Numbered from the stretch's first letter, positions 1-64,000 are shown. The stretch is 64,000 nt of DNA from Crocinitomicaceae bacterium (GCA_040379705.1 JBEIKR010000001.1:13973-77972); one strand, 5' to 3'. The notes: generated by a model from the sequence alone, not told the origin. Translations and numbers: made by a program.

Positions 1-511
1 CACAACCTGCTTTTTCCGCGGAACCTGCCGCCCACCATTCAGGCACATTTCCAAGGGCACTCACTGGGTCTGGTCCAACGCCCATATGACCAGCAGCGAT
101 GGAATCGACCACCCATGTTTTGTAACCAATACCACCCGTTCCGCCTGTCAGCATCCCATAAATTGGGTTGCTCAATAAAGAAAGATCATCGTTTGCAATA
201 ACAATTTGCTGTGTAGAGCTATTGCTTCCACCTTTCCCATAGACCGTTAACTTCACTGTGTATGTTCCAGCATAAGGATACGTAGCGTTTACGGTCGAAC
301 CAGATGTTTTTGTGCCATTACCAAGATCCCACATACATTGGAGGTTTGGATTTGCAGCCGTCAGCTCAATCACATTCGGACTTGTTGCTGATGGTGCATA
401 GGTAAAAAGTGCATCCGCAGCAGATGGTGCATCTCCCATTTCAGGACGATCCTTTTGACATGCACTTGCCATGAACAAGGCAATCATTGATAAAAAAAGA
501 ATTGATTTCAT
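1..511 (-). CDS. PKD-domain surface lipoprotein, partial because its C-terminal end runs off the window; lies downstream of susD in the PUL
   Basis: My reverse translation from the ATG at 511 gives MKSILFLSMIALFMASAC (lipobox) followed by WDLGNGTKTSGSTVNATYPYAGTYTVKLTV, a PKD signature. It is on the same strand as the SusD-like gene and 25 bp downstream of it. It is absent from the ORF track because it is open to the window edge. Confidence 0.6.
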   Translation of the reverse strand, partial: MKSILFLSMIALFMASACQKDRPEMGDAPSAADALFTYAPSATSPNVIELTAANPNLQCMWDLGNGTKTSGSTVNATYPYAGTYTVKLTVYGKGGSNSSTQQIVIANDDLSLLSNPIYGMLTGGTGGIGYKTWVVDSIAAGHMGVGPDPVSALGNVPEWWAAGSAEKAGC

Positions 512-535
512 AGTATCTGTCTTTTATAAATATAC

Positions 536-2002
536 TCAATATCCTGGGTTTTGGCTCCAGTTTCCACCTGCCAAATCGATTTCAACTTGGGGAATTGGGA
601 ACAATTCGTGTTTACCCACTTGGAAACCATCGATGAATTGCGCAGCCTGACCTGTTCGAACAAGGTCGAAGAAACGGTGTCCTTCACCGGAAAGTTCAAA
701 GCGACGCTCTTTGTAAATCACATCAATAGAGTTCACAGAAACACCTGGAATACCCGCACGAACACGTACTTGATTCACCAACTGTTGCGCATAAGAAGTG
801 TTTCCATTTTTGTAATGTGCCTCTGCTGCCATCAATAAGACATCTGCATAGCGAATTACTCGGTAGTTTACAGGGCTTGTCAAGTCGTTATCAGGCAATC
901 CAATTTCACCTTGACGTTTGATGTACTTGTTGTTATAGAAACCAGTATGACCTCCCGCACCAATGGCGTAAGTGATGTCTGCAGGATTTGGCTGCGCTGC
1001 GATGAATGCGTCAATATCCAAGATAGAGAATCCTCTGCGTGGATCGATGGGAGAGAATGCATCGTAACATGCTTGTGTTGGCAAGTTGTAGCTGTTTCCA
1101 TCTCCGTAAACGGGACCATTATACTGGCGAATTCCTTGGAATCCCACTGCAGCATTTCCTTCTAGACAAATTAAACAACCATAGCTTCCACCTTCAAGAC
1201 CGGTATATTCAACATCGAAAACAGTTTCACTATTATTTTCATTTGAAGCTGAGAACAACTGCTCGTAATCAGGATACAGGCTATACACTCCACTTGTAAT
1301 AACTTGATCAAATGTTGCTGCTGCTTCAACGAATTTATTCTGGTACAAATACGCTTTACCTAGTAAAGAAAGCGCAGCACCTTTTGTCGCGCGGCCTTTT
1401 TGTGTTGCCACTGGTCCTAAGATCGATGCGGCATACGTCAAATCTTCCTCGATTTGGGCATACACTTCAGATTTCGGTGAACGAGCAATTTGTGTTGCTT
1501 CTTCGATCCCAATACGCTTGTCGATAATCAACGGAACATCTCCGAAAAATTTCACCAATTCGAAGTAGTAATATGCACGAAGGAAACGTGCCTCTGCAAT
1601 GATTTTATCCTTTCCAACGAAATCGATGTTGTTTTGATTTTCAAGAATGTAATTGGCACGTGTTACTCCTGCGTAATTCCAACGAAGTACGTTTCGAAGT
1701 TCATTGTTTACCCCACCATGCGTCATGTCATCAATTTGATGCAACCCTTGTGAGTCATTCACACTTTCACCTCCAGCAATCGCATTGTCAGAAGCAATCT
1801 CACCAATCCACACCGTCAAAAAGGACGCTTGAAGCAAGTCATACGCTCCAGTCAAAGCACGCTCATAGTCTTCCTGCGTCTCGAAGAAGTTCTCCGCATC
1901 TTGTGTGTACGGGGGATCAACAGCCAAGAATTTTTTACATCCTGTAGATGTAAGCATAACTGTTGCTATGAGCAAAAACAGATAGAAATTTACTTTTCTC
2001 AT
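536..2002 (-). CDS. RagB/SusD family nutrient-uptake outer membrane lipoprotein
   Basis: 488 aa with a lipoprotein signal (LTSTGCKK). It has SusD-like TPR-rich features (ARFLRAYYYFELVKFFGDVPL, GKAYLYQNKF, RFELSGEGHRFFDLVR). It starts 4 bp after the stop of the SusC-like gene. Confidence 0.9.
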   Translation of the reverse strand: MRKVNFYLFLLIATVMLTSTGCKKFLAVDPPYTQDAENFFETQEDYERALTGAYDLLQASFLTVWIGEIASDNAIAGGESVNDSQGLHQIDDMTHGGVNNELRNVLRWNYAGVTRANYILENQNNIDFVGKDKIIAEARFLRAYYYFELVKFFGDVPLIIDKRIGIEEATQIARSPKSEVYAQIEEDLTYAASILGPVATQKGRATKGAALSLLGKAYLYQNKFVEAAATFDQVITSGVYSLYPDYEQLFSASNENNSETVFDVEYTGLEGGSYGCLICLEGNAAVGFQGIRQYNGPVYGDGNSYNLPTQACYDAFSPIDPRRGFSILDIDAFIAAQPNPADITYAIGAGGHTGFYNNKYIKRQGEIGLPDNDLTSPVNYRVIRYADVLLMAAEAHYKNGNTSYAQQLVNQVRVRAGIPGVSVNSIDVIYKERRFELSGEGHRFFDLVRTGQAAQFIDGFQVGKHELFPIPQVEIDLAGGNWSQNPGY

Positions 2003-2005
2003 CGT

Positions 2006-5000
2006 TTAAAATTTTAATTGTATACCACCCATGAATGTTCTTGCCTGCGGATAGAATCCGTAATCTACACCAGCCGAAAGTACGCTTCCTGAGCTGATGT
2101 CTGGGTCAAATCCACGGTATTTTGTTAAGGTTACAAGGTTGTTTGCTACCCCATAAATTCTCAATGATTCAATCTTGAATTTCTTCAACCATTTTGCTGG
2201 AACATTGAATCCAAGTTGCAGGTTTCTCAAGCGAATGAATGAACCATCTTCCACATAATATGAAGAGAATAAGGTGTTTCGCGTTGCGCCTGTTGTCAAA
2301 CGCGGATCTGTGTAAGACGATCCTGGTCCTGTCCAACGGTCAATCACATATGCCAACTGATTCGCATAAGGTTGCTGACGCTCGTAGTTACGTATGATTT
2401 CTTGTCCTACAGACGAGTAGATTGTACCGCCCAAGTCAAAGGCCTTGTATTTCACAGTGAAAGAGAATCCCATGGTGAAATCAGGAATAGGTGAACCTAA
2501 ATATGTTTTATCTGAATCATCTGAAAAGCTAATTTTTCCATCACCATTAACATCGACAAATTTGATGTCACCTGGCTGTGCCCCATCTTGTGTAACGGGT
2601 GAATTGTCAATTTCCTCTTGTGTTTGGTAGATTCCTTCCATTTGGTATCCAAAGAAGTAACCAATCTCATATCCTTCTTGGAAGCGTGTAGCAACATCAC
2701 CACCTACACCAAAGCTTGCACCTGGGATGTAATCCACACCATTCGGCACGCTGCGCACCTTGTTGGCGATGGTTGTAAAGTTTACACTTAAGTCTGCTGA
2801 CAATGCTTTTTTCTTGTCTGAATGATAACCCATTTCAATTTCCAATCCTTTATTGGATACATCTCCCGCATTGATGATTGGCGGATATCCACCTGGACCA
2901 TACGAACCAAGAATCGCTGTAACCTCAGGTTGGAAAAGCAAGTCGAAGGTGTTCTTGATGAAGTAGTTTGTTGTCAAGTCCAATTTCTTCCAGAAAGTCA
3001 TGTCCACTCCAGCATTGAATTGGCGTGTCGTTTCCCATTTCAAATCAGGGTTAGACGGACGACCGATTGCCACCCCTTGTGTGATCACATCATCAAAGAC
3101 ATACACTCCTTCACCATTCAACAATGCGCGGTAGGCAAAGTTTGGAATTTGGTCATTACCAGACACCCCAAAGCTCACACGCAATTTCATGTAGTCGATG
3201 AACTTCACGTTGTAAAACTTCTCATCAGAAACTAACCATGCCACTGATGCAGTAGGGAAGAATCCATAACGGTTGTTTTCACCAAACTTGCTTGAACCAT
3301 CACGGCGCAGGATGAAAGACACCATATAGCGGCTGTCGTATGCATATTCAGCACGAAGGAACGCTGACAATAAACGCTCTTGAAACTCATAAGAACCCGT
3401 ATTGTTCAAGAAACCTCCTTCTGCAGTATTTGCCGAGATGTCTGCATACTCCAATGAGTTGTTCGGGATGTTATATGCAACCCCATTCAATGAACGTCCA
3501 GAACGTTGGAATGCAGAAACTCCTAATGTTCCTTTCACACGGTGAACAGATGCAAAGGTTTGATCGAAATTTATGAAACTTTCGTATGTCAAATCGAGAA
3601 ATGTTGAACGCTCTTCATAGACTGCCGCTCCACGTTTCAAGAACACACCATCAGAGATTTCAACAAGTGGTGACTCCAAATCTGCATTCAATGCTGTATT
3701 GGCATATTTTCCATCACCGTACCATACCAATGGAGAAAATACTTTCGTATCCACAATCGCATAGTTAAAGTTCAAGCGGTTCGTAAAGGTGAAATGCTCG
3801 TTGATATCGTACACAAACTCTTCCTTACCTACAAACTTATTCGCTGTATTCCAGTTGTATTGATTTTCGATTTGCGCTACAGGATTGATGATGTCATTTA
3901 CCTGAGCTAAATAAGAGTAACTTCCATCTGCCATGTGAACAGGCTCATTTGGAAACGCGTTAATTGTATTGTACAAGACAGATCCAAGACCATTTTCGGG
4001 CAATGTACTGCGGCTGTCCGAAGAAAAAAGCAAGACAGAATTCAACTTCAGTTTTGACGTCAAATCCGTGCTTAAGTTCAAACGTGCATTGTAACGAGAG
4101 AAGTTTGCTTTGTCACCACCAACGATTCCATCCTGATTGTAATATCCTAAACCAAGTGAATATTTCGTGTTGAAGGTACCTCCACTCATACTAATGTTGT
4201 GGCTTTGCACAGGTGATGTTTGGAAGATTGAATCCTGCCAGTTTGTACCCACACCTAAGCTTGTATTGTTGAACGGTGGTGTTTGTCCTCCTGCAGCAAA
4301 CATTTCGTTTTTGATGACCGCGTACTCTCGGGCATTCAAAAGATCAAGCTTACGCGATGTTTGCTGGATTCCATAGTATCCGTTGTATTCTACCGTTGGC
4401 TTGCTATTGATTTTACCATTTTTCGTTTCAACGATGATTACCCCATTTGCAGCACGAACACCATAAATTCCTGCTGTTGCATCTTTCAATACGTTGATCG
4501 ACTTGATGTCTGATGGGTTCAATGCATTCAATCCTTCTGAATCGTACACTACTCCATCTACCAAAATCAATGGGTCATTATCACCAAACGTCGAAAGTCC
4601 ACGAATTCGAATATTCGATGAACCACCCGGTGAACCTGAGTTTGTGCTAATCGTCACCCCTGAAACTTGACCTTGCAAGGCCTGGTCCATGCGTGAAAGA
4701 TTCAATTTCTCTACATCATCCCCATTGACTTTTCCTGTTGCACCTGTAACCTCCTTGCTAGATGCCTCGCCGTAACCGACAACAACCATCTCCTCAATTT
4801 CTTGTGCATCCTGTATGAGGACCACATCAATCAACGTACGTTTACTCACAAGCACCTCTTGCTTCACAAAACCTGTGTACGAAAAGATGAGGGTTAAATT
4901 TATTGAGTCTGTCGCTTTGATGGAATACTTTCCATTAGCATCTGTCAAAACACCAGCATTCTGGCCTTTGACTTTCACACTCACATAAGGCATGCTTTCT

Positions 5001-5101
5001 TTCTTTTCATTTTTCACTGTACCCGTTACAGTAATACTTTGCGACAATGAAAAGAGCGAAATGCAACAGCCGATGAAGATTAACAGCGTTTTATTGATCA
5101 T
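2006..5101 (-). CDS. SusC/RagA family TonB-linked outer membrane protein
   Basis: 1031 aa. It has an N-terminal carboxypeptidase-regulatory-like domain (ITVTGTVKNEKKESMPYVSVKVKG..TDANGKYSI), a plug (IRIRGLSTFGDNDPLILVDGV), a long beta-barrel and a C-terminal ..GGIQLKF. It is paired with SusD. Confidence 0.92.
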   Translation of the reverse strand: MINKTLLIFIGCCISLFSLSQSITVTGTVKNEKKESMPYVSVKVKGQNAGVLTDANGKYSIKATDSINLTLIFSYTGFVKQEVLVSKRTLIDVVLIQDAQEIEEMVVVGYGEASSKEVTGATGKVNGDDVEKLNLSRMDQALQGQVSGVTISTNSGSPGGSSNIRIRGLSTFGDNDPLILVDGVVYDSEGLNALNPSDIKSINVLKDATAGIYGVRAANGVIIVETKNGKINSKPTVEYNGYYGIQQTSRKLDLLNAREYAVIKNEMFAAGGQTPPFNNTSLGVGTNWQDSIFQTSPVQSHNISMSGGTFNTKYSLGLGYYNQDGIVGGDKANFSRYNARLNLSTDLTSKLKLNSVLLFSSDSRSTLPENGLGSVLYNTINAFPNEPVHMADGSYSYLAQVNDIINPVAQIENQYNWNTANKFVGKEEFVYDINEHFTFTNRLNFNYAIVDTKVFSPLVWYGDGKYANTALNADLESPLVEISDGVFLKRGAAVYEERSTFLDLTYESFINFDQTFASVHRVKGTLGVSAFQRSGRSLNGVAYNIPNNSLEYADISANTAEGGFLNNTGSYEFQERLLSAFLRAEYAYDSRYMVSFILRRDGSSKFGENNRYGFFPTASVAWLVSDEKFYNVKFIDYMKLRVSFGVSGNDQIPNFAYRALLNGEGVYVFDDVITQGVAIGRPSNPDLKWETTRQFNAGVDMTFWKKLDLTTNYFIKNTFDLLFQPEVTAILGSYGPGGYPPIINAGDVSNKGLEIEMGYHSDKKKALSADLSVNFTTIANKVRSVPNGVDYIPGASFGVGGDVATRFQEGYEIGYFFGYQMEGIYQTQEEIDNSPVTQDGAQPGDIKFVDVNGDGKISFSDDSDKTYLGSPIPDFTMGFSFTVKYKAFDLGGTIYSSVGQEIIRNYERQQPYANQLAYVIDRWTGPGSSYTDPRLTTGATRNTLFSSYYVEDGSFIRLRNLQLGFNVPAKWLKKFKIESLRIYGVANNLVTLTKYRGFDPDISSGSVLSAGVDYGFYPQARTFMGGIQLKF

Positions 5102-5257
5102 AGCATTCGTTTAGTTGTTCGTAAAAGTAAATTATTTTTTAATTATATTACAAAGTACAATAACTTTTATTTTTCTTGCCGTAATGATGGCTTAATGCTA
5201 CAAACAAAAGGGAAAAGTGTTTGTTTCTAGTGCTTCAAACGAGAGATTTGAAAAGAA

Positions 5258-7183
5258 TTAACGGACAATTTCTATCGATCCAGAAGTATTGACTTGTGTC
5301 CCATCGAATAAGGTTGCGCTAAAGGTATACACATAGGCACCGCTGTTTAAGGGTTTACCCTTGAATGTGCCATCCCAGGTTTCCGCTTGATTGATCGACT
5401 CAAACACACGTTCCCCCCAGCGGTCATATACCGAGATTTTCATGGTTTGAATGCAATTGCCGAATACGCGAAATACATTGTTCACTGATGGCCCATTGTT
5501 ATTTGGAGAAAAGCGCGTAGGAATAAACACTTCATTGCATTCGCCAACAACAATCACCGTAATGGAAGCTGCATCGCTGCAGCCATTGGCAGTTGTGCCC
5601 GTTAGCACATACGTTGTCGTAGAGATTGGATTCGCGATCGGATTTGGACAGGCAACACAACTTAAGGTAGACGCATTTGACCAAGAATAGGTGTTTGCAC
5701 CATTCGCAGATAACTGAATGGAACCCCCGAGAGCAATGATCGGATTTGATGGAAGTACACTGACTACAGGCGCTGGATTCACTTGAATGGTTAAATCCGT
5801 TGTCGTGGCACATTGACCAGAATTCGGTGTAAAGGTATAGGTTGTTGTGCTTGATGTATTTAATGCTGGTGACCAGCTTCCTATTACTCCATTGTTAGAA
5901 GTTGTTGGAAGTGTGAATGTCTGTCCTTCACAAATTGGGTTTATCTGACTAAATGTTGGCGGCGTAGGTGTATTTACAGTGACTGTCATCGTTGTCGGAT
6001 TTGCGCACTGATTCGAATTCGGTGTAAATGTATACGTGGTGGTATTTGTCGTGTTCAACGATGGCGTCCAGTTTCCTTGTACTCCATTGTTTGACGTACT
6101 TTGCAGTGTGAATGACTGCCCTTCACAAATGGGGCTGATCTGACTGAAGGTTGGCGATGTAGCCGCATTTACTACGACAGTCATTGTAGTAGAATTTGCA
6201 CATTGTCCGGGATTAGGCGTGAATGTATGGACAATATTCCCCGTTACAGCCGTTGAGACCATACCGGGATTCCATGTACCAGTAATTCCTTCATTTGAAG
6301 TTGTTGGCAAAATGACTTGAATCAAGATGTCATTCTGGCAATAGGGTCCCCACGTGGTAAATGTTGGCGTGGTTGACGGATTGACATTGACCGTCATGGT
6401 GGTTGGACTCGCACATTGTCCTGCGCTAGGGGTGAATGTGTAGGTCGTTGATGCATTATTATTTATTGCTGGTGACCAAATTCCTGTGATCCCGTTGTTC
6501 GAAGTTGTAGGAAGCGTGAAATTTCCACCCGAGCAAATCGGTGCTACTTGGGTAAAGGATGGCGAGACAGGATTTGCACATGGATTGGCATTTGGTGGTA
6601 GGATACAGCAATTTCCACCAGCCGAAACATTTACCGTTTGATTGATCCAGCAGTTGTATTGCGTTTGGTGAAAACGCAAGATTCCTCCTGTTGCATTCAA
6701 AAAATAATAGACAACCTCATCGGGTGTATTGCCACCGCCGGCATTTGTCAAGGTATCACATAAACCAGCAACGCCGAGCATCCCACCTCCCCAAGGTCCG
6801 GAGCCATTTCCATGCGCAGGTGTGTAGCCCACTGATGGGGGATTCATCGCTGGATTTATTGTTGTGATCCCAGCGGGAACACCGGTTATTGTCGTTGGAT
6901 AATTGCCTAAATTGCAGTTGTTGTTGTTTTGCGATGAATTGAATCCAGCATAGATCACCTGGGTGATATTGCCGACAAACGGTCCTGTGAAGTTCACTTG
7001 AATGGGCTCATAGGTGCAAATCCCCACCTTTAAATTGGGGATGTTTTGATCCACGTTGATGGTAAGAATTCCGCCATCGTAATTGGAATAAATGATCAAG
7101 TTTCCTGAAGGATTGCAGATTTGTGCTGTTCCTTTCAAAGACAAAAAGAAAAAAGCAAGAACGAAAAAACTAAGATTTTTCAT
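5258..7183 (-). CDS. T9SS type B sorting-domain (gliding-motility C-terminal domain, CHU_C) secreted protein with 4 internal about 85-aa repeats
   Basis: It has a signal peptide. There are four modules of the form PTF.QI.PICEGQ.FTL..TSNNG..G.W.P.LN...TTTYTFTPN..QCA..T..TV.VN. The C-terminus IPTRFSPNNNG...VYDRWGERVFES...WDGTFKGKPL..GAYVY matches the type B CTD. Confidence 0.85.
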   Translation of the reverse strand: MKNLSFFVLAFFFLSLKGTAQICNPSGNLIIYSNYDGGILTINVDQNIPNLKVGICTYEPIQVNFTGPFVGNITQVIYAGFNSSQNNNNCNLGNYPTTITGVPAGITTINPAMNPPSVGYTPAHGNGSGPWGGGMLGVAGLCDTLTNAGGGNTPDEVVYYFLNATGGILRFHQTQYNCWINQTVNVSAGGNCCILPPNANPCANPVSPSFTQVAPICSGGNFTLPTTSNNGITGIWSPAINNNASTTYTFTPSAGQCASPTTMTVNVNPSTTPTFTTWGPYCQNDILIQVILPTTSNEGITGTWNPGMVSTAVTGNIVHTFTPNPGQCANSTTMTVVVNAATSPTFSQISPICEGQSFTLQSTSNNGVQGNWTPSLNTTNTTTYTFTPNSNQCANPTTMTVTVNTPTPPTFSQINPICEGQTFTLPTTSNNGVIGSWSPALNTSSTTTYTFTPNSGQCATTTDLTIQVNPAPVVSVLPSNPIIALGGSIQLSANGANTYSWSNASTLSCVACPNPIANPISTTTYVLTGTTANGCSDAASITVIVVGECNEVFIPTRFSPNNNGPSVNNVFRVFGNCIQTMKISVYDRWGERVFESINQAETWDGTFKGKPLNSGAYVYTFSATLFDGTQVNTSGSIEIVR

Positions 7184-7257
7184 AGCAAGTCAAAAAAGTA
7201 CAGGATAAAAATAGTGTCAAAAGGCATTCAATCAACCAATTGGACAAAACTTAATAT

Positions 7258-8580
7258 TTACAATTTTCCGAGTGCTTTCTTGTGATTCAATGCTGATTTA
7301 AGTGCCTGCTCTGTCGCATTCAATAGGTTCTTCATGATCGCTGTGTATTCCGCATTCAATTTGGCCAAGTCCGCGCTCGATGCAGCACCAAGCGCAACCT
7401 TCTCCGTCATGCTCTTTTCACGCAGTAGGTAGGCATCCAATTCTTTAGAACGCAACTTCATTTCGAATTGAGCCAAACGGTAATTGTTTTGACTTTCAAT
7501 AATTTCGCTTTGTGCTTGAAGCTCCAAATCACTCATACGTGCTTTGCTTTTTTCCATCTCCAGCTGTGCGATTTTTGTCGCTTGCATGCGGTAACCACCT
7601 TGGAAAATACTCAGTTTAAGTTCAACACCCACATACGAATAGGCATACCAAGGATTGGCACTCATGAGGTCGAATGTCTGGCGGAAGGCCTGCGTAGCCA
7701 AGCGACAATTCATATTGATGGTTGGCAAGTAATTCCATTTTGCCGCGTTAGAGATTTGCAGCAATTCACTAGATGTTTGTTGTGCCAATCGCACGTCAGG
7801 ACGGTTGGAAATATCTGTTTCTGTGTACAATACTGCATATGACGAAAGCAAAGATGTGTTACTCACCGTAACAAGCGTTCCATCTAACTTACCCGTAATT
7901 CGTTCAATTTTAGCAACCGTGTTTTCCATTTGAATGGCGTTGAGTTCACGGTTGTAGGTACTCAATTCAACATCCACGGCAGCTTGTTCAACATCGATTT
8001 CAGTCGCCGTTCCTTTCGATAATTTCTGTGTTGTTGACGTCAGGATTTCTTTCTTCGCTAATTCTTGTTGACGGTAAATCGCATCCAAAGACTGAAGGGT
8101 AGATAACTGAAAATAAAGAAGGGAAATGTCGTAGGTCAGCTGTTGTTTGCGGTTTTCCAAATCGATCATTGCTTTGGTTCGCTTTATTCCAGCCAGTTTA
8201 CGGTTGGCCCATGCAGTTGCATTGATTAGCGGCATTGACCCGTCAAATGCCAGATTTGCATTCCAAGGGGTTCCTTGTAAGAGCCGTTTGTATCCACCGT
8301 CTGTACCTCCAAAGGCACTTGTCGGCAAAATGAAAGACTGCTGTTTTACATTGTAGCGCGTATCGAAACTCATGTCCAGCTTCGGCAATAGTGCAGAAAG
8401 TGACTGAGCATGTTGCAGTTGGTAAATCTGAGAATCCATTTGAGCAATGGAATACAATGGATCGTTTTTCAGTGCTACATTCACCAATTCATCAATCGTG
8501 TACGTCGCTTTCGGCGTTTGCTGTGAGAAAAATACTGACGTGTCAATGAGCAGGCTAAAAAGCAGAATATATTTCATCAT
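7258..8580 (-). CDS. TolC-family outer membrane efflux protein
   Basis: 440 aa with a signal peptide and two coiled-coil/beta repeats typical of OEP family proteins. It is the last gene of the ABC exporter operon, with a 4-bp gap to the permease gene. Confidence 0.8.
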   Translation of the reverse strand: MMKYILLFSLLIDTSVFFSQQTPKATYTIDELVNVALKNDPLYSIAQMDSQIYQLQHAQSLSALLPKLDMSFDTRYNVKQQSFILPTSAFGGTDGGYKRLLQGTPWNANLAFDGSMPLINATAWANRKLAGIKRTKAMIDLENRKQQLTYDISLLYFQLSTLQSLDAIYRQQELAKKEILTSTTQKLSKGTATEIDVEQAAVDVELSTYNRELNAIQMENTVAKIERITGKLDGTLVTVSNTSLLSSYAVLYTETDISNRPDVRLAQQTSSELLQISNAAKWNYLPTINMNCRLATQAFRQTFDLMSANPWYAYSYVGVELKLSIFQGGYRMQATKIAQLEMEKSKARMSDLELQAQSEIIESQNNYRLAQFEMKLRSKELDAYLLREKSMTEKVALGAASSADLAKLNAEYTAIMKNLLNATEQALKSALNHKKALGKL

Positions 8581-8584
8581 ATTT

Positions 8585-9718
8585 TTAAGTTCTAAACACG
8601 GAAGCAGGTTCCAATTTGGCGATGCGGCGAATGGCGAACAAGGTTCCTGAAATGGAGATTACCGCAGTGATGACAAAGAAGGCAAACTTGACCGCCGGTG
8701 GGAACGAGAAGAGGGTTCCAGCGTTGGCAATTCCATTTCGGAATCCTTCGATGAGCGCATAACCTATCATGAAACCAACAATGGCATACAACATGGCTTG
8801 CATGAGAATCAATTTTCGGATATAGCCATTTGTTGCGCCAATCGCCTTGAGCGTTCCGTAATCCTTGATGCGGTCGATCGCTGCAGAATAAAGTGTAAGT
8901 CCGATTATGATAAAGCCTGAAATCAAGGCGAAGATGATCAAGGTACCAAAGGAGAAGGCAATCCCACTGGATTTTAATACCGTAAGAATCGTTTGATTTT
9001 TAAACTCCTTCGGCATCCAAGCCTTTACACCTGGGATATTCGCGTTGATGTAATTCACCACCTCTTGCATGTTTTTGTCATCATCGACCTTCACCAAAAA
9101 TGCGGAGGTTTTATTCACGGGCACATTTCCCAAAAAGCGCGCACGAGCGATGGTGGTATAGGAAATCAATCCACCGCCAAAAGATCGAGCGCCCTTTGTT
9201 ACAGCAGCGATGTACACCTGCTTGCCGTTGATTTCAAAGTAGGCACCTTTTTCAGGATTACCTAAGGCCTTGCCGTCGAAAAAATCGACCGACACTGCTC
9301 CATCTGGAATTAAATCATGTGCTTCACCATCGAAGATGATTCCATCTTGGACGCCATTAAATTCGGGCAGTTCCACCCCTACAACGCTCATCCCAGCGGA
9401 TGTCCCATCATTGAAGCGCGCTGCTCCTGCGGAAATCACCAACTGATGTGCTTTTGCCACATGAGGTAAACTTTCTATTTCATAACCTAGTCGCACATCG
9501 ATCGGTGCTAGAGCATTTACGTTTTCTGTTTTGTTGTCCGTTACCCACACATAGCCATCATTCACCCGCACGAAATAACACATGGCATTGGTCAGGAAGG
9601 TGAAAATTCCCGTTTGCTGGCCAATCAAGAAGATCGAAATAATGACACCGAAGAGCGCACCAATGCTCTTTGGTTTATCAAACTTCATGAATTTAAGTGC
9701 GGTAAAAAGCAGCTGCAT
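8585..9718 (-). CDS. ABC exporter permease, FtsX/DevC-like
   Basis: 377 aa with an N-terminal TM helix, a large periplasmic domain and a C-terminal FtsX-type 3-TM bundle (LIIFALISGFIIIGLTLYSAAIDRIKDYGTLKAIGATNGYI). It sits between the adaptor and TolC genes. Confidence 0.8.
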   Translation of the reverse strand: MQLLFTALKFMKFDKPKSIGALFGVIISIFLIGQQTGIFTFLTNAMCYFVRVNDGYVWVTDNKTENVNALAPIDVRLGYEIESLPHVAKAHQLVISAGAARFNDGTSAGMSVVGVELPEFNGVQDGIIFDGEAHDLIPDGAVSVDFFDGKALGNPEKGAYFEINGKQVYIAAVTKGARSFGGGLISYTTIARARFLGNVPVNKTSAFLVKVDDDKNMQEVVNYINANIPGVKAWMPKEFKNQTILTVLKSSGIAFSFGTLIIFALISGFIIIGLTLYSAAIDRIKDYGTLKAIGATNGYIRKLILMQAMLYAIVGFMIGYALIEGFRNGIANAGTLFSFPPAVKFAFFVITAVISISGTLFAIRRIAKLEPASVFRT

Positions 9719-9721
9719 GGT

Positions 9722-10654
9722 TTACAGTTTAATGATGCATTCCACGCGACTGCCGATCAATACAGCGGAAGGATTGTCTACACGAACTCGCACCTCACGC
9801 ACACGACGGTCTTCGAGGTTGTCGGCACGGTCGCTGAAGATCGATTTCTTCGACAGGTATGGCGCACAATACACAACAGTTCCTGAAGTAAGTGTTTGTT
9901 TTGTTCCTTGCAAATTGATGGAAACACGTTGTCCTTCTTTCACTTTCAAGGCGTACAATTCATCCACTTCTGTGATTGCTATCAATCCACCCGCAGGAGC
10001 AAAATCACCGAGTTTGGTTCCAGCACCAATGGCTTGTCCAAGTTTCACATCCCAGTTGAGCATCATTCCGTCTGCTGGAGCGTAAATGCGTTTTTTGTCG
10101 CGCATCTTGCTTAAATAGTTTGTTTCTGCACTGACTTCATTCACCCCAGATTTCGCTTCTTGCAAATCTGCTTGCGCAATGATTAAGTCTGCGCGCAGGT
10201 TATTGTAAGCTGTTTCCGAATCTGTCGCTGCCTTTTCTGTTCCAGCTTTCGCATCCGCAAGGGCACGATCTCTTTTGCGTTCAACATCTGCAGCTTCGAC
10301 CTTTATTTTAATGGCTTCCACTTTCGCTTGCAGGCTATTCACCCGTTGATTGCGTGTTGCTAATTTTGATGCGCTTTGTTCCACTTGTGCCGATTCAGCG
10401 CTTTCGTCCAAAAGCATGATGAGTTGTCCTTTCTTCACGGGCTCTCCTTCTCTCACTAAGATTTCTACTACTCTACCAGAAATTTCAGCCCCAATCGGAC
10501 AAATTTTATTCTCTGGTTCGATGCGTGCGATACCCACCAACTCCTTGACATTTTTCAAATTGTAGTCCGCGGATTTCTTCTTCGGTTCTTCTTTTTTTCC
10601 ACCACAGGCTGCGAGGAGTATTAGTCCAGCGAGGACCAACAGGTTGTTTTTCAT
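9722..10654 (-). CDS. HlyD/DevB-type periplasmic adaptor lipoprotein
   Basis: It shows a coiled-coil hairpin plus a barrel-sandwich pattern. I chose the start MKNNLLVLAGLILLAACGG (lipobox) at 10654, one nt after the ATPase stop. The ORF-track start at 10675 would overlap the ATPase gene. Confidence 0.8.
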   Translation of the reverse strand: MKNNLLVLAGLILLAACGGKKEEPKKKSADYNLKNVKELVGIARIEPENKICPIGAEISGRVVEILVREGEPVKKGQLIMLLDESAESAQVEQSASKLATRNQRVNSLQAKVEAIKIKVEAADVERKRDRALADAKAGTEKAATDSETAYNNLRADLIIAQADLQEAKSGVNEVSAETNYLSKMRDKKRIYAPADGMMLNWDVKLGQAIGAGTKLGDFAPAGGLIAITEVDELYALKVKEGQRVSINLQGTKQTLTSGTVVYCAPYLSKKSIFSDRADNLEDRRVREVRVRVDNPSAVLIGSRVECIIKL

Positions 10655-10655
10655 A

Positions 10656-11360
10656 TTAATGGATTGAAAATGCATTTGTAATTTTGTCTTTCTCTATTTC
10701 TGTTGCTTGACCACCATCGACTTTGATGACACGATCCGCATACGCCAACAAGCGTGGGTCATGGGTCACCACACAGACACTTTTACCACCTTTGGCCAGC
10801 GCTACCAACTCATTCATTACCGTTGAAATGGAAGAAGCATCGAGGGAAGCTGTTGGTTCATCACAAAGTATCAGTTTTGGATCAGTCACTAACGCCCGAG
10901 CGATTGCCACGCGTTGTTGTTGTCCCCCAGACAATTGCTTCGGCAAACTTTTCTTTCGGTCAAGCATTCCCACAAGGGCAAGTGCAGCTTCCGCTTTTCT
11001 TCTGGCTTCGGCTGCTGGCACCCTTTTCAGTTGCAGCGGCATCAAGACATTGTCGAACGAATTGAGTGGTGCGATGAGATTAAAACTTTGGAATACAAAT
11101 CCGATGGTATTTAAACGCAGGGAAGCCAATTGTTTTTGTGACATGTTATTCACCAATTGGTCATTCACATAAAGTTCGCCATAACTTGGGTAGATGACAC
11201 AACCAATGAGCGAGAGAAGGGTAGTTTTTCCCGATCCAGAGGGACCAATAATCAAAACCAGTTCTCCTTCATGGATTTCTAGGTCAACAGGTTTGAGTGC
11301 GACAATGGTCTGGTCGCCTACCTGGTATTCTTTTCCTACGCCGGTTAATCGTGCTATCAT
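10656..11360 (-). CDS. ABC transporter ATP-binding protein (MacB/LolD/DevA type)
   Basis: Walker A GPSGSGKTTLL, signature LSGGQQQRVAIARAL, Walker B LILCDEPTASLD and an H-loop VVTHD. Confidence 0.93.
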   Translation of the reverse strand: MIARLTGVGKEYQVGDQTIVALKPVDLEIHEGELVLIIGPSGSGKTTLLSLIGCVIYPSYGELYVNDQLVNNMSQKQLASLRLNTIGFVFQSFNLIAPLNSFDNVLMPLQLKRVPAAEARRKAEAALALVGMLDRKKSLPKQLSGGQQQRVAIARALVTDPKLILCDEPTASLDASSISTVMNELVALAKGGKSVCVVTHDPRLLAYADRVIKVDGGQATEIEKDKITNAFSIH

Positions 11361-11399
11361 GATTTTCTTAAAACAAGCTTAACGACTTTTTGTTTATAA

Positions 11400-11823
11400 A
11401 AAATTTTAATCTTGTAATAAAAGGAAGGGATAATAGACAAGGGACAATAGACAATAGACAAAGGACAATAGACAAAGGACAAAGGACACTTCTTCGCTCT
11501 GTGAGCTTCGAAGTTTGAAAGACAATGGACTCAATCTCACTCCGGTGGCTGAGGTGCGATAGCAGACTCGAAGCCACAAAGGATATTAAGATTTTAAGAT
11601 GTCAAGATTTTAAGACTTTGTTTAATCTTCGGTTGAGTCGATCTATGCTCTATGTTCCATGCTCAAAAAAAACAAAAGACACTTCTTCGCTCTTTGAGCT
11701 TCGAAGGACAAAGGATATCAAGATTTTAAGACTTTGTTCAATCTTCGGTTGAGGTGGTCCATGCTCTATGTTCAAAAAACAGACAAAGGACAAGGGACAA
11801 AAGACTAAAAGACTAAAAGAACC
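11400..11823. repeat. Composite intergenic repeat cluster of microsatellites, palindromic boxes and one REP-like hairpin
   Basis: It contains a GACAA(T/A)(A/G)-type microsatellite (about 11425-11486 and 11781-11820). The box CACTTCTTCGCTCT(G/T)TGAGCTTCGAAG occurs at 11487-11513 and 11680-11706. The hairpin GGTGGCTGAGG..CTCGAAGCCAC is at 11544-11577. AAGATTTTAAGA occurs several times. GACTTTGTT(T/C)AATCTTCGGTTGAG occurs at 11613 and 11729. Confidence 0.85.
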
Positions 11824-12738
11824 TCACTCTGCCATCGTATTGATGACGCTTTGCATATGATTCACAAGTGCTTGGATGCGTTGCTGCATGGCGATGAGTT
11901 CTTGCTGACGGGCAGTCATTTCCTTTTCCGCCTGAAGTACAATCTCCCAATCCTTTGAGCAGGAATAGATTTTCTGCTTTCCAGCAGCACTTGCATTGAA
12001 TTGTTCACTTGCCGTTTTCATTGCCTTGGCGATGTACATCAATTGTTCGCGTTCGGCAATCATGGCATTCATGTCGTTGTTGAGTTGGGTACACTTCTCT
12101 GTTTGTGTCGCATTGAACTTTCGGACAATATTGGCCACCTGCATTTCATAGCGACGAAAATTCCCATCCATGTAACCGCGTATTTTACCTAAAGTATCCA
12201 TGGCCTGTTTGAATTTAGACGCGTACATGTTCACATCGCAAAACTGAACGGTAGGAACTATTTTCGTGTTGATGTACTCATTTAGCAACGTGGCCTTCTC
12301 TACCGCCTCCTTGTTTTTTGACTCAATTTGAGCCACGAGGTCCTTTAAGTTTTTCTTCGTTTGCTTGAATTGCTTCCATTCTGCAGTTCCCGAAACGATT
12401 TGGGTTTTCCCCTTGGTATATTGGGTAAACTGCACATATTCCTGATTCACGGACTGTTCCAATTGAACCAATCCCGCCGTTGAAGCATCGACTTCCTTCA
12501 TCATGGTGTTTGCAGTGAGAAAGGGATCCTGGTTTTCAATACAGTTCAATCCCGCCATTTGCGCATGGAGATCTGCCAGCTGTTTTGTGAATGACTTGGT
12601 GTTGGCATAAAGTGGTTCAAACGAAGACTTCAACTGCTTATCGATGTCAGAAGTGGAATAATACACCTTGCAACTCGATAAGGAGAGTGCTGCGACGCAA
12701 ATCGAAAAAATAGTGTTCAAATGCTTGATTATCCTCAT
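11824..12738 (-). CDS. hypothetical coiled-coil lipoprotein
   Basis: I trimmed the ORF to the internal start MRIIKHLNTIFSICVAALSLSSC (lipobox), with the ATG at 12738. The rest is Q/K/E-rich helical sequence with no recognisable catalytic motif. The upstream 90 codons of the tracked ORF overlap the divergent gene and look non-coding. Confidence 0.55.
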   Translation of the reverse strand: MRIIKHLNTIFSICVAALSLSSCKVYYSTSDIDKQLKSSFEPLYANTKSFTKQLADLHAQMAGLNCIENQDPFLTANTMMKEVDASTAGLVQLEQSVNQEYVQFTQYTKGKTQIVSGTAEWKQFKQTKKNLKDLVAQIESKNKEAVEKATLLNEYINTKIVPTVQFCDVNMYASKFKQAMDTLGKIRGYMDGNFRRYEMQVANIVRKFNATQTEKCTQLNNDMNAMIAEREQLMYIAKAMKTASEQFNASAAGKQKIYSCSKDWEIVLQAEKEMTARQQELIAMQQRIQALVNHMQSVINTMAE

Positions 12739-12865
12739 AAATCTGGGTTTTAAGTCGGGTTGAAGATAGGAATAAAAACCAATTGCAAGGTTGCACAAAA
12801 GGGCTTTTGGCGTTATGCCGCACGTCCTTTGTGGTATGAGAAGTATAACCCCTAAACTAAAGACC

Positions 12866-13801
12866 ATGGAAAAAACAACTACCAACACCATCACGACTTT
12901 TTTCACTGAGAAACAAGTTTGCTTTGATTCCATTCGCGAACAATCGTTTTCACAATCACCCTTGAAGCCGTATCTGTTGATGTTGCGCTTGAATGATCTT
13001 GGGCTCAATGATTATTTTGATATCCGAGATGATTTCAAGCCCTTTGAAAAATCAGATTTTGAGATGGCACATACCCGCAACTACATTGACAATGTGTTTA
13101 ATAAAACAGGGAATTATGCCTCGAATGGTTTGCCTTGGTCTGAAAACCTGGTTGAAAGCTTGACCTACACTAACTCGGCACTGTATCACGCGATGCGTCA
13201 TGCGTATTTGAATCCGACGGAATTGTGCTTTGCACCAGTATCGGGAATGCACCATGCGATGCCGAATAGCGGATGTGGATTCTGCACCTTCTCAGGTCAG
13301 GTAATTGCATCTGTGAAACTATACGAAGAATTTGGTGCTGTAGGCGCTTGGCTCGATTTGGATGGTCACTTCGGGAATAGCATCGAAGACACGCGTTCGT
13401 TCAACCCGATCGTGGACAAAGCCATACCGCGCGACTGCAATATCAATCCATCCGGCAAGAACGACCACTATGTTGCTTATTTCAAAGAGCAATTGGCCAT
13501 TGTCGGTGAGAAAATCAAAAAGAACAAAGTGCATTATGTGGTCTTTGCACATGGCGCCGACAGCCACATCGACGACGATTTGGGTGGATACTGCGACACG
13601 GAACACTGGATTGAATGTGCTCAAGTGTTCTCTGATTGGGTAAATGAAATATCACTTGCAATCGGTCGGCCATTGCCTGTTACGATGGCACTTTTCGGTG
13701 GCTACCGCAAATCCAACTATAAAGCCGTGCTTGACTTACACATCGATTCATTGGCGACGTGTTTGATCAATATTGACAAAAGACCCGTCAGCCGCAGCTG
13801 A
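12866..13801 (+). CDS. histone deacetylase/acetoin-utilisation (arginase-deacetylase fold) family amidohydrolase
   Basis: It carries the HDAC-family motifs SGMHHA..GFC, DLDGHFGNS (Zn ligands D..D.H), GADSHIDDDLGG and FGGY (catalytic Tyr). The start is uncertain: ATG at 12866 (MEKTTT) or a later Met. The tracked start at 12791 overlaps the neighbouring ORF. Confidence 0.75.
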   Translation: MEKTTTNTITTFFTEKQVCFDSIREQSFSQSPLKPYLLMLRLNDLGLNDYFDIRDDFKPFEKSDFEMAHTRNYIDNVFNKTGNYASNGLPWSENLVESLTYTNSALYHAMRHAYLNPTELCFAPVSGMHHAMPNSGCGFCTFSGQVIASVKLYEEFGAVGAWLDLDGHFGNSIEDTRSFNPIVDKAIPRDCNINPSGKNDHYVAYFKEQLAIVGEKIKKNKVHYVVFAHGADSHIDDDLGGYCDTEHWIECAQVFSDWVNEISLAIGRPLPVTMALFGGYRKSNYKAVLDLHIDSLATCLINIDKRPVSRS

Positions 13802-13994
13802 CTGTAAGACAATCCTACTTCGCTCTTTGAGCTTCGAAGGATTTAAAAGACCCCGCCGCGGTGGACAATGCGCTGCGCTAAAAGACTTGTTCATTCTTCG
13901 TAAACCGGAGAACTAATCAAAAATTTCGTAACTCGTGGCTTCGAGTCTGCTATCGCACCTCAGCCACCAAAGTTCATAATTTGTAATTCGTAAC
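13802..13994. repeat. Composite intergenic repeat, related to 11487-11660, ending in a REP-like hairpin and a short heptad tail
   Basis: CTACTTCGCTCTTTGAGCTTCGAAG is at 13815-13839. GACTTGTTCATTCTTCG is at about 13884. GTGGCTTCGAGTCTGCTATCGCACCTCAGCCACC at 13935-13968 is the exact reverse complement of 11544-11577. It is followed by TTGTAATTCGTAAC. Confidence 0.85.
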
Positions 13995-14765
13995 TTATTT
14001 TAGCGCAGTGTTTATGGCCTCTTTCAGCGTCGGAATCGTGGTTGGACTAAAACCAGAGGTTTTGAACTGTAGAATGCCATCTCGTCCAATGACAAAGTGT
14101 GTAGGGAAAGACATCACCCCCATTTCGTTGGCGAATTGATCACCTGCAGCAAAAATACGGTAGTCGAAGGCATGATCTTTTAGGAATTTTTTCAAGTCTT
14201 TGACTTCGTCAAGAGCAATACCGAGGAATACGACATCCTTGCCATTGAATTCCATCACCACATGATTTAGTTCGGGCATTTCCATCGTGCATGGTTTGCA
14301 GGCGATGAACCAGAAGTTGATGACCACCACTTTTCCCTTGAAATCTGAAATTTTAACCTTGTTGCCTTTCATGTCTGTTAACACCCCATCAATAGGATGA
14401 TTTTTTTCTTCCGATGAAATTTCTTCCACAGGAATCATCATCTTGCTCATCATCTTTTTTTCTTCCTCTGACAACTTTCGAAAAACAAAGGCCTTTAGTT
14501 CCTTTTTGGCATTCACAAAAGGTTCCAAGGTGTATTCATTTGAAGAAAAATACTCCCCCAATTTCTCTGGTGCAACTTTGACTCCTTCAGCAGTAAAGAC
14601 AGGTGTTGTGACACCATCAATCATCATTGGTTGAGAGTGATCAATTTCTCCGGGTAATGCTGCGCGGAGACCTTCAAGGGATGTCACTTGAGAGAAGGAG
14701 ATTGCCGAAATTAAGACAAAAAATACTGCACAAATTATTTTATTAGGGCTGAAAGGGAAAATCAT
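13995..14765 (-). CDS. TlpA/ResA-like thiol-disulfide oxidoreductase (redoxin family)
   Basis: It has a signal peptide. The C-terminal thioredoxin fold carries GKVVVINFWFIACKPCTMEMPELN (CxxC) and ..SFPTHFVIGRDG. Confidence 0.8.
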   Translation of the reverse strand: MIFPFSPNKIICAVFFVLISAISFSQVTSLEGLRAALPGEIDHSQPMMIDGVTTPVFTAEGVKVAPEKLGEYFSSNEYTLEPFVNAKKELKAFVFRKLSEEEKKMMSKMMIPVEEISSEEKNHPIDGVLTDMKGNKVKISDFKGKVVVINFWFIACKPCTMEMPELNHVVMEFNGKDVVFLGIALDEVKDLKKFLKDHAFDYRIFAAGDQFANEMGVMSFPTHFVIGRDGILQFKTSGFSPTTIPTLKEAINTALK

Positions 14766-14776
14766 AATCAGGTTAT

Positions 14777-16681
14777 TTATTTAAAATCAAAAGTAAACTT
14801 GGCGTATTCAAAATACTCCTCTCTTTGTGGATTGCTTTTTAATTTAAGCTGTTTGACTAGGATTGTTTTATCTTCAATCCAAAAAAGGTCGTACGGAGCA
14901 AAGGAAAATTCTAGGTTTTCAAAAGACACACTAACGAATGGAAGCCACTTGCCGTTTATCAATGAATAAAGATTTAAAGTACCCATACTCTCCATTGCTC
15001 CGTAATCACCTTCCGCACAATACATTCCATTCGGAGAATACCTTGGAAATGAAAACATTGAAGAATCAATCGCCCCTGATTTACAGTCTATGAGCAATTG
15101 AACATATGCCTCTGATTCTTGATATTGCCGAACAATCCAACACTTTCGGTCCTCAGTTAGGCCGAAATAGGAATACGATTGCCATGGCTCTTCGCTATTT
15201 TTATATTCCAATTCCCTACCATTTTCAGGTTTCAAAACCAATTTATCACCTTGACGTTTCACCCCTTTACCAAATCTTTTTAGATAAACACCTTCAAGAT
15301 TGAAATCTTCATTCTCTTGACTCAATGTGAACGGATTTTCTTGAATGTTCTTTGCTGCATTGTAATATGTAGCCGAATCAATTTTTTGAACTTCTACACT
15401 TATTCCACCTTTTGCTAGCTCCACCCAGTAAGGATTACCATTCTCAATGGCGTGCATTTCCCCATACCCCCAATCATCAAGTGTATATCGCTCATAACCA
15501 AAGGTATTCAAATTGAATCTTGTTAATTCACGATCTGACAATGAGAAATAGTTTACCAAAAAAACATTTGGGTAATTGATTTTATCCTGTGACAATTCAG
15601 AAGGCAAGGAGTAGTGTGCAAATTTTGATAATGAATCCTTTGGACAGAGATAGTATTCAATTATTTGATAGCTGTCAGCCATAGTTGTACTACCTTCAAA
15701 CGACCTTGTTTTCAAGTCAAAAAATGAATTTTCACCTAGAACAAAAAGTCTATTAAATTCTTCGTTAAACACCGCCTTCTTTCTAACTGCATCTAAAAAA
15801 AATACCCTTGGAATAAATTCAAAAAAATTTCCTACGAAGCCTATTCCAAAGTCCAACTGACCGTCAAAATTAAAGTCTTCAAACCGCACTCCTAGATCTG
15901 AAACTATTTTTCCGTCTTTTTTGGAAAAACCGAAATCATCAATCTCGATTTTATAATGTTCAAGTGTGTCAGACGTGCTCGTTAATAAAAGAATTGCCTT
16001 ACCAATACATTCATTCTCTTCACCAGAATCCGTATCACAATTTTCACATTTAACAACTAATTTCCATTGTTCATTTCCTGTTATAACCTCAAATTCTTGT
16101 GTTTTCAAGAAATATTCTCGAGCAGATATCTGGTTTGGATTGTCCGCAAAAACACGGACGGGGTAGAAATCGGTTTTCTTAGCTATTTCCAGTGTCAACG
16201 GTCCCATCGCACTAGGACACTTTAATCGCTGAACAAAGGCGTCATGAAACTGCCTGTTTTCTCCAAAAGCCCACCAATTAAATTCTGGTTCTAGGTATTC
16301 AACCCTGGTTGGTGTTCCGGGCAAAATTGTTCGATTCTTTTTTTCAGCTACCCAATAGATTTTACCTCGACAAAAATCAATCAAGTTACTCAATTCGCGC
16401 TCATTTGGGACATGCCAACCCGTTGGAGCAATTCCTCTTGAATCGTTGACAGCATACCAGTTGTACCAAACCGAACCACCAACCTTCATGCAAGCCGGCT
16501 TACCTTTCAATGCATATGAGTTTGACTCCTCAACTGAATTAACGATTGGGATAAGATCGCCATTATTAAACCTTGTTACCGTCAAATCTTGTGTTGACAC
16601 GACTTGATTACCGATACGCACCTCTTGCGCAAATAACTCAAAACAAAATAAGAAGAGTAAAATAGGGAAAACGACCTTCAT
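14777..16681 (-). CDS. hypothetical secreted protein with an N-terminal FISUMP (Fibrobacter succinogenes major paralogous) domain
   Basis: I trimmed it to MKVVFPILLFLFCFELFAQEV (signal peptide, ATG at 16681). The N-terminus IGNQVVSTQDL..NGD.I....W.....KPACMKVGGSVWYNWYAV...GIAPTGWHVPNERELSNL matches the FISUMP pattern. The remaining 480 aa or so are unrecognised and AT-rich. Confidence 0.6.
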   Translation of the reverse strand: MKVVFPILLFLFCFELFAQEVRIGNQVVSTQDLTVTRFNNGDLIPIVNSVEESNSYALKGKPACMKVGGSVWYNWYAVNDSRGIAPTGWHVPNERELSNLIDFCRGKIYWVAEKKNRTILPGTPTRVEYLEPEFNWWAFGENRQFHDAFVQRLKCPSAMGPLTLEIAKKTDFYPVRVFADNPNQISAREYFLKTQEFEVITGNEQWKLVVKCENCDTDSGEENECIGKAILLLTSTSDTLEHYKIEIDDFGFSKKDGKIVSDLGVRFEDFNFDGQLDFGIGFVGNFFEFIPRVFFLDAVRKKAVFNEEFNRLFVLGENSFFDLKTRSFEGSTTMADSYQIIEYYLCPKDSLSKFAHYSLPSELSQDKINYPNVFLVNYFSLSDRELTRFNLNTFGYERYTLDDWGYGEMHAIENGNPYWVELAKGGISVEVQKIDSATYYNAAKNIQENPFTLSQENEDFNLEGVYLKRFGKGVKRQGDKLVLKPENGRELEYKNSEEPWQSYSYFGLTEDRKCWIVRQYQESEAYVQLLIDCKSGAIDSSMFSFPRYSPNGMYCAEGDYGAMESMGTLNLYSLINGKWLPFVSVSFENLEFSFAPYDLFWIEDKTILVKQLKLKSNPQREEYFEYAKFTFDFK

Positions 16682-16877
16682 GCACAATAGATATAATTTC
16701 AAAGGTAATATTTTATCAATAAATCTATTTGTAATGGCAAATAGCTTAAGTGAGATTATTGAAGGAAATAACCTAAAACAACTTTCTATCATATGAATGC
16801 TAAAAGAAACTCAATTTTTTGTTTTATATTGGTATCGTCAAACTACTACTAATGAATATCCTTGTTCGAGTTTACGC

Positions 16878-19859
16878 ATGATTGCAGCATATCGATATTT
16901 CCTGTTTCTGTGTATTTCTACCTTCTTACCCTGGTTCAATTTCGGCTTGGCTCAAGGGGATGATTGCGCGACTGCCCTTCAGTTAAACAATGTTTCGAAC
17001 TACTGTTCGGGAGCGGCATTTTACACCAATGTAGGTTCAACGGTAGGAACCTGGTCAAATCCTACATGTTTTGGCGCAACAAACACCGAAGATGTATGGT
17101 TTCAGTTTACAGCTACCGGAACAGATGCCTTAATTTCTGTTGGTGGTTCGGGCAATGGAGGTACTATGTTTAATCCTGCTGTTGCGATTTACAATGGAAG
17201 CTGCGTCACAACAGTCAATGAACAAGGATGTAATTCCGTAGCTGGTTCTGGAATAGTTCAACTCTATGAAGGGGCCATGATTCCAGGTACAGTCTATTAC
17301 ATTCGCGTTTCTACCACCCAAGCCAATGAGGGAACTTTCGAACTTTGTTTGAATAACTATACCCCTTCTGCCAATCCTGGCGCAGACTGCGGTGGTGCGG
17401 CTTTTCTGTGCAACCAAAGTCCTGTGAGTGTGGGAACCTTAAGTGGTGGTGGAGCGAACAATGATGAACCTGAATCGTCCACATGTCTTGAAAATGCGTT
17501 CGGAGCAGATGAGGGAAATTCCTCTTGGTTTTATTGGACCTGTGGAACAGCTGGAACATTTACCGTCGATATCACCCCCTTGAATCCAATGGATGACATC
17601 GACTTTATTGTGTACCAATTGAATACCACCAATCCATGTGGACCGCGCACGGTACTCCGCTGCAATTCTTCCTCTTGCCTCAATGTGAATGGCTCCACAG
17701 GATTAAGTTTAACCGATGTGAGCATTGTGGAAGATCCTAACTGTGATCCAGGTGAAAATGCCTATTGCCAGTTCATCAATATGACCGCTGGAACCACCTA
17801 TGCACTGCTTGTCAATAACTTCAGTGCCAACATGGGGTTCACTGTTAACTTTGGTGGAACTGGAACCTTTCAAGGTCCGAACCCGAATATCACTGCTGCC
17901 CCTGTAAGTATTTGTGCAGGAGGAACTGTTGCCTTCTCAGGTTCAACATCCGTGAATGTAGCTGGCGGACTCAACTGGAACTTCTCCAATGGTGGATCGC
18001 AAGCGAGTGCGGTTGGGAATGGCCCTCATTCGATCACATACGCCAATCCCGGTACCTATACCGCCATTTTGAATGGTACAGACTTCGCAGGTTGCACGGC
18101 CACAGAATCAGTGATTATCACCGTGAATCCAGGCCCCGCGGCACCTACCGTAAGCAATATCACGTATTGTCAAGGAGCAACGGCAGCGGCACTAACAGCT
18201 ACAGGGTCAAATCTTATGTGGTACACGGTTCCAACGGGGGGTATAGGAAGCGCGACTGCACCTACTCCATCGACAAGTACACCAGGAACGACAAGTTATT
18301 ACGTCTCCCAAGCGAGCAATGGGTGTGTAAGTCCTTTGGCACAAATTGATGTCATTGTTACACCACTACCTACCATGAACACGCCTATTGCTGAAGAAGT
18401 TTGTGCAGGAGTAGTCATTCCATCCATTACCTTTACAAGCGCGACCGCGGGCACCTCCTATACATGGATAAATGACAATCCATCCATTGGACTTGCAGCC
18501 AGTGGCAATTCAAATTTGCCTGCCTTTACCACAATGAATTCGACTGCAAATGATCAGGTTGCTGTGGTTTCCATTACACCAACCCTCGGGAATTGTGCCG
18601 GTTCACCGGTAACCTTTACCATTACCGTTCATCCCACACCCAACATCAATGCGGGTGCTGACCAAGCGCTTTGTTTAGGTGAAACAAGCACATTGCTGGC
18701 AACAGGAGGGAATTCCTATACTTGGGACAACGCTGTCACTAACGGAAATCCATTTTCACCAAGCGTAACAACCACGTATACCGTAACGGGTACCTCCTCA
18801 GACGGGTGTATTAATACTGATCAAGTGCAGGTGCTTGTAAATCCAATACCAACAGTATTTGCTGGAAATGATATTACGATTTGCACAGGCGCAAGTATTT
18901 CGTTGACAGGAAGCGGTGCAGACACTTACAGTTGGAATAATGGTGTGATCGATGGTGTATCATTTGTTCCAAGTAGCACAATTAGCACCTATACAGTTGT
19001 TGGGACTACTGCAGCAGGCTGCGAAAATACCGATGATGTCCTCGTTCAGTTCAGTAATACAGATGCTGTAACTTTCACCCCAGACATCACATTAGGCTGC
19101 TCTCCCCTCGTAGTCAACTTCACCAATACCACGACAAATTCAGTGGATTGTGCATGGACATTTAGTGATGGCAGTACGGTGAATGGCTGCGGAACGGTCA
19201 CCCATACCTTTATTGAGTATGGCTGCCATGACGTTGAATTGACCGTAACATTCGCGAATGGGTGCGTAAACAGCTTAAATCTGCCTAACCTCATCTGTGT
19301 CGAAGCGTCACCAATGGCTTCGTTCGTTGCAGTACCATCCGTTATTAATCAGTATGATTCGGAAACAAGTTTTCAGAACATGACGATTGGTGCGGTGAGT
19401 TATGTTTGGAACTTCGGAGATGGTTCATCCACTTCCACTGATATCAATCCAACGCATGATTATGCCGGAATGCCACTGGGTAATTATGAAGTCATACTAG
19501 TCGCTACTTCCCTTTCAGGATGCATCGATTCCGTGAGTTCAGTCATTCAGATCAAAGAAGATTTGGTGTTTTATATCCCGAATTGCTTTACACCAGATGA
19601 CGATGAACACAACCAATTCTTTCAGCCCATTTTTACCTCTGGATTTGACCCATTTGACTTTACCCTTCTCATATACAATCGTTGGGGTGAGTTGGTCTTT
19701 GAGTCACACGATGCAAAAGTTGGCTGGGATGGTGGTTACGGCGGTCAAAGTGAGATAAGCACAGTGCAAGATGGCATTTATACGTGGAAAATTGAGTTTA
19801 AGACAAGCGACACCGATGAACGAAAAATGGTCGTTGGGCATGTGAATGTTTTGCGGTAA
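16878..19859 (+). CDS. T9SS type B sorting-domain secreted protein with PKD and Ig-like modules
   Basis: I trimmed it to MIAAYRYFLFLCISTFLPWFNFGLAQG (signal peptide). It has two Cys-rich N-terminal domains, one YTWINDNPSIGLAASGNSNLPAF module, several ..TYTVTGTSSDGC.NTDQVQVLVNP modules and two PKD domains (WTFSDGSTV, WNFGDGSS). The C-terminus is YIPNCFTPDDDEHN...YNRWGELVFES..WDG...DGIYTWKI. Confidence 0.88.
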   Translation: MIAAYRYFLFLCISTFLPWFNFGLAQGDDCATALQLNNVSNYCSGAAFYTNVGSTVGTWSNPTCFGATNTEDVWFQFTATGTDALISVGGSGNGGTMFNPAVAIYNGSCVTTVNEQGCNSVAGSGIVQLYEGAMIPGTVYYIRVSTTQANEGTFELCLNNYTPSANPGADCGGAAFLCNQSPVSVGTLSGGGANNDEPESSTCLENAFGADEGNSSWFYWTCGTAGTFTVDITPLNPMDDIDFIVYQLNTTNPCGPRTVLRCNSSSCLNVNGSTGLSLTDVSIVEDPNCDPGENAYCQFINMTAGTTYALLVNNFSANMGFTVNFGGTGTFQGPNPNITAAPVSICAGGTVAFSGSTSVNVAGGLNWNFSNGGSQASAVGNGPHSITYANPGTYTAILNGTDFAGCTATESVIITVNPGPAAPTVSNITYCQGATAAALTATGSNLMWYTVPTGGIGSATAPTPSTSTPGTTSYYVSQASNGCVSPLAQIDVIVTPLPTMNTPIAEEVCAGVVIPSITFTSATAGTSYTWINDNPSIGLAASGNSNLPAFTTMNSTANDQVAVVSITPTLGNCAGSPVTFTITVHPTPNINAGADQALCLGETSTLLATGGNSYTWDNAVTNGNPFSPSVTTTYTVTGTSSDGCINTDQVQVLVNPIPTVFAGNDITICTGASISLTGSGADTYSWNNGVIDGVSFVPSSTISTYTVVGTTAAGCENTDDVLVQFSNTDAVTFTPDITLGCSPLVVNFTNTTTNSVDCAWTFSDGSTVNGCGTVTHTFIEYGCHDVELTVTFANGCVNSLNLPNLICVEASPMASFVAVPSVINQYDSETSFQNMTIGAVSYVWNFGDGSSTSTDINPTHDYAGMPLGNYEVILVATSLSGCIDSVSSVIQIKEDLVFYIPNCFTPDDDEHNQFFQPIFTSGFDPFDFTLLIYNRWGELVFESHDAKVGWDGGYGGQSEISTVQDGIYTWKIEFKTSDTDERKMVVGHVNVLR

Positions 19860-20506
19860 TAATAGAAATTTACTGATTTCATTTTGCTTAAAAGGAGATT
19901 GTAAAACTTTTCGAGTATCGATCCCTACTACAATTTTTCTGTCATTGGAGAAAGTTTTAAGAATTGACCATATTATTCTCGATTTAGTTCAAATTTCGGA
20001 ATAATTTAAATTTAGGGCCACACGGGCGAATACAAAATCATTGAATACCCCATGATGACAACAAAGCCGGATCAAACTGAATAAATCCATGAAATTCGAC
20101 GTTCATGTTAAATATATAAACTAAATGGGAATCAACACAAATTGTTTCTATTATTTGAAATAGTATAGATTTTACCAAGGTTAAACTATTTAATGTGGTT
20201 GATTCTTGTCCTCAAAAAACATTGGAATACCTAGGATTAAAATCCTATAAACCCGTGGTTGAAACTAGGGGCTTGGAGAGAAGATTTGTTCTCATCTCAA
20301 ATACCTCCCTAACTTCTTGTTATTAGCCCTACTAATTTCATCAAATTCTGAATCCCTTAAAAAATACAATTCAAGATAGGGGATTTTTTTGGCTTTGAAC
20401 AAATCGTTCTGGAATCTATTGCACATATTCAAACAACAATCAACCGAGCGCGTTTACACAAAAGAATAATCACCAATATGGAGAACAAGGTGGATTCTTC
20501 ATGGTA

Positions 20507-20547
20507 CAAAAAAACCTGAGCCATCCACATCAAGGGAGACTCAGGTT
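20507..20547 (-). terminator. candidate rho-independent terminator of the giant cargo gene
   Basis: On the minus strand AACCTGAG, a 19-nt loop and CTCAGGTT are followed by TTTTTTTG, 26 nt after the stop codon at 20573. Confidence 0.55.
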
Positions 20548-20572
20548 CGTGAACTTTATCTACACTTGCGAA

Positions 20573-23500
20573 CTATTTCAACAATACAACATGTCCGACA
20601 TATTCGTTAGCCAATTCATTCTGTAAACCTGTGCAGCGGATTTTCCATGTATATACTCCATCTTGTACTGCATCACTGGCAGATGACAAACCAGCATTGT
20701 AAAGAGATCCATCCCATCCTGTGTCTGGGTCTTTTGTACTAAAGACCTGTTCACCCCAACGATTGAAAATGATTAACTCATAGGAATCTCGATCAAATCC
20801 AGAAGTCATTGTAGGTAAGAAGATATCGTTTGTACCATCATTATTCGGTGTAAATGAATTTGGAACATAATATATTAACTCTTCAAAAACAGTCACAGTG
20901 AGCATCATCGTGTCATAACATCCAGCCTCATTGTACGCATAGAGGGTCACGACATAATCAAGCGGCACTTCCGGGAAGGTATGCGCTGGATCGATCGCCA
21001 AACTCGTTGTTCCATCGCTGAAATCCCATAGATAAGAGTACGCATTGGTAGATTGATTCGTAAAGAGCACTTCAGTGGCTGTCGTAAAAACGGTGTCGTT
21101 GTTCACATAGAACATCGCATTCGGGTTATCATACGCACACACCATTTCTGATTGAGTAACAGACACCGCACATCCTGCAGTATTGGTAATGGTTAGGGTA
21201 ACATCATAACATCCTGCCTGGAGATATTGATGGTCAATAGCACCAACCTGATTCGATATTTGTCCATCCCCAAAATCCCATAATACACTTGTGTTTGGTG
21301 CATTTACTAAGTCTGTGAATGTCACATACATTGAAACACACCCAGCAGTATCCGATACATCAAAATCAACAGTTGGAGAACCTAATATCGTTACTGTTTC
21401 TGTGGCAACCCCAGAACAATTTGACTGAAGATCTACCGCATTTAATGTAATAGTGTATGTGCCAGGCGCATTATAGGAATATAAAGGAGTAGGATCAGTC
21501 GATGTCCCACCATCTCCGAAAGTCCAAACGAAATCAAGTGTTGGTGATGACGTGTTTGTGATATCCAATAAACTTTGAACGCAAAGTGGGCTGTTTGCCA
21601 CTGTAAACCCAATGTTAGGCGCTTGTGTTACCTGTACATTTATATTGTTCGATGGCCCTACACAACCCGCAGCGCTTGGCGTAACAGTATAAACAACCGT
21701 TTGTGTCACATTGCTGAGATTTACCAATTCGTCATCAATCACTGAACTAGTCTGGGTGGAAATAGATTCACCAACTACCGAACTATTCTGCGCCGCACTC
21801 CAGGTGTAAGTAGATGGGATATTCGATATTAAGTTATAGTTTACAATCTGTCCTGAACAAATTGTCACATCACTGTGCTGCAGTATCGGGAGTGGATTTA
21901 CAAATACCCACACAGGAATATTTGAACTTGTGCACCCTGTAAGGATAGATGTTGCTTCTATGTTATACACCACTTCCTGCTGTGTCGTAGAATTGTTAAT
22001 TAACAGATCATTTATAAGATCCGATGATTGAGAAACAGTTGTTTCACCCTGCACTATCCCATTATTTGTTGCATACCAACTAAATACCGCATTTTCTGTT
22101 CCTTGAAGGTTTAATGAAACATTGCCTTCACTGCAAATTGTCAACGAATCTAGGTTGGACAAACGAACAGATGGGTGTACCAATACATTAATGGCTTTCG
22201 TAATGCCCGGACAAGCCAATGGTGATGATGTTGGAGTCACAAGATATGTGACAAATTGATCAAGTGTTGTCGTATTAATCAGTTGATCGTTAATGAAATT
22301 GCCATTTTGCAGAATTAACGATTCACCACTAATGTTTGGATTATCTTGTGCCACCCATGTGAATGTTGATGTAACATTCGCTTGCAATGCGATATTTGTA
22401 TATTCATCACTACAAATTTCATAAGTAATCGGACTAATAAGGTTCACATCTGGTATGACTTCCACCATAAAATCTACCGGGGATCCTTGACAACCTTGTG
22501 GAGATGACGTTGGTGTCACGGTGTATGTAACATATTCAATGACCGTCCCATTGTTTTGGAGTGTATTTGACACCGTCGGAGAATTAAACGGAATGAGTGT
22601 TTCACCATTGACATTTGCATTGTTCGTAGCCAACCAGCTGAATGTTGAGTTAATATCTGCGGTCAAACTTACATTCACACTTCCATTATTACATAATGTA
22701 AAATCGCTGATTGGAGGAATGTTTGGTAATGGGTTTACAGTAATTGAATAAATTGAACCCGTTCCAACGCAAGCCGCTTGACTGGAAGTAATGGCCGTAC
22801 CCTGGAACTGTACAATTTCAGCATTCACACTGGAATTATTCAGAGTCATGGATTGAATAACACTTCCACCGGAAGTATTTGGCACACCAGAAATAAACGC
22901 TGGGATTGTCACAACATCCCAACTAATTATTGCACCTGCTGTCGCCGATGAAATCGTCACAGGCAATGTAGATTCATCTGAACAAATGATTTGCGAAGGA
23001 ATGCTATATTGAACAGTTGGTATTGGGTCCACAGTGATGGTGAAATTTTGAGGTGTTCCGTAACACGTTAAGCCCGCATTCAAATATTGCGGTGTCACAG
23101 TCAGCGCAGCCGTCACCGGATTCGACAATAAATTATTTCCATTGAACGACGCAATAGATCCAATTCCCGTTCCCGCTAAGCCAATACTAGGCAATGAATT
23201 GTTCCATGCATATGATGTGGCGTTCCCACTAAACGTTATTGGCAACGTTGCTGTTTGATGACAAACCACTTGGTCTGTAGGGTCAGACACTGAAGGTGTC
23301 GGGTTAATTGTAATCGTAAACGTTTTAGATTGACCTGCGCAGTTCGTACCATTGAGTGAGTTGGATGGTACAACAGTGATTGTTGCCACTATCGGAACCG
23401 ATGAGGGATTAGTTGCTGCAAAAGAAGGGATTGACCCCGTTCCAGAAGATCCTATTCCAATAGATGGATCATTATTGGTCCAAGCAAATGATCCGGTATT

Positions 23501-26500
23501 GCCAGAAAAAACAATGTTTCCTGTTGGCGATCCATTGCACACCACGATATTCTGTGGTTGAGCAAGTGCAGGTGTTGGCAACACGGTAATCCCAATGGAT
23601 TCTGAGTTCCCCAAGCATGTCGTATTTCCTGATGAATAAGCTGGAACCACGTTAATGGTCGCCAAAATAGCACTATTGGATGCGTTCACAGCAGAAAAGT
23701 TATTTATCGCACCTGAGCCATTTGCGGATATACCTATGGACGGAACATTATTGGTCCAATTATAACTTGTGGCAAGGCCACTGAAATTTAAAGCACTGAC
23801 CATATTCCCATCACACACCGTTTGATCAGGAATATCATTCACGATTGGTGTAGGTAAAACTGTAATGGTAAATGTTTCAACATCTCCAGGGCAAGTGGAT
23901 GATCCATTAAACCCAGGGGTTACCGTAAAGGTGGATACAATCGGTACGTTGCCAGCATTGATTGCTGTAAACGATGATATGCTATTTGAGCCAGAAGCAC
24001 CAACTCCAATACTTGGAGTATTGTTTGTCCAGTTATAAATCGACCCTGAACCAGTAAAACCAATTGTTGGAACGGTCGCGCCGTTGCACGCAACAATATC
24101 GGATGGATCATTTACATTTTGGAACGGATTTACAGTGATTGTAAATGTTTGAGGTAATCCTTGGCAAGATGCACCAGAAATCGTTACTGTCGGAATAACG
24201 GTAACGGTACTAGAAATTGGAATTGTCCCATTGTTTGTTGCCGTAAACGGAAGGATATTTCCATTCCCTGTTGCAGATAATCCAATGGATGGATTGTTAT
24301 TTGTCCAATCAAACGTGGTTCCTGGAATTGTTCCACTAAATATGACTTCTGATGTTGTGTATGTATTGCATAAACTTAGTGAGTTAATCGGTGAAACACT
24401 TGGCCCAGAGGTCACGATTAATTCAGCCAAATCTGACGTTGCGACATCACACCCATTTCCGTTTAGGCTGATTCCAATTAAAAAATTGAATGTTCCCGGA
24501 ATGGAAATCGCAGGAGGAGTATAGGATGAGGATGTTGCACCTGGTATTGGGGATACAACACCTCCGGTTGACGTAAACCATTGATAACTGGCTGTTCCAA
24601 GACCGCCAGAATATGAGGCCGTTAAAGGAACTGCAATGGTATTTCCAGAACAAACTGTTTGACTTATTAACGGTTGACTTGTAATGGTTGGATCATCGTT
24701 TACTATGACTTCTGAAATCTGAGAAATTAACGATACGCATCCACTACTAAAATAAATCTCACAATAATAATACGTGGTGCCAATTAATGCATTGCTTGGT
24801 GTATACGTGTTACTTGTGGCACCAACAATTAAGGTCCCTCCGGTCGTTGAATTTGTTGAATTGCTGTACCATTGATAATTGGGTGAACTTGGATTTCCCG
24901 TAGATGTCACCGCAAGTGGTGTTAAGGTCCCTCCTGAACAAATAATCTGACTTGGTATTGGCTGATTGGAAATGATAGCAAGAGGGGCAACTTGAACTGC
25001 TGCAGCAAGAGACGTTGAACCACAGTTGGTTCCCTGAGAAACAACGCAATAATAATACATTGTGCCGATAACCGCTACAGGTGGAGTATATGTACTCAAT
25101 GTGGCTCCTGAAATCAATGTTCCCCCAGTGTTGCTATTCGTCGTGTTACTATACCATTGGTAATTTGCCGTACCAGTACCTCCAGTGACATTCACAGAGA
25201 GCGGCGTCACTGTAGATGCATTTTGACAATAAACTCCACCAATTGGAGCGCTTACTGTAGGATCTGAAACAACCACAACCTGAGCAGTTTGAGAATCAAC
25301 ATTCCCACATCCATTCCCTGAAAGTGTTACGCGAATAATGTAATTAAACGTTCCCGCTGTATTGAAAACAGGTGGCGTATAGGTCGCAGAAGTTGCCCCC
25401 GAAATAAGTGTATTTGTCGCCCCAACGACCGAGTACCATTGGTAACTTGGCGTTCCTGTTCCTCCAGTATAACTTGCTGTTAACGCAGGTGAAATTGAAC
25501 CGCCTACACATATCGTTTGCGTTGCCAATGGTTGAATTGAAATGGTTGGATCTGGATTTATGATGACCGTTGCAATGGAGGAGGTGATGGAAGAACAACC
25601 ACCTGTCGCAAAACTGATTACACAGAAATAGTACGTAGTCCCACTTGTTAATGTGCTTGGAGTGTATGTTGCGCTTGTTGCTCCAACGATTGCTGTCGCC
25701 CCAACTGTCGAGTTTGCCGTATTGCTAAACCACTGGTAGGCAGGACTTCCCGTACCATTCGTGTATATCACTGACAATGCGGTTGCTGTACCACCAACAC
25801 ACAGCGTTTGGGATGCAGTTGGCTGTGTGGTGATTGTTGGACCCGCTGTCACTTGTATACTTGCTACCGCAGATGCTGTGCTGCAATTAGATCCCTGTGA
25901 AACCAAACAATAATAATACACTGTTCCAATAGTGCCCACAGGCGGAGTATAGGTATTGTTTGTAGCTCCAGCGATGAGCGATCCCGTTGTGTTATTGTTG
26001 ACTGTATTGCTATACCATTGATACGAATATGAAGTTGTTAATCCTCCTGAAGCAACAATACTCAAAGGAGTAGGCGTTGCATTTTGACAATATGCGGCAC
26101 TTACTGGCGCACTCACTGTCGGATCTGAAACAACTACAATCTGTGCCGTCTGAGAATCAACAGAACCACACCCATTTCCAGAAAGTGTCACGCGAATGAT
26201 GTAATTAAACGTTCCCGCTGTATTGAATACTGGCGGTGTATAAGTCACCGCTGTGGCCCCTGTGATCAACGTATTTGTTGCACCAACGACCGAGTACCAC
26301 TGGTAACTTGGTGTACCTGCACCTCCAATGTAATTGGCAGTTAAGGCAGATGCAATGGTACCACCAACACAAATAGTCTGTGACGCGATTGGTTCAACAC
26401 TAATGGTTGGATCTGGATTTATGATTACCGTAGCTATTGAGGAGGTAATGGAAGAACAACCACTTACAGCAAAACTAATGACACAGAAATAGTACGTAGT

Positions 26501-29500
26501 CCCACTTGTTAATGTGCTTGGAGTGTACGTTGCGCTTGTTGCTCCAACGATTGCTGTCGCCCCCACTGTCGAGTTTGTCGTATTGCTAAACCATTGGTAG
26601 GCCGGACTTCCCGATCCATTCGTGTATATCACTGACAATGCGGTTGCTGTACCACCAACACACAGCGTTTGGGATGCAGTTGGCTGTGTGGTGATTGTTG
26701 GACCCGCTGTTACCTGAATTGTAGCTACTGCAGATGCTGTGCTGCAATTCGATCCCTGTGAAACCAAACAATAATAATACACTGTACCTATTGTTGCCAC
26801 AGGTGGAGTATAGGTATTGTTTGTTGCTCCAGCGATGATTGTTCCCGTAGTATTATTGTTGACAGTATTGCTATACCATTGATACGAATATGAAGATGTT
26901 AATCCTCCAGATGCAGACACGCTCAATGGAGTAATTGGTGTCGCATTTTGACAATATGAAGCACTTATTGGCGCACTCACTGTCGGATCTGAAACAACCA
27001 CAACCTGAGCAGTTTGAGAATCAACATTCCCACATCCATTCCCTGAAAGTGTCACACGAATGATGTAATTAAAGGTTCCTGCTGTATTGAAAACTGGTGG
27101 CGTATATGTGGCAGCAGTTGCCCCCGAAATAAGTGTATTTGTTGCCCCAACGACCGAATACCACTGGTAACTTGGTGTACCTGCACCACCACTATAACTT
27201 GCTGTTAAGGCAGGTGAAATTGAACCGCCAACACATATCGTTTGCGTTGCCAATGGTTGGATCGAAATGGTTGGATCTGGATTTATGATGACCGTTGCTA
27301 TATTCGAAGTAACAAGAGGACAGCCACTTGATACTAAACTTATCGTGCAGAAATAATATGTGGTTCCAGACACAGTTGATGGAGGAGTATAACTAATCGC
27401 ATTTGCTCCTGTAATTGCAGTAGCACCAACCAATGAGTTCACTGTATTACTATACCATTGGTAGCTAGGTATTCCGGCTCCACCACTATATACAACTGTT
27501 AGCGCTGTTGCCGTCCCTCCAACACAAAGCGTTTGTGTCACCAAAGGTTGAGTTGTAATTGTTGGACTTGCCGTTGTAACAATGGCTGCCGTGGCGGAAT
27601 TTACAGAACAATTTGAGCCCTGAGATACAATGCAATAGTAATAAACAGTTCCAACGGTTGCAACAGAAGGTGTAAAAGTGTTGCTTGTCGCACCCACAAT
27701 CAACGTACCTGTAGTATTGTTGTTTACTGCATTGCTATACCATTGATAACTGTAGGCTGTCGCAATACCGCCCGTTGGGTTGACTGATAATGGTGTCACT
27801 GGAGTAGCATTTTGACAATAAGTGGCAGCAACGGGAGCACTCACCGTTGGATCTGCAACAACAATAATTTGAGCATTTGTGGATTGTACAAAACCACAAC
27901 CATTTCCATTGAGGGTCACTCTAACAATATAGTTAAATGTGCCTGCTGTCGCAAAAACTGGCGGGGTATATGACGCTGCAGTGGCTCCTGCAATAAGCGT
28001 ATTGGTTGCTCCGACAACACTGTACCATTGATACGTCGCTGTACCTGCTCCATCAGTGTAATTCACAGTCAATGCTGGACTAATCGATCCGCCGACACAA
28101 ATTGTTTGAGAAGCAATTGGTTGCAAAGAAATGCTTTGAACAGTGTTTACGTTGACGGTCGCAATGGCTGATGCAATCTGAGAACACCCTCCAGTAGCGA
28201 AGGTAATTGTACAAAAATAATACAGGGTACCTAAGGTATTTCCAGGAGGAGTGAATGTCGCTGAGGTTGCTCCTACTATCGCCGTTGCCCCTGCCGTTGA
28301 ATTCACTGTATTACTAAACCATTGATAGCTAGGCGCACCCGTTCCGTTGGTATAAGCAACAGTCAATGGCGCAGGTGTTCCTCCCAAACAGATAGATTGC
28401 GTGGCCAATGGATTTGTAGTAAATGTTGGACCTGGCGTAGTGACTATGGCAGCCGTTGCTGAGTTAACAGAACAATTTGAACCTTGCGAAACAATGCAAT
28501 AGTAATATACCGTTCCAACGGTTGCAACCACAGGTGTAAATGTGCTATTGGTTGCGCCTGCGATTAATGTACCTGTTGTATTATTATTGGCAGCATTGCT
28601 GTACCATTGATAGGTATACGCCGATGCAATACCACCTGATGCTGTCACTGATAATGGCGCAACTGGTGTAGCATTTTGACAATAAGACGCACCAACTGGT
28701 GCAGTCACCGTTGGGTCGGCTAACACGATGACCTGTGCCTGTTGTGATTGCACGAAACTACATCCACTGCCACTCAATGTCACACGCACAATGTATGTAT
28801 ACGTCCCCGCTGTGGCAAATGTTGGCGGTGTGTAGGTAGATGCTGTAGCTCCCGCAATAGGCGTATTGGTTGCACCAACAACAGTGTACCATTGATATGT
28901 TGCTGTCCCCGTTCCACCCGTATAGGTAACAGAAAGAGCAGGTGAGATTGTACCGCCAACACAAATCGTTTGGGATGCAAGTGGTTGAGTAGCTATAACC
29001 GGTAATCCTACAACGTTGACGGTGGCTACGGCTGTTGTGATTGTTGAACAGCCACTGATTGGATACGTGACGACACAATAATAATAGAATGTCCCTGCAG
29101 TTGTAGTGGGTGGAACATAAGTGATAGACGTTGCACCTGCAATCAGCGTTCCCCCGGTATTTGAGTTCGTTGTATTGGAATACCACTGATAGCTTGGTGT
29201 GCCTGTTCCACCCGCTAAAGTCATGGTGATTGTTGTTGGTACTCCTCCAACACAAACGGTTTGCGTCGTTAAAGGTTGAACACTTACTGTTGGTTGACCT
29301 GTTACAATGATTGAAGCCGTTGACGACGAGGTTGAACAATTTGATCCCTGACTAACAATGCAGTAATAATAGAATGTTCCAATCGTCGCTACAGAAGGAG
29401 TGTAGGTACTACTAGTGGCCCCAGCAATAAGTGTCCCAGTGGTATTATTATTGGCCGCATTGCTATACCATTGATAGGAATATGCCGATGGAATACCTCC

Positions 29501-32500
29501 AGTTGCTGTAACGCTCAATGGAACTACTGTGGATGAGTTTTGACAATACGAGGCGGCAATTGGCGCTGTAAGTATTGGATCAGCGACCACCACAACTTGG
29601 GCTTGCTGCGAGGTAGCCGTCGAACAACCATTGCCAGTCTGAGCGACATTTACTGTATAATTAAACGTACCAGCGGTATTAAAAGTTGGTGGTGTATAGG
29701 TTGCTAAGGTTGCACCGGATATTGATGCCCCATTCAATAACCACTGGTACGAAAATGTACCCAATCCTCCAGTGGCTGATACAGTGAATGCAGGAGCTAT
29801 TGTTCCCCCAACACATATTGTTTGCGAGGCAAGCGGTTGTGTTGAAATGACTGGGTCTGCATTTAAAATGACCGTTCCTATAGCCGATGTGAATACCGAA
29901 CATCCACTTAACGGATAGGTGATCACACAATAGTAATAGGTGGTTCCTGCTGTGGCAACCGGTGGTGTAAACGTAGCAGCAGTCGCTCCTGTAATCAGGG
30001 TGCCTCCCACTGTAGAATTCACTGTATTGCTGTACCACTGATAACTAGGGGTACCCGTTCCGCCCGCAAGCGTGACACTTAAATTTGTAGGCACTCCACC
30101 CACACATAGCGTTTGAGTTGCCAAGGGTTGCGCAGTAATTGTTGGTTGACTTGTCACCAAAACGGACGCAACTGCAGACGTCGCATTGCAATTGGAACCC
30201 TGATTCACAATGCAGTAATAATAGATCGTGCCTAAAGCAGAGACAGGAGGAGTAAACGTTGACGAGGTTGCTCCGGCAATCAATGTACCCGTTGTATTAT
30301 TATTTGCAGCATTGCTATACCACTGATACGTTGGTGTACCTGTTCCTCCATTCACAGTAATTGACAGAGGAACTACAGTCGAAGAATTCTGGCAGTACGA
30401 TGCATTGACAAGACCTGTTAATGTTGGGTCAGCGATAACAACCACTTGGGCATTGGCGGAGGAAATTGCATTGCATCCATTTCCTGTTGAACTCACAGTC
30501 ACAAAATAATTGAACGTCCCAGCCGCAGCGTATGAAGGAGGTGAATATGTGCTGGCTGTGGCAGATGGTATCAGTGTGTTCGTTGCACCAGAGACACTAT
30601 ACCACTGATAACTAGCTGTACCAACACTTCCTGTGTAAGAAATTGACAGCGGCGATGATATAGTACCTCCCACACAAATTGTCTGAGCAGCTGTAGGTTG
30701 TACAGTAATTGTTGGATCCGGGAGAACCGTTATAGTTAATACATTCGATATCAATTGGCAACTAATATTGTTTAGCGTACTTATTACAATGCGTCTGTAA
30801 TAAATGGTAGCCGTTGCAACTGGGGGGTCGTAAGTGGCTGCATTCGCATTCGAGATGTTCGTCCAAGTGATATTATCCGTAGATGATTGCCATTGGTATG
30901 TCAAAACACCAGGTCCTGAAGCAGCTGTGGTTACTGTAAAGGCCGCAGGATCTCCGCCAGTACAAATTGTTTGACTTGCCGCAATCACTCCTGGATTAAT
31001 GGAAATCACAGAAATCGTTATGGGTGCGGTTGCCAATGGACATGACAATCCGTTTAGTGTACTTGTTGCGATGAGCTGATAATAAGTGGTAACAGATGTC
31101 GCTGGTGGATCATAACTCGTTCCAGTTTGCCCGGTAATGTCTGCATAACCAGTAGTTGATGATGTCGTGGATGTTTGCCATTGATAGGATATACTTCCAG
31201 AGCCAGCGGCAGGTGTCACCGTGGATAATATGATTGGGTCTTCACCAGGACATATCGTTTGTGATGCCGCAATTGTGCCCGATGAAATGGCATTAATTGT
31301 TATTGTTACCACATTCGATATAGCATTACACGCCACATTATTCGATGTGTAAATCACAATTCGTCGATAATAGATCACCGTTGATGTCACTGGTGGATCA
31401 TACGTTGCGAGGGTTGCACCTGCAATATCCACCCACGTTACATTGTTTGTGGATGACTGCCATTGATAGCTCACTATTCCTGCGCCAACAGGAGCAGTTC
31501 CTGTTAATATTGCAGGATTTCCACCTGGACAAATTAATTGATCCGAACTAATTGTTCCTGGTGACACAACATTTAATGTGGCCGTAACCGTTTGTGTTGG
31601 TCCAACGCATCCCAATAAAGATGTGGGAGTAACATTATAGGTAACAACCTGAGGTACTGTCGTTAGGTTTGTAAGAATATCCGTGATCGTATTGGTAGAT
31701 TGAGGGGTGGTTGATTCACCTGATACATTTGTATTGCTTGTTGCAGACCATGAATACGTCGCTGACATGTTTGACGTCAATGCAACAGCCAATGGAAGAG
31801 AACTACAACTCGTCACTCCGACAGGAAGCATTACGGGCAATGGATTGACAATCACCGTTTGGGTGCATGTTGACGCACACGTTGTCAAAGGCAACAAAGT
31901 TGCTGAATTCAGTGGTGTAGCAGTGAGTGATACAATAAAGGTTTTAGGAATATTCGACGTATTGGTGAATGTAATATTAGGATTCACTGCGGTTGTCGAT
32001 GTGATGGTGCTGGTGCCGCCGGTAGGATTGGTAACCGTCCAAACATAGCTCATAGGAATAGGAGTTCCTTGGCACGTGGGAACCACCGTGGTGTTTGTTG
32101 TAGCAACCGTTAATGGGCTGCACCCTGAGGTTGGAGATGTCGTAAACCCACAAGCTACAGGTGCATACACGCATATAGTTTTGGTAAATACACTATTCCC
32201 ACACGGATTTTTTACACGCAAAGTGACCGTGTACTCCCCTGGCGTATTAAACAAAACGGATAAAGCGTTTGATCCAACAGTCCAAGTAGCTTGAGAGTTA
32301 GAATTTAATGGATTTGCTCCCAATGAACCTGATGTTAAAGTCCATAACGTTGCTGGCGTATTAGGAGTGATGGTCCAATAAAATGGAGATGTTGAAACAC
32401 AACTGGCACCATTTGCAGTGGGAAGCGTCCACCCGAAAAAAGATGTATTTGTAAAATTCACCGAGGACCCAACACAAATATAACTGGATGAATTTGTGAA

Positions 32501-33715
32501 ACTAGCCGCTGGTCCTTGTCCTACACTAATCAAACCAGCTGCAGAGGGTTGAGGTTGAACGGAACATGGGTTTTGAGTAATTACTGAGGGTTGAAAAACA
32601 TTGTAATACGTAACGCCAGAGATATTGACATTACTTCCACAGGAAGTGGTTGTAAATGTGTGTTGCAATGTAGCTGGGAAATTCGGATGGGTGTAAACTT
32701 CAGAAGGCGATCCATCGCCCCAATTCACTGTGTATGTCGTACCATTCACATTCGTAGAAGGCACATAAAAATTGTATTCTGTGGCATGTGGAACACACCC
32801 ATTCGCTTGATTAATGAACAATGCTAAACTTGCAGGCGAAGGGGAGCTACCAACAAAGACAGGATAAGTTTTCGTCAAAACACACCCACTTGTTAGCGTG
32901 ACATTTATGATTAAACTATACCCGCCTGGAGAATAAGCATATGATTGCAGGGCACTCCAGTTGCTGCTGTTGAGGCTCACAGAAGTTCCATCACCCCAAT
33001 TGACTGTGACGGATTGTACCGTACTCTGATTTGAGGGAAGGTTAATGTTGAACGCGATTAAACCCGTTAACTCGCCATCTTGAAGACAATAGGACAATTG
33101 ATTTTGAGCATTAAAAAACCCACTAGAAATTGAAACGCTTCCTACTGAAATATTTACGGTATCACTTGCTTCACACGCCCCCGCAGAGGCACTGACAATA
33201 TAATTCCCTGAATTGTTAGGTTGTGCATTATTGATGGTTGGGTCCGCTTGAGAACTATTGTAGTTATTCGGTCCGTCCCAGTCATAATCAACAGTCCCAC
33301 TGGGGTTTCCAATGATCGTTGAATTAAAATTAATGGGGCTTCCAGGACAAATGACCATATCTGGGCCTGCATTAATGGAAAAGCCGTTTGTTACAATCAG
33401 ATCCATGTCATTTGAATCAAAACAATCTGGATCAGAACCCGAAAATACAAACACCTCATACGTTCCTGCCATATTTGCCGTGGCCGGACCTAAATTTAAT
33501 ACAGGACCAGAGGTTGATAGCGTATCACCATTTGGGCCAATCCATACAAAGTCTGGATTTTGCCCAACACCCTGAACATTTATTGCCGTCAAAATAACAT
33601 TCGATCCCGAACATACAATTTGGTCGGGCAGACCTACATTCGCATTGCAGCCACCTTGAGCATTTAGGTTCAAGGTAAATAATACGAGGGTCATAAATGA
33701 AAGAACTAGTCTCAT
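20573..33715 (-). CDS. giant (4380 aa) T9SS type B sorting-domain cell-surface repeat protein, a possible SprB-like adhesin
   Basis: It is a single uninterrupted 13,143-nt ORF with signal peptide MRLVLSFMTLVLFTLNLNAQ. It contains N-terminal PKD-like modules (NWGDG), 25 YQW modules, 6 NNPSIGL-type modules, 4 (plus 1 N-terminal) SW..T.N.N..GE modules and 3 PKD domains. The C-terminus is YVPNSFTPNNDGTNDIF...FNRWGEQVF...WDG...DGVYTWKI. Confidence 0.9.
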   Translation of the reverse strand: MRLVLSFMTLVLFTLNLNAQGGCNANVGLPDQIVCSGSNVILTAINVQGVGQNPDFVWIGPNGDTLSTSGPVLNLGPATANMAGTYEVFVFSGSDPDCFDSNDMDLIVTNGFSINAGPDMVICPGSPINFNSTIIGNPSGTVDYDWDGPNNYNSSQADPTINNAQPNNSGNYIVSASAGACEASDTVNISVGSVSISSGFFNAQNQLSYCLQDGELTGLIAFNINLPSNQSTVQSVTVNWGDGTSVSLNSSNWSALQSYAYSPGGYSLIINVTLTSGCVLTKTYPVFVGSSPSPASLALFINQANGCVPHATEYNFYVPSTNVNGTTYTVNWGDGSPSEVYTHPNFPATLQHTFTTTSCGSNVNISGVTYYNVFQPSVITQNPCSVQPQPSAAGLISVGQGPAASFTNSSSYICVGSSVNFTNTSFFGWTLPTANGASCVSTSPFYWTITPNTPATLWTLTSGSLGANPLNSNSQATWTVGSNALSVLFNTPGEYTVTLRVKNPCGNSVFTKTICVYAPVACGFTTSPTSGCSPLTVATTNTTVVPTCQGTPIPMSYVWTVTNPTGGTSTITSTTAVNPNITFTNTSNIPKTFIVSLTATPLNSATLLPLTTCASTCTQTVIVNPLPVMLPVGVTSCSSLPLAVALTSNMSATYSWSATSNTNVSGESTTPQSTNTITDILTNLTTVPQVVTYNVTPTSLLGCVGPTQTVTATLNVVSPGTISSDQLICPGGNPAILTGTAPVGAGIVSYQWQSSTNNVTWVDIAGATLATYDPPVTSTVIYYRRIVIYTSNNVACNAISNVVTITINAISSGTIAASQTICPGEDPIILSTVTPAAGSGSISYQWQTSTTSSTTGYADITGQTGTSYDPPATSVTTYYQLIATSTLNGLSCPLATAPITISVISINPGVIAASQTICTGGDPAAFTVTTAASGPGVLTYQWQSSTDNITWTNISNANAATYDPPVATATIYYRRIVISTLNNISCQLISNVLTITVLPDPTITVQPTAAQTICVGGTISSPLSISYTGSVGTASYQWYSVSGATNTLIPSATASTYSPPSYAAAGTFNYFVTVSSTGNGCNAISSANAQVVVIADPTLTGLVNASYCQNSSTVVPLSITVNGGTGTPTYQWYSNAANNNTTGTLIAGATSSTFTPPVSALGTIYYYCIVNQGSNCNATSAVASVLVTSQPTITAQPLATQTLCVGGVPTNLSVTLAGGTGTPSYQWYSNTVNSTVGGTLITGATAATFTPPVATAGTTYYYCVITYPLSGCSVFTSAIGTVILNADPVISTQPLASQTICVGGTIAPAFTVSATGGLGTFSYQWLLNGASISGATLATYTPPTFNTAGTFNYTVNVAQTGNGCSTATSQQAQVVVVADPILTAPIAASYCQNSSTVVPLSVTATGGIPSAYSYQWYSNAANNNTTGTLIAGATSSTYTPSVATIGTFYYYCIVSQGSNCSTSSSTASIIVTGQPTVSVQPLTTQTVCVGGVPTTITMTLAGGTGTPSYQWYSNTTNSNTGGTLIAGATSITYVPPTTTAGTFYYYCVVTYPISGCSTITTAVATVNVVGLPVIATQPLASQTICVGGTISPALSVTYTGGTGTATYQWYTVVGATNTPIAGATASTYTPPTFATAGTYTYIVRVTLSGSGCSFVQSQQAQVIVLADPTVTAPVGASYCQNATPVAPLSVTASGGIASAYTYQWYSNAANNNTTGTLIAGATNSTFTPVVATVGTVYYYCIVSQGSNCSVNSATAAIVTTPGPTFTTNPLATQSICLGGTPAPLTVAYTNGTGAPSYQWFSNTVNSTAGATAIVGATSATFTPPGNTLGTLYYFCTITFATGGCSQIASAIATVNVNTVQSISLQPIASQTICVGGSISPALTVNYTDGAGTATYQWYSVVGATNTLIAGATAASYTPPVFATAGTFNYIVRVTLNGNGCGFVQSTNAQIIVVADPTVSAPVAATYCQNATPVTPLSVNPTGGIATAYSYQWYSNAVNNNTTGTLIVGATSNTFTPSVATVGTVYYYCIVSQGSNCSVNSATAAIVTTASPTITTQPLVTQTLCVGGTATALTVVYSGGAGIPSYQWYSNTVNSLVGATAITGANAISYTPPSTVSGTTYYFCTISLVSSGCPLVTSNIATVIINPDPTISIQPLATQTICVGGSISPALTASYSGGAGTPSYQWYSVVGATNTLISGATAATYTPPVFNTAGTFNYIIRVTLSGNGCGNVDSQTAQVVVVSDPTVSAPISASYCQNATPITPLSVSASGGLTSSYSYQWYSNTVNNNTTGTIIAGATNNTYTPPVATIGTVYYYCLVSQGSNCSTASAVATIQVTAGPTITTQPTASQTLCVGGTATALSVIYTNGSGSPAYQWFSNTTNSTVGATAIVGATSATYTPSTLTSGTTYYFCVISFAVSGCSSITSSIATVIINPDPTISVEPIASQTICVGGTIASALTANYIGGAGTPSYQWYSVVGATNTLITGATAVTYTPPVFNTAGTFNYIIRVTLSGNGCGSVDSQTAQIVVVSDPTVSAPVSAAYCQNATPTPLSIVASGGLTTSYSYQWYSNTVNNNTTGSLIAGATNNTYTPPVGTIGTVYYYCLVSQGSNCSTASAVASIQVTAGPTITTQPTASQTLCVGGTATALSVIYTNGTGSPAYQWFSNTANSTVGATAIVGATSATYTPSTLTSGTTYYFCVISFATGGCSSITSSIATVIINPDPTISIQPLATQTICVGGSISPALTASYTGGTGTPSYQWYSVVGATNTLISGATSATYTPPVFNTAGTFNYIIRVTLSGNGCGNVDSQTAQVVVVSDPTVSAPIGGVYCQNASTVTPLSVNVTGGTGTANYQWYSNTTNSNTGGTLISGATLSTYTPPVAVIGTMYYYCVVSQGTNCGSTSLAAAVQVAPLAIISNQPIPSQIICSGGTLTPLAVTSTGNPSSPNYQWYSNSTNSTTGGTLIVGATSNTYTPSNALIGTTYYYCEIYFSSGCVSLISQISEVIVNDDPTITSQPLISQTVCSGNTIAVPLTASYSGGLGTASYQWFTSTGGVVSPIPGATSSSYTPPAISIPGTFNFLIGISLNGNGCDVATSDLAELIVTSGPSVSPINSLSLCNTYTTSEVIFSGTIPGTTFDWTNNNPSIGLSATGNGNILPFTATNNGTIPISSTVTVIPTVTISGASCQGLPQTFTITVNPFQNVNDPSDIVACNGATVPTIGFTGSGSIYNWTNNTPSIGVGASGSNSISSFTAINAGNVPIVSTFTVTPGFNGSSTCPGDVETFTITVLPTPIVNDIPDQTVCDGNMVSALNFSGLATSYNWTNNVPSIGISANGSGAINNFSAVNASNSAILATINVVPAYSSGNTTCLGNSESIGITVLPTPALAQPQNIVVCNGSPTGNIVFSGNTGSFAWTNNDPSIGIGSSGTGSIPSFAATNPSSVPIVATITVVPSNSLNGTNCAGQSKTFTITINPTPSVSDPTDQVVCHQTATLPITFSGNATSYAWNNSLPSIGLAGTGIGSIASFNGNNLLSNPVTAALTVTPQYLNAGLTCYGTPQNFTITVDPIPTVQYSIPSQIICSDESTLPVTISSATAGAIISWDVVTIPAFISGVPNTSGGSVIQSMTLNNSSVNAEIVQFQGTAITSSQAACVGTGSIYSITVNPLPNIPPISDFTLCNNGSVNVSLTADINSTFSWLATNNANVNGETLIPFNSPTVSNTLQNNGTVIEYVTYTVTPTSSPQGCQGSPVDFMVEVIPDVNLISPITYEICSDEYTNIALQANVTSTFTWVAQDNPNISGESLILQNGNFINDQLINTTTLDQFVTYLVTPTSSPLACPGITKAINVLVHPSVRLSNLDSLTICSEGNVSLNLQGTENAVFSWYATNNGIVQGETTVSQSSDLINDLLINNSTTQQEVVYNIEATSILTGCTSSNIPVWVFVNPLPILQHSDVTICSGQIVNYNLISNIPSTYTWSAAQNSSVVGESISTQTSSVIDDELVNLSNVTQTVVYTVTPSAAGCVGPSNNINVQVTQAPNIGFTVANSPLCVQSLLDITNTSSPTLDFVWTFGDGGTSTDPTPLYSYNAPGTYTITLNAVDLQSNCSGVATETVTILGSPTVDFDVSDTAGCVSMYVTFTDLVNAPNTSVLWDFGDGQISNQVGAIDHQYLQAGCYDVTLTITNTAGCAVSVTQSEMVCAYDNPNAMFYVNNDTVFTTATEVLFTNQSTNAYSYLWDFSDGTTSLAIDPAHTFPEVPLDYVVTLYAYNEAGCYDTMMLTVTVFEELIYYVPNSFTPNNDGTNDIFLPTMTSGFDRDSYELIIFNRWGEQVFSTKDPDTGWDGSLYNAGLSSASDAVQDGVYTWKIRCTGLQNELANEYVGHVVLLK
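24400..31575 (-). repeat. Intragenic tandem array of 25 about 96-aa YQW modules, the central 21 forming seven A-B-C triplets with an 861-864 bp period
   Basis: I counted 25 occurrences of YQW(Y/F/Q/L) in the protein. At DNA level GGATCTGAAACAAC.. recurs at 25260, 26121 and 26985. Positions 25755-25849 are identical to 26616-26710 (95 nt). Confidence 0.9.
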
Positions 33716-33724
33716 AGTAGTATT

Positions 33725-34240
33725 TTAATATCGGATTGCAAATATATCAGAAGCGAATTGATTTTTTTTTCTGCGATCATTATTACTTCTCAAAGGATAA
33801 TCGCCTGCATAGAATTTTTCAGCAAAAGAAAAAAAAGCATTCAGATCAAAAGCCCTCCAAGTAAATTGTGTTTTTATTTCGATCTGGGGATTAAATCTGG
33901 AAGAAAATGCAGCATCTAAACCATCAAATCGTTGTTCACATAATGCTGGGTTTTGAAGCTTTGGGATGAATAGGCAATTGATTGCGTATCTATGGAATTG
34001 TCGAACGACAGAATTATGGATATTTTTTCTATTTTTCATAGATAGAAAATGAAAACTGGCCATGTCAGACTGCTTAGTATAAGTGATAATACTATCTTGA
34101 TCACTCCATAACAATTTTTGGAAGTATGACATCAATGATGCTTTTTTATCGCAAATAACTGTAATTAAACTATTTACGAGGTGATTTTCTTTAAGAAAAC
34201 TCCTTCTATTCAAATTCCATGTATCCACAAGATTTAGCAC
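33725..34240 (-). CDS. hypothetical protein, AT-rich, coding status uncertain
   Basis: A 171-codon ORF with a GTG start ends 9 nt upstream of the giant gene's ATG. I see no recognisable motif. Spot counts of several 60-nt lines give about 30-33% GC. Confidence 0.3.
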   Translation of the reverse strand: MLNLVDTWNLNRRSFLKENHLVNSLITVICDKKASLMSYFQKLLWSDQDSIITYTKQSDMASFHFLSMKNRKNIHNSVVRQFHRYAINCLFIPKLQNPALCEQRFDGLDAAFSSRFNPQIEIKTQFTWRAFDLNAFFSFAEKFYAGDYPLRSNNDRRKKNQFASDIFAIRY

Positions 34241-34495
34241 CTTGCAAAAATAGTCAAAATCATAAAACGTATTGAATACAAAGCCTTTAAGAATACATTA
34301 ATTTCGTGATGGTCGAGAAGCGAAGTGAATCAACATGGTGTGCTGTTCTCTTCGCCGAGGCTTATTCACCTTGGCTCTTTTTTCGTGGTCCAAAGGTCTG
34401 AAATATCGAACTTGTTGAAGGAGGATGTGAATGAAATGAGAAATCTTAAAGACTAAAGACCATATCACATCAACTAATGAAATTTGGACTACCTT

Positions 34496-34503
34496 TAAGT
34501 TTG
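34496..34503 (+). promoter_or_regulatory. candidate Bacteroidota -7 promoter box (TAnnTTTG) for the fic gene
   Basis: TAAGTTTG lies 14 nt upstream of the ATG at 34517. This is a motif match only. Confidence 0.3.
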
Positions 34504-34516
34504 TTATTTTCCATTT

Positions 34517-35398
34517 ATGAATAGCTCAAAAATATCCATTCGTTTTTTTAATGACCGCGAAGTCCGTGCCGTTTGGGATGAAGAAAATACAAATTGGAAA
34601 TTTAGTGTGTTGGATATCGTTTCAGTGTTAAATGATGAGGTTGATTACGCTAAAAACAGGAACTATTGGAAATATCTCAAAGCCAAGCTCAAGAAAGAGG
34701 GAAGTCAGTTGGTTAGTACCACTAACCAACTCAAACTTCAAGCGGCTGATGGCAAGAAATACAACACGGATGTTTTGGACAGTGAAGGAGTGGTCTTGTT
34801 AGCGAAAAGTTTTCCAAATAATCGAGCACTAAAATTTCTAGATTGGTTCTTATACAGTGATAATAGTCTTGACGGTCAAAGTAAGAAAAAGGCATATACA
34901 TTATTTGAAGGAAATTTACTCGAAAACATCGAGGTCGGAACCTCAAAGGGATTGCAGCAAATTCATGCCTATTTATTTGGAGGCCTTTACGAATTTGCAG
35001 GTCAAATCCGTCAAAAAAACATTTCTAAAGGAGGCTTTCAATTTGCCAATGCCAGATTCCTGGATGATACATTAAAACGGATAGAACAAATGTCAGAGAG
35101 CAACTTCGATGAAATCGTTGACAAATACGTTGAAATGAATGTTGCGCATCCGTTCATGGAAGGAAACGGTCGAAGCAGTCGGATTTGGTTGGATTTAATG
35201 CTGAAAAAGAATATTCAAAAATGTGTAGATTGGAGTAAAATAGGCAAAATCGAGTATATGGAGGCAATGCGCGCCAGTACAACAGAAAGCAGTTTATTGA
35301 GGGATTTGTTGATGAATGCTTTAACAAAACAAATCAATGATCGAGAGCTTTTTATGAAAGGAATCGACTATTCCTACTACTATGAGGAAAATAATTAG
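34517..35398 (+). CDS. Bro-N domain / Fic (filamentation induced by cAMP) fusion protein, a putative AMP-transferase
   Basis: The N-terminus FNDREVRAVWDEENTNWKFSVLDIVSVL...DSEGVVLLAKSFPNNRALKFLDW is a Bro-N-like pattern. The C-terminal core carries the canonical Fic motif HPFMEGNGRSSR (HPFx[D/E]GNGRxxR). Confidence 0.85.
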   Translation: MNSSKISIRFFNDREVRAVWDEENTNWKFSVLDIVSVLNDEVDYAKNRNYWKYLKAKLKKEGSQLVSTTNQLKLQAADGKKYNTDVLDSEGVVLLAKSFPNNRALKFLDWFLYSDNSLDGQSKKKAYTLFEGNLLENIEVGTSKGLQQIHAYLFGGLYEFAGQIRQKNISKGGFQFANARFLDDTLKRIEQMSESNFDEIVDKYVEMNVAHPFMEGNGRSSRIWLDLMLKKNIQKCVDWSKIGKIEYMEAMRASTTESSLLRDLLMNALTKQINDRELFMKGIDYSYYYEENN

Positions 35399-35420
35399 AT
35401 TAACTTCTAATCAATTGATA

Positions 35421-35650
35421 TCGCGAGAGAGAAGAAAAACTAGAGTGGAGTGAACCGCTCTCGCTTTTCACTTTTAGCCCTGAGTCTATCGAAGGGTCAC
35501 TCTGTTTTGGTGGGCCAAAGGTCGGAAATATCGAACTTTTTGAGGGATTTACAAGAAGTAATTGAAGTGTGAGGTTGAGTGCGAGAGTGACGAAAAACAT
35601 AGTGGAGTGAACCGCTCTCGCTTTTCACTCTCACTCTGTTTTGGTGGTCC
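35421..35650. repeat. Direct repeats of the tRNA 3'-flanking sequence
   Basis: GCGAGAG(A/T)GA(A/C)GAAAAAC(T/A)..AGTGGAGTGAACCGCTCTCGCTTTTCACT....CACTCTGTTTTGGTGG(G/T)CC occurs at about 35423-35516 and about 35581-35650. The second copy runs into the last 9 nt of the tRNA. A third partial copy is at 34375-34424. Confidence 0.8.
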
Positions 35651-35718
35651 CACACAGGCTCGAACTGTGGACCCACAGATTATGAGTCTGTTGCTCTAAC
35701 CAACTGAGCTATAGGACC
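35642..35718 (-). tRNA. tRNA with anticodon CAT (elongator Met or lysidine-modified Ile2), CCA encoded
   Basis: The reverse complement is GGTCCTATAGCTCAGTTGGTTAGAGCAACAGACTCATAATCTGTGGGTCCACAGTTCGAGCCTGTGTGGGACCACCA. It has a 7-bp acceptor stem (GGTCCTA/TGGGACC with G-U pairs), a D-arm AGCTCAGTTGGTTAGAGC, an anticodon stem ACAGA/TCTGT with loop CTCATAA, and a T-arm CACAG TTCGAGC CTGTG. Confidence 0.9.
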
Positions 35719-35912
35719 ATGTTGCTAAACGACGCAACGGTTAATTATGTCTGGTCCTATGGCGAAGTTGCCTGTTCCGCTTTTACGCAGTAAATGCGGA
35801 AAGCTATAGGACCATGTTGCTAAACGACGCAACGGTTAATTATTTCAATTGTCCTATTAGCGAAATTGCCTGTTCCGCTTTTACGAAGTGAATGCGGAAA
35901 GCTATAGAACCA
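35707..35912. repeat. Tandem 95-98 bp repeats upstream of the tRNA, each beginning with the tRNA's first 12-13 nt
   Basis: AGCTATAGGACCATGTTGCTAAACGACGCAACGGTTAATTAT...GCCTGTTCCGCTTTTACG(C/A)AGT(A/G)AATGCGGAA starts at 35707 and 35802. A truncated third start, AGCTATAGAACCA, is at 35900. Confidence 0.85.
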
Positions 35913-36051
35913 AGAAAAAACCAACGTCTTTTCGCTTGCAAATATACGATTCAAATGAAAATTGACAACCCTAAAGGTGAATAAAACAACAGACAACCCT
36001 ATGATCGCTATTCCCCAAGCGAAAACAATCCATATTCCCTATCTTTGTCAC

Positions 36052-37071
36052 ATGTCGCGCTTCACAGATCAATGGAACATCTTACGTCACCTCAATGTGC
36101 GGCGCATAGCAAATTTTTGTGTGTTAAGGATTTCCTATCAGATGTCGCGCATCCTGAAGAGACCCATGCACCTGGGAAAGGCTTTCACGCTATCCATCGA
36201 ACCGACAACAGCCTGTAATCTTGGGTGTCCTGAATGTCCAAGCGGACTGAAACAATTTACTCGACCAACGGGAAAGTTGAACCTTGATCTGCACCGCAAA
36301 ATGCTCGAGCAAGTTGGAAAGCACGTGTTTTACATCAATTACTATTTTCAAGGCGAACCTTTTCTGCATCCACAATTTTTGGAGATTATTCGCGATGCCA
36401 AAAAGCTCCGCATCTATACTGCGACTTCTACCAATGCGCATTTCATCGACCGAAAAAAAGCAGATGAAATTATTCACTCTGGACTTGATCGACTCATCAT
36501 CTCGATTGACGGTCTGACTCAAAAAACCTATGAAAATTACCGTGTGCATGGCGAACTTGCCAAGGTGATCGAAGCAACAAAACACCTCATCGCGGCAAAA
36601 AAAGAGAAGAAATCGACGACCCCGCACCTCATCTTTCAGTTCTTGGCCGTGAAACCTAATGAACATGAAATTCCTGCCGTGTTTTCGCTAGGCAGTGAGC
36701 TGGGGATTGACGAAGTTCGCATCAAGACCGCTCAATTGTACGACTATAAAAACGGCAACACATTGATGCCTACCAATGAAAAATATGCGCGGTACCGTTT
36801 ACAATCTGACGGGACCTATGCCTTGAAATACAAAACAGGCAATCACTGCTGGCGCATGTGGTCGGGAAGTGTGTTGACATGGGATGGAAAGGTTGTGCCG
36901 TGTTGTTTCGATAAAGATGCCCAGCACGTGCTAGGTACGCTCGAAAACACCGACTTCAATACCGTTTGGAAAAGTCAACCCTACAGGGCTTTTCGACATG
37001 CTATCCTTACCGGCAGAAACGACATCGATATTTGTAAAAACTGTTCCGAAGGAGCTAAAGTTTGGGCATAA
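36052..37071 (+). CDS. radical SAM enzyme with a C-terminal SPASM/twitch-type Cys cluster
   Basis: It has the CNLGCPEC (CxxxCxxC) radical SAM cluster motif and YFQGEPFLHP. The C-terminus is W.GKVVPCCFDKD...GTLEN..F..VW.....CKNC. The start is uncertain: ATG at 36052 or 36001, or the tracked TTG at 35962. Confidence 0.8.
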   Translation: MSRFTDQWNILRHLNVRRIANFCVLRISYQMSRILKRPMHLGKAFTLSIEPTTACNLGCPECPSGLKQFTRPTGKLNLDLHRKMLEQVGKHVFYINYYFQGEPFLHPQFLEIIRDAKKLRIYTATSTNAHFIDRKKADEIIHSGLDRLIISIDGLTQKTYENYRVHGELAKVIEATKHLIAAKKEKKSTTPHLIFQFLAVKPNEHEIPAVFSLGSELGIDEVRIKTAQLYDYKNGNTLMPTNEKYARYRLQSDGTYALKYKTGNHCWRMWSGSVLTWDGKVVPCCFDKDAQHVLGTLENTDFNTVWKSQPYRAFRHAILTGRNDIDICKNCSEGAKVWA

Positions 37072-37188
37072 AGCTTCTCAACTGGAGAATGTACAAGACT
37101 CGTTGGCAACAAACGGTGAGATAATAAATGTAAATCCTAAAGTAAGTCATGAATTTAGTACCTTTAAGCTGCTAATTCTGCATCTACT

Positions 37189-39474
37189 ATGAAAAATACC
37201 TTACTCCTTCTTGCGATTTTAATCCTCAGTTTTCACTCTTCCGCTCAAACCTTTGTCAAGGCATTTGGTGGTGCACAAGAGGAATTTGCCTATTCCTTCC
37301 AATCAACGGATAATGGTGGATTTATCGTGGCAGGCCGAACATTCAGCGTGGGTGTTGGCGGATGGGATAGTTACATCACGCGGATGAACGCCAATGGAGA
37401 TACGCTCTGGTTTAAAACCTACGGAAACACGCAATACGATGAATTTCAAGATGTCGACACAACAAGTGACGGTGGATTTATCGCAGTTGGTCACACTTGG
37501 ACTTCCGACTGGGCGGGCAACGTGTATGTCGTTCGTACCGATGGCAATGGGGTGGTGATCTGGTCGAAAGAATATGGCGGTGCAACTGGGTTATCGGATA
37601 AAGGGTATTCCATTCGTGAGACATCAGATGGGGGATTTGTCGTGTGCGGAACAACAGCGACCTATGGCGCAGGAAATGACGATGTGTACGTATTAAAAAT
37701 TAATTCAACAGGTGCATTAACATGGTCCGCGGTCATTGGAACAGCTGGTGTAAATGAGGCCGGCCGCGAGGTGCAACAAACTTCAGACGGAGGCTACATT
37801 GTGGCGGGTTATACCGATGGTTCAGGCACCTCTTTTTATGATGTTTATTTGATTAAACTCAATTCAGCGGGGACGGTGCAATGGAAAAAAACCTATGGCG
37901 GAAGTTCATACGATTTTGCGTATACCGTTCAACAAACAACGGATGGAGGTTTCGTGCTCGGTGCTACCACCAATAGTTTTGGCGCAGGAAACTGGGATGC
38001 CTACCTCATTAAAACGGATGCTTCAGGGACCTTACAGTGGAGCAAAACCTATGGGATGTCAGGAGAGGACCGTGTTCAATGTGCACGACAAACAAATGAC
38101 GGAGGCTATATTCTTTGTGGCAGATCATCCAGTTTTGGCGCAGGAAATTTTGATGCCACCTTACACAAGACCGACGCCAATGGAAACCTTCAATGGACCA
38201 AAGGCTATGGAGGCGGTGGCGACGACCAAGGATGGTATGTACGTCAAGTAGGAGCCAATGCCTTTGGCCTTTGCGGTTATACGGTTAGTTTCGGTGCTGG
38301 TACTAAAGATGGACTTTTCATTCGAACGGATTTAAGCGGAATTGCTGGATGTGTGGAAACAAATAGCACAAGCTTCACAACCACCACCCCTGCGACCATT
38401 ACCTCAACCATAGGCAATACGACAATAGGAGGAGGAGCTTATACCGCTGTGACCGCTGTTCGCCGACCACTGGTGGCTTTCAATGTACAATGCGAATCAA
38501 CAGGTTGTACCCCAACAAGTTCGAATTCAACTGTAAGTTCTTGCGTAACTTACAACTGGCCAGTAAATAATCAAACATACACGAGCAGCGGAACATATAC
38601 CACGATCATTCCGAATGCAGCGGGTTGCGATTCAACACTCACACTCAACCTTACCATTAACCCGAATCCTCTAGTTAATGCGGGAATGAATGAAACGGTA
38701 TGCAATGGGACAAGCGTTACTTTAACGGCTACTGGTGCAACATCTTACAGTTGGAACAATGGAGTGACTAATGGCGTTGCTTTCACCCCTCCAACGACGA
38801 CAACATACACTGTGACTGGAACAAGCAACGGATGCACTGGCACAGACCAAGTGCAAGTAACGGTCAACAGTACTCCGAACGTCAATGCAGGCGTCGATCA
38901 GTCCATTTGTCTTGGTCAAAGTGTAACACTCGTAGGGTCAGGTGCTTCGACCTATGCCTGGGATCAAAATGTCACCAACGGTATAGCCTTCACACCTACA
39001 ACTACTTCTTCATTTACGGTCATCGGTACCAGCACTGCTGGCTGTACAGCGAGCGACCAAGTGACCGTTACTGTTCACAATAGCTCCGCCTCAACCGTGA
39101 CACAAACAGCAACGAGTTCATACACCATGAATGGCCAAACGTATACCCAAAGTGGAACTTACACACAGGTCATAGGCAACGTTTTCGGATGTGACAGCAC
39201 CATTACCTTGATTTTAACCATCAACACTTCAGGTCTTGAAGAACTGCAGCAAGACATCCGTATTTTCCCAAATCCTGCAAGAGATTTTCTCTCTATTGAA
39301 CGATTAGAAAATTCTGTTCAACCCTATATAATTTGTGATGCCACAGGCAGAATAATTTCAGAAGGTATTTTAACAGAACAGTTATCCATTCTTCAACTTG
39401 GTGCATATGCCCCGGGATACTATTCAATAAAAATTGGAGAACTTACTCATCCTGTTCGAGTTATGAAAGAATGA
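37189..39474 (+). CDS. T9SS type A (Por_Secre_tail) sorting-domain secreted protein with propeller-like and Ig-like repeats
   Basis: It has a signal peptide and about 7 repeats of the form ..T.DGGF...G.T.S.GAG..D.Y..K....G...W.K.YGG. It also has modules TTYTVTGTSNGCTGTDQVQVTVN. The C-terminus IRIFPNPARDFLSIE....GYYSIKIG....VRVMKE matches the type A CTD. Confidence 0.85.
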   Translation: MKNTLLLLAILILSFHSSAQTFVKAFGGAQEEFAYSFQSTDNGGFIVAGRTFSVGVGGWDSYITRMNANGDTLWFKTYGNTQYDEFQDVDTTSDGGFIAVGHTWTSDWAGNVYVVRTDGNGVVIWSKEYGGATGLSDKGYSIRETSDGGFVVCGTTATYGAGNDDVYVLKINSTGALTWSAVIGTAGVNEAGREVQQTSDGGYIVAGYTDGSGTSFYDVYLIKLNSAGTVQWKKTYGGSSYDFAYTVQQTTDGGFVLGATTNSFGAGNWDAYLIKTDASGTLQWSKTYGMSGEDRVQCARQTNDGGYILCGRSSSFGAGNFDATLHKTDANGNLQWTKGYGGGGDDQGWYVRQVGANAFGLCGYTVSFGAGTKDGLFIRTDLSGIAGCVETNSTSFTTTTPATITSTIGNTTIGGGAYTAVTAVRRPLVAFNVQCESTGCTPTSSNSTVSSCVTYNWPVNNQTYTSSGTYTTIIPNAAGCDSTLTLNLTINPNPLVNAGMNETVCNGTSVTLTATGATSYSWNNGVTNGVAFTPPTTTTYTVTGTSNGCTGTDQVQVTVNSTPNVNAGVDQSICLGQSVTLVGSGASTYAWDQNVTNGIAFTPTTTSSFTVIGTSTAGCTASDQVTVTVHNSSASTVTQTATSSYTMNGQTYTQSGTYTQVIGNVFGCDSTITLILTINTSGLEELQQDIRIFPNPARDFLSIERLENSVQPYIICDATGRIISEGILTEQLSILQLGAYAPGYYSIKIGELTHPVRVMKE

Positions 39475-39509
39475 TATGATTAACTTTCCATTTTCAAAAC
39501 AAACATCCT

Positions 39510-40505
39510 ATGAAACGCGCAGTTCTCTTTGTTGTCTTTACTTCTGTACTATTGATCACTTATGTCAGTTATTGCGGAAGTTCTTCAAAAATCGATAGTG
39601 ATGGTGGACAAGAAAATACTAGATCTTCGGTAAATCTTGAGCAACAAGCAACAGAACAAAGCACCGGAGACACGAATAAATATATTCGAAAAGATTTAGA
39701 GCTTCCGACTCTAAAAAAAGGGGAGTACTTGATTCGTCACGCCGGGTATTCATTCGTTTACAATGAAACCTACGAACAAGCCGCTTGGATCGCCTATGAA
39801 TTGACAGAAAAAGAAACTGAAAAGCGTTACGATCGGACAGATAAATTCATTCCAGATCCGGCAGTAAGCACAGGTTCAGCCACAGATTCGGATTACAGCG
39901 GTTCAGGATATGACCGCGGACATCTTGCTCCTGCTGCCGATATGGGATGGTCAGAAACAACGATGGTTGAGTCCTTTTATTTTTCTAATATGAGTCCTCA
40001 GGTGCCTGGATTTAATCGAGGAATATGGAAACGCTTGGAAGAACAAGTGCGCAGCTGGGCAATTGAGTACGACACCATCTATGTGGTAACAGGCCCTGTG
40101 TTGAAAGGCGAAATGGGAAGTATCGGTGCAAACAAAGTGGCTGTTCCCAACTACTATTATAAAGTAATTCTCGACATGCATTCCAAGCCACATCAAGCCA
40201 TAGGTTTTGTGATGGAGAATGCATCGGCGAGTGGAGATCTCAGCAAGTTTGCCGTTTCGGTGGATAGTGTTGAGCGATTTACGGGGATTGATTTTTTCCC
40301 TTCTTTAGAAGATGCTGCTGAAAATACACTTGAAAAAACCGTTTGCACAAGCTGTTGGACATGGGAAATTAGTCGTCCAAGTAATTCAGGAGATACAAAG
40401 CCTGCGGAGGGAGAATCTGTTCAATGCATTGGAACGACACAAGGGGGGAGTCGCTGCAAGCGCATGACATCCGATCCAAGTGGACGTTGCTACCAGCACC
40501 AATAA
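39510..40505 (+). CDS. DNA/RNA non-specific endonuclease (Serratia NucA/EndoG family) lipoprotein
   Basis: Lipobox VSYCGSS. The active-site motif is YDRGHLAPAADM, followed by SNMSPQ..GFNRGIWKRLEEQVR (beta-beta-alpha-Me nuclease signature). It has an extra C-terminal C-x9-C-x10-C-x2-H tail. Confidence 0.85.
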   Translation: MKRAVLFVVFTSVLLITYVSYCGSSSKIDSDGGQENTRSSVNLEQQATEQSTGDTNKYIRKDLELPTLKKGEYLIRHAGYSFVYNETYEQAAWIAYELTEKETEKRYDRTDKFIPDPAVSTGSATDSDYSGSGYDRGHLAPAADMGWSETTMVESFYFSNMSPQVPGFNRGIWKRLEEQVRSWAIEYDTIYVVTGPVLKGEMGSIGANKVAVPNYYYKVILDMHSKPHQAIGFVMENASASGDLSKFAVSVDSVERFTGIDFFPSLEDAAENTLEKTVCTSCWTWEISRPSNSGDTKPAEGESVQCIGTTQGGSRCKRMTSDPSGRCYQHQ

Positions 40506-40529
40506 AAAAAGGCGCCACATGGACGCCTT
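40504..40529 (-). terminator. candidate rho-independent terminator oriented for the minus strand; may also stop the convergent nuclease gene
   Basis: The minus strand reads AAGGCG TCCATGTGG CGCCTT followed by TTTTTTTATT. It lies between the convergent genes ending at 40505 (+) and 40558 (-). Confidence 0.55.
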
Positions 40530-40557
40530 AAAAATATATGATAATTAAAATTGCAGA

Positions 40558-40716
40558 TTAGTGCTCTTCTTTATCTTCTAAAATTCGCTTCGGGCGCATT
40601 TGTTCGAAAACACCCAATGTAATCCAAAACGGAACGATAAATCCGAGTAGGAACAACAACATCCAGAATGCCATTCCGGCAATTACAAGAAAAAGTACGA
40701 TACCAAATACGCTCAT
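40558..40716 (-). CDS. small (52 aa) two-TM membrane protein, not in the ORF track
   Basis: My translation is MSVFGIVLFLVIAGMAFWMLLFLLGFIVPFWITLGVFEQMRPKRILEDKEEH. It has two hydrophobic helices and a charged tail. A minus-oriented terminator follows 29 nt downstream. Confidence 0.45.
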   Translation of the reverse strand: MSVFGIVLFLVIAGMAFWMLLFLLGFIVPFWITLGVFEQMRPKRILEDKEEH

Positions 40717-40833
40717 GGTTGTAATATTTGAGGTCAAAAATAAGAAAAAAAAGAAACCTACAAACCTTTACTGTGATAATTTGATGCCTTCGGCCAATCG
40801 GGTTGTTGCCATCATTGTAATCCACTACAAATT

Positions 40834-40927
40834 TGCGAAGCAATCAAATTTCTAATCTTCATTTGCGAGGCAATCAAATTCCGCAGGATCAAATTTGCCT
40901 TGGCAACCAAATTTGTAATCAACCCCA
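40834..40927. repeat. Degenerate tandem array (15-18 bp period) built on CAAATTT
   Basis: CAAATTT or CAAATTC starts at 40837, 40854, 40884, 40899 and 40917, plus a degenerate CATTT at 40869. It is the reverse-complement flavour of the AAATTTGAT units at 59446-59591. Confidence 0.7.
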
Positions 40928-41644
40928 CTATTGAAGCGTAAAATTAATCGGCACTCTCACCCGCGTTCTCACTTTACCTGACGGCATCTCACCTGGAATC
41001 CACGTTGGGAACGAGCGAACTACGCGTGCTGCCTCACGGTCCATGGATTGGAATACACCTCGCTCAACACTGACATTGGTCACAGATCCATCGCGTTCAA
41101 CAACGAAAGATAGATATACCCTTCCTTGCATGTTCATCTCAATGGCATCATCCGGATAGTTCAAGTTTTCATTGATGAATTTCTGCATTGCAGCAACACC
41201 ACCGATGAACTGTGCATCTTTCGCAGGAATTTCCACGATTTCAATGTCCACATCAACCGTTCCAAAATCAAGGTCTAAATCACCCGTTTTTACCGTAAGG
41301 CCTCCTACCCCGACTTCACTTTTTACTTCTGTAGAAGTGTTTTTTGTCAGGTTAATATTCGATGTAACCTCTTGTGTGATATTTAAAGTAGGTCCAGTTG
41401 TTGAGACATCTGGGGTTTTTATAACTTGTGGAATTGGATCAGCAAGTTTTGGTATTTCCTTCTCCACCTCTTCAAAAATTTGAATTTCTTGGGCGACTAC
41501 CGCATGTTTTCGCACGTCCTGTTCCATCGGAGATTTGTAAGTAAAAGCAGCCAGAGTAAAGGCGCCACTTGTTAATAATCCCAATTGAAAAAAGACAATT
41601 CTCTTCCGCTCGAGGTCGCACCTCGAATTTTTCTTAACGTTCAT
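40928..41644 (-). CDS. energy transducer TonB family protein
   Basis: It has an N-terminal TM anchor and a linker. The C-terminal TonB domain reads YPDDAIEMNMQGRVYLSFVVERDGSVTNVSVERG.....EAARVVRSFPTWIPGEM.GK.VRTRVRVPINF. Confidence 0.85.
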   Translation of the reverse strand: MNVKKNSRCDLERKRIVFFQLGLLTSGAFTLAAFTYKSPMEQDVRKHAVVAQEIQIFEEVEKEIPKLADPIPQVIKTPDVSTTGPTLNITQEVTSNINLTKNTSTEVKSEVGVGGLTVKTGDLDLDFGTVDVDIEIVEIPAKDAQFIGGVAAMQKFINENLNYPDDAIEMNMQGRVYLSFVVERDGSVTNVSVERGVFQSMDREAARVVRSFPTWIPGEMPSGKVRTRVRVPINFTLQ

Positions 41645-41846
41645 AACTTTTCGATTTAATATTTACTTGAAACTGCATTTTCAAATGCTATGCCATTTTT
41701 TTAACTAATTGTATATCAATTTATTAAACTCAATTATTTGTTATTTTTTAGTTAAGATGCTACTCAAACATATGCCAAATAATGAAACATTTGCTTCGTC
41801 ACTCTGACTAACAAGCGACTTTAATTACTTAATAGTCGTTTTTACT

Positions 41847-41854
41847 TACCTTTG
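41847..41854 (+). promoter_or_regulatory. candidate -7 promoter box (TAnnTTTG) for the IPExxxVDY-pyk operon
   Basis: TACCTTTG lies 18 nt upstream of the TTG start at 41872. This is a motif match only. Confidence 0.25.
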
Positions 41855-41871
41855 TTCTACAATTTGTACCA

Positions 41872-42303
41872 TTGACTAAAACGAAAAAACATATTCTCAC
41901 TTTCGAACAAGAGTACGATTTTGACATGATCGGCATTTGCTCACACCACAACGACTATCGCTTGGCGTGGGGGATCAATGAACGATTGGGAATTAACTTA
42001 TTGCGATCCGATGAAGAATATATCGCCACCAACAAAAAGGGACAGCGGATTTCGGACCATTCGATGTACGAATTTAAGGATGTAGATAACTTCACTGAGT
42101 ATTACCTGGTGAAGAACAAAAGTTTCGGTAAATTTCTGATTCCTGAAAAACCAACCATTGACTATTTCTTATTTTTATTTGAGAATTATTCATGGGAAAC
42201 AGAAAAATTAATTGCAGAATTGAGAGAGGTTCAAAGCATTCTTGGTGCATTTTCTTTTGACCCAGAGGAGATTGAATCTACAGAACAACTTATTTTTAAC
42301 TAA
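41872..42303 (+). CDS. IPExxxVDY family protein
   Basis: It contains LIPEKPTIDYFLF (IPExxx[VI]DY) and the family-typical N-terminus F..EYDFDMIGICSHHNDYRLAWGIN. It uses a TTG start as tracked. Confidence 0.7.
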   Translation: MTKTKKHILTFEQEYDFDMIGICSHHNDYRLAWGINERLGINLLRSDEEYIATNKKGQRISDHSMYEFKDVDNFTEYYLVKNKSFGKFLIPEKPTIDYFLFLFENYSWETEKLIAELREVQSILGAFSFDPEEIESTEQLIFN

Positions 42304-42312
42304 TACAGGTCA

Positions 42313-43743
42313 ATGCACCCGATTACCAAAAAAACCAAAATTGTCGCGACACTCGGACCGGCATCTAGTGATAAAAACACCTTACGCCAAATGTTCCTCG
42401 AAGGATTGAACGTTTGCCGCTTGAATTTCAGTCATGGCGCATATGAAGACCATGCATCAGTGATTCAAACAATCCATGAACTCAATGAGGAAACAGGATT
42501 GAATGTTGCCATTCTTGCCGACCTTCAAGGTCCTAAAATTCGCACGGATCAAATGACGGATAATGGCGTTGAATTGATTACTGGTGCCGAAGTGACGGTG
42601 GTCACAGAAAAAATCCTAGGTACAGCGGAACGATTTTCAATCAATTACTCTCAGCTTCCGCAAGATGTTACACCAGGTGAGCGCATTCTTCTTGATGATG
42701 GAAAAATTGCATTGGAAGTATTGAGCACTGATGGAAAGAAAGAAATTCGGTTGCGCGTGATCCACGGTGGCATTCTTTCGTCGAAGAAAGGGGTAAACTT
42801 TCCTAACACAAAAATCTCAATGCCTTCATTGACTCCGAAGGATTTATTGGATTTAGAATTCGCCTTGGATCAAAATGTGGATTGGATTGGATTGTCATTC
42901 GTTAGATCAGCTCGAGACATCATTGAATTGAAGCATATTATCGCAGCTCGTCATTGTAAAGCAAAAGTTATTGCGAAAATTGAAAAGCCTGAAGCCATAG
43001 ATGACATCGATGAAATCATTAAGGCCAGCGACGGATTGATGGTTGCTCGTGGAGATTTAGGTGTTGAAATTCCATATCAAAATGTACCGATCATCCAAAA
43101 GATGTTGATCAACAAGTGTATTTTGATGGCGCGACCAATCATTGTGGCCACTCAGATGATGGAAAGTATGATTTCGAACATTACACCAACTCGTGCTGAA
43201 GTGAACGATGTCGCCAATGCGGTATTGGATGGCGCAGATGCTGTGATGCTTTCTGGAGAAACTTCCGTAGGAAAATTTCCAGTGGATGTCATCCGTACAA
43301 TGGCGAATATCGTCAAGGAAATGGAGAAATTTGATGGGATCTACAATAAGGAAGAAATTCCAGAGAAAAATCAAGATCGATTCATTTCTGATTCTATCTG
43401 TTTCAATGCTTGCCGTTTGTCGCAACGGGTGGAAGCTGGTGCCATTATTACCATGTCTTTCTCTGGATACACTGCCTATAAAATTGCGTCTCAGCGACCG
43501 AAAGCACCGATCTATGTATTCACGAGCAACCAACAAATTCTGACTCAATTGAATTTGGTTTGGGGGGTACGCGCCTTTTATTACGACAAGCGAATCAGTA
43601 CCGACCATACCATAGCTGACATAAAATATTTGCTTAAAAAAGCAGAATTGGTGCAACAAGGCGACTTAGTTATTAATATTGCATCAATTCCATTGGAAGA
43701 TCTTGGAAGTTCAAACATGTTAAAGTTGAGTTATGTAGAGTGA
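42313..43743 (+). CDS. pyk: pyruvate kinase
   Basis: KTKIVATLGPAS, LNVCRLNFSHG, ILADLQGPKIRT, MVARGDLGVEIP and a C-terminal regulatory domain; 476 aa. Confidence 0.95.
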   Translation: MHPITKKTKIVATLGPASSDKNTLRQMFLEGLNVCRLNFSHGAYEDHASVIQTIHELNEETGLNVAILADLQGPKIRTDQMTDNGVELITGAEVTVVTEKILGTAERFSINYSQLPQDVTPGERILLDDGKIALEVLSTDGKKEIRLRVIHGGILSSKKGVNFPNTKISMPSLTPKDLLDLEFALDQNVDWIGLSFVRSARDIIELKHIIAARHCKAKVIAKIEKPEAIDDIDEIIKASDGLMVARGDLGVEIPYQNVPIIQKMLINKCILMARPIIVATQMMESMISNITPTRAEVNDVANAVLDGADAVMLSGETSVGKFPVDVIRTMANIVKEMEKFDGIYNKEEIPEKNQDRFISDSICFNACRLSQRVEAGAIITMSFSGYTAYKIASQRPKAPIYVFTSNQQILTQLNLVWGVRAFYYDKRISTDHTIADIKYLLKKAELVQQGDLVINIASIPLEDLGSSNMLKLSYVE

Positions 43744-44972
43744 TGAAACACTTCTTATCCATATTAGTATTTTTCTTGTCCTATCAATGGGTGAGTGCCA
43801 ATGAACCACTTCGATTGATGTGCGACGTGGATGTTTCCATCCTTGAGGGCGATGCTATATCCTTCTGTTCGGCAGACCCAAATTTCATTCACGCCACCAC
43901 AGGATTCATTGCTTATGCATGGACTGGCCCGCAAACAGGAAGTAGTTCTATATTGCAACCTACATCCAGTGGTCAGTATATTGTCACAGCAATTGATGCC
44001 GTAGGATGTGTGTCAAAAGATACCATTCAAGTCACGATAAATCCTTCACCTGTTGGGGTCATTCTTTCGTCTGAAGGCAATGTCATTTGTCCTGGTGGTG
44101 CAGGAACCTTGCTAAGTTTGACAGAACCTTTCGCATCATACCTATGGAGTGATGGTAGTGTCAACTCGACGCTTCAAATTTCACAAGGAGGCACTTATAC
44201 AGTGGACATTATTGACATTAAGGGATGTACGGGCACTTCAGCAATCACCATACTTCAACCTAATTTTGGCCTAACGCTCAATGGATCTGAGACCGTATGC
44301 AGTGGTTCAACGACGACAATCATAGCCAGTGGCGGTGGCACGTATCTTTGGTCAACAGGAGAAACGAGTGCGAACATTGTGGTTGCACCTACAGAGAACA
44401 CGACCTATTCAGTGATTGTTCTGAACGGATCGTGCTCCACCACGTTAACGCAGCCAATCTATTACCTCGATATACCAGAAGCAACAATCGAAGACACTTT
44501 TTATGTCAATCCAGGAAACTATATAGAACTTGCCGGACCAGATGGTTACACTTCTTATACATGGACTCCATATTTGAATTTATCGAGCTTTTCAACCCAG
44601 CTTACCAATTTTATCGGTGATTCGACGACGCATTACAACGTGTTTTCTACCGCACCGAATGGCTGCGAAAGAAATGACAGCATTATAGTCATCGTGCTCC
44701 GTTTTAATGTCCCTACCGGGTTTTCGCCCAATGGTGATTTAGTAAATGATTTATTTGTGATTCCAGAAATTGAAGCATTCAATGCCCAACTTACCGTTTT
44801 CAATCGGTGGGGGGATATAGTATTCGAGAGTTCACATTACCAGAACGACTGGGATGGAACCTGTGGCGCACCATTGTGCATGGGTAAAGGGCCACTTCCA
44901 GAAGGAACGTATTATTATTCTATCACTGTTTCGAATAACCAAATCGACGGTTTTACAACAATTAAGCGATGA
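43740..44972 (+). CDS. T9SS type B sorting-domain secreted protein (410 aa)
   Basis: It has a signal peptide and Ig-like modules (YIVTAIDAVGCVSKDTIQVTINP, YTVDIIDIKGCTGTSAITI). The C-terminus is VPTGFSPNGDLVNDLF....FNRWGDIVFES....WDG....EGTYYYSI. Its ATG overlaps the pyk stop (ATGA). Confidence 0.85.
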   Translation: MMKHFLSILVFFLSYQWVSANEPLRLMCDVDVSILEGDAISFCSADPNFIHATTGFIAYAWTGPQTGSSSILQPTSSGQYIVTAIDAVGCVSKDTIQVTINPSPVGVILSSEGNVICPGGAGTLLSLTEPFASYLWSDGSVNSTLQISQGGTYTVDIIDIKGCTGTSAITILQPNFGLTLNGSETVCSGSTTTIIASGGGTYLWSTGETSANIVVAPTENTTYSVIVLNGSCSTTLTQPIYYLDIPEATIEDTFYVNPGNYIELAGPDGYTSYTWTPYLNLSSFSTQLTNFIGDSTTHYNVFSTAPNGCERNDSIIVIVLRFNVPTGFSPNGDLVNDLFVIPEIEAFNAQLTVFNRWGDIVFESSHYQNDWDGTCGAPLCMGKGPLPEGTYYYSITVSNNQIDGFTTIKR

Positions 44973-45952
44973 AAAAAGGCCTACTTATCCTCCTACTTTT
45001 GTTGCTGACTCTGAATTCAAAGGCACAGAATGTATTCCGTTATTCGCAGTTTAATTTTCTAAAATCGATGTACAACCCGGCGGCGTTGGCTACAGATGCA
45101 CGGTTGACCGCAGACATGGTGTACCGTAATCAATGGGTTGGGCTTGCGGGCGCTCCTACTACGATTGGATTGAATGTGGCCAGCGAATTAACCTCAGACA
45201 TGGCCTTAGGACTGAACTTTTGCAGTGATCAAATAGGATTGAATCAATCAACCTCTATTTCTGGGATGTATTCCTACCGTATTTTTTTTGACGAGCGGAA
45301 GTATTTATCCTTGGGACTTGGTGTTGGTGCTGACAATGTTATTTCAGATTTGGCTGCTGCAAGCACGACGATGCCAAATGATCCCACGTTTTCTCAAAGT
45401 TATAATCTATGGAAACTAAACGCTTCATTTGGGGCGTATTACCGCACATCAAACGGATACATAGGTTTGAGTGTGCCACAACTTTTTCAGCAAACACCGA
45501 AAGGAAATGAAAGCGGATTTACCATCCCGCGATGGCATTACATGGTGATTGGAGGGTACTATTTTGAACTAGGAGAAAATGCTTATTTCAATCCAAATTT
45601 TCAAATCAAGTATACAAAAAATGCCCCCATTCAAGGTGACCTTCTTCTCCGTGGTGTCTTTGGGTCTGTAGGAGTAAGTTTGGGCTATCGCACAGAAAAT
45701 GCATTGATTGCTGGAGCAGATTTCATGCTTGCAGGAAAGTTTAGAGTGGGCTATTCCTTCAATTACGGCATCGGATCTCTGACGCGTGTGAAAGGTGCGT
45801 CTCATGAGGTGCATTTAGGTTTTGGCTTGCCATATTATTTTTCGAATGACTCGTTTGGTGGCCAAAAATACGTGGGTAGAAATGGACGCTTCAAAAGAAA
45901 TTACAAAATGCGTTACCACCGCTCAAGTGATCTGAAACGTATGAAACGTTAA
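44969..45952 (+). CDS. PorP/SprF family type IX secretion system membrane protein
   Basis: It has a signal peptide followed by FRYSQFNFLKSMYNPAAL (the family N-terminal motif ..SQ......NPA). It is a beta-barrel-like sequence of 327 aa. Its start overlaps the preceding cargo gene's stop (ATGA). Confidence 0.85.
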   Translation: MKKGLLILLLLLLTLNSKAQNVFRYSQFNFLKSMYNPAALATDARLTADMVYRNQWVGLAGAPTTIGLNVASELTSDMALGLNFCSDQIGLNQSTSISGMYSYRIFFDERKYLSLGLGVGADNVISDLAAASTTMPNDPTFSQSYNLWKLNASFGAYYRTSNGYIGLSVPQLFQQTPKGNESGFTIPRWHYMVIGGYYFELGENAYFNPNFQIKYTKNAPIQGDLLLRGVFGSVGVSLGYRTENALIAGADFMLAGKFRVGYSFNYGIGSLTRVKGASHEVHLGFGLPYYFSNDSFGGQKYVGRNGRFKRNYKMRYHRSSDLKRMKR

Positions 45953-46159
45953 TCTTTCCGACAATCCATATTCGCTAGAATTCTTTAGAGCCTTGTCGTT
46001 GGTTTTACATTCACACAAACATGACGACAGTATAAAGAACACATTTGTACTTTTGGTGTTTATACTGAGTTAAAACCCTAAGCGAGAAGAATCGAATTTT
46101 GTGGGTAACATGTGGACATTTTTACCTCGTGGAACCTGCCCTATTCTTTTTTGCTAATG

Positions 46160-46167
46160 TATATTTG
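46160..46167 (+). promoter_or_regulatory. candidate -7 promoter box (TAnnTTTG) for gcvP
   Basis: TATATTTG lies 25 nt upstream of the ATG at 46192. This is a motif match only. Confidence 0.3.
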
Positions 46168-46191
46168 CAACCTAAATTAATCCCGTCTCTA

Positions 46192-49053
46192 ATGAGTACT
46201 TTCTCTACCCGTCACATTGGTCCGAGCGAATCGGAAAAGACACAAATATTGAACAAAATTGGTGTTTCCTCTGTGGAAGAACTGATTGGTAAAACAATTC
46301 CCGCGCATATTCGACTTAATCGTGAGTTGCATATCGACGATGCCATGTCGGAACAGGAATACTTGCAACATATTACAGCACTCGGGAAACAAAACCAAGT
46401 GTTTCGCTCTTTCATTGGCTTAGGGTACAACGAAACCATCGTTCCTTCAGTAATTCTGCGCAACGTTTTAGAAAATCCAGGATGGTATACTGCCTATACG
46501 CCATACCAAGCTGAAATTTCTCAAGGACGTCTTGAAGCACTTTTGAATTTCCAAACGATGGTAATGGAATTGACCGGTATGGATATCGCCAATGCATCAT
46601 TGCTTGACGAAGGAACTTCTGCTGCTGAGGCCATGATTATGTTCTGGAATTCACGTTCACGCAGTGATGTGAAAGAAGGGAAAAATCGATTCTTCATTTC
46701 TTCAACATGCCTTCCTCAGACGATTGAAGTTGTTGAAGGACGCGCGAAAAACCTTGGGATTGAATTGGTTGTAGGTGATCAAAGCACGCAAGATTTAAGC
46801 AATGGCTTCTTCGGCGCTTTAATCCAATATCCCGATGCACGCGGTGTTGTTCACGACATTAGTGGATTTATCGCTTCAGCGAAAGGTTTAGGTGTTCAAG
46901 TTGCTGTTGCTGCAGACATTTTGTCTCTCGTTATTCTCCGTTCGCCAGGTTCAATGGGTGCCGATGTGGTTTTAGGAACCTCTCAGCGATTCGGAGTTCC
47001 TATGGGTTATGGTGGTCCTCACGCTGCATTTTTCTCTGCAAAAGACGATTATAAGCGTACCATGCCAGGACGAATTATCGGTGTTTCGAAAGATGCCGAT
47101 AACAATTTAGCCCTTCGAATGGCACTTCAAACGCGCGAGCAGCACATCAAACGCGATAAAGCGACGTCAAATATTTGTACCGCTCAAGCACTTCTTGCTG
47201 TAATGGCAAGCATGTATGCTGTGTATCACGGACCAGACGGAATGCGCTCAATTGCCTTGCATTGTCATTCATTGGCGACAAAAACGGCAGTTGGATTAAA
47301 GTCAATGGGCATTGAACTAGGAAGTGATTCTTTCTTCGATACGCTATGGGTAAAAGGTGTTGAATCATCAGCACTGCGCAAAGAAGCAGAAGCAGCAGGA
47401 ATGAACTTCCATTATATCAACGAAACAGAACAATCGATTAGCTTCGGTGAGCCTCATACGCTTGCTGATGTGAACACAATCATGGCTGTATTTGCTAAGG
47501 TTGCAGGAAAAAATGCTCATGAAGTATTGCCTGAACATTCAAGCAGCATTTCGACTGAAAAGTTGCGTACGGATGCCGTTTTCACACATCCAACCTTCAA
47601 TCGTTTTCATTCTGAATCGAAAATGATGCGCTACTTGAAGCGTTTGGAAAACAAAGACCTTTCGCTCGTTCATAGTATGATCCCCTTGGGTTCATGCACA
47701 ATGAAGTTGAATGCTGCATCTGAACTTATTCCAATCACAGATCCTCAATTCGCCAACATGCACCCATTTGCTCCTGTGGAGCAGGCTGCTGGATATCATG
47801 CGCTTTTCCGTGAATTGGAAAAAGACTTGTGTGAGTGTACAGGTTTTGCGGCGATGTCCTTACAACCTAATTCGGGAGCGCAAGGTGAATATGCAGGTTT
47901 GATGGTGATTAAAGCATACCATGAATCACGTGGTGATCACCACCGTACGAAAATGATTATTCCTTCATCAGCACACGGAACTAACCCGGCTTCTGCAGTG
48001 ATGGCTGGATTTGAAGTAGTGGTAACGAGCTGTGACGAAAATGGAAACATAAACATCGATGAGTTGCGTCAAGTGGCGGTAGAATTGAAAGATTCATTGG
48101 CGGGATTGATGGTAACTTACCCGTCTACACATGGTGTATATGAAGAAGGTATTCACGAAATTACATCAATCATCCACGAAAATGGTGGTCAGGTATATAT
48201 GGATGGTGCCAATATGAACGCACAAGTAGGATTGACGAATCCAGGGAATATTGGTGCGGATGTGTGCCACCTCAACTTGCATAAGACATTCGCCATCCCA
48301 CACGGTGGTGGTGGACCAGGCATGGGTCCAATTGGTGTAGCTTCGCATTTAGCACCATTCATTCCAGGAAGTCCTGTGATTAAGTCTGGAGGAGAACAAG
48401 CCATTCATGCAATTTCTGCGGCTCCTTATGGTTCGGCGTTGATTTTATTGATTTCTTACGGTTACATCAAAATGTTGGGGGCTGAAGGATTGCGTCATTC
48501 TACTGAAATCGCGATTGTGAATGCAAACTATATCGCAGCGTCATTGAAAGGCCATTACGATATCCTTTACACCGGTAAGAATGGTACGGTTGCCCACGAA
48601 ATGATTTTGGATTGCCGCGATTTCAAGAAAACAGCAGAGGTTGAAGTAGCCGACATGGCGAAGCGATTGATTGACTTCGGATTCCACGCGCCAACGGTTT
48701 CTTTCCCTGTGGCTGGTACTTTGATGATTGAGCCGACTGAATCAGAAGACAAAGAAGAGCTTGATCGTTTCATCACAGCGATGATTAAAATCCGTGAGGA
48801 GATCAAAGAAATCGAAAACGGCCATGCAGATAAAGAAAATAACCTTTTGAAAAATGCACCGCATACGGCTGATTGTATCATCAATAAGAACTGGAATTAC
48901 CCATACTCTCCGCAAGAGGCTGTGTATCCGGTTGAGTATTTGAAAGATTACAAGTACTGGGTGCCTGTGCGTCGTGTGGATAATGCATACGGTGACCGCA
49001 ACTTGGTGTGTTCTTGCCCAAGTGTGGAAAGCTATCGAGATGTGATAGCATAA
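46192..49053 (+). CDS. gcvP: glycine dehydrogenase (aminomethyl-transferring), glycine cleavage system P protein
   Basis: FSTRHIGPSESE..., YTPYQAEISQGRLEALLNFQT, the PLP-lysine region CHLNLHKTFAIPHGGGGPG, and a length of about 950 aa. I trimmed it to MSTFSTRH; the 31 upstream tracked codons look non-coding. Confidence 0.95.
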   Translation: MSTFSTRHIGPSESEKTQILNKIGVSSVEELIGKTIPAHIRLNRELHIDDAMSEQEYLQHITALGKQNQVFRSFIGLGYNETIVPSVILRNVLENPGWYTAYTPYQAEISQGRLEALLNFQTMVMELTGMDIANASLLDEGTSAAEAMIMFWNSRSRSDVKEGKNRFFISSTCLPQTIEVVEGRAKNLGIELVVGDQSTQDLSNGFFGALIQYPDARGVVHDISGFIASAKGLGVQVAVAADILSLVILRSPGSMGADVVLGTSQRFGVPMGYGGPHAAFFSAKDDYKRTMPGRIIGVSKDADNNLALRMALQTREQHIKRDKATSNICTAQALLAVMASMYAVYHGPDGMRSIALHCHSLATKTAVGLKSMGIELGSDSFFDTLWVKGVESSALRKEAEAAGMNFHYINETEQSISFGEPHTLADVNTIMAVFAKVAGKNAHEVLPEHSSSISTEKLRTDAVFTHPTFNRFHSESKMMRYLKRLENKDLSLVHSMIPLGSCTMKLNAASELIPITDPQFANMHPFAPVEQAAGYHALFRELEKDLCECTGFAAMSLQPNSGAQGEYAGLMVIKAYHESRGDHHRTKMIIPSSAHGTNPASAVMAGFEVVVTSCDENGNINIDELRQVAVELKDSLAGLMVTYPSTHGVYEEGIHEITSIIHENGGQVYMDGANMNAQVGLTNPGNIGADVCHLNLHKTFAIPHGGGGPGMGPIGVASHLAPFIPGSPVIKSGGEQAIHAISAAPYGSALILLISYGYIKMLGAEGLRHSTEIAIVNANYIAASLKGHYDILYTGKNGTVAHEMILDCRDFKKTAEVEVADMAKRLIDFGFHAPTVSFPVAGTLMIEPTESEDKEELDRFITAMIKIREEIKEIENGHADKENNLLKNAPHTADCIINKNWNYPYSPQEAVYPVEYLKDYKYWVPVRRVDNAYGDRNLVCSCPSVESYRDVIA

Positions 49054-49070
49054 ATAAAATATGCAGAAAC

Positions 49071-49102
49071 AAAAAAACCGCTAATTGCTTAGCGGTTTTT
49101 TT
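49071..49102. terminator. bidirectional rho-independent terminator between gcvP and the convergent lipoprotein gene
   Basis: AAAAAAA CCGCTAA TTGC TTAGCGG TTTTTTT is a perfect 7-bp stem flanked by A7 and T7. Confidence 0.8.
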
Positions 49103-49126
49103 GTTGAATTTAATTCAATCTTCAGG

Positions 49127-49441
49127 TTAGAACAATTCCAATGTTGTGCATCCTTCAGTTACTGTTACTGAACCTGACCAAGTTGATGTACCGTCAGTTG
49201 CAGAATAGTTATACGTTCCAGTTTCCAATTCATTAAAAACTGCACAACCTGATGACCCACAACTCGGAGCAGTAGCATACTCAGACGTGATATTCGAAGA
49301 AATACCATCTAATGTCACCAATGTAATACCAAATCCACTTCCCGTTTGTTGCCAAACAGTGACATCTCCATACTTCGTCTTGTTACATGATGATAGTGCC
49401 AATAAAGCCACCAATGAAGAAAATAAAAACAATTTTTTCAT
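49127..49441 (-). CDS. small hypothetical lipoprotein (104 aa)
   Basis: MKKLFLFSSLVALLALSSC lipobox; the remainder is T/S/G-rich beta-type sequence with no recognisable family. Confidence 0.6.
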   Translation of the reverse strand: MKKLFLFSSLVALLALSSCNKTKYGDVTVWQQTGSGFGITLVTLDGISSNITSEYATAPSCGSSGCAVFNELETGTYNYSATDGTSTWSGSVTVTEGCTTLELF

Positions 49442-49773
49442 GCGTTTAGTTTAGTTAAGTTTTCTTACTCATATCGCTTTTCAGTTCCGCGAAAACCAAT
49501 TTATCTGAAATGTATTAATCTATTCAGGTTAAATATGTTTATTCAAATATATTGTTTCTCGCTTAATCGCAATATATATGTTGCATTATTTTATTTTACG
49601 TGCGCTACTTACTGAAATTCAACATGTCAACAAAAATTTGAGAGGGCTTTATTATTCCATTCATTTATTCGCTCCACGATTCATCTTTCTAATGCATATC
49701 GCTTTAAATATCTTGACTCGTACCACTGAAAATTCAATACATCCCCTACTGGATTTCCTTGAAGTCATCGGTC

Positions 49774-52700
49774 CTAATTTTTCTTTACAAACTCCTCAAA
49801 TGATTTCATAGTAACCGATACAAAGCCTGCTTTTTCAGTTGCAGCCAGGTACTTTGCCAATTGTGCTATTTGAATTTCTTTGAAACGTTTCTTTGCCTCA
49901 GTCAAAGCTGTTTGTAGCATCGTCAAACTTTCGAGCTGTGTTGTTGAGGGCGCACCGTAATATGCGCCAATCGTACTGAACAAATCACCAATCTTTTCGC
50001 GCAATTGTTTCTCAGCAGCACCCACATAGTTGTCTCCAGTAGTAATCACAAGCGTTTTCTTCAAGGCCATTAAATCCGTATTGAACTTCATAGCTTGTTT
50101 CTTTAAGCTTGCATTTTCCTTGATAACCTTCTCCGAGTGTGCCAAGTATTCATCAATTTGATAGACCATATACGCCAACTCTTCCGTCATGGCATACATC
50201 GTTTTCACTGTTTCTTGCTGCTTCAAGCGTTCATCCTTTGTGAACATTGATTTCTTCGGATACGTCACCTCTATGATCGTCTCGAATTTCTCCGTTCCCT
50301 TCATAATCACTGCTTTGTATTTTCCTGCAGGCACGCGTGGGGCAAACATCGCTCCTCCAGCAATGGTCTTCCCAGTAGCAACCGTTGGCGCCATGGAATT
50401 GAAGCCCCATTCCACGATATTGATGCCTTTTTGTTTTCCGGGTGAAAGTGACGTAATCCATTTGTCATTTTCATCATAAATATCCAAGGTCATCTTTCCA
50501 AACGTGTGGCGGCTTGACAAGTGATAGATGATTTTTGCAGCGGATGATGGATTGGCTCCGACAAACTGTGTCTCACCACTTGAACCACCAAAATTGCTGG
50601 ATTCATCCATTTCGTAAGGCATTGTTTTAAAGAAGTGTAATTTTTTCGCTTGCACTTCTGGTGTCAATTGTCGCAATGGGCTGATGTCGTCGATGATAAT
50701 GATTCCACGGCCATGTGTACCCAAGATGATGTCATTAGTAATCGGATGCTCTTCGATGTAATGCACAGCAGTAGCCGGAACACCATTCGTGAACTTCAAC
50801 CAATTTTTTCCTCCATCAACCGTAATAAACAACCCAAACTCCGTCCCAAGGAACAATAAATCTGGATTGATACGATCTTCCTGGATGTTACGTGCAAAAC
50901 CACTGATGTCACCAGTTACAATTGATGTCCATGTTTTTCCTGCATCTGTTGTTTTGTACACATAGGTATTCATGTCATTCTTCGTGTGGCCATCGAACAC
51001 TGCATAGGCCGTATTGATGTCGTGAACACTTGCTTCGATATGGTAGCACCATGTTTTGACTGGTAAACCTTTCACATTCAAGGTCAGGTTTGACCAAGTC
51101 TTACCGCCATCTTTGGTCAATTGCACATTCCCGTCATCCGTTCCTACCCAGATTACATTGGCATCAAGTGGTGACTCTGCGATGGTAAAAATAGTACAAT
51201 GGTTCTCCGCACCTGAGTTGTCTGCCGAAAGTCCTCCCGATGCTTCTTGTTGTTGTTTCGTAGGATCATTGGTGGTAAGGTCGGGAGAAATCTTCACCCA
51301 GTTATCCCCTTTATCATTAGAACGGTGTAAAAACTGACTTCCGATGTACAAACGATCTGGTTCGTGCAAGCTTGTAGTAATGGCCGCATTCCAATTGAAT
51401 CGGAACTTTGGATCGCCTTGAACAGGAAAAGGTTTAATTACCTTGACTTGCTGAATTTGCTTGTCGTAGCGCCATACCCCTTCTGCACCTTGCATTTCAG
51501 AATAGACAATATTGGGATTCGTTGGATGAGGATACACACGGAAACCATCACCATACCCCACTGAATTCCAGTCGCGTGCTTCGATACCACCCGGACTTGC
51601 AGAAGGACCAAACCAAGAACCATTGTCTTGCAATCCACCGTAAATATTATAGGGCGTTTGATTGTCCACACTCACATGGTAGAATTGACAGATTGGCAAA
51701 TTCTGAATCATTTCCATGGTCGTTCCACCATTCAAAGAACGATACAAACCGCCGTCGGTTGCTGCAAAGAGCTTCTCTGAATCATGCACATCAAACCAAA
51801 TGTCATGAATATCGGAGTGCATCATTCCTAATCCCTTAAAGGTTTTCCCGCCATCGTGAGAAATGGATCCCGACAAACCCGCTTTCGCCACTACGTCTGG
51901 ATTTTTCGGGTCCACCGTAATCCGTGAAAAATAGAATGGGCGCACCGTTAATTCAAAATCACTGTTCAAGTGTTTCCATGTCGCGCCGGCATCATCCGAA
52001 CGATACAAACCTTTTTCTTCTGCTTTTTCCGCTTCTACAACAGCGTATAAGATGCCTGGATTAGACGGTGCTATGGTCACGGCGATTCTACCCAAGTTTC
52101 CTTTTGGAATGCCATTGTGAATTTTATTCCATGTCACTCCACCGTCGGTACTTTTGTAAAGAGAGCTGTTTAAGCCACCAGAATTGAAAGAATAGGCAGT
52201 ACGACGAAACTCCCAAAATGCTGCATACAAGATGTTGGGATTTGTTGGATCCATCACAAGTTCAGAACAACCAGTTGTCGCATTCACGTACAAGATTTTC
52301 GTCCAAGTCGCACCACCATCTGTTGTTTTGTAAACTCCACGGTCTTCGCTGTCGCCCCACAAGGCACCCATTGCGCCCACATACACGGTTTTCGAGTCTT
52401 TTGGGTGAACTTCTACAGCACTGATGCGTTCGGTTTTCTCCAAGCCCATTTTCTTCCAGTTCTTGCCGCCATCTGCCGTTTTGAATATTCCAGCTCCGAT
52501 AGAAACACTGTTGCGTGTCCACACTTCTCCTGTTCCTACCCAAACCGTATTGTCAGGATCGGAAGGATCAATAGCCACAGCACCAATCGATTGAGGCAAT
52601 TCCTCCAAACGTCCATCAAAAATGGGGTTAAAAAGTACCCCACCATCCTGCGACTTCCAGACGCCACCTCCAGCAGTTCCAATATAAATTACTTTTGAAT

Positions 52701-52866
52701 CGGATGGATGTCCTTCAACATCTGTGACTCGTCCGCTCATCAATGCTGGACCTATTTGACGCGCCTTCAGGTCACCAAAAAGCTCAAGACCTTTCAGAAT
52801 AGAAACTTGTGAAAAACTGGCTGTAGCGCATAGCACTAAGGCCATTGAAAAGAGAATTTTTTTCAT
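49774..52866 (-). CDS. sortilin/VPS10-like BNR (Asp-box) repeat protein, usually annotated 'glycosyl hydrolase'
   Basis: It has a signal peptide and at least 9 Asp-box motifs S/T.D.G.TW (TADGGKNWKK, TTDGGATWTK, STDGGVTWNK, SDDAGATWKH, TKDGGKTWSN, TTDAGKTWTS, TVDGGKNWLK, ...). That pattern implies two beta-propellers; 1030 aa. Confidence 0.8.
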   Translation of the reverse strand: MKKILFSMALVLCATASFSQVSILKGLELFGDLKARQIGPALMSGRVTDVEGHPSDSKVIYIGTAGGGVWKSQDGGVLFNPIFDGRLEELPQSIGAVAIDPSDPDNTVWVGTGEVWTRNSVSIGAGIFKTADGGKNWKKMGLEKTERISAVEVHPKDSKTVYVGAMGALWGDSEDRGVYKTTDGGATWTKILYVNATTGCSELVMDPTNPNILYAAFWEFRRTAYSFNSGGLNSSLYKSTDGGVTWNKIHNGIPKGNLGRIAVTIAPSNPGILYAVVEAEKAEEKGLYRSDDAGATWKHLNSDFELTVRPFYFSRITVDPKNPDVVAKAGLSGSISHDGGKTFKGLGMMHSDIHDIWFDVHDSEKLFAATDGGLYRSLNGGTTMEMIQNLPICQFYHVSVDNQTPYNIYGGLQDNGSWFGPSASPGGIEARDWNSVGYGDGFRVYPHPTNPNIVYSEMQGAEGVWRYDKQIQQVKVIKPFPVQGDPKFRFNWNAAITTSLHEPDRLYIGSQFLHRSNDKGDNWVKISPDLTTNDPTKQQQEASGGLSADNSGAENHCTIFTIAESPLDANVIWVGTDDGNVQLTKDGGKTWSNLTLNVKGLPVKTWCYHIEASVHDINTAYAVFDGHTKNDMNTYVYKTTDAGKTWTSIVTGDISGFARNIQEDRINPDLLFLGTEFGLFITVDGGKNWLKFTNGVPATAVHYIEEHPITNDIILGTHGRGIIIIDDISPLRQLTPEVQAKKLHFFKTMPYEMDESSNFGGSSGETQFVGANPSSAAKIIYHLSSRHTFGKMTLDIYDENDKWITSLSPGKQKGINIVEWGFNSMAPTVATGKTIAGGAMFAPRVPAGKYKAVIMKGTEKFETIIEVTYPKKSMFTKDERLKQQETVKTMYAMTEELAYMVYQIDEYLAHSEKVIKENASLKKQAMKFNTDLMALKKTLVITTGDNYVGAAEKQLREKIGDLFSTIGAYYGAPSTTQLESLTMLQTALTEAKKRFKEIQIAQLAKYLAATEKAGFVSVTMKSFEEFVKKN

Positions 52867-52914
52867 GGATTTAATTTAAATGCATGCACATTGAAGCATG
52901 ATCGGAAGGTTTAA

Positions 52915-53658
52915 TTATTCTCCTGGGAAAAGGAAGATTTTATCTTCGAATTTTTGGTTGAGTACCACTTTTTCAAACTCGATTACTTGGCCTTCGCCAT
53001 CTTTCAAGCGTTGCATCATAGAAAATGGAAAATAAATACCATCAACCTCTTGGTAATCGGAGTACACTGTTTGAGAAATATTTCCCTTCATTTCACCGGA
53101 TGGGATCTCTGCTTCAACCACAATCGGAACGAAGTTTTCCTTATCGATATAATAGAACTCGATGTTAGGAACTTCTTTGCCATCAATCATCAATGGCTTC
53201 TTTGTCAACTTAATTTTGAAGCATTCAACCCCTTCCATCGTTTCGTTTGGAAGTAACTCAATGCTGTAGCCATTTGCCTTATAGTTAATCAATGGCGAAA
53301 TGAAGTCACCCATTGAACGCTTGATGTTTTCCGTTTCTTCAGCATCATTTTTCTCAGGTTTCATCGTCATAAAACTTGTTCCCCAAGCTGTTTTGCCATC
53401 GAATGCCATTTGAACCATTTCCTGACCTTGAAACGTAATTTTCATTACTGAACGTCCATCGCGCAGAGAGACCATCTCTATCGGAATGCTCATACCACTA
53501 TAATCTACAGAAGCCTTCATTTGTACACTTGAAATCGACTTTAACTTATCGGCGCCACCAATATTTTTAACGTATGTAGCAACAATTTCCTCCGCTGTCT
53601 GGCTAAAAGAGATGATTGAAACGAATGAAAATGCGAAGAGTAAAAAGAATTTAGTCAT
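52915..53658 (-). CDS. LolA-like outer membrane lipoprotein-sorting family protein
   Basis: I trimmed it to MTKFFLLFAFSFVSIISFSQ (signal peptide). The size and pattern (..IGGADKLKSI.S..MK......G..IP.EM....DGR....ITFQG.......FDGKTAW) recall this family. I made the call from memory of the family and did not verify it. Confidence 0.55.
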   Translation of the reverse strand: MTKFFLLFAFSFVSIISFSQTAEEIVATYVKNIGGADKLKSISSVQMKASVDYSGMSIPIEMVSLRDGRSVMKITFQGQEMVQMAFDGKTAWGTSFMTMKPEKNDAEETENIKRSMGDFISPLINYKANGYSIELLPNETMEGVECFKIKLTKKPLMIDGKEVPNIEFYYIDKENFVPIVVEAEIPSGEMKGNISQTVYSDYQEVDGIYFPFSMMQRLKDGEGQVIEFEKVVLNQKFEDKIFLFPGE

Positions 53659-53742
53659 AATGAAATAGTTTTTTTTAGTTGGTGAGACGAAGATAGTATT
53701 CAAGTTGTTACAGCTTACAGAAAAAATGTTAAATCGAAACAA

Positions 53743-54489
53743 TTACTCACAATCGAATGGAAAAACAAAAGACTCTCCTGCATTGAGCTTCCGTATACTA
53801 GACAAGTTGTTCAGATCATCATACTTTTTTCTTGCAAGTTTTTCAACCAAGCCCTTTCCGATTTTTTGTTCATCGTGCGTGGCAATGACGATTGATGCTG
53901 AAGTAAGATCCTTTAATTGTTGGGCATTGGCAAGTCCAAGATTGATTGTTCCGCCGATCCAAAAAGGCAATTTATACAAGGTAGTGGTGCTGATGACTAC
54001 ATCGACCTTCGGCAAGGATTTCACCCGTGAACCGTGAGGAGCATAGAGCAATTTTCCCGCTTCGGAGAGAAATACGAAGGCATTGTGCACGGGATCCAAG
54101 AATGAACCACTTCCTATTTTTTCGATGGTTATTTCTGCATCTTCGAGAGACCGAACCGTTTTGAAATGACCCCATTTCGCTATTTTATTCTTGACAGCGC
54201 GGTCAGCAATGACAGGTATAGATGCATCCAGTTGGAGCAGTGTTTCTTTGTTGCAATGATCGGTGAAAGGATGTGAAACGAAGATAAAATCGATGTCGCC
54301 TAATTCATCCATTAACGGTTGTTTCGTGACATGAAATTGTTCGCTGAACCAAGGATGTAAATCCACTTGCGATGGCGTAAACCATGGGTCAACAAGGTAT
54401 CGCTTCCCATTCAAGGTCCAGATCCAAGATGAATCGTCATTTAATTTATGGAAATGCATTTGCCCAGACATAGACTTACATGAATTCAT
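53743..54489 (-). CDS. MBL-fold (metallo-beta-lactamase superfamily) protein with a variant metal motif
   Basis: YLVDPWF..., IDFIFVSHPFTDHCN (HxFxDH where HxHxDH is expected) and a later ..YAPHGS.. His. It is the last gene of the operon. The start is 54489 or 54471. Confidence 0.6.
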   Translation of the reverse strand: MNSCKSMSGQMHFHKLNDDSSWIWTLNGKRYLVDPWFTPSQVDLHPWFSEQFHVTKQPLMDELGDIDFIFVSHPFTDHCNKETLLQLDASIPVIADRAVKNKIAKWGHFKTVRSLEDAEITIEKIGSGSFLDPVHNAFVFLSEAGKLLYAPHGSRVKSLPKVDVVISTTTLYKLPFWIGGTINLGLANAQQLKDLTSASIVIATHDEQKIGKGLVEKLARKKYDDLNNLSSIRKLNAGESFVFPFDCE

Positions 54490-55651
54490 TTTTCACCGAG
54501 AGCATCCGATCAAATGCTTCATTTAAAATCTTTTCAGAAGTCGCGTAGCAAATGCGGATGTGGCCTTCAGAGGATTCTTCAAACCAGTTTTTTCCTCCTG
54601 GAACAAGCGCCACCTTTGACTTTTCAAGCATCCATTTCACCCATTGTTCCGAATTCATATTGTTTGACTTCAGCGAAGGAAAGACTAAATACGTTGCATT
54701 GGGAGAAACGGGATGAAACATTTCCATCTGCTCAATAAAATCTGTGGTGAATGACCTCATTTTCTTCAGATGGACAAGAAACTCATCCAACCAAAAAGTA
54801 GATTCAAGAAGTGCTGCAGTTCCAGCGGCTTGTGCAAGTCCTGATAGTCCAAATGCGGTCGATTGATGACCAGAGCAATAGAGAATCTTTTGATAGGAGA
54901 TCGGATCTGGAGCAACGATATATCCGATGCGCAAGCCAGCCAAACCGAAATTCTTCGACAAGCCAGAGACAATGATTCTTTTTGGATATGCTTTAAGTTT
55001 GTTCGATGCAATACTTGTCACACTGCCATTATAATCGATATCTGCCCAAATCTCATCAGAGACAATGACCAAATCATGTTGTTCGGCAAAGTCAATTAGC
55101 GCATTCAACTGATCCTTTGAGATGGCCATTCCCAAGGGATTATTTGGATTACAGATGAAAAGAGCTTTGGTCTTTTTATCCACCAAACCTTCCATTTTCT
55201 CGAAATCAAAATTTCCTGTTAATTTATCAAGTTGAACAGTGCGTACTTCAGCGCCTGCATGTTCTACTGCTTTACGAAAAAGAAAATCCACAGGATCGGG
55301 AATGATGGCATTTTCACCGTGGTTGAGCACACATTTCGCCACGGTAAATAAGCCAAAAGCTGCGCTATTCACGGGTAGCACACATGATGCATCTATTGTT
55401 GCATCATGACGTAATCGAAACCATTCTTTCACGGCATCTTTAAATACACTCAATCCTTCTGCCGGACCATACGAGAAATATCCATCCTTGCTGTAATCGT
55501 GTATGGCACGCACAATTGGCTCAGCTACTGGGAAGTCCGGATCCGCGGCAGTAAGTGGAATGACACCATCATCCAATGTCGCCCATCGATAGTTGAAGGC
55601 CTTTTGACGCAAGGCCTTAAGATTCACTTTATCGTTGTCAAAGAATCCCAT
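54476..55651 (-). CDS. class I/II fold PLP-dependent aminotransferase or C-S lyase (MalY/PatB-like)
   Basis: NYRWATLDDGVIPLTAADPDFPVAEPI, FICNPNNPLG and the PLP-lysine motif SGLSKNFGLAGLRIGY; 391 aa. Confidence 0.8.
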   Translation of the reverse strand: MGFFDNDKVNLKALRQKAFNYRWATLDDGVIPLTAADPDFPVAEPIVRAIHDYSKDGYFSYGPAEGLSVFKDAVKEWFRLRHDATIDASCVLPVNSAAFGLFTVAKCVLNHGENAIIPDPVDFLFRKAVEHAGAEVRTVQLDKLTGNFDFEKMEGLVDKKTKALFICNPNNPLGMAISKDQLNALIDFAEQHDLVIVSDEIWADIDYNGSVTSIASNKLKAYPKRIIVSGLSKNFGLAGLRIGYIVAPDPISYQKILYCSGHQSTAFGLSGLAQAAGTAALLESTFWLDEFLVHLKKMRSFTTDFIEQMEMFHPVSPNATYLVFPSLKSNNMNSEQWVKWMLEKSKVALVPGGKNWFEESSEGHIRICYATSEKILNEAFDRMLSVKNEFM

Positions 55652-55652
55652 A

Positions 55653-57638
55653 TCAATGAATTGAGAGTGGTAATTTAAATGTTTGTGTTTTGCTTAGGTT
55701 CATAAAATCATCCAATAGCGCATCCCCCTCATCGATGTGGTTTTTAATGGCATCTTTTCGTATTTCATAATAATGTTCAAATACCTCCTCAGTGGTTTCC
55801 TCCCAGTCTTGGTGAGACAGAAGTGTTAATAAATAGGCTGCATCTTCGAGTGCAGAGTTGGCACCTTGACTTGTGAAAGCAAGAAGTGGATGCGCTGAAT
55901 CCCCCAGAAAAACTAGATTCTTGTAGTGAAAAGTAGGCAGTAAATCCATGCGGTGTGCCGTCCATAAAAAGGCTTTTGTAAAATCTGTAGCCTCGACCAA
56001 TTGCTTGAATTCAGAAGGATAATTTAATGCACTTCGGGTAACATACTCCATTAAATATGAAGCTTCAGACCCAAGCACTGGGTCAAGCTCTTGATTGATT
56101 TGAAGGTACCAAATGTAATTTCCATCGCCAAGCGGCAGAAGCCCCATGAACTTGCCATTCGCAGCGTCTATCACCTTTAAAAAAACATCTTGATCAACCA
56201 TTAAATCGGGAAGATAGGCCGTACCAACGATTTCTCGTTCTGGTAGCATCTCCAATTCACTTTCAGGAAAAAGTTGTGTGCGCAGTTTTGAACGAATACC
56301 ATCAGATGCAAAATACACTTCAGACCTAACTAACTGATTATTTGACAATTGTACGCTTTTCACAGCGCTATTGTTAGTGTCTATTTCTTGGGCTTCTACG
56401 CCATACTGTGTATAATCTTCTGTGACTCTAGAATTAAACAGCCTAAAATAATCATCCCGACTTATGGCAATACAATTTGTTAATTCTTGTTCAGCTAAAA
56501 CACGATTTGCAGGAGAGATTGCACGGAAAAGGTTAATAGAATTTCCTCTTTTAAAAAGGTCACTTTTCAAGCCAATGGCATCCAATGCATTGATTCCATT
56601 TTTAAGTAAAATAAAACCAAGTCCGCGAAAGCTATTTTGTTGTTGTCGGTCAATTGAATTTGGCATCATTCCACTCATTTCCAAAATGGCCTTAATGTAT
56701 GTCCCACATACACCAGTGCCAAGAATCGCAGCATTGTTAAATAGAAAGCCATCTTTTTTCAATTTGAATGGCGTCTTATTGTTGCGATAGTATTCAATGA
56801 TCCCGTGCAGTTCCTTTATGATCACACCCTCTTTCAACAAGCTCCGAAGTTCTTGACGCACCAATTTTTCTCGAAAGCCGCTGAGCAATATGATTTCCGA
56901 TAAACTCAAACGTTCATAATCATTCAGCACCTCAGAAACCAAGCGTGTTTTCACAAGTTTCCTGGGATTACCATTGGTAAGCTCGTTGAGAATTCGCTCC
57001 CAATCGGCATACATATCCATCAAGGAAACATTCTCTGAAAGGTCGATTCCTTTGGCAATATCACCATCCTCATTGATAAAAATTAGTGCTGGATAATGGG
57101 TAACATTGAATTGCTTTCTGTCGTGCTTGGCCTCAACAAACTTTTGAAAAACGGCAGCACTTGCCATGTCAGCAAGAAACGTTGGGATCTCAAGTCCAAC
57201 TTGAAGAGCAGCAGTCACCAAATGGCGCTTTTCGCTAATGTCTTTATTTTGAAGAAACAGCATTTCTCTGACCACGCGAATAAATTTCACTGCTTTTTCA
57301 GGACTTTGCATTTCTGCAGCGTAAAAAGCCAAGGATGCCGGTGTGGATGATGCGACAGGTTTCTTTGACCAGATACTGCCGTCGAGTTGAATGCCATACC
57401 GCTGTGATTCGGAATCCCAAAGCTTTTGTAGATACGCAGATGATTTCTCAGGGTTGTTTCCCGCGAAACCCTCCCAAGACTCAAGCAATCCGCCCATTCG
57501 CGTTTCGTAATCGATGGTGACTGAATATTCACTCAACAACTTTTTTACATATGAATCTACGATCCAACATGTAGAGCAAACAGGATCAGAAAAGTAGATT
57601 AAATTAACCCGAGTCTTATTCAGCTTCATATCTATCAT
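55653..57638 (-). CDS. fusion protein: DsbA/FrnE-like thioredoxin-fold domain, linker, and FAD-dependent monooxygenase domain
   Basis: The N-terminus is IYFSDPVCSTCW (CxxC) ...THYPALIFINEDGD. The mid-region has ILGTGVCG (GxGxxG). The C-terminus has FLGDSAHPLLAFTSQGANSALEDA (the GD..H.....GQG.N...ED FAD fingerprint); 661 aa. Confidence 0.7.
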   Translation of the reverse strand: MIDMKLNKTRVNLIYFSDPVCSTCWIVDSYVKKLLSEYSVTIDYETRMGGLLESWEGFAGNNPEKSSAYLQKLWDSESQRYGIQLDGSIWSKKPVASSTPASLAFYAAEMQSPEKAVKFIRVVREMLFLQNKDISEKRHLVTAALQVGLEIPTFLADMASAAVFQKFVEAKHDRKQFNVTHYPALIFINEDGDIAKGIDLSENVSLMDMYADWERILNELTNGNPRKLVKTRLVSEVLNDYERLSLSEIILLSGFREKLVRQELRSLLKEGVIIKELHGIIEYYRNNKTPFKLKKDGFLFNNAAILGTGVCGTYIKAILEMSGMMPNSIDRQQQNSFRGLGFILLKNGINALDAIGLKSDLFKRGNSINLFRAISPANRVLAEQELTNCIAISRDDYFRLFNSRVTEDYTQYGVEAQEIDTNNSAVKSVQLSNNQLVRSEVYFASDGIRSKLRTQLFPESELEMLPEREIVGTAYLPDLMVDQDVFLKVIDAANGKFMGLLPLGDGNYIWYLQINQELDPVLGSEASYLMEYVTRSALNYPSEFKQLVEATDFTKAFLWTAHRMDLLPTFHYKNLVFLGDSAHPLLAFTSQGANSALEDAAYLLTLLSHQDWEETTEEVFEHYYEIRKDAIKNHIDEGDALLDDFMNLSKTQTFKLPLSIH

Positions 57639-57703
57639 TCAGCAGTAGTTTTGCCCAGTGTCAAATTGAGCGGATACAAAGTACTGAATATCTATGTAAA
57701 AAC

Positions 57704-57735
57704 AAAACGCGGTCAATAGAAATCAACCGCGTTTT
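57704..57735 (-). terminator. candidate rho-independent terminator after metK
   Basis: AAAACGCGGT, a 12-nt loop, then ACCGCGTTTT. On the minus strand the stem is followed by TTTTGTTTTT. It lies 23 nt after the metK stop. Confidence 0.6.
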
Positions 57736-57757
57736 AATATAAAATAGAATGTTTTTG

Positions 57758-59014
57758 TTACAATCCGAAAGCTGATTTCACTTGATCAACATAATCCAAG
57801 GCTTCCCATGTAAACAATTCAACTTCAAGTGTTTTGATTTTACCATCTGGTGCTTCGAAAGACTTTGTTACTTTCTCATGTTTACGACCCATGTGTCCAT
57901 AAGCTGCTGTTTCAGAATAGATCGGGTTACGCAATTTCAAACGTTGCTCGATAAAGTAAGGACGCATATCGAAGATTCCTTCAATTTTCTTCGCGATTTC
58001 TCCATCTGTCAAATCTACCTTCGAAGTACCTTTTGTATCAATGAACAAACCGCATGGTTTCGCTACACCGATTGCATAAGAAACCTGTACAAGTACTTCG
58101 TCGCACAAACCAGCTGCCACCATGTTTTTCGCAATGTGACGTGTTGCGTATGCTGCAGAACGATCCACTTTTGATGGATCTTTTCCAGAGAATGCGCCAC
58201 CCCCGTGAGCACCTTTACCTCCATACGTATCAACGATAATTTTACGTCCCGTTAAGCCTGTGTCTCCGTGAGGTCCACCGATAACAAATTTACCTGTTGG
58301 GTTAATATGATATGTAATTTGGTCGTTGAATAATGCTTGAAGTTCAGGCTTCAACTTTGCTTTTACACGTGGAATTACGATATTAATGATATCTTCTTTA
58401 ATCTTCGCCAACATTGCATCTTCTTCATCGAAATCATCATGTTGCGTAGAAACTACAATTGTATCAATTCGTTGTGGAACATTGTCGTCAGAATATTCAA
58501 TGGTCACCTGAGACTTCGCATCTGGGCGAAGGTATCCGATCAATTCTGGCTCATTGTTGCGAATCGCGGAAAGCTCTTGAAGAATCTTGTGTGCAAGATC
58601 CAATGCCAATGGCATATAGTTTTCAGTTTCGCGTGTTGCATAACCGAACATCATCCCTTGGTCACCTGCACCTTGCTCTTCTGGGTTCGTGCGCTCCACA
58701 CCTTGGTTGATATCCGACGACTGATCGTGCAATGCAGACAAGATTCCACATGAAGCAGCATCAAACATGTATTCCGACTTCGTGTATCCGATTTTCTTAA
58801 TTGTTTCGCGTGTGATTTTCTGAACATCCAAGAAAGTATCTGTTTTAATCTCTCCAGCGAGAACAACTTGACCTGTAGTTACAAGGGTTTCACATGCCAC
58901 TTTTGACTGTGGATCGAAAGCCATGAAATGATCGATCAAAGCATCTGAGATCTGATCTGCTACTTTATCCGGGTGCCCTTCGGAAACGGATTCTGATGTG
59001 AAAAGGTATGACAT
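57758..59014 (-). CDS. metK: S-adenosylmethionine synthetase
   Basis: [52 protein letters not shown]; 418 aa. Confidence 0.96.
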
Positions 59015-59040
59015 GTTTAACGTGTAAATGATTTAGTGCG

Positions 59041-59048
59041 CAAATTTA
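59041..59048 (-). promoter_or_regulatory. candidate -7 promoter box (TAnnTTTG) for metK
   Basis: The minus strand reads TAAATTTG, 26 nt upstream of the metK ATG at 59014. This is a motif match only. Confidence 0.3.
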
Positions 59049-59097
59049 GTAAAGAAATAGGAAAGACGAAAATTGTGAGGCATGAAAGATAGCGAAC

Positions 59098-59520
59098 TTA
59101 AAGGTTCTTCATCCCATTTGGCTGACAACACTTCGGTAAACTGAGTTGTGCCTTGGACTCGGCCTTCACTTCATCCGCATCATACCCTATGGCAGAAATG
59201 GCTTCTTTCACCTGTTGCAGGCTAATTTTTTTCGTAGCAAACTTTACTGTGACCTTCTTCGTTTCCAAATCCAATTCTGCAAAAACAACCCCCTTGGTAT
59301 AGTTAAGCGCCTCCTCGATACGGTCTTTGCAATCTCCACATTCTGCAGATGTTTGAATCACCACAGTTTGGAATTTTTGCTCCTTTTCTTGGGCCTGTGC
59401 AACACCTATCGTGAAGAGCGTAAGTAAAAGAACGATTAAGGGTTTGATGCCAAAGGAAATTTGATTCCGGAGGAAATTTGATTCCGGAGGAAATTTGATG
59501 GCAAAGCCAATTTGATGCAT
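59098..59520 (-). CDS. heavy-metal-associated (HMA) domain protein, secreted; start codon uncertain
   Basis: A signal-like segment PLIVLLLTLFTIGVAQAQ is followed by an HMA fold with a CGDC metal-binding CxxC (TSAECGDCKDRIEEAL...VKFATKKISLQQVKEAISAIGYDA). The only in-frame ATG upstream of the signal segment is at 59520, inside the 17-bp repeat array. Confidence 0.65.
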   Translation of the reverse strand: MHQIGFAIKFPPESNFLRNQISFGIKPLIVLLLTLFTIGVAQAQEKEQKFQTVVIQTSAECGDCKDRIEEALNYTKGVVFAELDLETKKVTVKFATKKISLQQVKEAISAIGYDADEVKAESKAQLSLPKCCQPNGMKNL

Positions 59521-59591
59521 GCGGCAATTTGATGCCTGCGGCAATTTGATGCCTGCGGCAATTCGATGATTTGGTGCCGTGCGGCAATTTT
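59446..59591. repeat. Seven tandem degenerate 17-bp units (GATNCNNNNGNNAATTT) plus one irregular unit
   Basis: The units start at 59446, 59463, 59480, 59497, 59514, 59531 and 59548. Units 2 and 3 are identical (GATTCCGGAGGAAATTT). Units 6 and 7 differ at 1 nt. Confidence 0.9.
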
Positions 59592-59665
59592 CAATTCGTG
59601 TCATTGCTGATAATTTTTCGTTCGCATTTTTTTAATTTGATACTGCGCAATTTGGATATTACGGA

Positions 59666-59750
59666 ATTGTAATTCGTAATTCGTGGCATCGAGAACCTCA
59701 GCCACCAAATTCGTAATTCGTAATTCGTAATTTATAACTCGTCATTCATA
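59666..59750. repeat. REP-like element: AATTCGT heptads flanking the hairpin GTGGCATCGAG-AAC-CTCAGCCAC
   Basis: GTAATTCGTAATTCGTGGCATCGAGAACCTCAGCCACCAAATTCGTAATTCGTAATTCGTAATTTATAACTCGTCATTCATAAC ends 4 nt before the TBDR stop codon at 59755. Confidence 0.85.
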
Positions 59751-59754
59751 ACCC

Positions 59755-61965
59755 CTAACCCTTACCACTCCGTTTCAACGAATACCTCACCCCAAGATAC
59801 ACATTTATTCCCATTACCGGTCCCCAGATGCGTGTGGCATCGAAATCTGAGCCGAATGGATTTGCAGCATCAACGATTGGATTCATTTGACGGAAGTTGG
59901 TCAAATTCTCACCGCCGAGATAGAAATTCCACTTTTTGTAAATGTGGGTAATTTGCGCGTTGACTATTGGATAGGTTGGACTTTGAAGATTCTGCAATCC
60001 AGGTTCCAATCCAGGCAGGGCTGTCAGCCGTGAGGTGCCGTACACTGAAGCTGTGAGGTCAAATTCCCAGCGTTTGTTCCGTGTATAATAGGCGGCATTG
60101 AAAAAACCACGGTGACGAGGTACCATCACTTGTTGCTGGACGACACCGCCAAATTCCGACTTCACAACCAAAAATTTATAGGCGAAACGCAGTTCCAAAT
60201 TTTTCAGTGGAGCGATGGTCAATTCCGACTGAAAACTATTGGAGTAAGAAACGCCATTTAAGTTTACGAAACGAATTTGAGCACTCGAAAAATCGCGGTC
60301 AACGACGAGTTGATTTTCAAAAAAGGTGTGGTAGAAATCGATGGTGAGGTTTGCTTTTCGCTGAAACAATTTGAATTCTTGTACCAAAGACCCACCGAAG
60401 TTCCAAGAAATCTCGGGCAATAAATCAGTTGGTGCAATCCAAGTACGCGAAGATGCAAGTAAGGATAAATTATCGATCATGTAATTCGGCACTCGCCACC
60501 CCTTGCCAGCCGTGAACCGAACATCCAATTTTTCGGTGAGTGTATATTTGGTATGTAGACGTGGTGAAAACTGAAAACCATATAAATTGTGGTAATCCCC
60601 CCGAGCACCAAGCACTGCAGATAGTCGCATTCCTGTGTAGGTGTATTCAGCAAAAGCCCCTGGAACAATCTCAAGACGGTCCGTTTTTAATTCGTCTAGA
60701 TTTTGTACCATATCAACAATTACCCCACTGGCACCTAACTTTATTTTATGGTCTGTGGTGCCAATGATTCCGTCATAAATGGCATTGATATACCCGCGTT
60801 TTTCCTCGCCATAAAACTGCCGAAGTCCGAAGGTGGCATCTACGGTTTGGTATTTCACGTTGTAAACGATGCCAATTGAATTTGTTGGTTTCTTCAAGAA
60901 AAATCCTGTTTTCGCAAAAGCATCGATGTGTTTCGTTGCGATGGAAACACCATACATCAATGGCAAATCGTCACCACTTTTGAATCCGATTTGACCACCC
61001 AACTTTTCGTCATAGTAGGCGTTGAATCCAAACTGTGCTTCCATTTTTTTACCGCGATAGTCCCAACGATTGAGAAAAGAAGCCGCTTTACCCATCGGTA
61101 AGTCCCGAAATCCATCGCCATTGTTGTCCATGTCTGCAAAAACTCCAGAAGCATGCGCCATCCATCCTGTGCTCCACTTCTCATTAAGGATGTGACCCGC
61201 ATTAAGGTTTAGTTCGGCCCGACCAAAGATGTTTCCATACGCATTGGCATAAAACCGTTCCATTTCTCGGGGCTTTTTCAATTCAAGATTAATCAAGCCC
61301 GCCATGGATTCGTAGCCATTGGCGACATTGCCTGTACCCTTTGTAATTTGAATGGATTCAATCCACGTTCCCGGTATTGAATTGAGTCCAAAAGCACTTT
61401 CCAATCCACGTAAGTAAGGAATATTCTCCATTTGAATTTGGGTGTAAACCCCGTCGATTCCCATCATTCGAATTTTCCGAGCACCAGAGACTGCATCAGC
61501 GATACTTACATCTACAGAAGCATTCGTCTCAAAAGACTCGGACAGATTACAGCATGCCGCTTTGCGCAATTCAGACGAAGTCAATTCTTCCACATGCAAA
61601 GTCTTCAATCGAGAAATTGAATGCGAATTCCGTCGGATTTCTACCACCATTTCTGGGAGTAGTTGATCCGAATACAGGGTAATTTCCAACGAAATGAAGC
61701 GGTCCGATTTCCCAACAACAAGGGTGTCAGAAGCGTAGCCCAATGCAGAAATCACCAAGGTGTCTGGTAGCTGTTTAGGAAGACTTAGTTCAAAGGTTCC
61801 TTCTTCTGAGGTAACTGCTCCCTGTCCTGACTGAAGTAATTTTAATTTTGCTCCATAGAGCGGTGTTTTATTCGTATTGTTCGATCCGAAAACAATGCCC
61901 TTCATCTGCCCGAAGAGGCTCGTTCCCATGAGTATGAACAACATTATACTCAAGATTTTTTTCAT
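59755..61965 (-). CDS. TonB-dependent receptor with an N-terminal carboxypeptidase-regulatory-like domain
   Basis: It has a signal peptide, then GIVFG....PLYGAKLKLL..G.GAVTSEEGTFEL. A plug region (IRMMGIDGVYTQIQMENIP..RG) is followed by a 22-strand-type barrel sequence; 736 aa. Confidence 0.88.
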   Translation of the reverse strand: MKKILSIMLFILMGTSLFGQMKGIVFGSNNTNKTPLYGAKLKLLQSGQGAVTSEEGTFELSLPKQLPDTLVISALGYASDTLVVGKSDRFISLEITLYSDQLLPEMVVEIRRNSHSISRLKTLHVEELTSSELRKAACCNLSESFETNASVDVSIADAVSGARKIRMMGIDGVYTQIQMENIPYLRGLESAFGLNSIPGTWIESIQITKGTGNVANGYESMAGLINLELKKPREMERFYANAYGNIFGRAELNLNAGHILNEKWSTGWMAHASGVFADMDNNGDGFRDLPMGKAASFLNRWDYRGKKMEAQFGFNAYYDEKLGGQIGFKSGDDLPLMYGVSIATKHIDAFAKTGFFLKKPTNSIGIVYNVKYQTVDATFGLRQFYGEEKRGYINAIYDGIIGTTDHKIKLGASGVIVDMVQNLDELKTDRLEIVPGAFAEYTYTGMRLSAVLGARGDYHNLYGFQFSPRLHTKYTLTEKLDVRFTAGKGWRVPNYMIDNLSLLASSRTWIAPTDLLPEISWNFGGSLVQEFKLFQRKANLTIDFYHTFFENQLVVDRDFSSAQIRFVNLNGVSYSNSFQSELTIAPLKNLELRFAYKFLVVKSEFGGVVQQQVMVPRHRGFFNAAYYTRNKRWEFDLTASVYGTSRLTALPGLEPGLQNLQSPTYPIVNAQITHIYKKWNFYLGGENLTNFRQMNPIVDAANPFGSDFDATRIWGPVMGINVYLGVRYSLKRSGKG

Positions 61966-62009
61966 AAAATGTCTTTAAAATGAATGATTCGCGTCAATTC
62001 ATTCGGACA

Positions 62010-62453
62010 CTAAATGCGGTACGTACAAAGATGATTGAGAAGATATTTGCCCGAGGGTTTGGGTGGTGGATCCACGTAAGATAGGATCCGGACTTCGAAC
62101 AAATTGTTGCTGGTTTGGAAAAGATTGAATGTCCCATTTTCATGAATTTCAGCCAATTCAACGGCCACTTTATCCCATGAAAAAAAGTCAAAAGACACCT
62201 TAAACACATCCACCTCATCGGTACAGCAATTCTCCTTTACTGTAACTCCACATGATTTTTCTGCAGACTTCTGACAACACGGAGGTAGTGTTTCCAGTAC
62301 CTTTTCACCCTTACAATGCGATTGATTTTCAATGAAATAAGAACGAAATATTCCATCTTCAGAGCAAGAATGTGTGAACACGCGAACACCAATGTTTCCC
62401 AAAAAGGCAAACAGCACAAAGGCAATAATGGATATACGTGTTATCGGATTCAC
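62010..62453 (-). CDS. small Cys-rich membrane protein (possibly the HYC_CC_PP family); start uncertain
   Basis: A TM helix ISIIAFVLFAFLGNIGV is followed by THSC, PPCC, NCC and DPPP motifs. I chose the GTG at 62453 because the tracked start at 62585 would overlap the divergent NifU gene. The family name is recalled from memory and not verified. Confidence 0.5.
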   Translation of the reverse strand: MNPITRISIIAFVLFAFLGNIGVRVFTHSCSEDGIFRSYFIENQSHCKGEKVLETLPPCCQKSAEKSCGVTVKENCCTDEVDVFKVSFDFFSWDKVAVELAEIHENGTFNLFQTSNNLFEVRILSYVDPPPKPSGKYLLNHLCTYRI

Positions 62454-62548
62454 AGGACAAAAGTAGGTCAATAAATTCTGAATTTCAAACAGCGTCACAT
62501 TAGGCACTGTCCGAATATTGGCGTAATTTTGCACCAAAGAAAAACGCC

Positions 62549-63145
62549 ATGAATGTTCCTGTAACTGTATATGCTGAAATGACACCGAATCCGTCCACGA
62601 TGAAATTTGTGGCGAACAAATATTTGCTCATCACTGGAGATTCCGTAGAGTTTTCTTCAACGGCAGATGCGAAGGGCTTTTCACCATTGGCGGAAGAATT
62701 ATTGAGCTTCCCATTTGTCAAAAACGTATTTCTCGCGGCCAACTTCGTGACAATCACCAAAACGGATAATGTTCCTTGGGACTTCATCACGATGGAAATT
62801 CGTGAGTTCATCAAAGATTTTATCGCAGCAGGAAAAGATGTGTTGATTCAAATGCCCGCACCTAAAGCGGTTGAAACAAACGAAGATCAGCCCAAAAAAG
62901 AATACGCAGTATCTGAATATGACGATGCAATCCGCAGTTTATTGGATGAATATGTTCGTCCAGCAGTAGAAAACGATGGCGGAGCAATTGACTTCCGTGG
63001 ATTTGAAGACGGAACAGTTACTGTGGTGCTCAAAGGCTCCTGCGCGGGTTGTCCTTCATCAACGGCAACATTGAAGGGTGGTATTGAAAACTTATTGAAG
63101 TCGCACCTTCCTGAAGTGAAAGAAGTGGTGGCGGAGAACGAGTAG
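62549..63145 (+). CDS. NifU/Nfu family Fe-S cluster scaffold/carrier protein
   Basis: The Nfu N-terminal domain reads YAEMTPNPSTMKFVAN. The C-terminal NifU domain has RPAVENDGGAIDF......V.LKGSCAGCPSS..TLK.GIE (CxxC). Confidence 0.85.
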   Translation: MNVPVTVYAEMTPNPSTMKFVANKYLLITGDSVEFSSTADAKGFSPLAEELLSFPFVKNVFLAANFVTITKTDNVPWDFITMEIREFIKDFIAAGKDVLIQMPAPKAVETNEDQPKKEYAVSEYDDAIRSLLDEYVRPAVENDGGAIDFRGFEDGTVTVVLKGSCAGCPSSTATLKGGIENLLKSHLPEVKEVVAENE

Positions 63146-63325
63146 GATTTTTTAAGTGACGAGTGTCAAGTTACGAGTTAAGAGTCGGGGAGTTTTAACT
63201 TCATGCTAGAATTCAAAAGATGACGAATCAATCATTCCCGAAAGAATCACGCCACAGCGTACTTGATAGCAAATAGATACAGTCATCAAATTCCCAATAG
63301 AATACAAGATCTTTAAGCTCTAAAT

Positions 63326-63396
63326 GTAATTCGTGGCTTCGAGTATGCTTGCACACCTCAACCACCAAATTCGTAATTCGTAATTCGTAATTCGTA
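63326..63396. repeat. REP-like element: hairpin GTGGCTTCGAG-N15-CCTCAACCAC followed by AATTCGT heptads
   Basis: GTAATTCGTGGCTTCGAGTATGCTTGCACACCTCAACCACCAAATTCGTAATTCGTAATTCGTAATTCGTA ends 1 nt before the stop codon of the GLPGLI gene at 63398. Confidence 0.85.
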
Positions 63397-63397
63397 C

Positions 63398-64000
63398 CTA
63401 AAGCCACGAGAACATTGCCTCGAGATCTTTTGGTTTTACCCATTGTCCCATGCGCTCCATGAGCATTTTCTTGAGTTGTTCTTCGGTATATACTTCTTTA
63501 CCCTCATCGCTATAGTTCATCACTCCAGCAGGCGGTGCCATTGCCTTTACTTCTTTTGCGAAGTACACCACACCCCCATCTTCTGATGCAAGACCAAGAA
63601 TGGCTCCTGGCAATCCGCCAAATCCTTCTGGACCGATGGATGGAACAACGTCAATGGAGAACCACGCATAAATGCGGGTCGAATCGTTCATTTGGTAAAT
63701 TGCTTTTCGGCAGCTGTACCCACTAATGTTTCGTTTGCTGTCGGTCACCTTCCAGTTGCGCTGATCGATGGAATCACTAATGATCGCTTCCGTTCCCCAA
63801 AGATCCATGATGATGTACTTGTGTTGAGAGCTGATATTTTGGTACACCGTATTACGTGTCGTGAAGTATTTCAAAAATCCCTCCACTGGCTCATTATCCG
63901 GAAGTGGCCGGAACAAGCATGTAGAATCACTGAAGAACAATTCGAAGTTCTCGATGCGGTATTTATTTTCCTCAGTGATGAAATTCTTCATGCGTGGATT
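63398..64000 (-). CDS. GLPGLI family protein, probably N-terminally truncated by the window edge
   Basis: It contains FGGLPGAILGL (GLPGLI motif). The frame is open to position 64000. The Met at 63991 gives a product without a signal peptide, so the true start is probably outside the window. Confidence 0.7.
   Translation of the reverse strand, partial: NPRMKNFITEENKYRIENFELFFSDSTCLFRPLPDNEPVEGFLKYFTTRNTVYQNISSQHKYIIMDLWGTEAIISDSIDQRNWKVTDSKRNISGYSCRKAIYQMNDSTRIYAWFSIDVVPSIGPEGFGGLPGAILGLASEDGGVVYFAKEVKAMAPPAGVMNYSDEGKEVYTEEQLKKMLMERMGQWVKPKDLEAMFSWL

What the first reader, a model, noticed from the sequence alone, without database searches (positions are those of the whole stretch)
24400..31575. 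25 tandem 'YQW' Ig-like modules, 21 of them forming seven copies of an 861-864 bp three-module super-repeat, inside a 13.1-kb T9SS cargo gene
The 4380-aa ORF contains 25 modules of about 96 aa, each with a conserved Cys near the start, a YQW(Y/F/Q/L) core, GAT..TYTP and a second Cys (..YYYC.V / GNGC..).
- After three YQWQ-type modules, the next 21 follow a strict A-B-C order. A is QP.A.QTICVGG...YQWYSVVGATN. B is ASYCQNA...YQWYSNxxNNNTTG...YYYCIVSQGSNC. C is QTLCVGG...YQWFSNTxNSTVGATA...YYFC.
- The evolving unit is therefore a 287-288 aa triplet, not a single domain.
- The youngest copies are nearly identical at DNA level. GGATCTGAAACAAC recurs at 25260, 26121 and 26985, and 25755-25849 equals 26616-26710 over 95 nt.
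- This points to recent unequal recombination or gene conversion. Copy number is likely to vary between strains, and short-read assemblies could collapse the array.
- I do not know the function of the three-module grammar. Rigid stalk extension of a surface adhesin is the obvious guess.
Basis: seen in the sequence. Interest (0 to 1): 0.7.

Follow-up and report, generated by a model that had tools for sequence, protein, structure and literature searches.

The report
Three-class Ig super-repeat in T9SS protein
A giant secreted surface protein of a Bacteroidota bacterium carries 25 immunoglobulin-like beads, 22 of them in a strict A-B-C order; this three-bead unit turns out to be an old, widespread building block that grows, shrinks and is overwritten only as whole triplets.

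Summary
The ORF at 20573-33715 (-) encodes 4380 aa with a type B T9SS sorting domain. It holds 25 YQW modules: Q1-Q3, then (A-B-C)x7, then an eighth, divergent A. DNA periods are 852-864 bp.

Modules are distant Pfam Ig_7 / I-set-like Ig domains. Same-class identity averages 59-68%; neighbours share 40-46%.

The triplet is not peculiar to this gene.
- Orthologues in Crocinitomicaceae, Cryomorphaceae and other Flavobacteriales MAGs share Q3-(ABC)n-A, with n = 4, 5, 7, 8 or 11.
- The cyclic A>B>C order was favoured in 53 of 55 arrays, including Flavobacterium and Paludibacter.

Gene conversion is shown directly.
- Against a sister species (dS about 1.05, omega 0.08), all modules are 1:1 orthologues except A6 and B6, which were overwritten from triplet 5.
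- In a 98%-identical variant, A6 equals A7.

Copy number is 7 in all three genomes, so variation between strains is not supported.

The most likely function is the shaft of a long surface fibre. This is inferred from the fold and from resemblance to GhpA and titin Ig strings.

I rate it a new variant of a known kind, of moderate interest.

The parts
20573..33715 (-). Whole gene: 4380-aa secreted protein made almost entirely of beta-sandwich modules
   Evidence: ORF list and translation. Pfam and NCBIfam hits. Internal module map.
33656..33715 (-). N-terminal Sec-type signal peptide (aa 1-20, MRLVLSFMTLVLFTLNLNAQ)
   Evidence: Read from the translation. This is inference from the sequence pattern; no predictor was run.
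31568..33655 (-). N-terminal region, aa 21-716: PKD-type modules at about aa 214-515, a further module at 542-635 and one PKD_5-like module at 635-717
   Evidence: Weak I-set and InlK_D3 Pfam hits. Self-profile search. No PDB sequence hit.
30710..31567 (-). Q1-Q3: three YQWQ-type Ig-like modules (aa 717-1002)
   Evidence: Q/Q identity is 45-56%; Q versus A, B or C is 22-40%. A QQQ block precedes the array in several orthologues, e.g. L006, L007, L010, L024.
29849..30709 (-). Triplet 1 (A1-B1-C1), 861 bp
   Evidence: 1:1 orthologue in L010.
28997..29848 (-). Triplet 2 (A2-B2-C2), 852 bp; A2 is 4 aa shorter
28133..28996 (-). Triplet 3 (A3-B3-C3), 864 bp
27269..28132 (-). Triplet 4 (A4-B4-C4), 864 bp
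26405..27268 (-). Triplet 5 (A5-B5-C5), 864 bp; probable donor of the conversion into triplet 6
25544..26404 (-). Triplet 6 (A6-B6-C6), 861 bp; A6 and B6 are not orthologous to A6 and B6 of the sister species but to its A5 and B5
   Evidence: wA6 versus xA5 77% against xA6 63%; wB6 versus xB5 78% against xB6 61%. Identity to triplet 5 rises from 68% at the 5' end to 98-100% in C.
24686..25543 (-). Triplet 7 (A7-B7-C7), 858 bp; A7 is 92% identical in DNA to A5
24398..24685 (-). A8: divergent terminal A-type module that closes the array
   Evidence: Class HMM gives A at 94.5 bits. 81% DNA identity to A8 of L010. Every orthologous array seen whole ends in A.
25755..25849 (.). 95-nt exact repeat, copy 1 (in C6); copy 2 is at 26616-26710 (in C5)
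21620..24376 (-). Ten PKD_5-like two-Cys modules (aa 3114-4032), remote homologues of the YQW modules
   Evidence: PKD_5 244.8 bits over 5 stretches. Self-profile search joins them to the YQW modules.
20891..21598 (-). Three PKD domains (aa 4040-4275)
   Evidence: PKD_4 and PKD Pfam hits.. PDB sequence hits to collagenase PKD domains.
20597..20866 (-). CHU_C / type B T9SS C-terminal sorting domain (aa 4284-4373)
   Evidence: PF13585 54.6 bits. TIGR04131 37.7 bits against a cut-off of 35.

Best explanation
What it is. The region is the central shaft of a giant cell-surface protein. [quoted passage not shown]

The shaft is a string of I-set-like immunoglobulin domains. Each keeps two invariant cysteines that probably form one disulfide. 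The domains come in three anciently diverged classes that always follow one another in the order A, B, C.

How it evolves. Only same-class modules share enough DNA identity to recombine. Unequal crossing-over and gene conversion therefore act in register, one triplet (about 861 bp) at a time.
- Orthologues differ by whole triplets (n = 4 to 11).
- Individual triplets or modules are occasionally overwritten by a neighbouring same-class copy.
- Each module is otherwise kept under strong purifying selection.

Proposed function. Triplet number sets the length of an extended fibre, at roughly 4 nm per domain by analogy with other Ig strings. I propose that the three classes are kept distinct because the A|B, B|C and C|A junctions are three different co-adapted interfaces. 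Unlike neighbours may also fold more cleanly.

Shown: the anatomy, the class grammar, its conservation, the triplet-wise copy-number differences, the conversion events, the purifying selection, the Ig fold prediction and the sorting domain.

Inferred: surface anchoring, the fibre or stalk role, the disulfide pairing, and the reason for three classes.
For: Anatomy and grammar.

Sorting domain.

Domain family and fold:
- Ig_7 scores: C 30.4 bits (cut-off 27.3), B 24.1, A 22.9.
- AF2 of triplet 5 gives three beta-sandwiches, pLDDT 87.8, pTM 0.68.
- Foldseek hits are strings of I-set Ig domains. The best TM-score for the triplet, and the best E-value for six domains, go to the Ig stem of the T9SS fibre GhpA (9fly_A). 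Titin I65-I70 comes next.

Conservation of the architecture:
- Q3-(ABC)n-A occurs in L001, L005-L008, L010, L012, L024 and L055, with n = 4 to 11.
- Triplets are mostly positional orthologues between species, with a few recent whole-triplet duplications. L012 triplets 2 and 3 are 99% identical; L005 triplets 5-7 are about 90%.
- Lag-3 and lag-6 identity peaks appear in about 25 arrays.
- Cyclic A>B>C was favoured over the reverse order in 53 of 55 arrays. Class hallmarks are visible in Flavobacterium, Paludibacter and Bacteroidales arrays.

Conversion.

Selection: omega 0.08 at dS 1.05 across the array.

[quoted passage not shown] GhpA has the layout N-terminal tip, Ig stem, C-terminal T9SS domain (bioRxiv 10.1101/2024.01.29.577165).
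Against: - No experiment or localisation data exist for this protein or any close relative.
- No distinct non-beta-sandwich 'head' was found, so the idea of a stalk that projects a head is weaker than for classical adhesins.
- No porP/sprF gene lies next to the gene.
- AF2 does not fix the arrangement of six domains (pTM 0.42), so rigidity is not shown.
- The same domain family contains arrays of 97-100% identical neighbours, and arrays of period 2 or 4. Three classes are therefore not a requirement of the fold.
- The related loci were picked with an A-B-C query. This biases the 53 of 55 count towards A-B-C arrays.
Confidence: 0.6

Rival explanations
1. Avoidance of misfolding is the main reason for the grammar. 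Neighbouring Ig domains must stay below roughly 40-50% identity to avoid domain-swapped misfolding, so arrays can lengthen safely only by copying units of several unlike domains.
For: - Lag-1 and lag-2 identities stay at 29-51% in period-3 arrays, even where lag-3 identity is 99-100%. Examples are P0191, P0202, P0240 and P0265, and the loci.
- The principle is established for titin-type Ig tandems (PMC4660218).
- It is discussed for multi-domain duplication units in PMC1553488.
Against: - The same family holds arrays whose neighbours are 97-100% identical (P0163, P0224, P0238) or 74-87% identical.
- Two classes would be enough to protect nearest neighbours.
- The model does not explain why the order A>B>C, rather than A>C>B, is conserved.
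Confidence: 0.3
2. The array is itself the working part. It would be a multivalent binding surface in which A, B and C each recognise a different ligand, for example glycans, as proposed for Ig-like decoration proteins of phages.
For: - The only sequence-level PDB relatives are phage Ig-like decoration and tail proteins carrying the same YQW / Y-x-C motifs: 9ncf_S, 9c2d_S, 5lxk_A, 8zvi_a. Hoc of phage RB49 is among the fold hits.
- Omega of 0.08 is low for a mere spacer.
- The surface is rich in Thr, Ser and Asn and almost free of charge.
Against: - No binding site, ligand or pocket was identified.
- Positional orthologues are conserved individually, but paralogues of one class differ by 30-50%. 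That fits poorly with a shared ligand.
- Nothing was tested.
Confidence: 0.2
3. The protein forms a multi-stranded fibre like the heptameric GhpA grappling hook. The three classes would occupy non-equivalent positions in the lateral packing.
For: - GhpA is the closest solved bacterial structure.
- It has the same overall layout and the same secretion route.
- Strong constraint on whole domains (omega 0.08) would fit surfaces buried in lateral contacts.
Against: - No sequence-level match to GhpA at E <= 0.01; identity is 19-22% in fold alignments.
- No PorP/PorE genes lie next to the gene, unlike ghpA (bioRxiv 10.1101/2024.01.29.577165).
- Oligomerisation cannot be tested with these tools.
Confidence: 0.12
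4. The array length or order is an assembly artefact of repeated DNA.
For: Related arrays often end contigs: 17 of 80 loci. Most protein-database homologues are fragments on contigs of about 1 kb.
Against: - Two independent assemblies give the same 25 modules in the same order: P0308 (98% aa, no gaps, another metagenome contig) and L010 (sister species).
- The longest exact repeat is only 95 nt, and triplets differ by 6-40% in DNA.
Confidence: 0.02

Closest known systems
GhpA grappling-hook protein of Aureispira (T9SS substrate; PDB 9fly, 9fls)
   Same: [quoted passage not shown]
- It is the best structural match to the predicted triplet (TM 0.55) and to the six-domain model (E 2.6e-17) (bioRxiv 10.1101/2024.01.29.577165).
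   Different: - No sequence-level hit; 19-22% identity.
- GhpA has a distinct N-terminal hook and adjacent PorP/PorE homologues, and it forms a heptamer. None of these is seen or testable here.
- The paper describes no three-class grammar for GhpA.
Titin and nebulin super-repeats; multi-domain duplication units (Bjorklund et al. 2006, PMC1553488)
   Same: - Tandem Ig-type domains in which similarity peaks at a fixed lag, because several unlike domains are duplicated together.
- Duplications lie mostly inside the array.
- Titin I65-I70 is among the top fold hits.
   Different: - Those cases are eukaryotic and intracellular, with units of 7 or 11 domains.
- The array here is bacterial and secreted, with a unit of 3 and in-register gene conversion visible at strain level.
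Periscope Proteins (SasG, Rib, Sgo_0707, CdrA; PMC8201768)
   Same: - Bacterial surface proteins whose tandem folded domains form an elongated array, with length changed by intragenic recombination.
- SasG also alternates two unlike units (G5 and E).
   Different: - Periscope repeats are highly identical (>=80%), and repeat number changes between similar strains.
- Here neighbours share 40-46% identity and triplets mostly 50-75%. Copy number is the same in a 98%-identical variant and in a sister species.
SprB and other type B CTD adhesins of Flavobacterium johnsoniae (PMC12618676)
   Same: Very large repetitive cell-surface proteins with a TIGR04131 type B CTD. Some are 'orphans' without an adjacent sprF-like gene.
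   Different: No SprB-repeat (PF13573) hit in this protein. A role in gliding is not implied.
Pfam Ig_7 (PF19081, 'Ig-like domain CHU_C associated') and phage Ig-like decoration domains (Hoc-type)
   Same: Single-module homology: the three modules of triplet 5 together score 46.9 bits against Ig_7. Phage proteins 9ncf_S, 9c2d_S and 5lxk_A are hit by sequence and share the YQW and Y-x-C motifs.
   Different: These models describe one domain. They do not capture the three classes or their order.

Membership tests
T9SS type B CTD substrate (TIGR04131 / Pfam CHU_C) | C-terminal domain matching TIGR04131 or PF13585 above the curated cut-off | tested here: met
   PF13585 54.6 bits (cut-off 27). TIGR04131 37.7 bits (cut-off 35). 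Both at aa 4284-4373.
T9SS type B CTD substrate (TIGR04131 / Pfam CHU_C) | N-terminal Sec signal peptide | tested here: inconclusive
   MRLVLSFMTLVLFTLNLNAQ looks like a signal peptide.
T9SS type B CTD substrate (TIGR04131 / Pfam CHU_C) | Cognate porP/sprF-like gene directly downstream (common, but not obligatory; orphans exist) | tested here: not met
   None lies next to the gene. The nearest PorP_SprF gene, at 44969-45952, follows another CHU_C gene. PMC12618676 describes orphan substrates.
Pfam Ig_7 (PF19081) | Module scores above the gathering threshold of 27.3 bits | tested here: inconclusive
   C5 30.4 bits (met). B5 24.1 and A5 22.9 (below). Q1 and A8 gave no hit. The triplet as a whole scores 46.9 bits. 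The full-length scan did not list Ig_7.
Immunoglobulin I-set-like fold | Beta-sandwich with Ig strand topology and a core Trp in strand C | tested here: met
   AF2 pLDDT 87.8. Foldseek probability 1.00 to I-set strings: OTK, Sidekick, titin, NCAM. This is a prediction, not a solved structure.
Periscope Proteins | Tandem repeats of high identity (>=80% was the screen used in PMC8201768) | tested here: not met
   Neighbouring modules share 40-46%. Among triplets only T5/T6 reaches 91% aa; the rest are 50-75%.
Periscope Proteins | Repeat number varies between closely related strains | tested here: not met
   There are 7 triplets in the window, in P0308 (98% aa) and in L010. Only one close variant was available.
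Periscope Proteins | Rod-like array projecting an N-terminal functional domain | not testable with these tools
   Six-domain AF2 pTM is 0.42. No distinct head domain was found.
Super-repeat (titin-type multi-domain duplication unit) | Similarity between domains peaks at a fixed lag greater than 1, with distinct classes in fixed order | tested here: met
   In the window protein (database copy P0158), identity at lags 1-6 is 43, 43, 71, 43, 44, 67%. Strict ABC order.
GhpA-type grappling hook | Sequence homology to GhpA; heptameric hollow stem; N-terminal hook; adjacent PorP/PorE genes | tested here: not met
   No sequence hit at E <= 0.01. No adjacent PorP/PorE genes. Oligomeric state is not testable. 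Only fold-level similarity was found.
SprB family | SprB repeats (PF13573) | tested here: not met
   PF13573 is not among the hits of the full protein.

The most novel reading that the evidence does not exclude
The A>B>C grammar may be a structural code rather than a frozen accident. The three classes would form three non-equivalent, co-adapted junctions, or lateral contacts in a multi-stranded GhpA-like fibre. These would give the shaft a defined three-domain axial repeat. That would explain why the order has been kept across Flavobacteriales and Bacteroidales, and why length can change only in steps of three domains.
Probability: 0.12. Interest if true: 0.75.

Novelty: new variant of a known kind. 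Interest (0 to 1): 0.45.

Why it matters
Giant T9SS surface proteins are among the least understood products of Bacteroidota genomes. They are usually annotated only as 'gliding motility-associated' or 'PKD domain' proteins.

This analysis shows that a large subfamily is built from a conserved three-class Ig unit. The profile search found 1,642 protein clusters at E <= 1e-30 and 13,389 at E <= 0.001.

Practical consequences:
- It gives a handle for annotation, through class-specific models and triplet counts.
- It explains why these genes fragment in short-read assemblies.
- It predicts that fibre length is quantised in steps of three domains.

It also offers a natural bacterial system for a long-standing question from the titin field. 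Do unlike neighbours exist to prevent misfolding, to build specific junctions, or only because several domains were copied together? Closely related arrays with identical neighbours, period-2 arrays and period-3 arrays all exist and can be compared.

Tried and rejected
- Tandem Repeats Finder found nothing. Its maximum period is 500, so this says nothing either way.
- The homologue search with the full 4380-aa query timed out. The N-terminal 716 aa gave only relatives of <=48% identity, mostly truncated.
- Unsupervised k-means on a one-hot alignment of 969 modules did not separate A from C cleanly. I replaced it with a test of cyclic against anti-cyclic phase assignment.
- My window-trained class HMMs labelled most distant modules 'C'. 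Direct alignment showed that A-, B- and C-like hallmarks are nevertheless present.
- I tested whether strain differences are templated by paralogues. 52 of 77 differences match a same-class paralogue, but 47 of 77 also match other-class modules. The aggregate test is therefore uninformative, and only single-donor tracts count: A6, 15 of 15 from A7.
- A cysteine-parity idea, an inter-domain B-C disulfide explaining the triplet, was dropped. The F-strand Cys of B and C is absent from B- and C-like modules of other arrays such as L023, while the first and last Cys are kept in every module aligned.
- The metagenome scan for contigs of the same species found nothing closer than 53%. Exact look-up of the window protein found no contig. 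The DNA of P0308's contig could not be fetched.
- The 171-aa ORF upstream (33725-34240) has no Pfam hit and no counterpart in L010.
- The six-domain AF2 model gave no confident overall geometry.

Full report
**1. The observation**

The window holds one uninterrupted ORF on the minus strand, 20573-33715, of 4380 codons.
- The tripeptide YQW occurs 25 times at spacings of 91-98 residues, between aa 717 and 3106 (window 24398-31567).
- HMMs built for the four classes read the protein as QQQ-ABC-ABC-ABC-ABC-ABC-ABC-ABC-A.

Identity within a class averages 65% (A), 68% (B) and 59% (C). Between classes it is 40-46%.

At DNA level, direct-repeat families are spaced 861, 864, 864, 864 and 852 nt. Triplet lengths from the boundaries are 861, 852, 864, 864, 864, 861 and 858 bp.

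The 95-nt exact repeat (25755-25849 = 26616-26710) and the three copies of GGATCTGAAACAAC are exactly as stated.

There are two corrections.
- The 25th module is a divergent A-type module, so 22 modules follow the grammar.
- The youngest copies are 87-94% identical in DNA (dS 0.19-0.47), not nearly identical.

**2. What the protein is**

The C-terminus matches CHU_C (54.6 bits) and TIGR04131, the type B T9SS sorting domain (37.7 bits against a cut-off of 35). The N-terminus looks like a Sec signal peptide (inference).

Single modules are weak members of Pfam Ig_7, 'Ig-like domain CHU_C associated'. C scores 30.4 bits against a threshold of 27.3; B scores 24.1 and A 22.9.

A self-profile search shows that aa 635-4032 form one continuous string of 36 homologous two-Cys modules:
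- one PKD_5-like module;
- Q1-3, the 22 A/B/C modules;
- ten PKD_5-like modules.

PKD domains lie at both ends of the protein. I found no domain that is not a beta-sandwich.

AlphaFold2 predicts three Ig sandwiches for triplet 5 (pLDDT 87.8, pTM 0.68). Foldseek against the PDB returns strings of I-set Ig domains.
- The best TM-score (0.55) goes to the Ig stem of GhpA, the T9SS-secreted grappling hook of Aureispira.
- Titin I67-I69 and phage Hoc are also among the hits.

A six-domain model keeps confident domains (pLDDT 80) but not a confident overall shape (pTM 0.42). GhpA and titin I65-I70 are again its top hits.

By sequence, the only solved relatives are phage Ig-like decoration and tail proteins that share the YQW and Y-x-C motifs.

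**3. Genomic context**

The window is ordinary Bacteroidota chromosome. It carries:
- SusC/SusD, TonB and efflux genes;
- pyruvate kinase, glycine dehydrogenase and MetK;
- four CHU_C genes in all.

Only the CHU_C gene at 43740-44972 is followed by a porP/sprF gene (44969-45952). The giant gene is therefore an 'orphan' type B substrate in the sense of PMC12618676.

**4. The triplet is old and widespread**

A profile of the seven triplets finds 13,389 representatives of 50%-identity clusters at E <= 0.001, and 1,642 at E <= 1e-30.

In GTDB species genomes, at least 572 stretches encode relatives. Classifying the 80 best loci shows the same architecture, Q3-(ABC)n-A, in MAGs labelled Crocinitomicaceae, Cryomorphaceae and Flavobacteriales. 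Values of n are 4 (L008), 5 (L006, L007, L024), 7 (L010, L055), 8 (L012) and 11 (L005). A long-read lagoon metagenome contig has n = 4 (L001).

Identity by lag peaks at 3 and 6 in about 25 arrays. These include Flavobacterium, Paludibacter and Bacteroidales arrays that my window-trained HMMs had labelled uniformly 'C'.

Direct alignment shows that those arrays carry the same three hallmark sets, in the same cyclic order:
- A: PP-x-F insertion, no F-strand Cys, SGNGC;
- B: C-Q-N after the first Cys, and a one-residue deletion after G-x-G-C;
- C: S-TVC-GG-P, ending in NPDP.

I scored all six phase-to-class assignments. The cyclic order beats the reverse order in 53 of 55 arrays of six or more modules.

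Two caveats apply.
- The loci were retrieved with an A-B-C query, which favours such arrays.
- Among the 150 best cluster representatives, 109 have arrays of at least seven modules. Of these, 39 are period-3 (34 with a clear A-B-C signal), 9 are homogeneous (several with 97-100% identical neighbours), 4 are period-2, and the rest show no period.

Three is therefore the dominant period in this subfamily, but not a law of the fold.

**5. How the array evolves**

*Sister species.* The closest genome locus, L010, is about 80% identical in DNA, collinear across the whole gene, and has the same 25 modules.
- Module by module, orthologues are 76-81% identical in DNA and clearly closer than any paralogue, with two exceptions.
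- The window's A6 and B6 match L010's A5 and B5 (77% and 78%) rather than its A6 and B6 (63% and 61%). C5 and C6 of each genome are equally close to both C5 and C6 of the other.
- Triplet 6 was therefore overwritten from triplet 5 in the window's lineage, without any change in count. This could be gene conversion, or a duplication followed by a loss.
- Identity between triplets 5 and 6 rises from 68% at the 5' end to 98-100% in C. This suggests more than one tract.

*Selection.* Across the array, dS is 1.05 and dN/dS is 0.08. Each module is individually maintained.

*Close variant.* The 90%-identity cluster of the window protein holds one other sequence, P0308.
- It has 4380 aa, is 98% identical with no gaps, and comes from a different metagenome contig.
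- Its differences from the window protein number 83 in the 2390 array residues against 10 in the 1990 flanking residues (odds ratio 7.1, p = 4e-13).
- In P0308, A6 is identical to A7, and all 15 differences in A6 are explained by that single donor.
- B5, C5 and C6 show smaller tracts consistent with exchange between triplets 5 and 6.
- A pooled donor-match statistic was not informative: 52 matches against 47 in the control.

*More distant orthologues.* Triplets are mostly positional orthologues. A few whole-triplet duplications are recent: L012 triplets 2 and 3 are 99% identical, and L005 triplets 5-7 are about 90%.

*Conclusion.* Recombination is real and in register. Copy number changes slowly, and it did not change among the three closest genomes.

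**6. Assembly**

Two independent assemblies agree on 25 modules, so an artefact is unlikely here.

- In 17 of 80 related loci the array runs into a contig end.
- Most database homologues are fragments on contigs of about 1 kb.
- The long-read locus L001 is split by frameshifts.

**7. Mechanism**

The best-supported reading is a long surface fibre, or the shaft of one.
- It is secreted by the T9SS and retained through its type B CTD by a PorP/SprF-type shuttle encoded elsewhere (family knowledge from PMC12618676).
- Its length is set by the number of triplets.

The in-register recombination follows from the sequence itself. Same-class modules are 57-94% identical in DNA, and different classes 39-56%.

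Why the classes stay distinct, and in a fixed order, is not settled. I favour three co-adapted junctions. Avoidance of misfolding between like neighbours (PMC4660218, PMC1553488) probably contributes. It cannot be the whole story, because sister arrays tolerate identical neighbours.

The two Cys kept in every module aligned, the first in Q-T-x-C and the last in G-x-G-C, probably form one disulfide per module. This is inferred from the strand positions in the AF2 secondary structure and was not tested.

**8. Comparison and verdict**

The gene is a new member of the known kind 'giant T9SS type B Ig-repeat surface protein'.

Its organisation is a bacterial counterpart of titin-type super-repeats. 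It differs from Periscope Proteins, whose repeats are near-identical and whose number varies between strains (PMC8201768).

My library searches found no description of a three-class grammar in T9SS substrates. These searches were limited.

I rate it a new variant of a known kind, of moderate interest. It is well documented and general, and it is useful for annotation and for testing ideas about tandem-domain evolution. Its cellular function is still unknown.

Noticed in passing
window 24398-31567 (aa 717-3106): The array is almost free of charged residues: K 0, H 0, E 0.2%, R 0.4%, D 1.2%. Thr is 17.5% and Ser 11.8%. The Bacteroidota O-glycosylation motif D-(S/T)-(A/I/L/M/T/V) does not occur inside the array, and occurs only six times in the whole protein.
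   Followed up: partly
window 21620-24376 and 31568-31810 (aa 3114-4032 and about 635-717): The PKD_5-like modules flanking the YQW array are remote homologues of the YQW modules, with the same two-Cys framework. Aa 635-4032 therefore form one string of 36 related modules, in sub-blocks of 5 'NWTNN-PSIG' type, 1 odd module and 4 'SW-A-N--V-GE' type.
   Followed up: partly
window 5258-7183 (-), 16797-19859 (+), 43740-44972 (+), 44969-45952 (+): Three further CHU_C (type B CTD) genes lie in the same 64 kb. Only the gene at 43740-44972 has a porP/sprF gene directly downstream. The neighbour at 16797-19859 carries a clear Ig_7 domain plus PKD domains, and is conserved next to the giant gene in L010.
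   Followed up: partly
window 33725-37071: Upstream of the giant gene lie a 171-aa ORF with no family and no counterpart in L010, a Fic/DOC plus Bro-N protein gene (34517-35398), a tRNA (35645-35718, -) and a radical SAM/SPASM gene. DNA synteny with L010 stops at 33726, which hints at a variable or inserted segment.
   Followed up: partly
proteins P0163, P0224, P0238; P0222, P0230, P0286; P0282, P0304: The same Ig family includes arrays with 94-100% identical neighbouring modules (20 identical modules in P0224). It also includes arrays with period 2 and period 4. These are natural contrasts to the period-3 grammar.
   Followed up: no
proteins P0193 and P0197: These two arrays are period-3 (lag-3 identity 82% and 93%), but their neighbours are 62-67% identical and they give no A-B-C signal. 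They may be independent, younger origins of a three-module unit.
   Followed up: no
window 33694-33715: One database copy of this protein (P0158) is called from Met8 (MTLVLF...), and the close variant P0308 from Met1 (MRLVLSF...). The start codon is therefore annotated inconsistently.
   Followed up: yes
module C7, window 24686-24976: C7 differs at 9 of 97 residues between the window and P0308. Unlike in A6, most of these changes match no paralogue, so they look like point substitutions rather than conversion. C7 also has one of the highest omega values against L010 (0.14, shared with B6).
   Followed up: partly
locus L001 (lagoon metagenome, long-read assembly): An orthologue with 4 triplets is split into about 17 called genes by frameshifts. 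PorP_SprF and OmpA-family genes lie a few kb upstream on the other strand, and a Fib_succ_major gene lies downstream. A Fib_succ_major gene also lies near the window's gene, at 14777-16792.
   Followed up: partly
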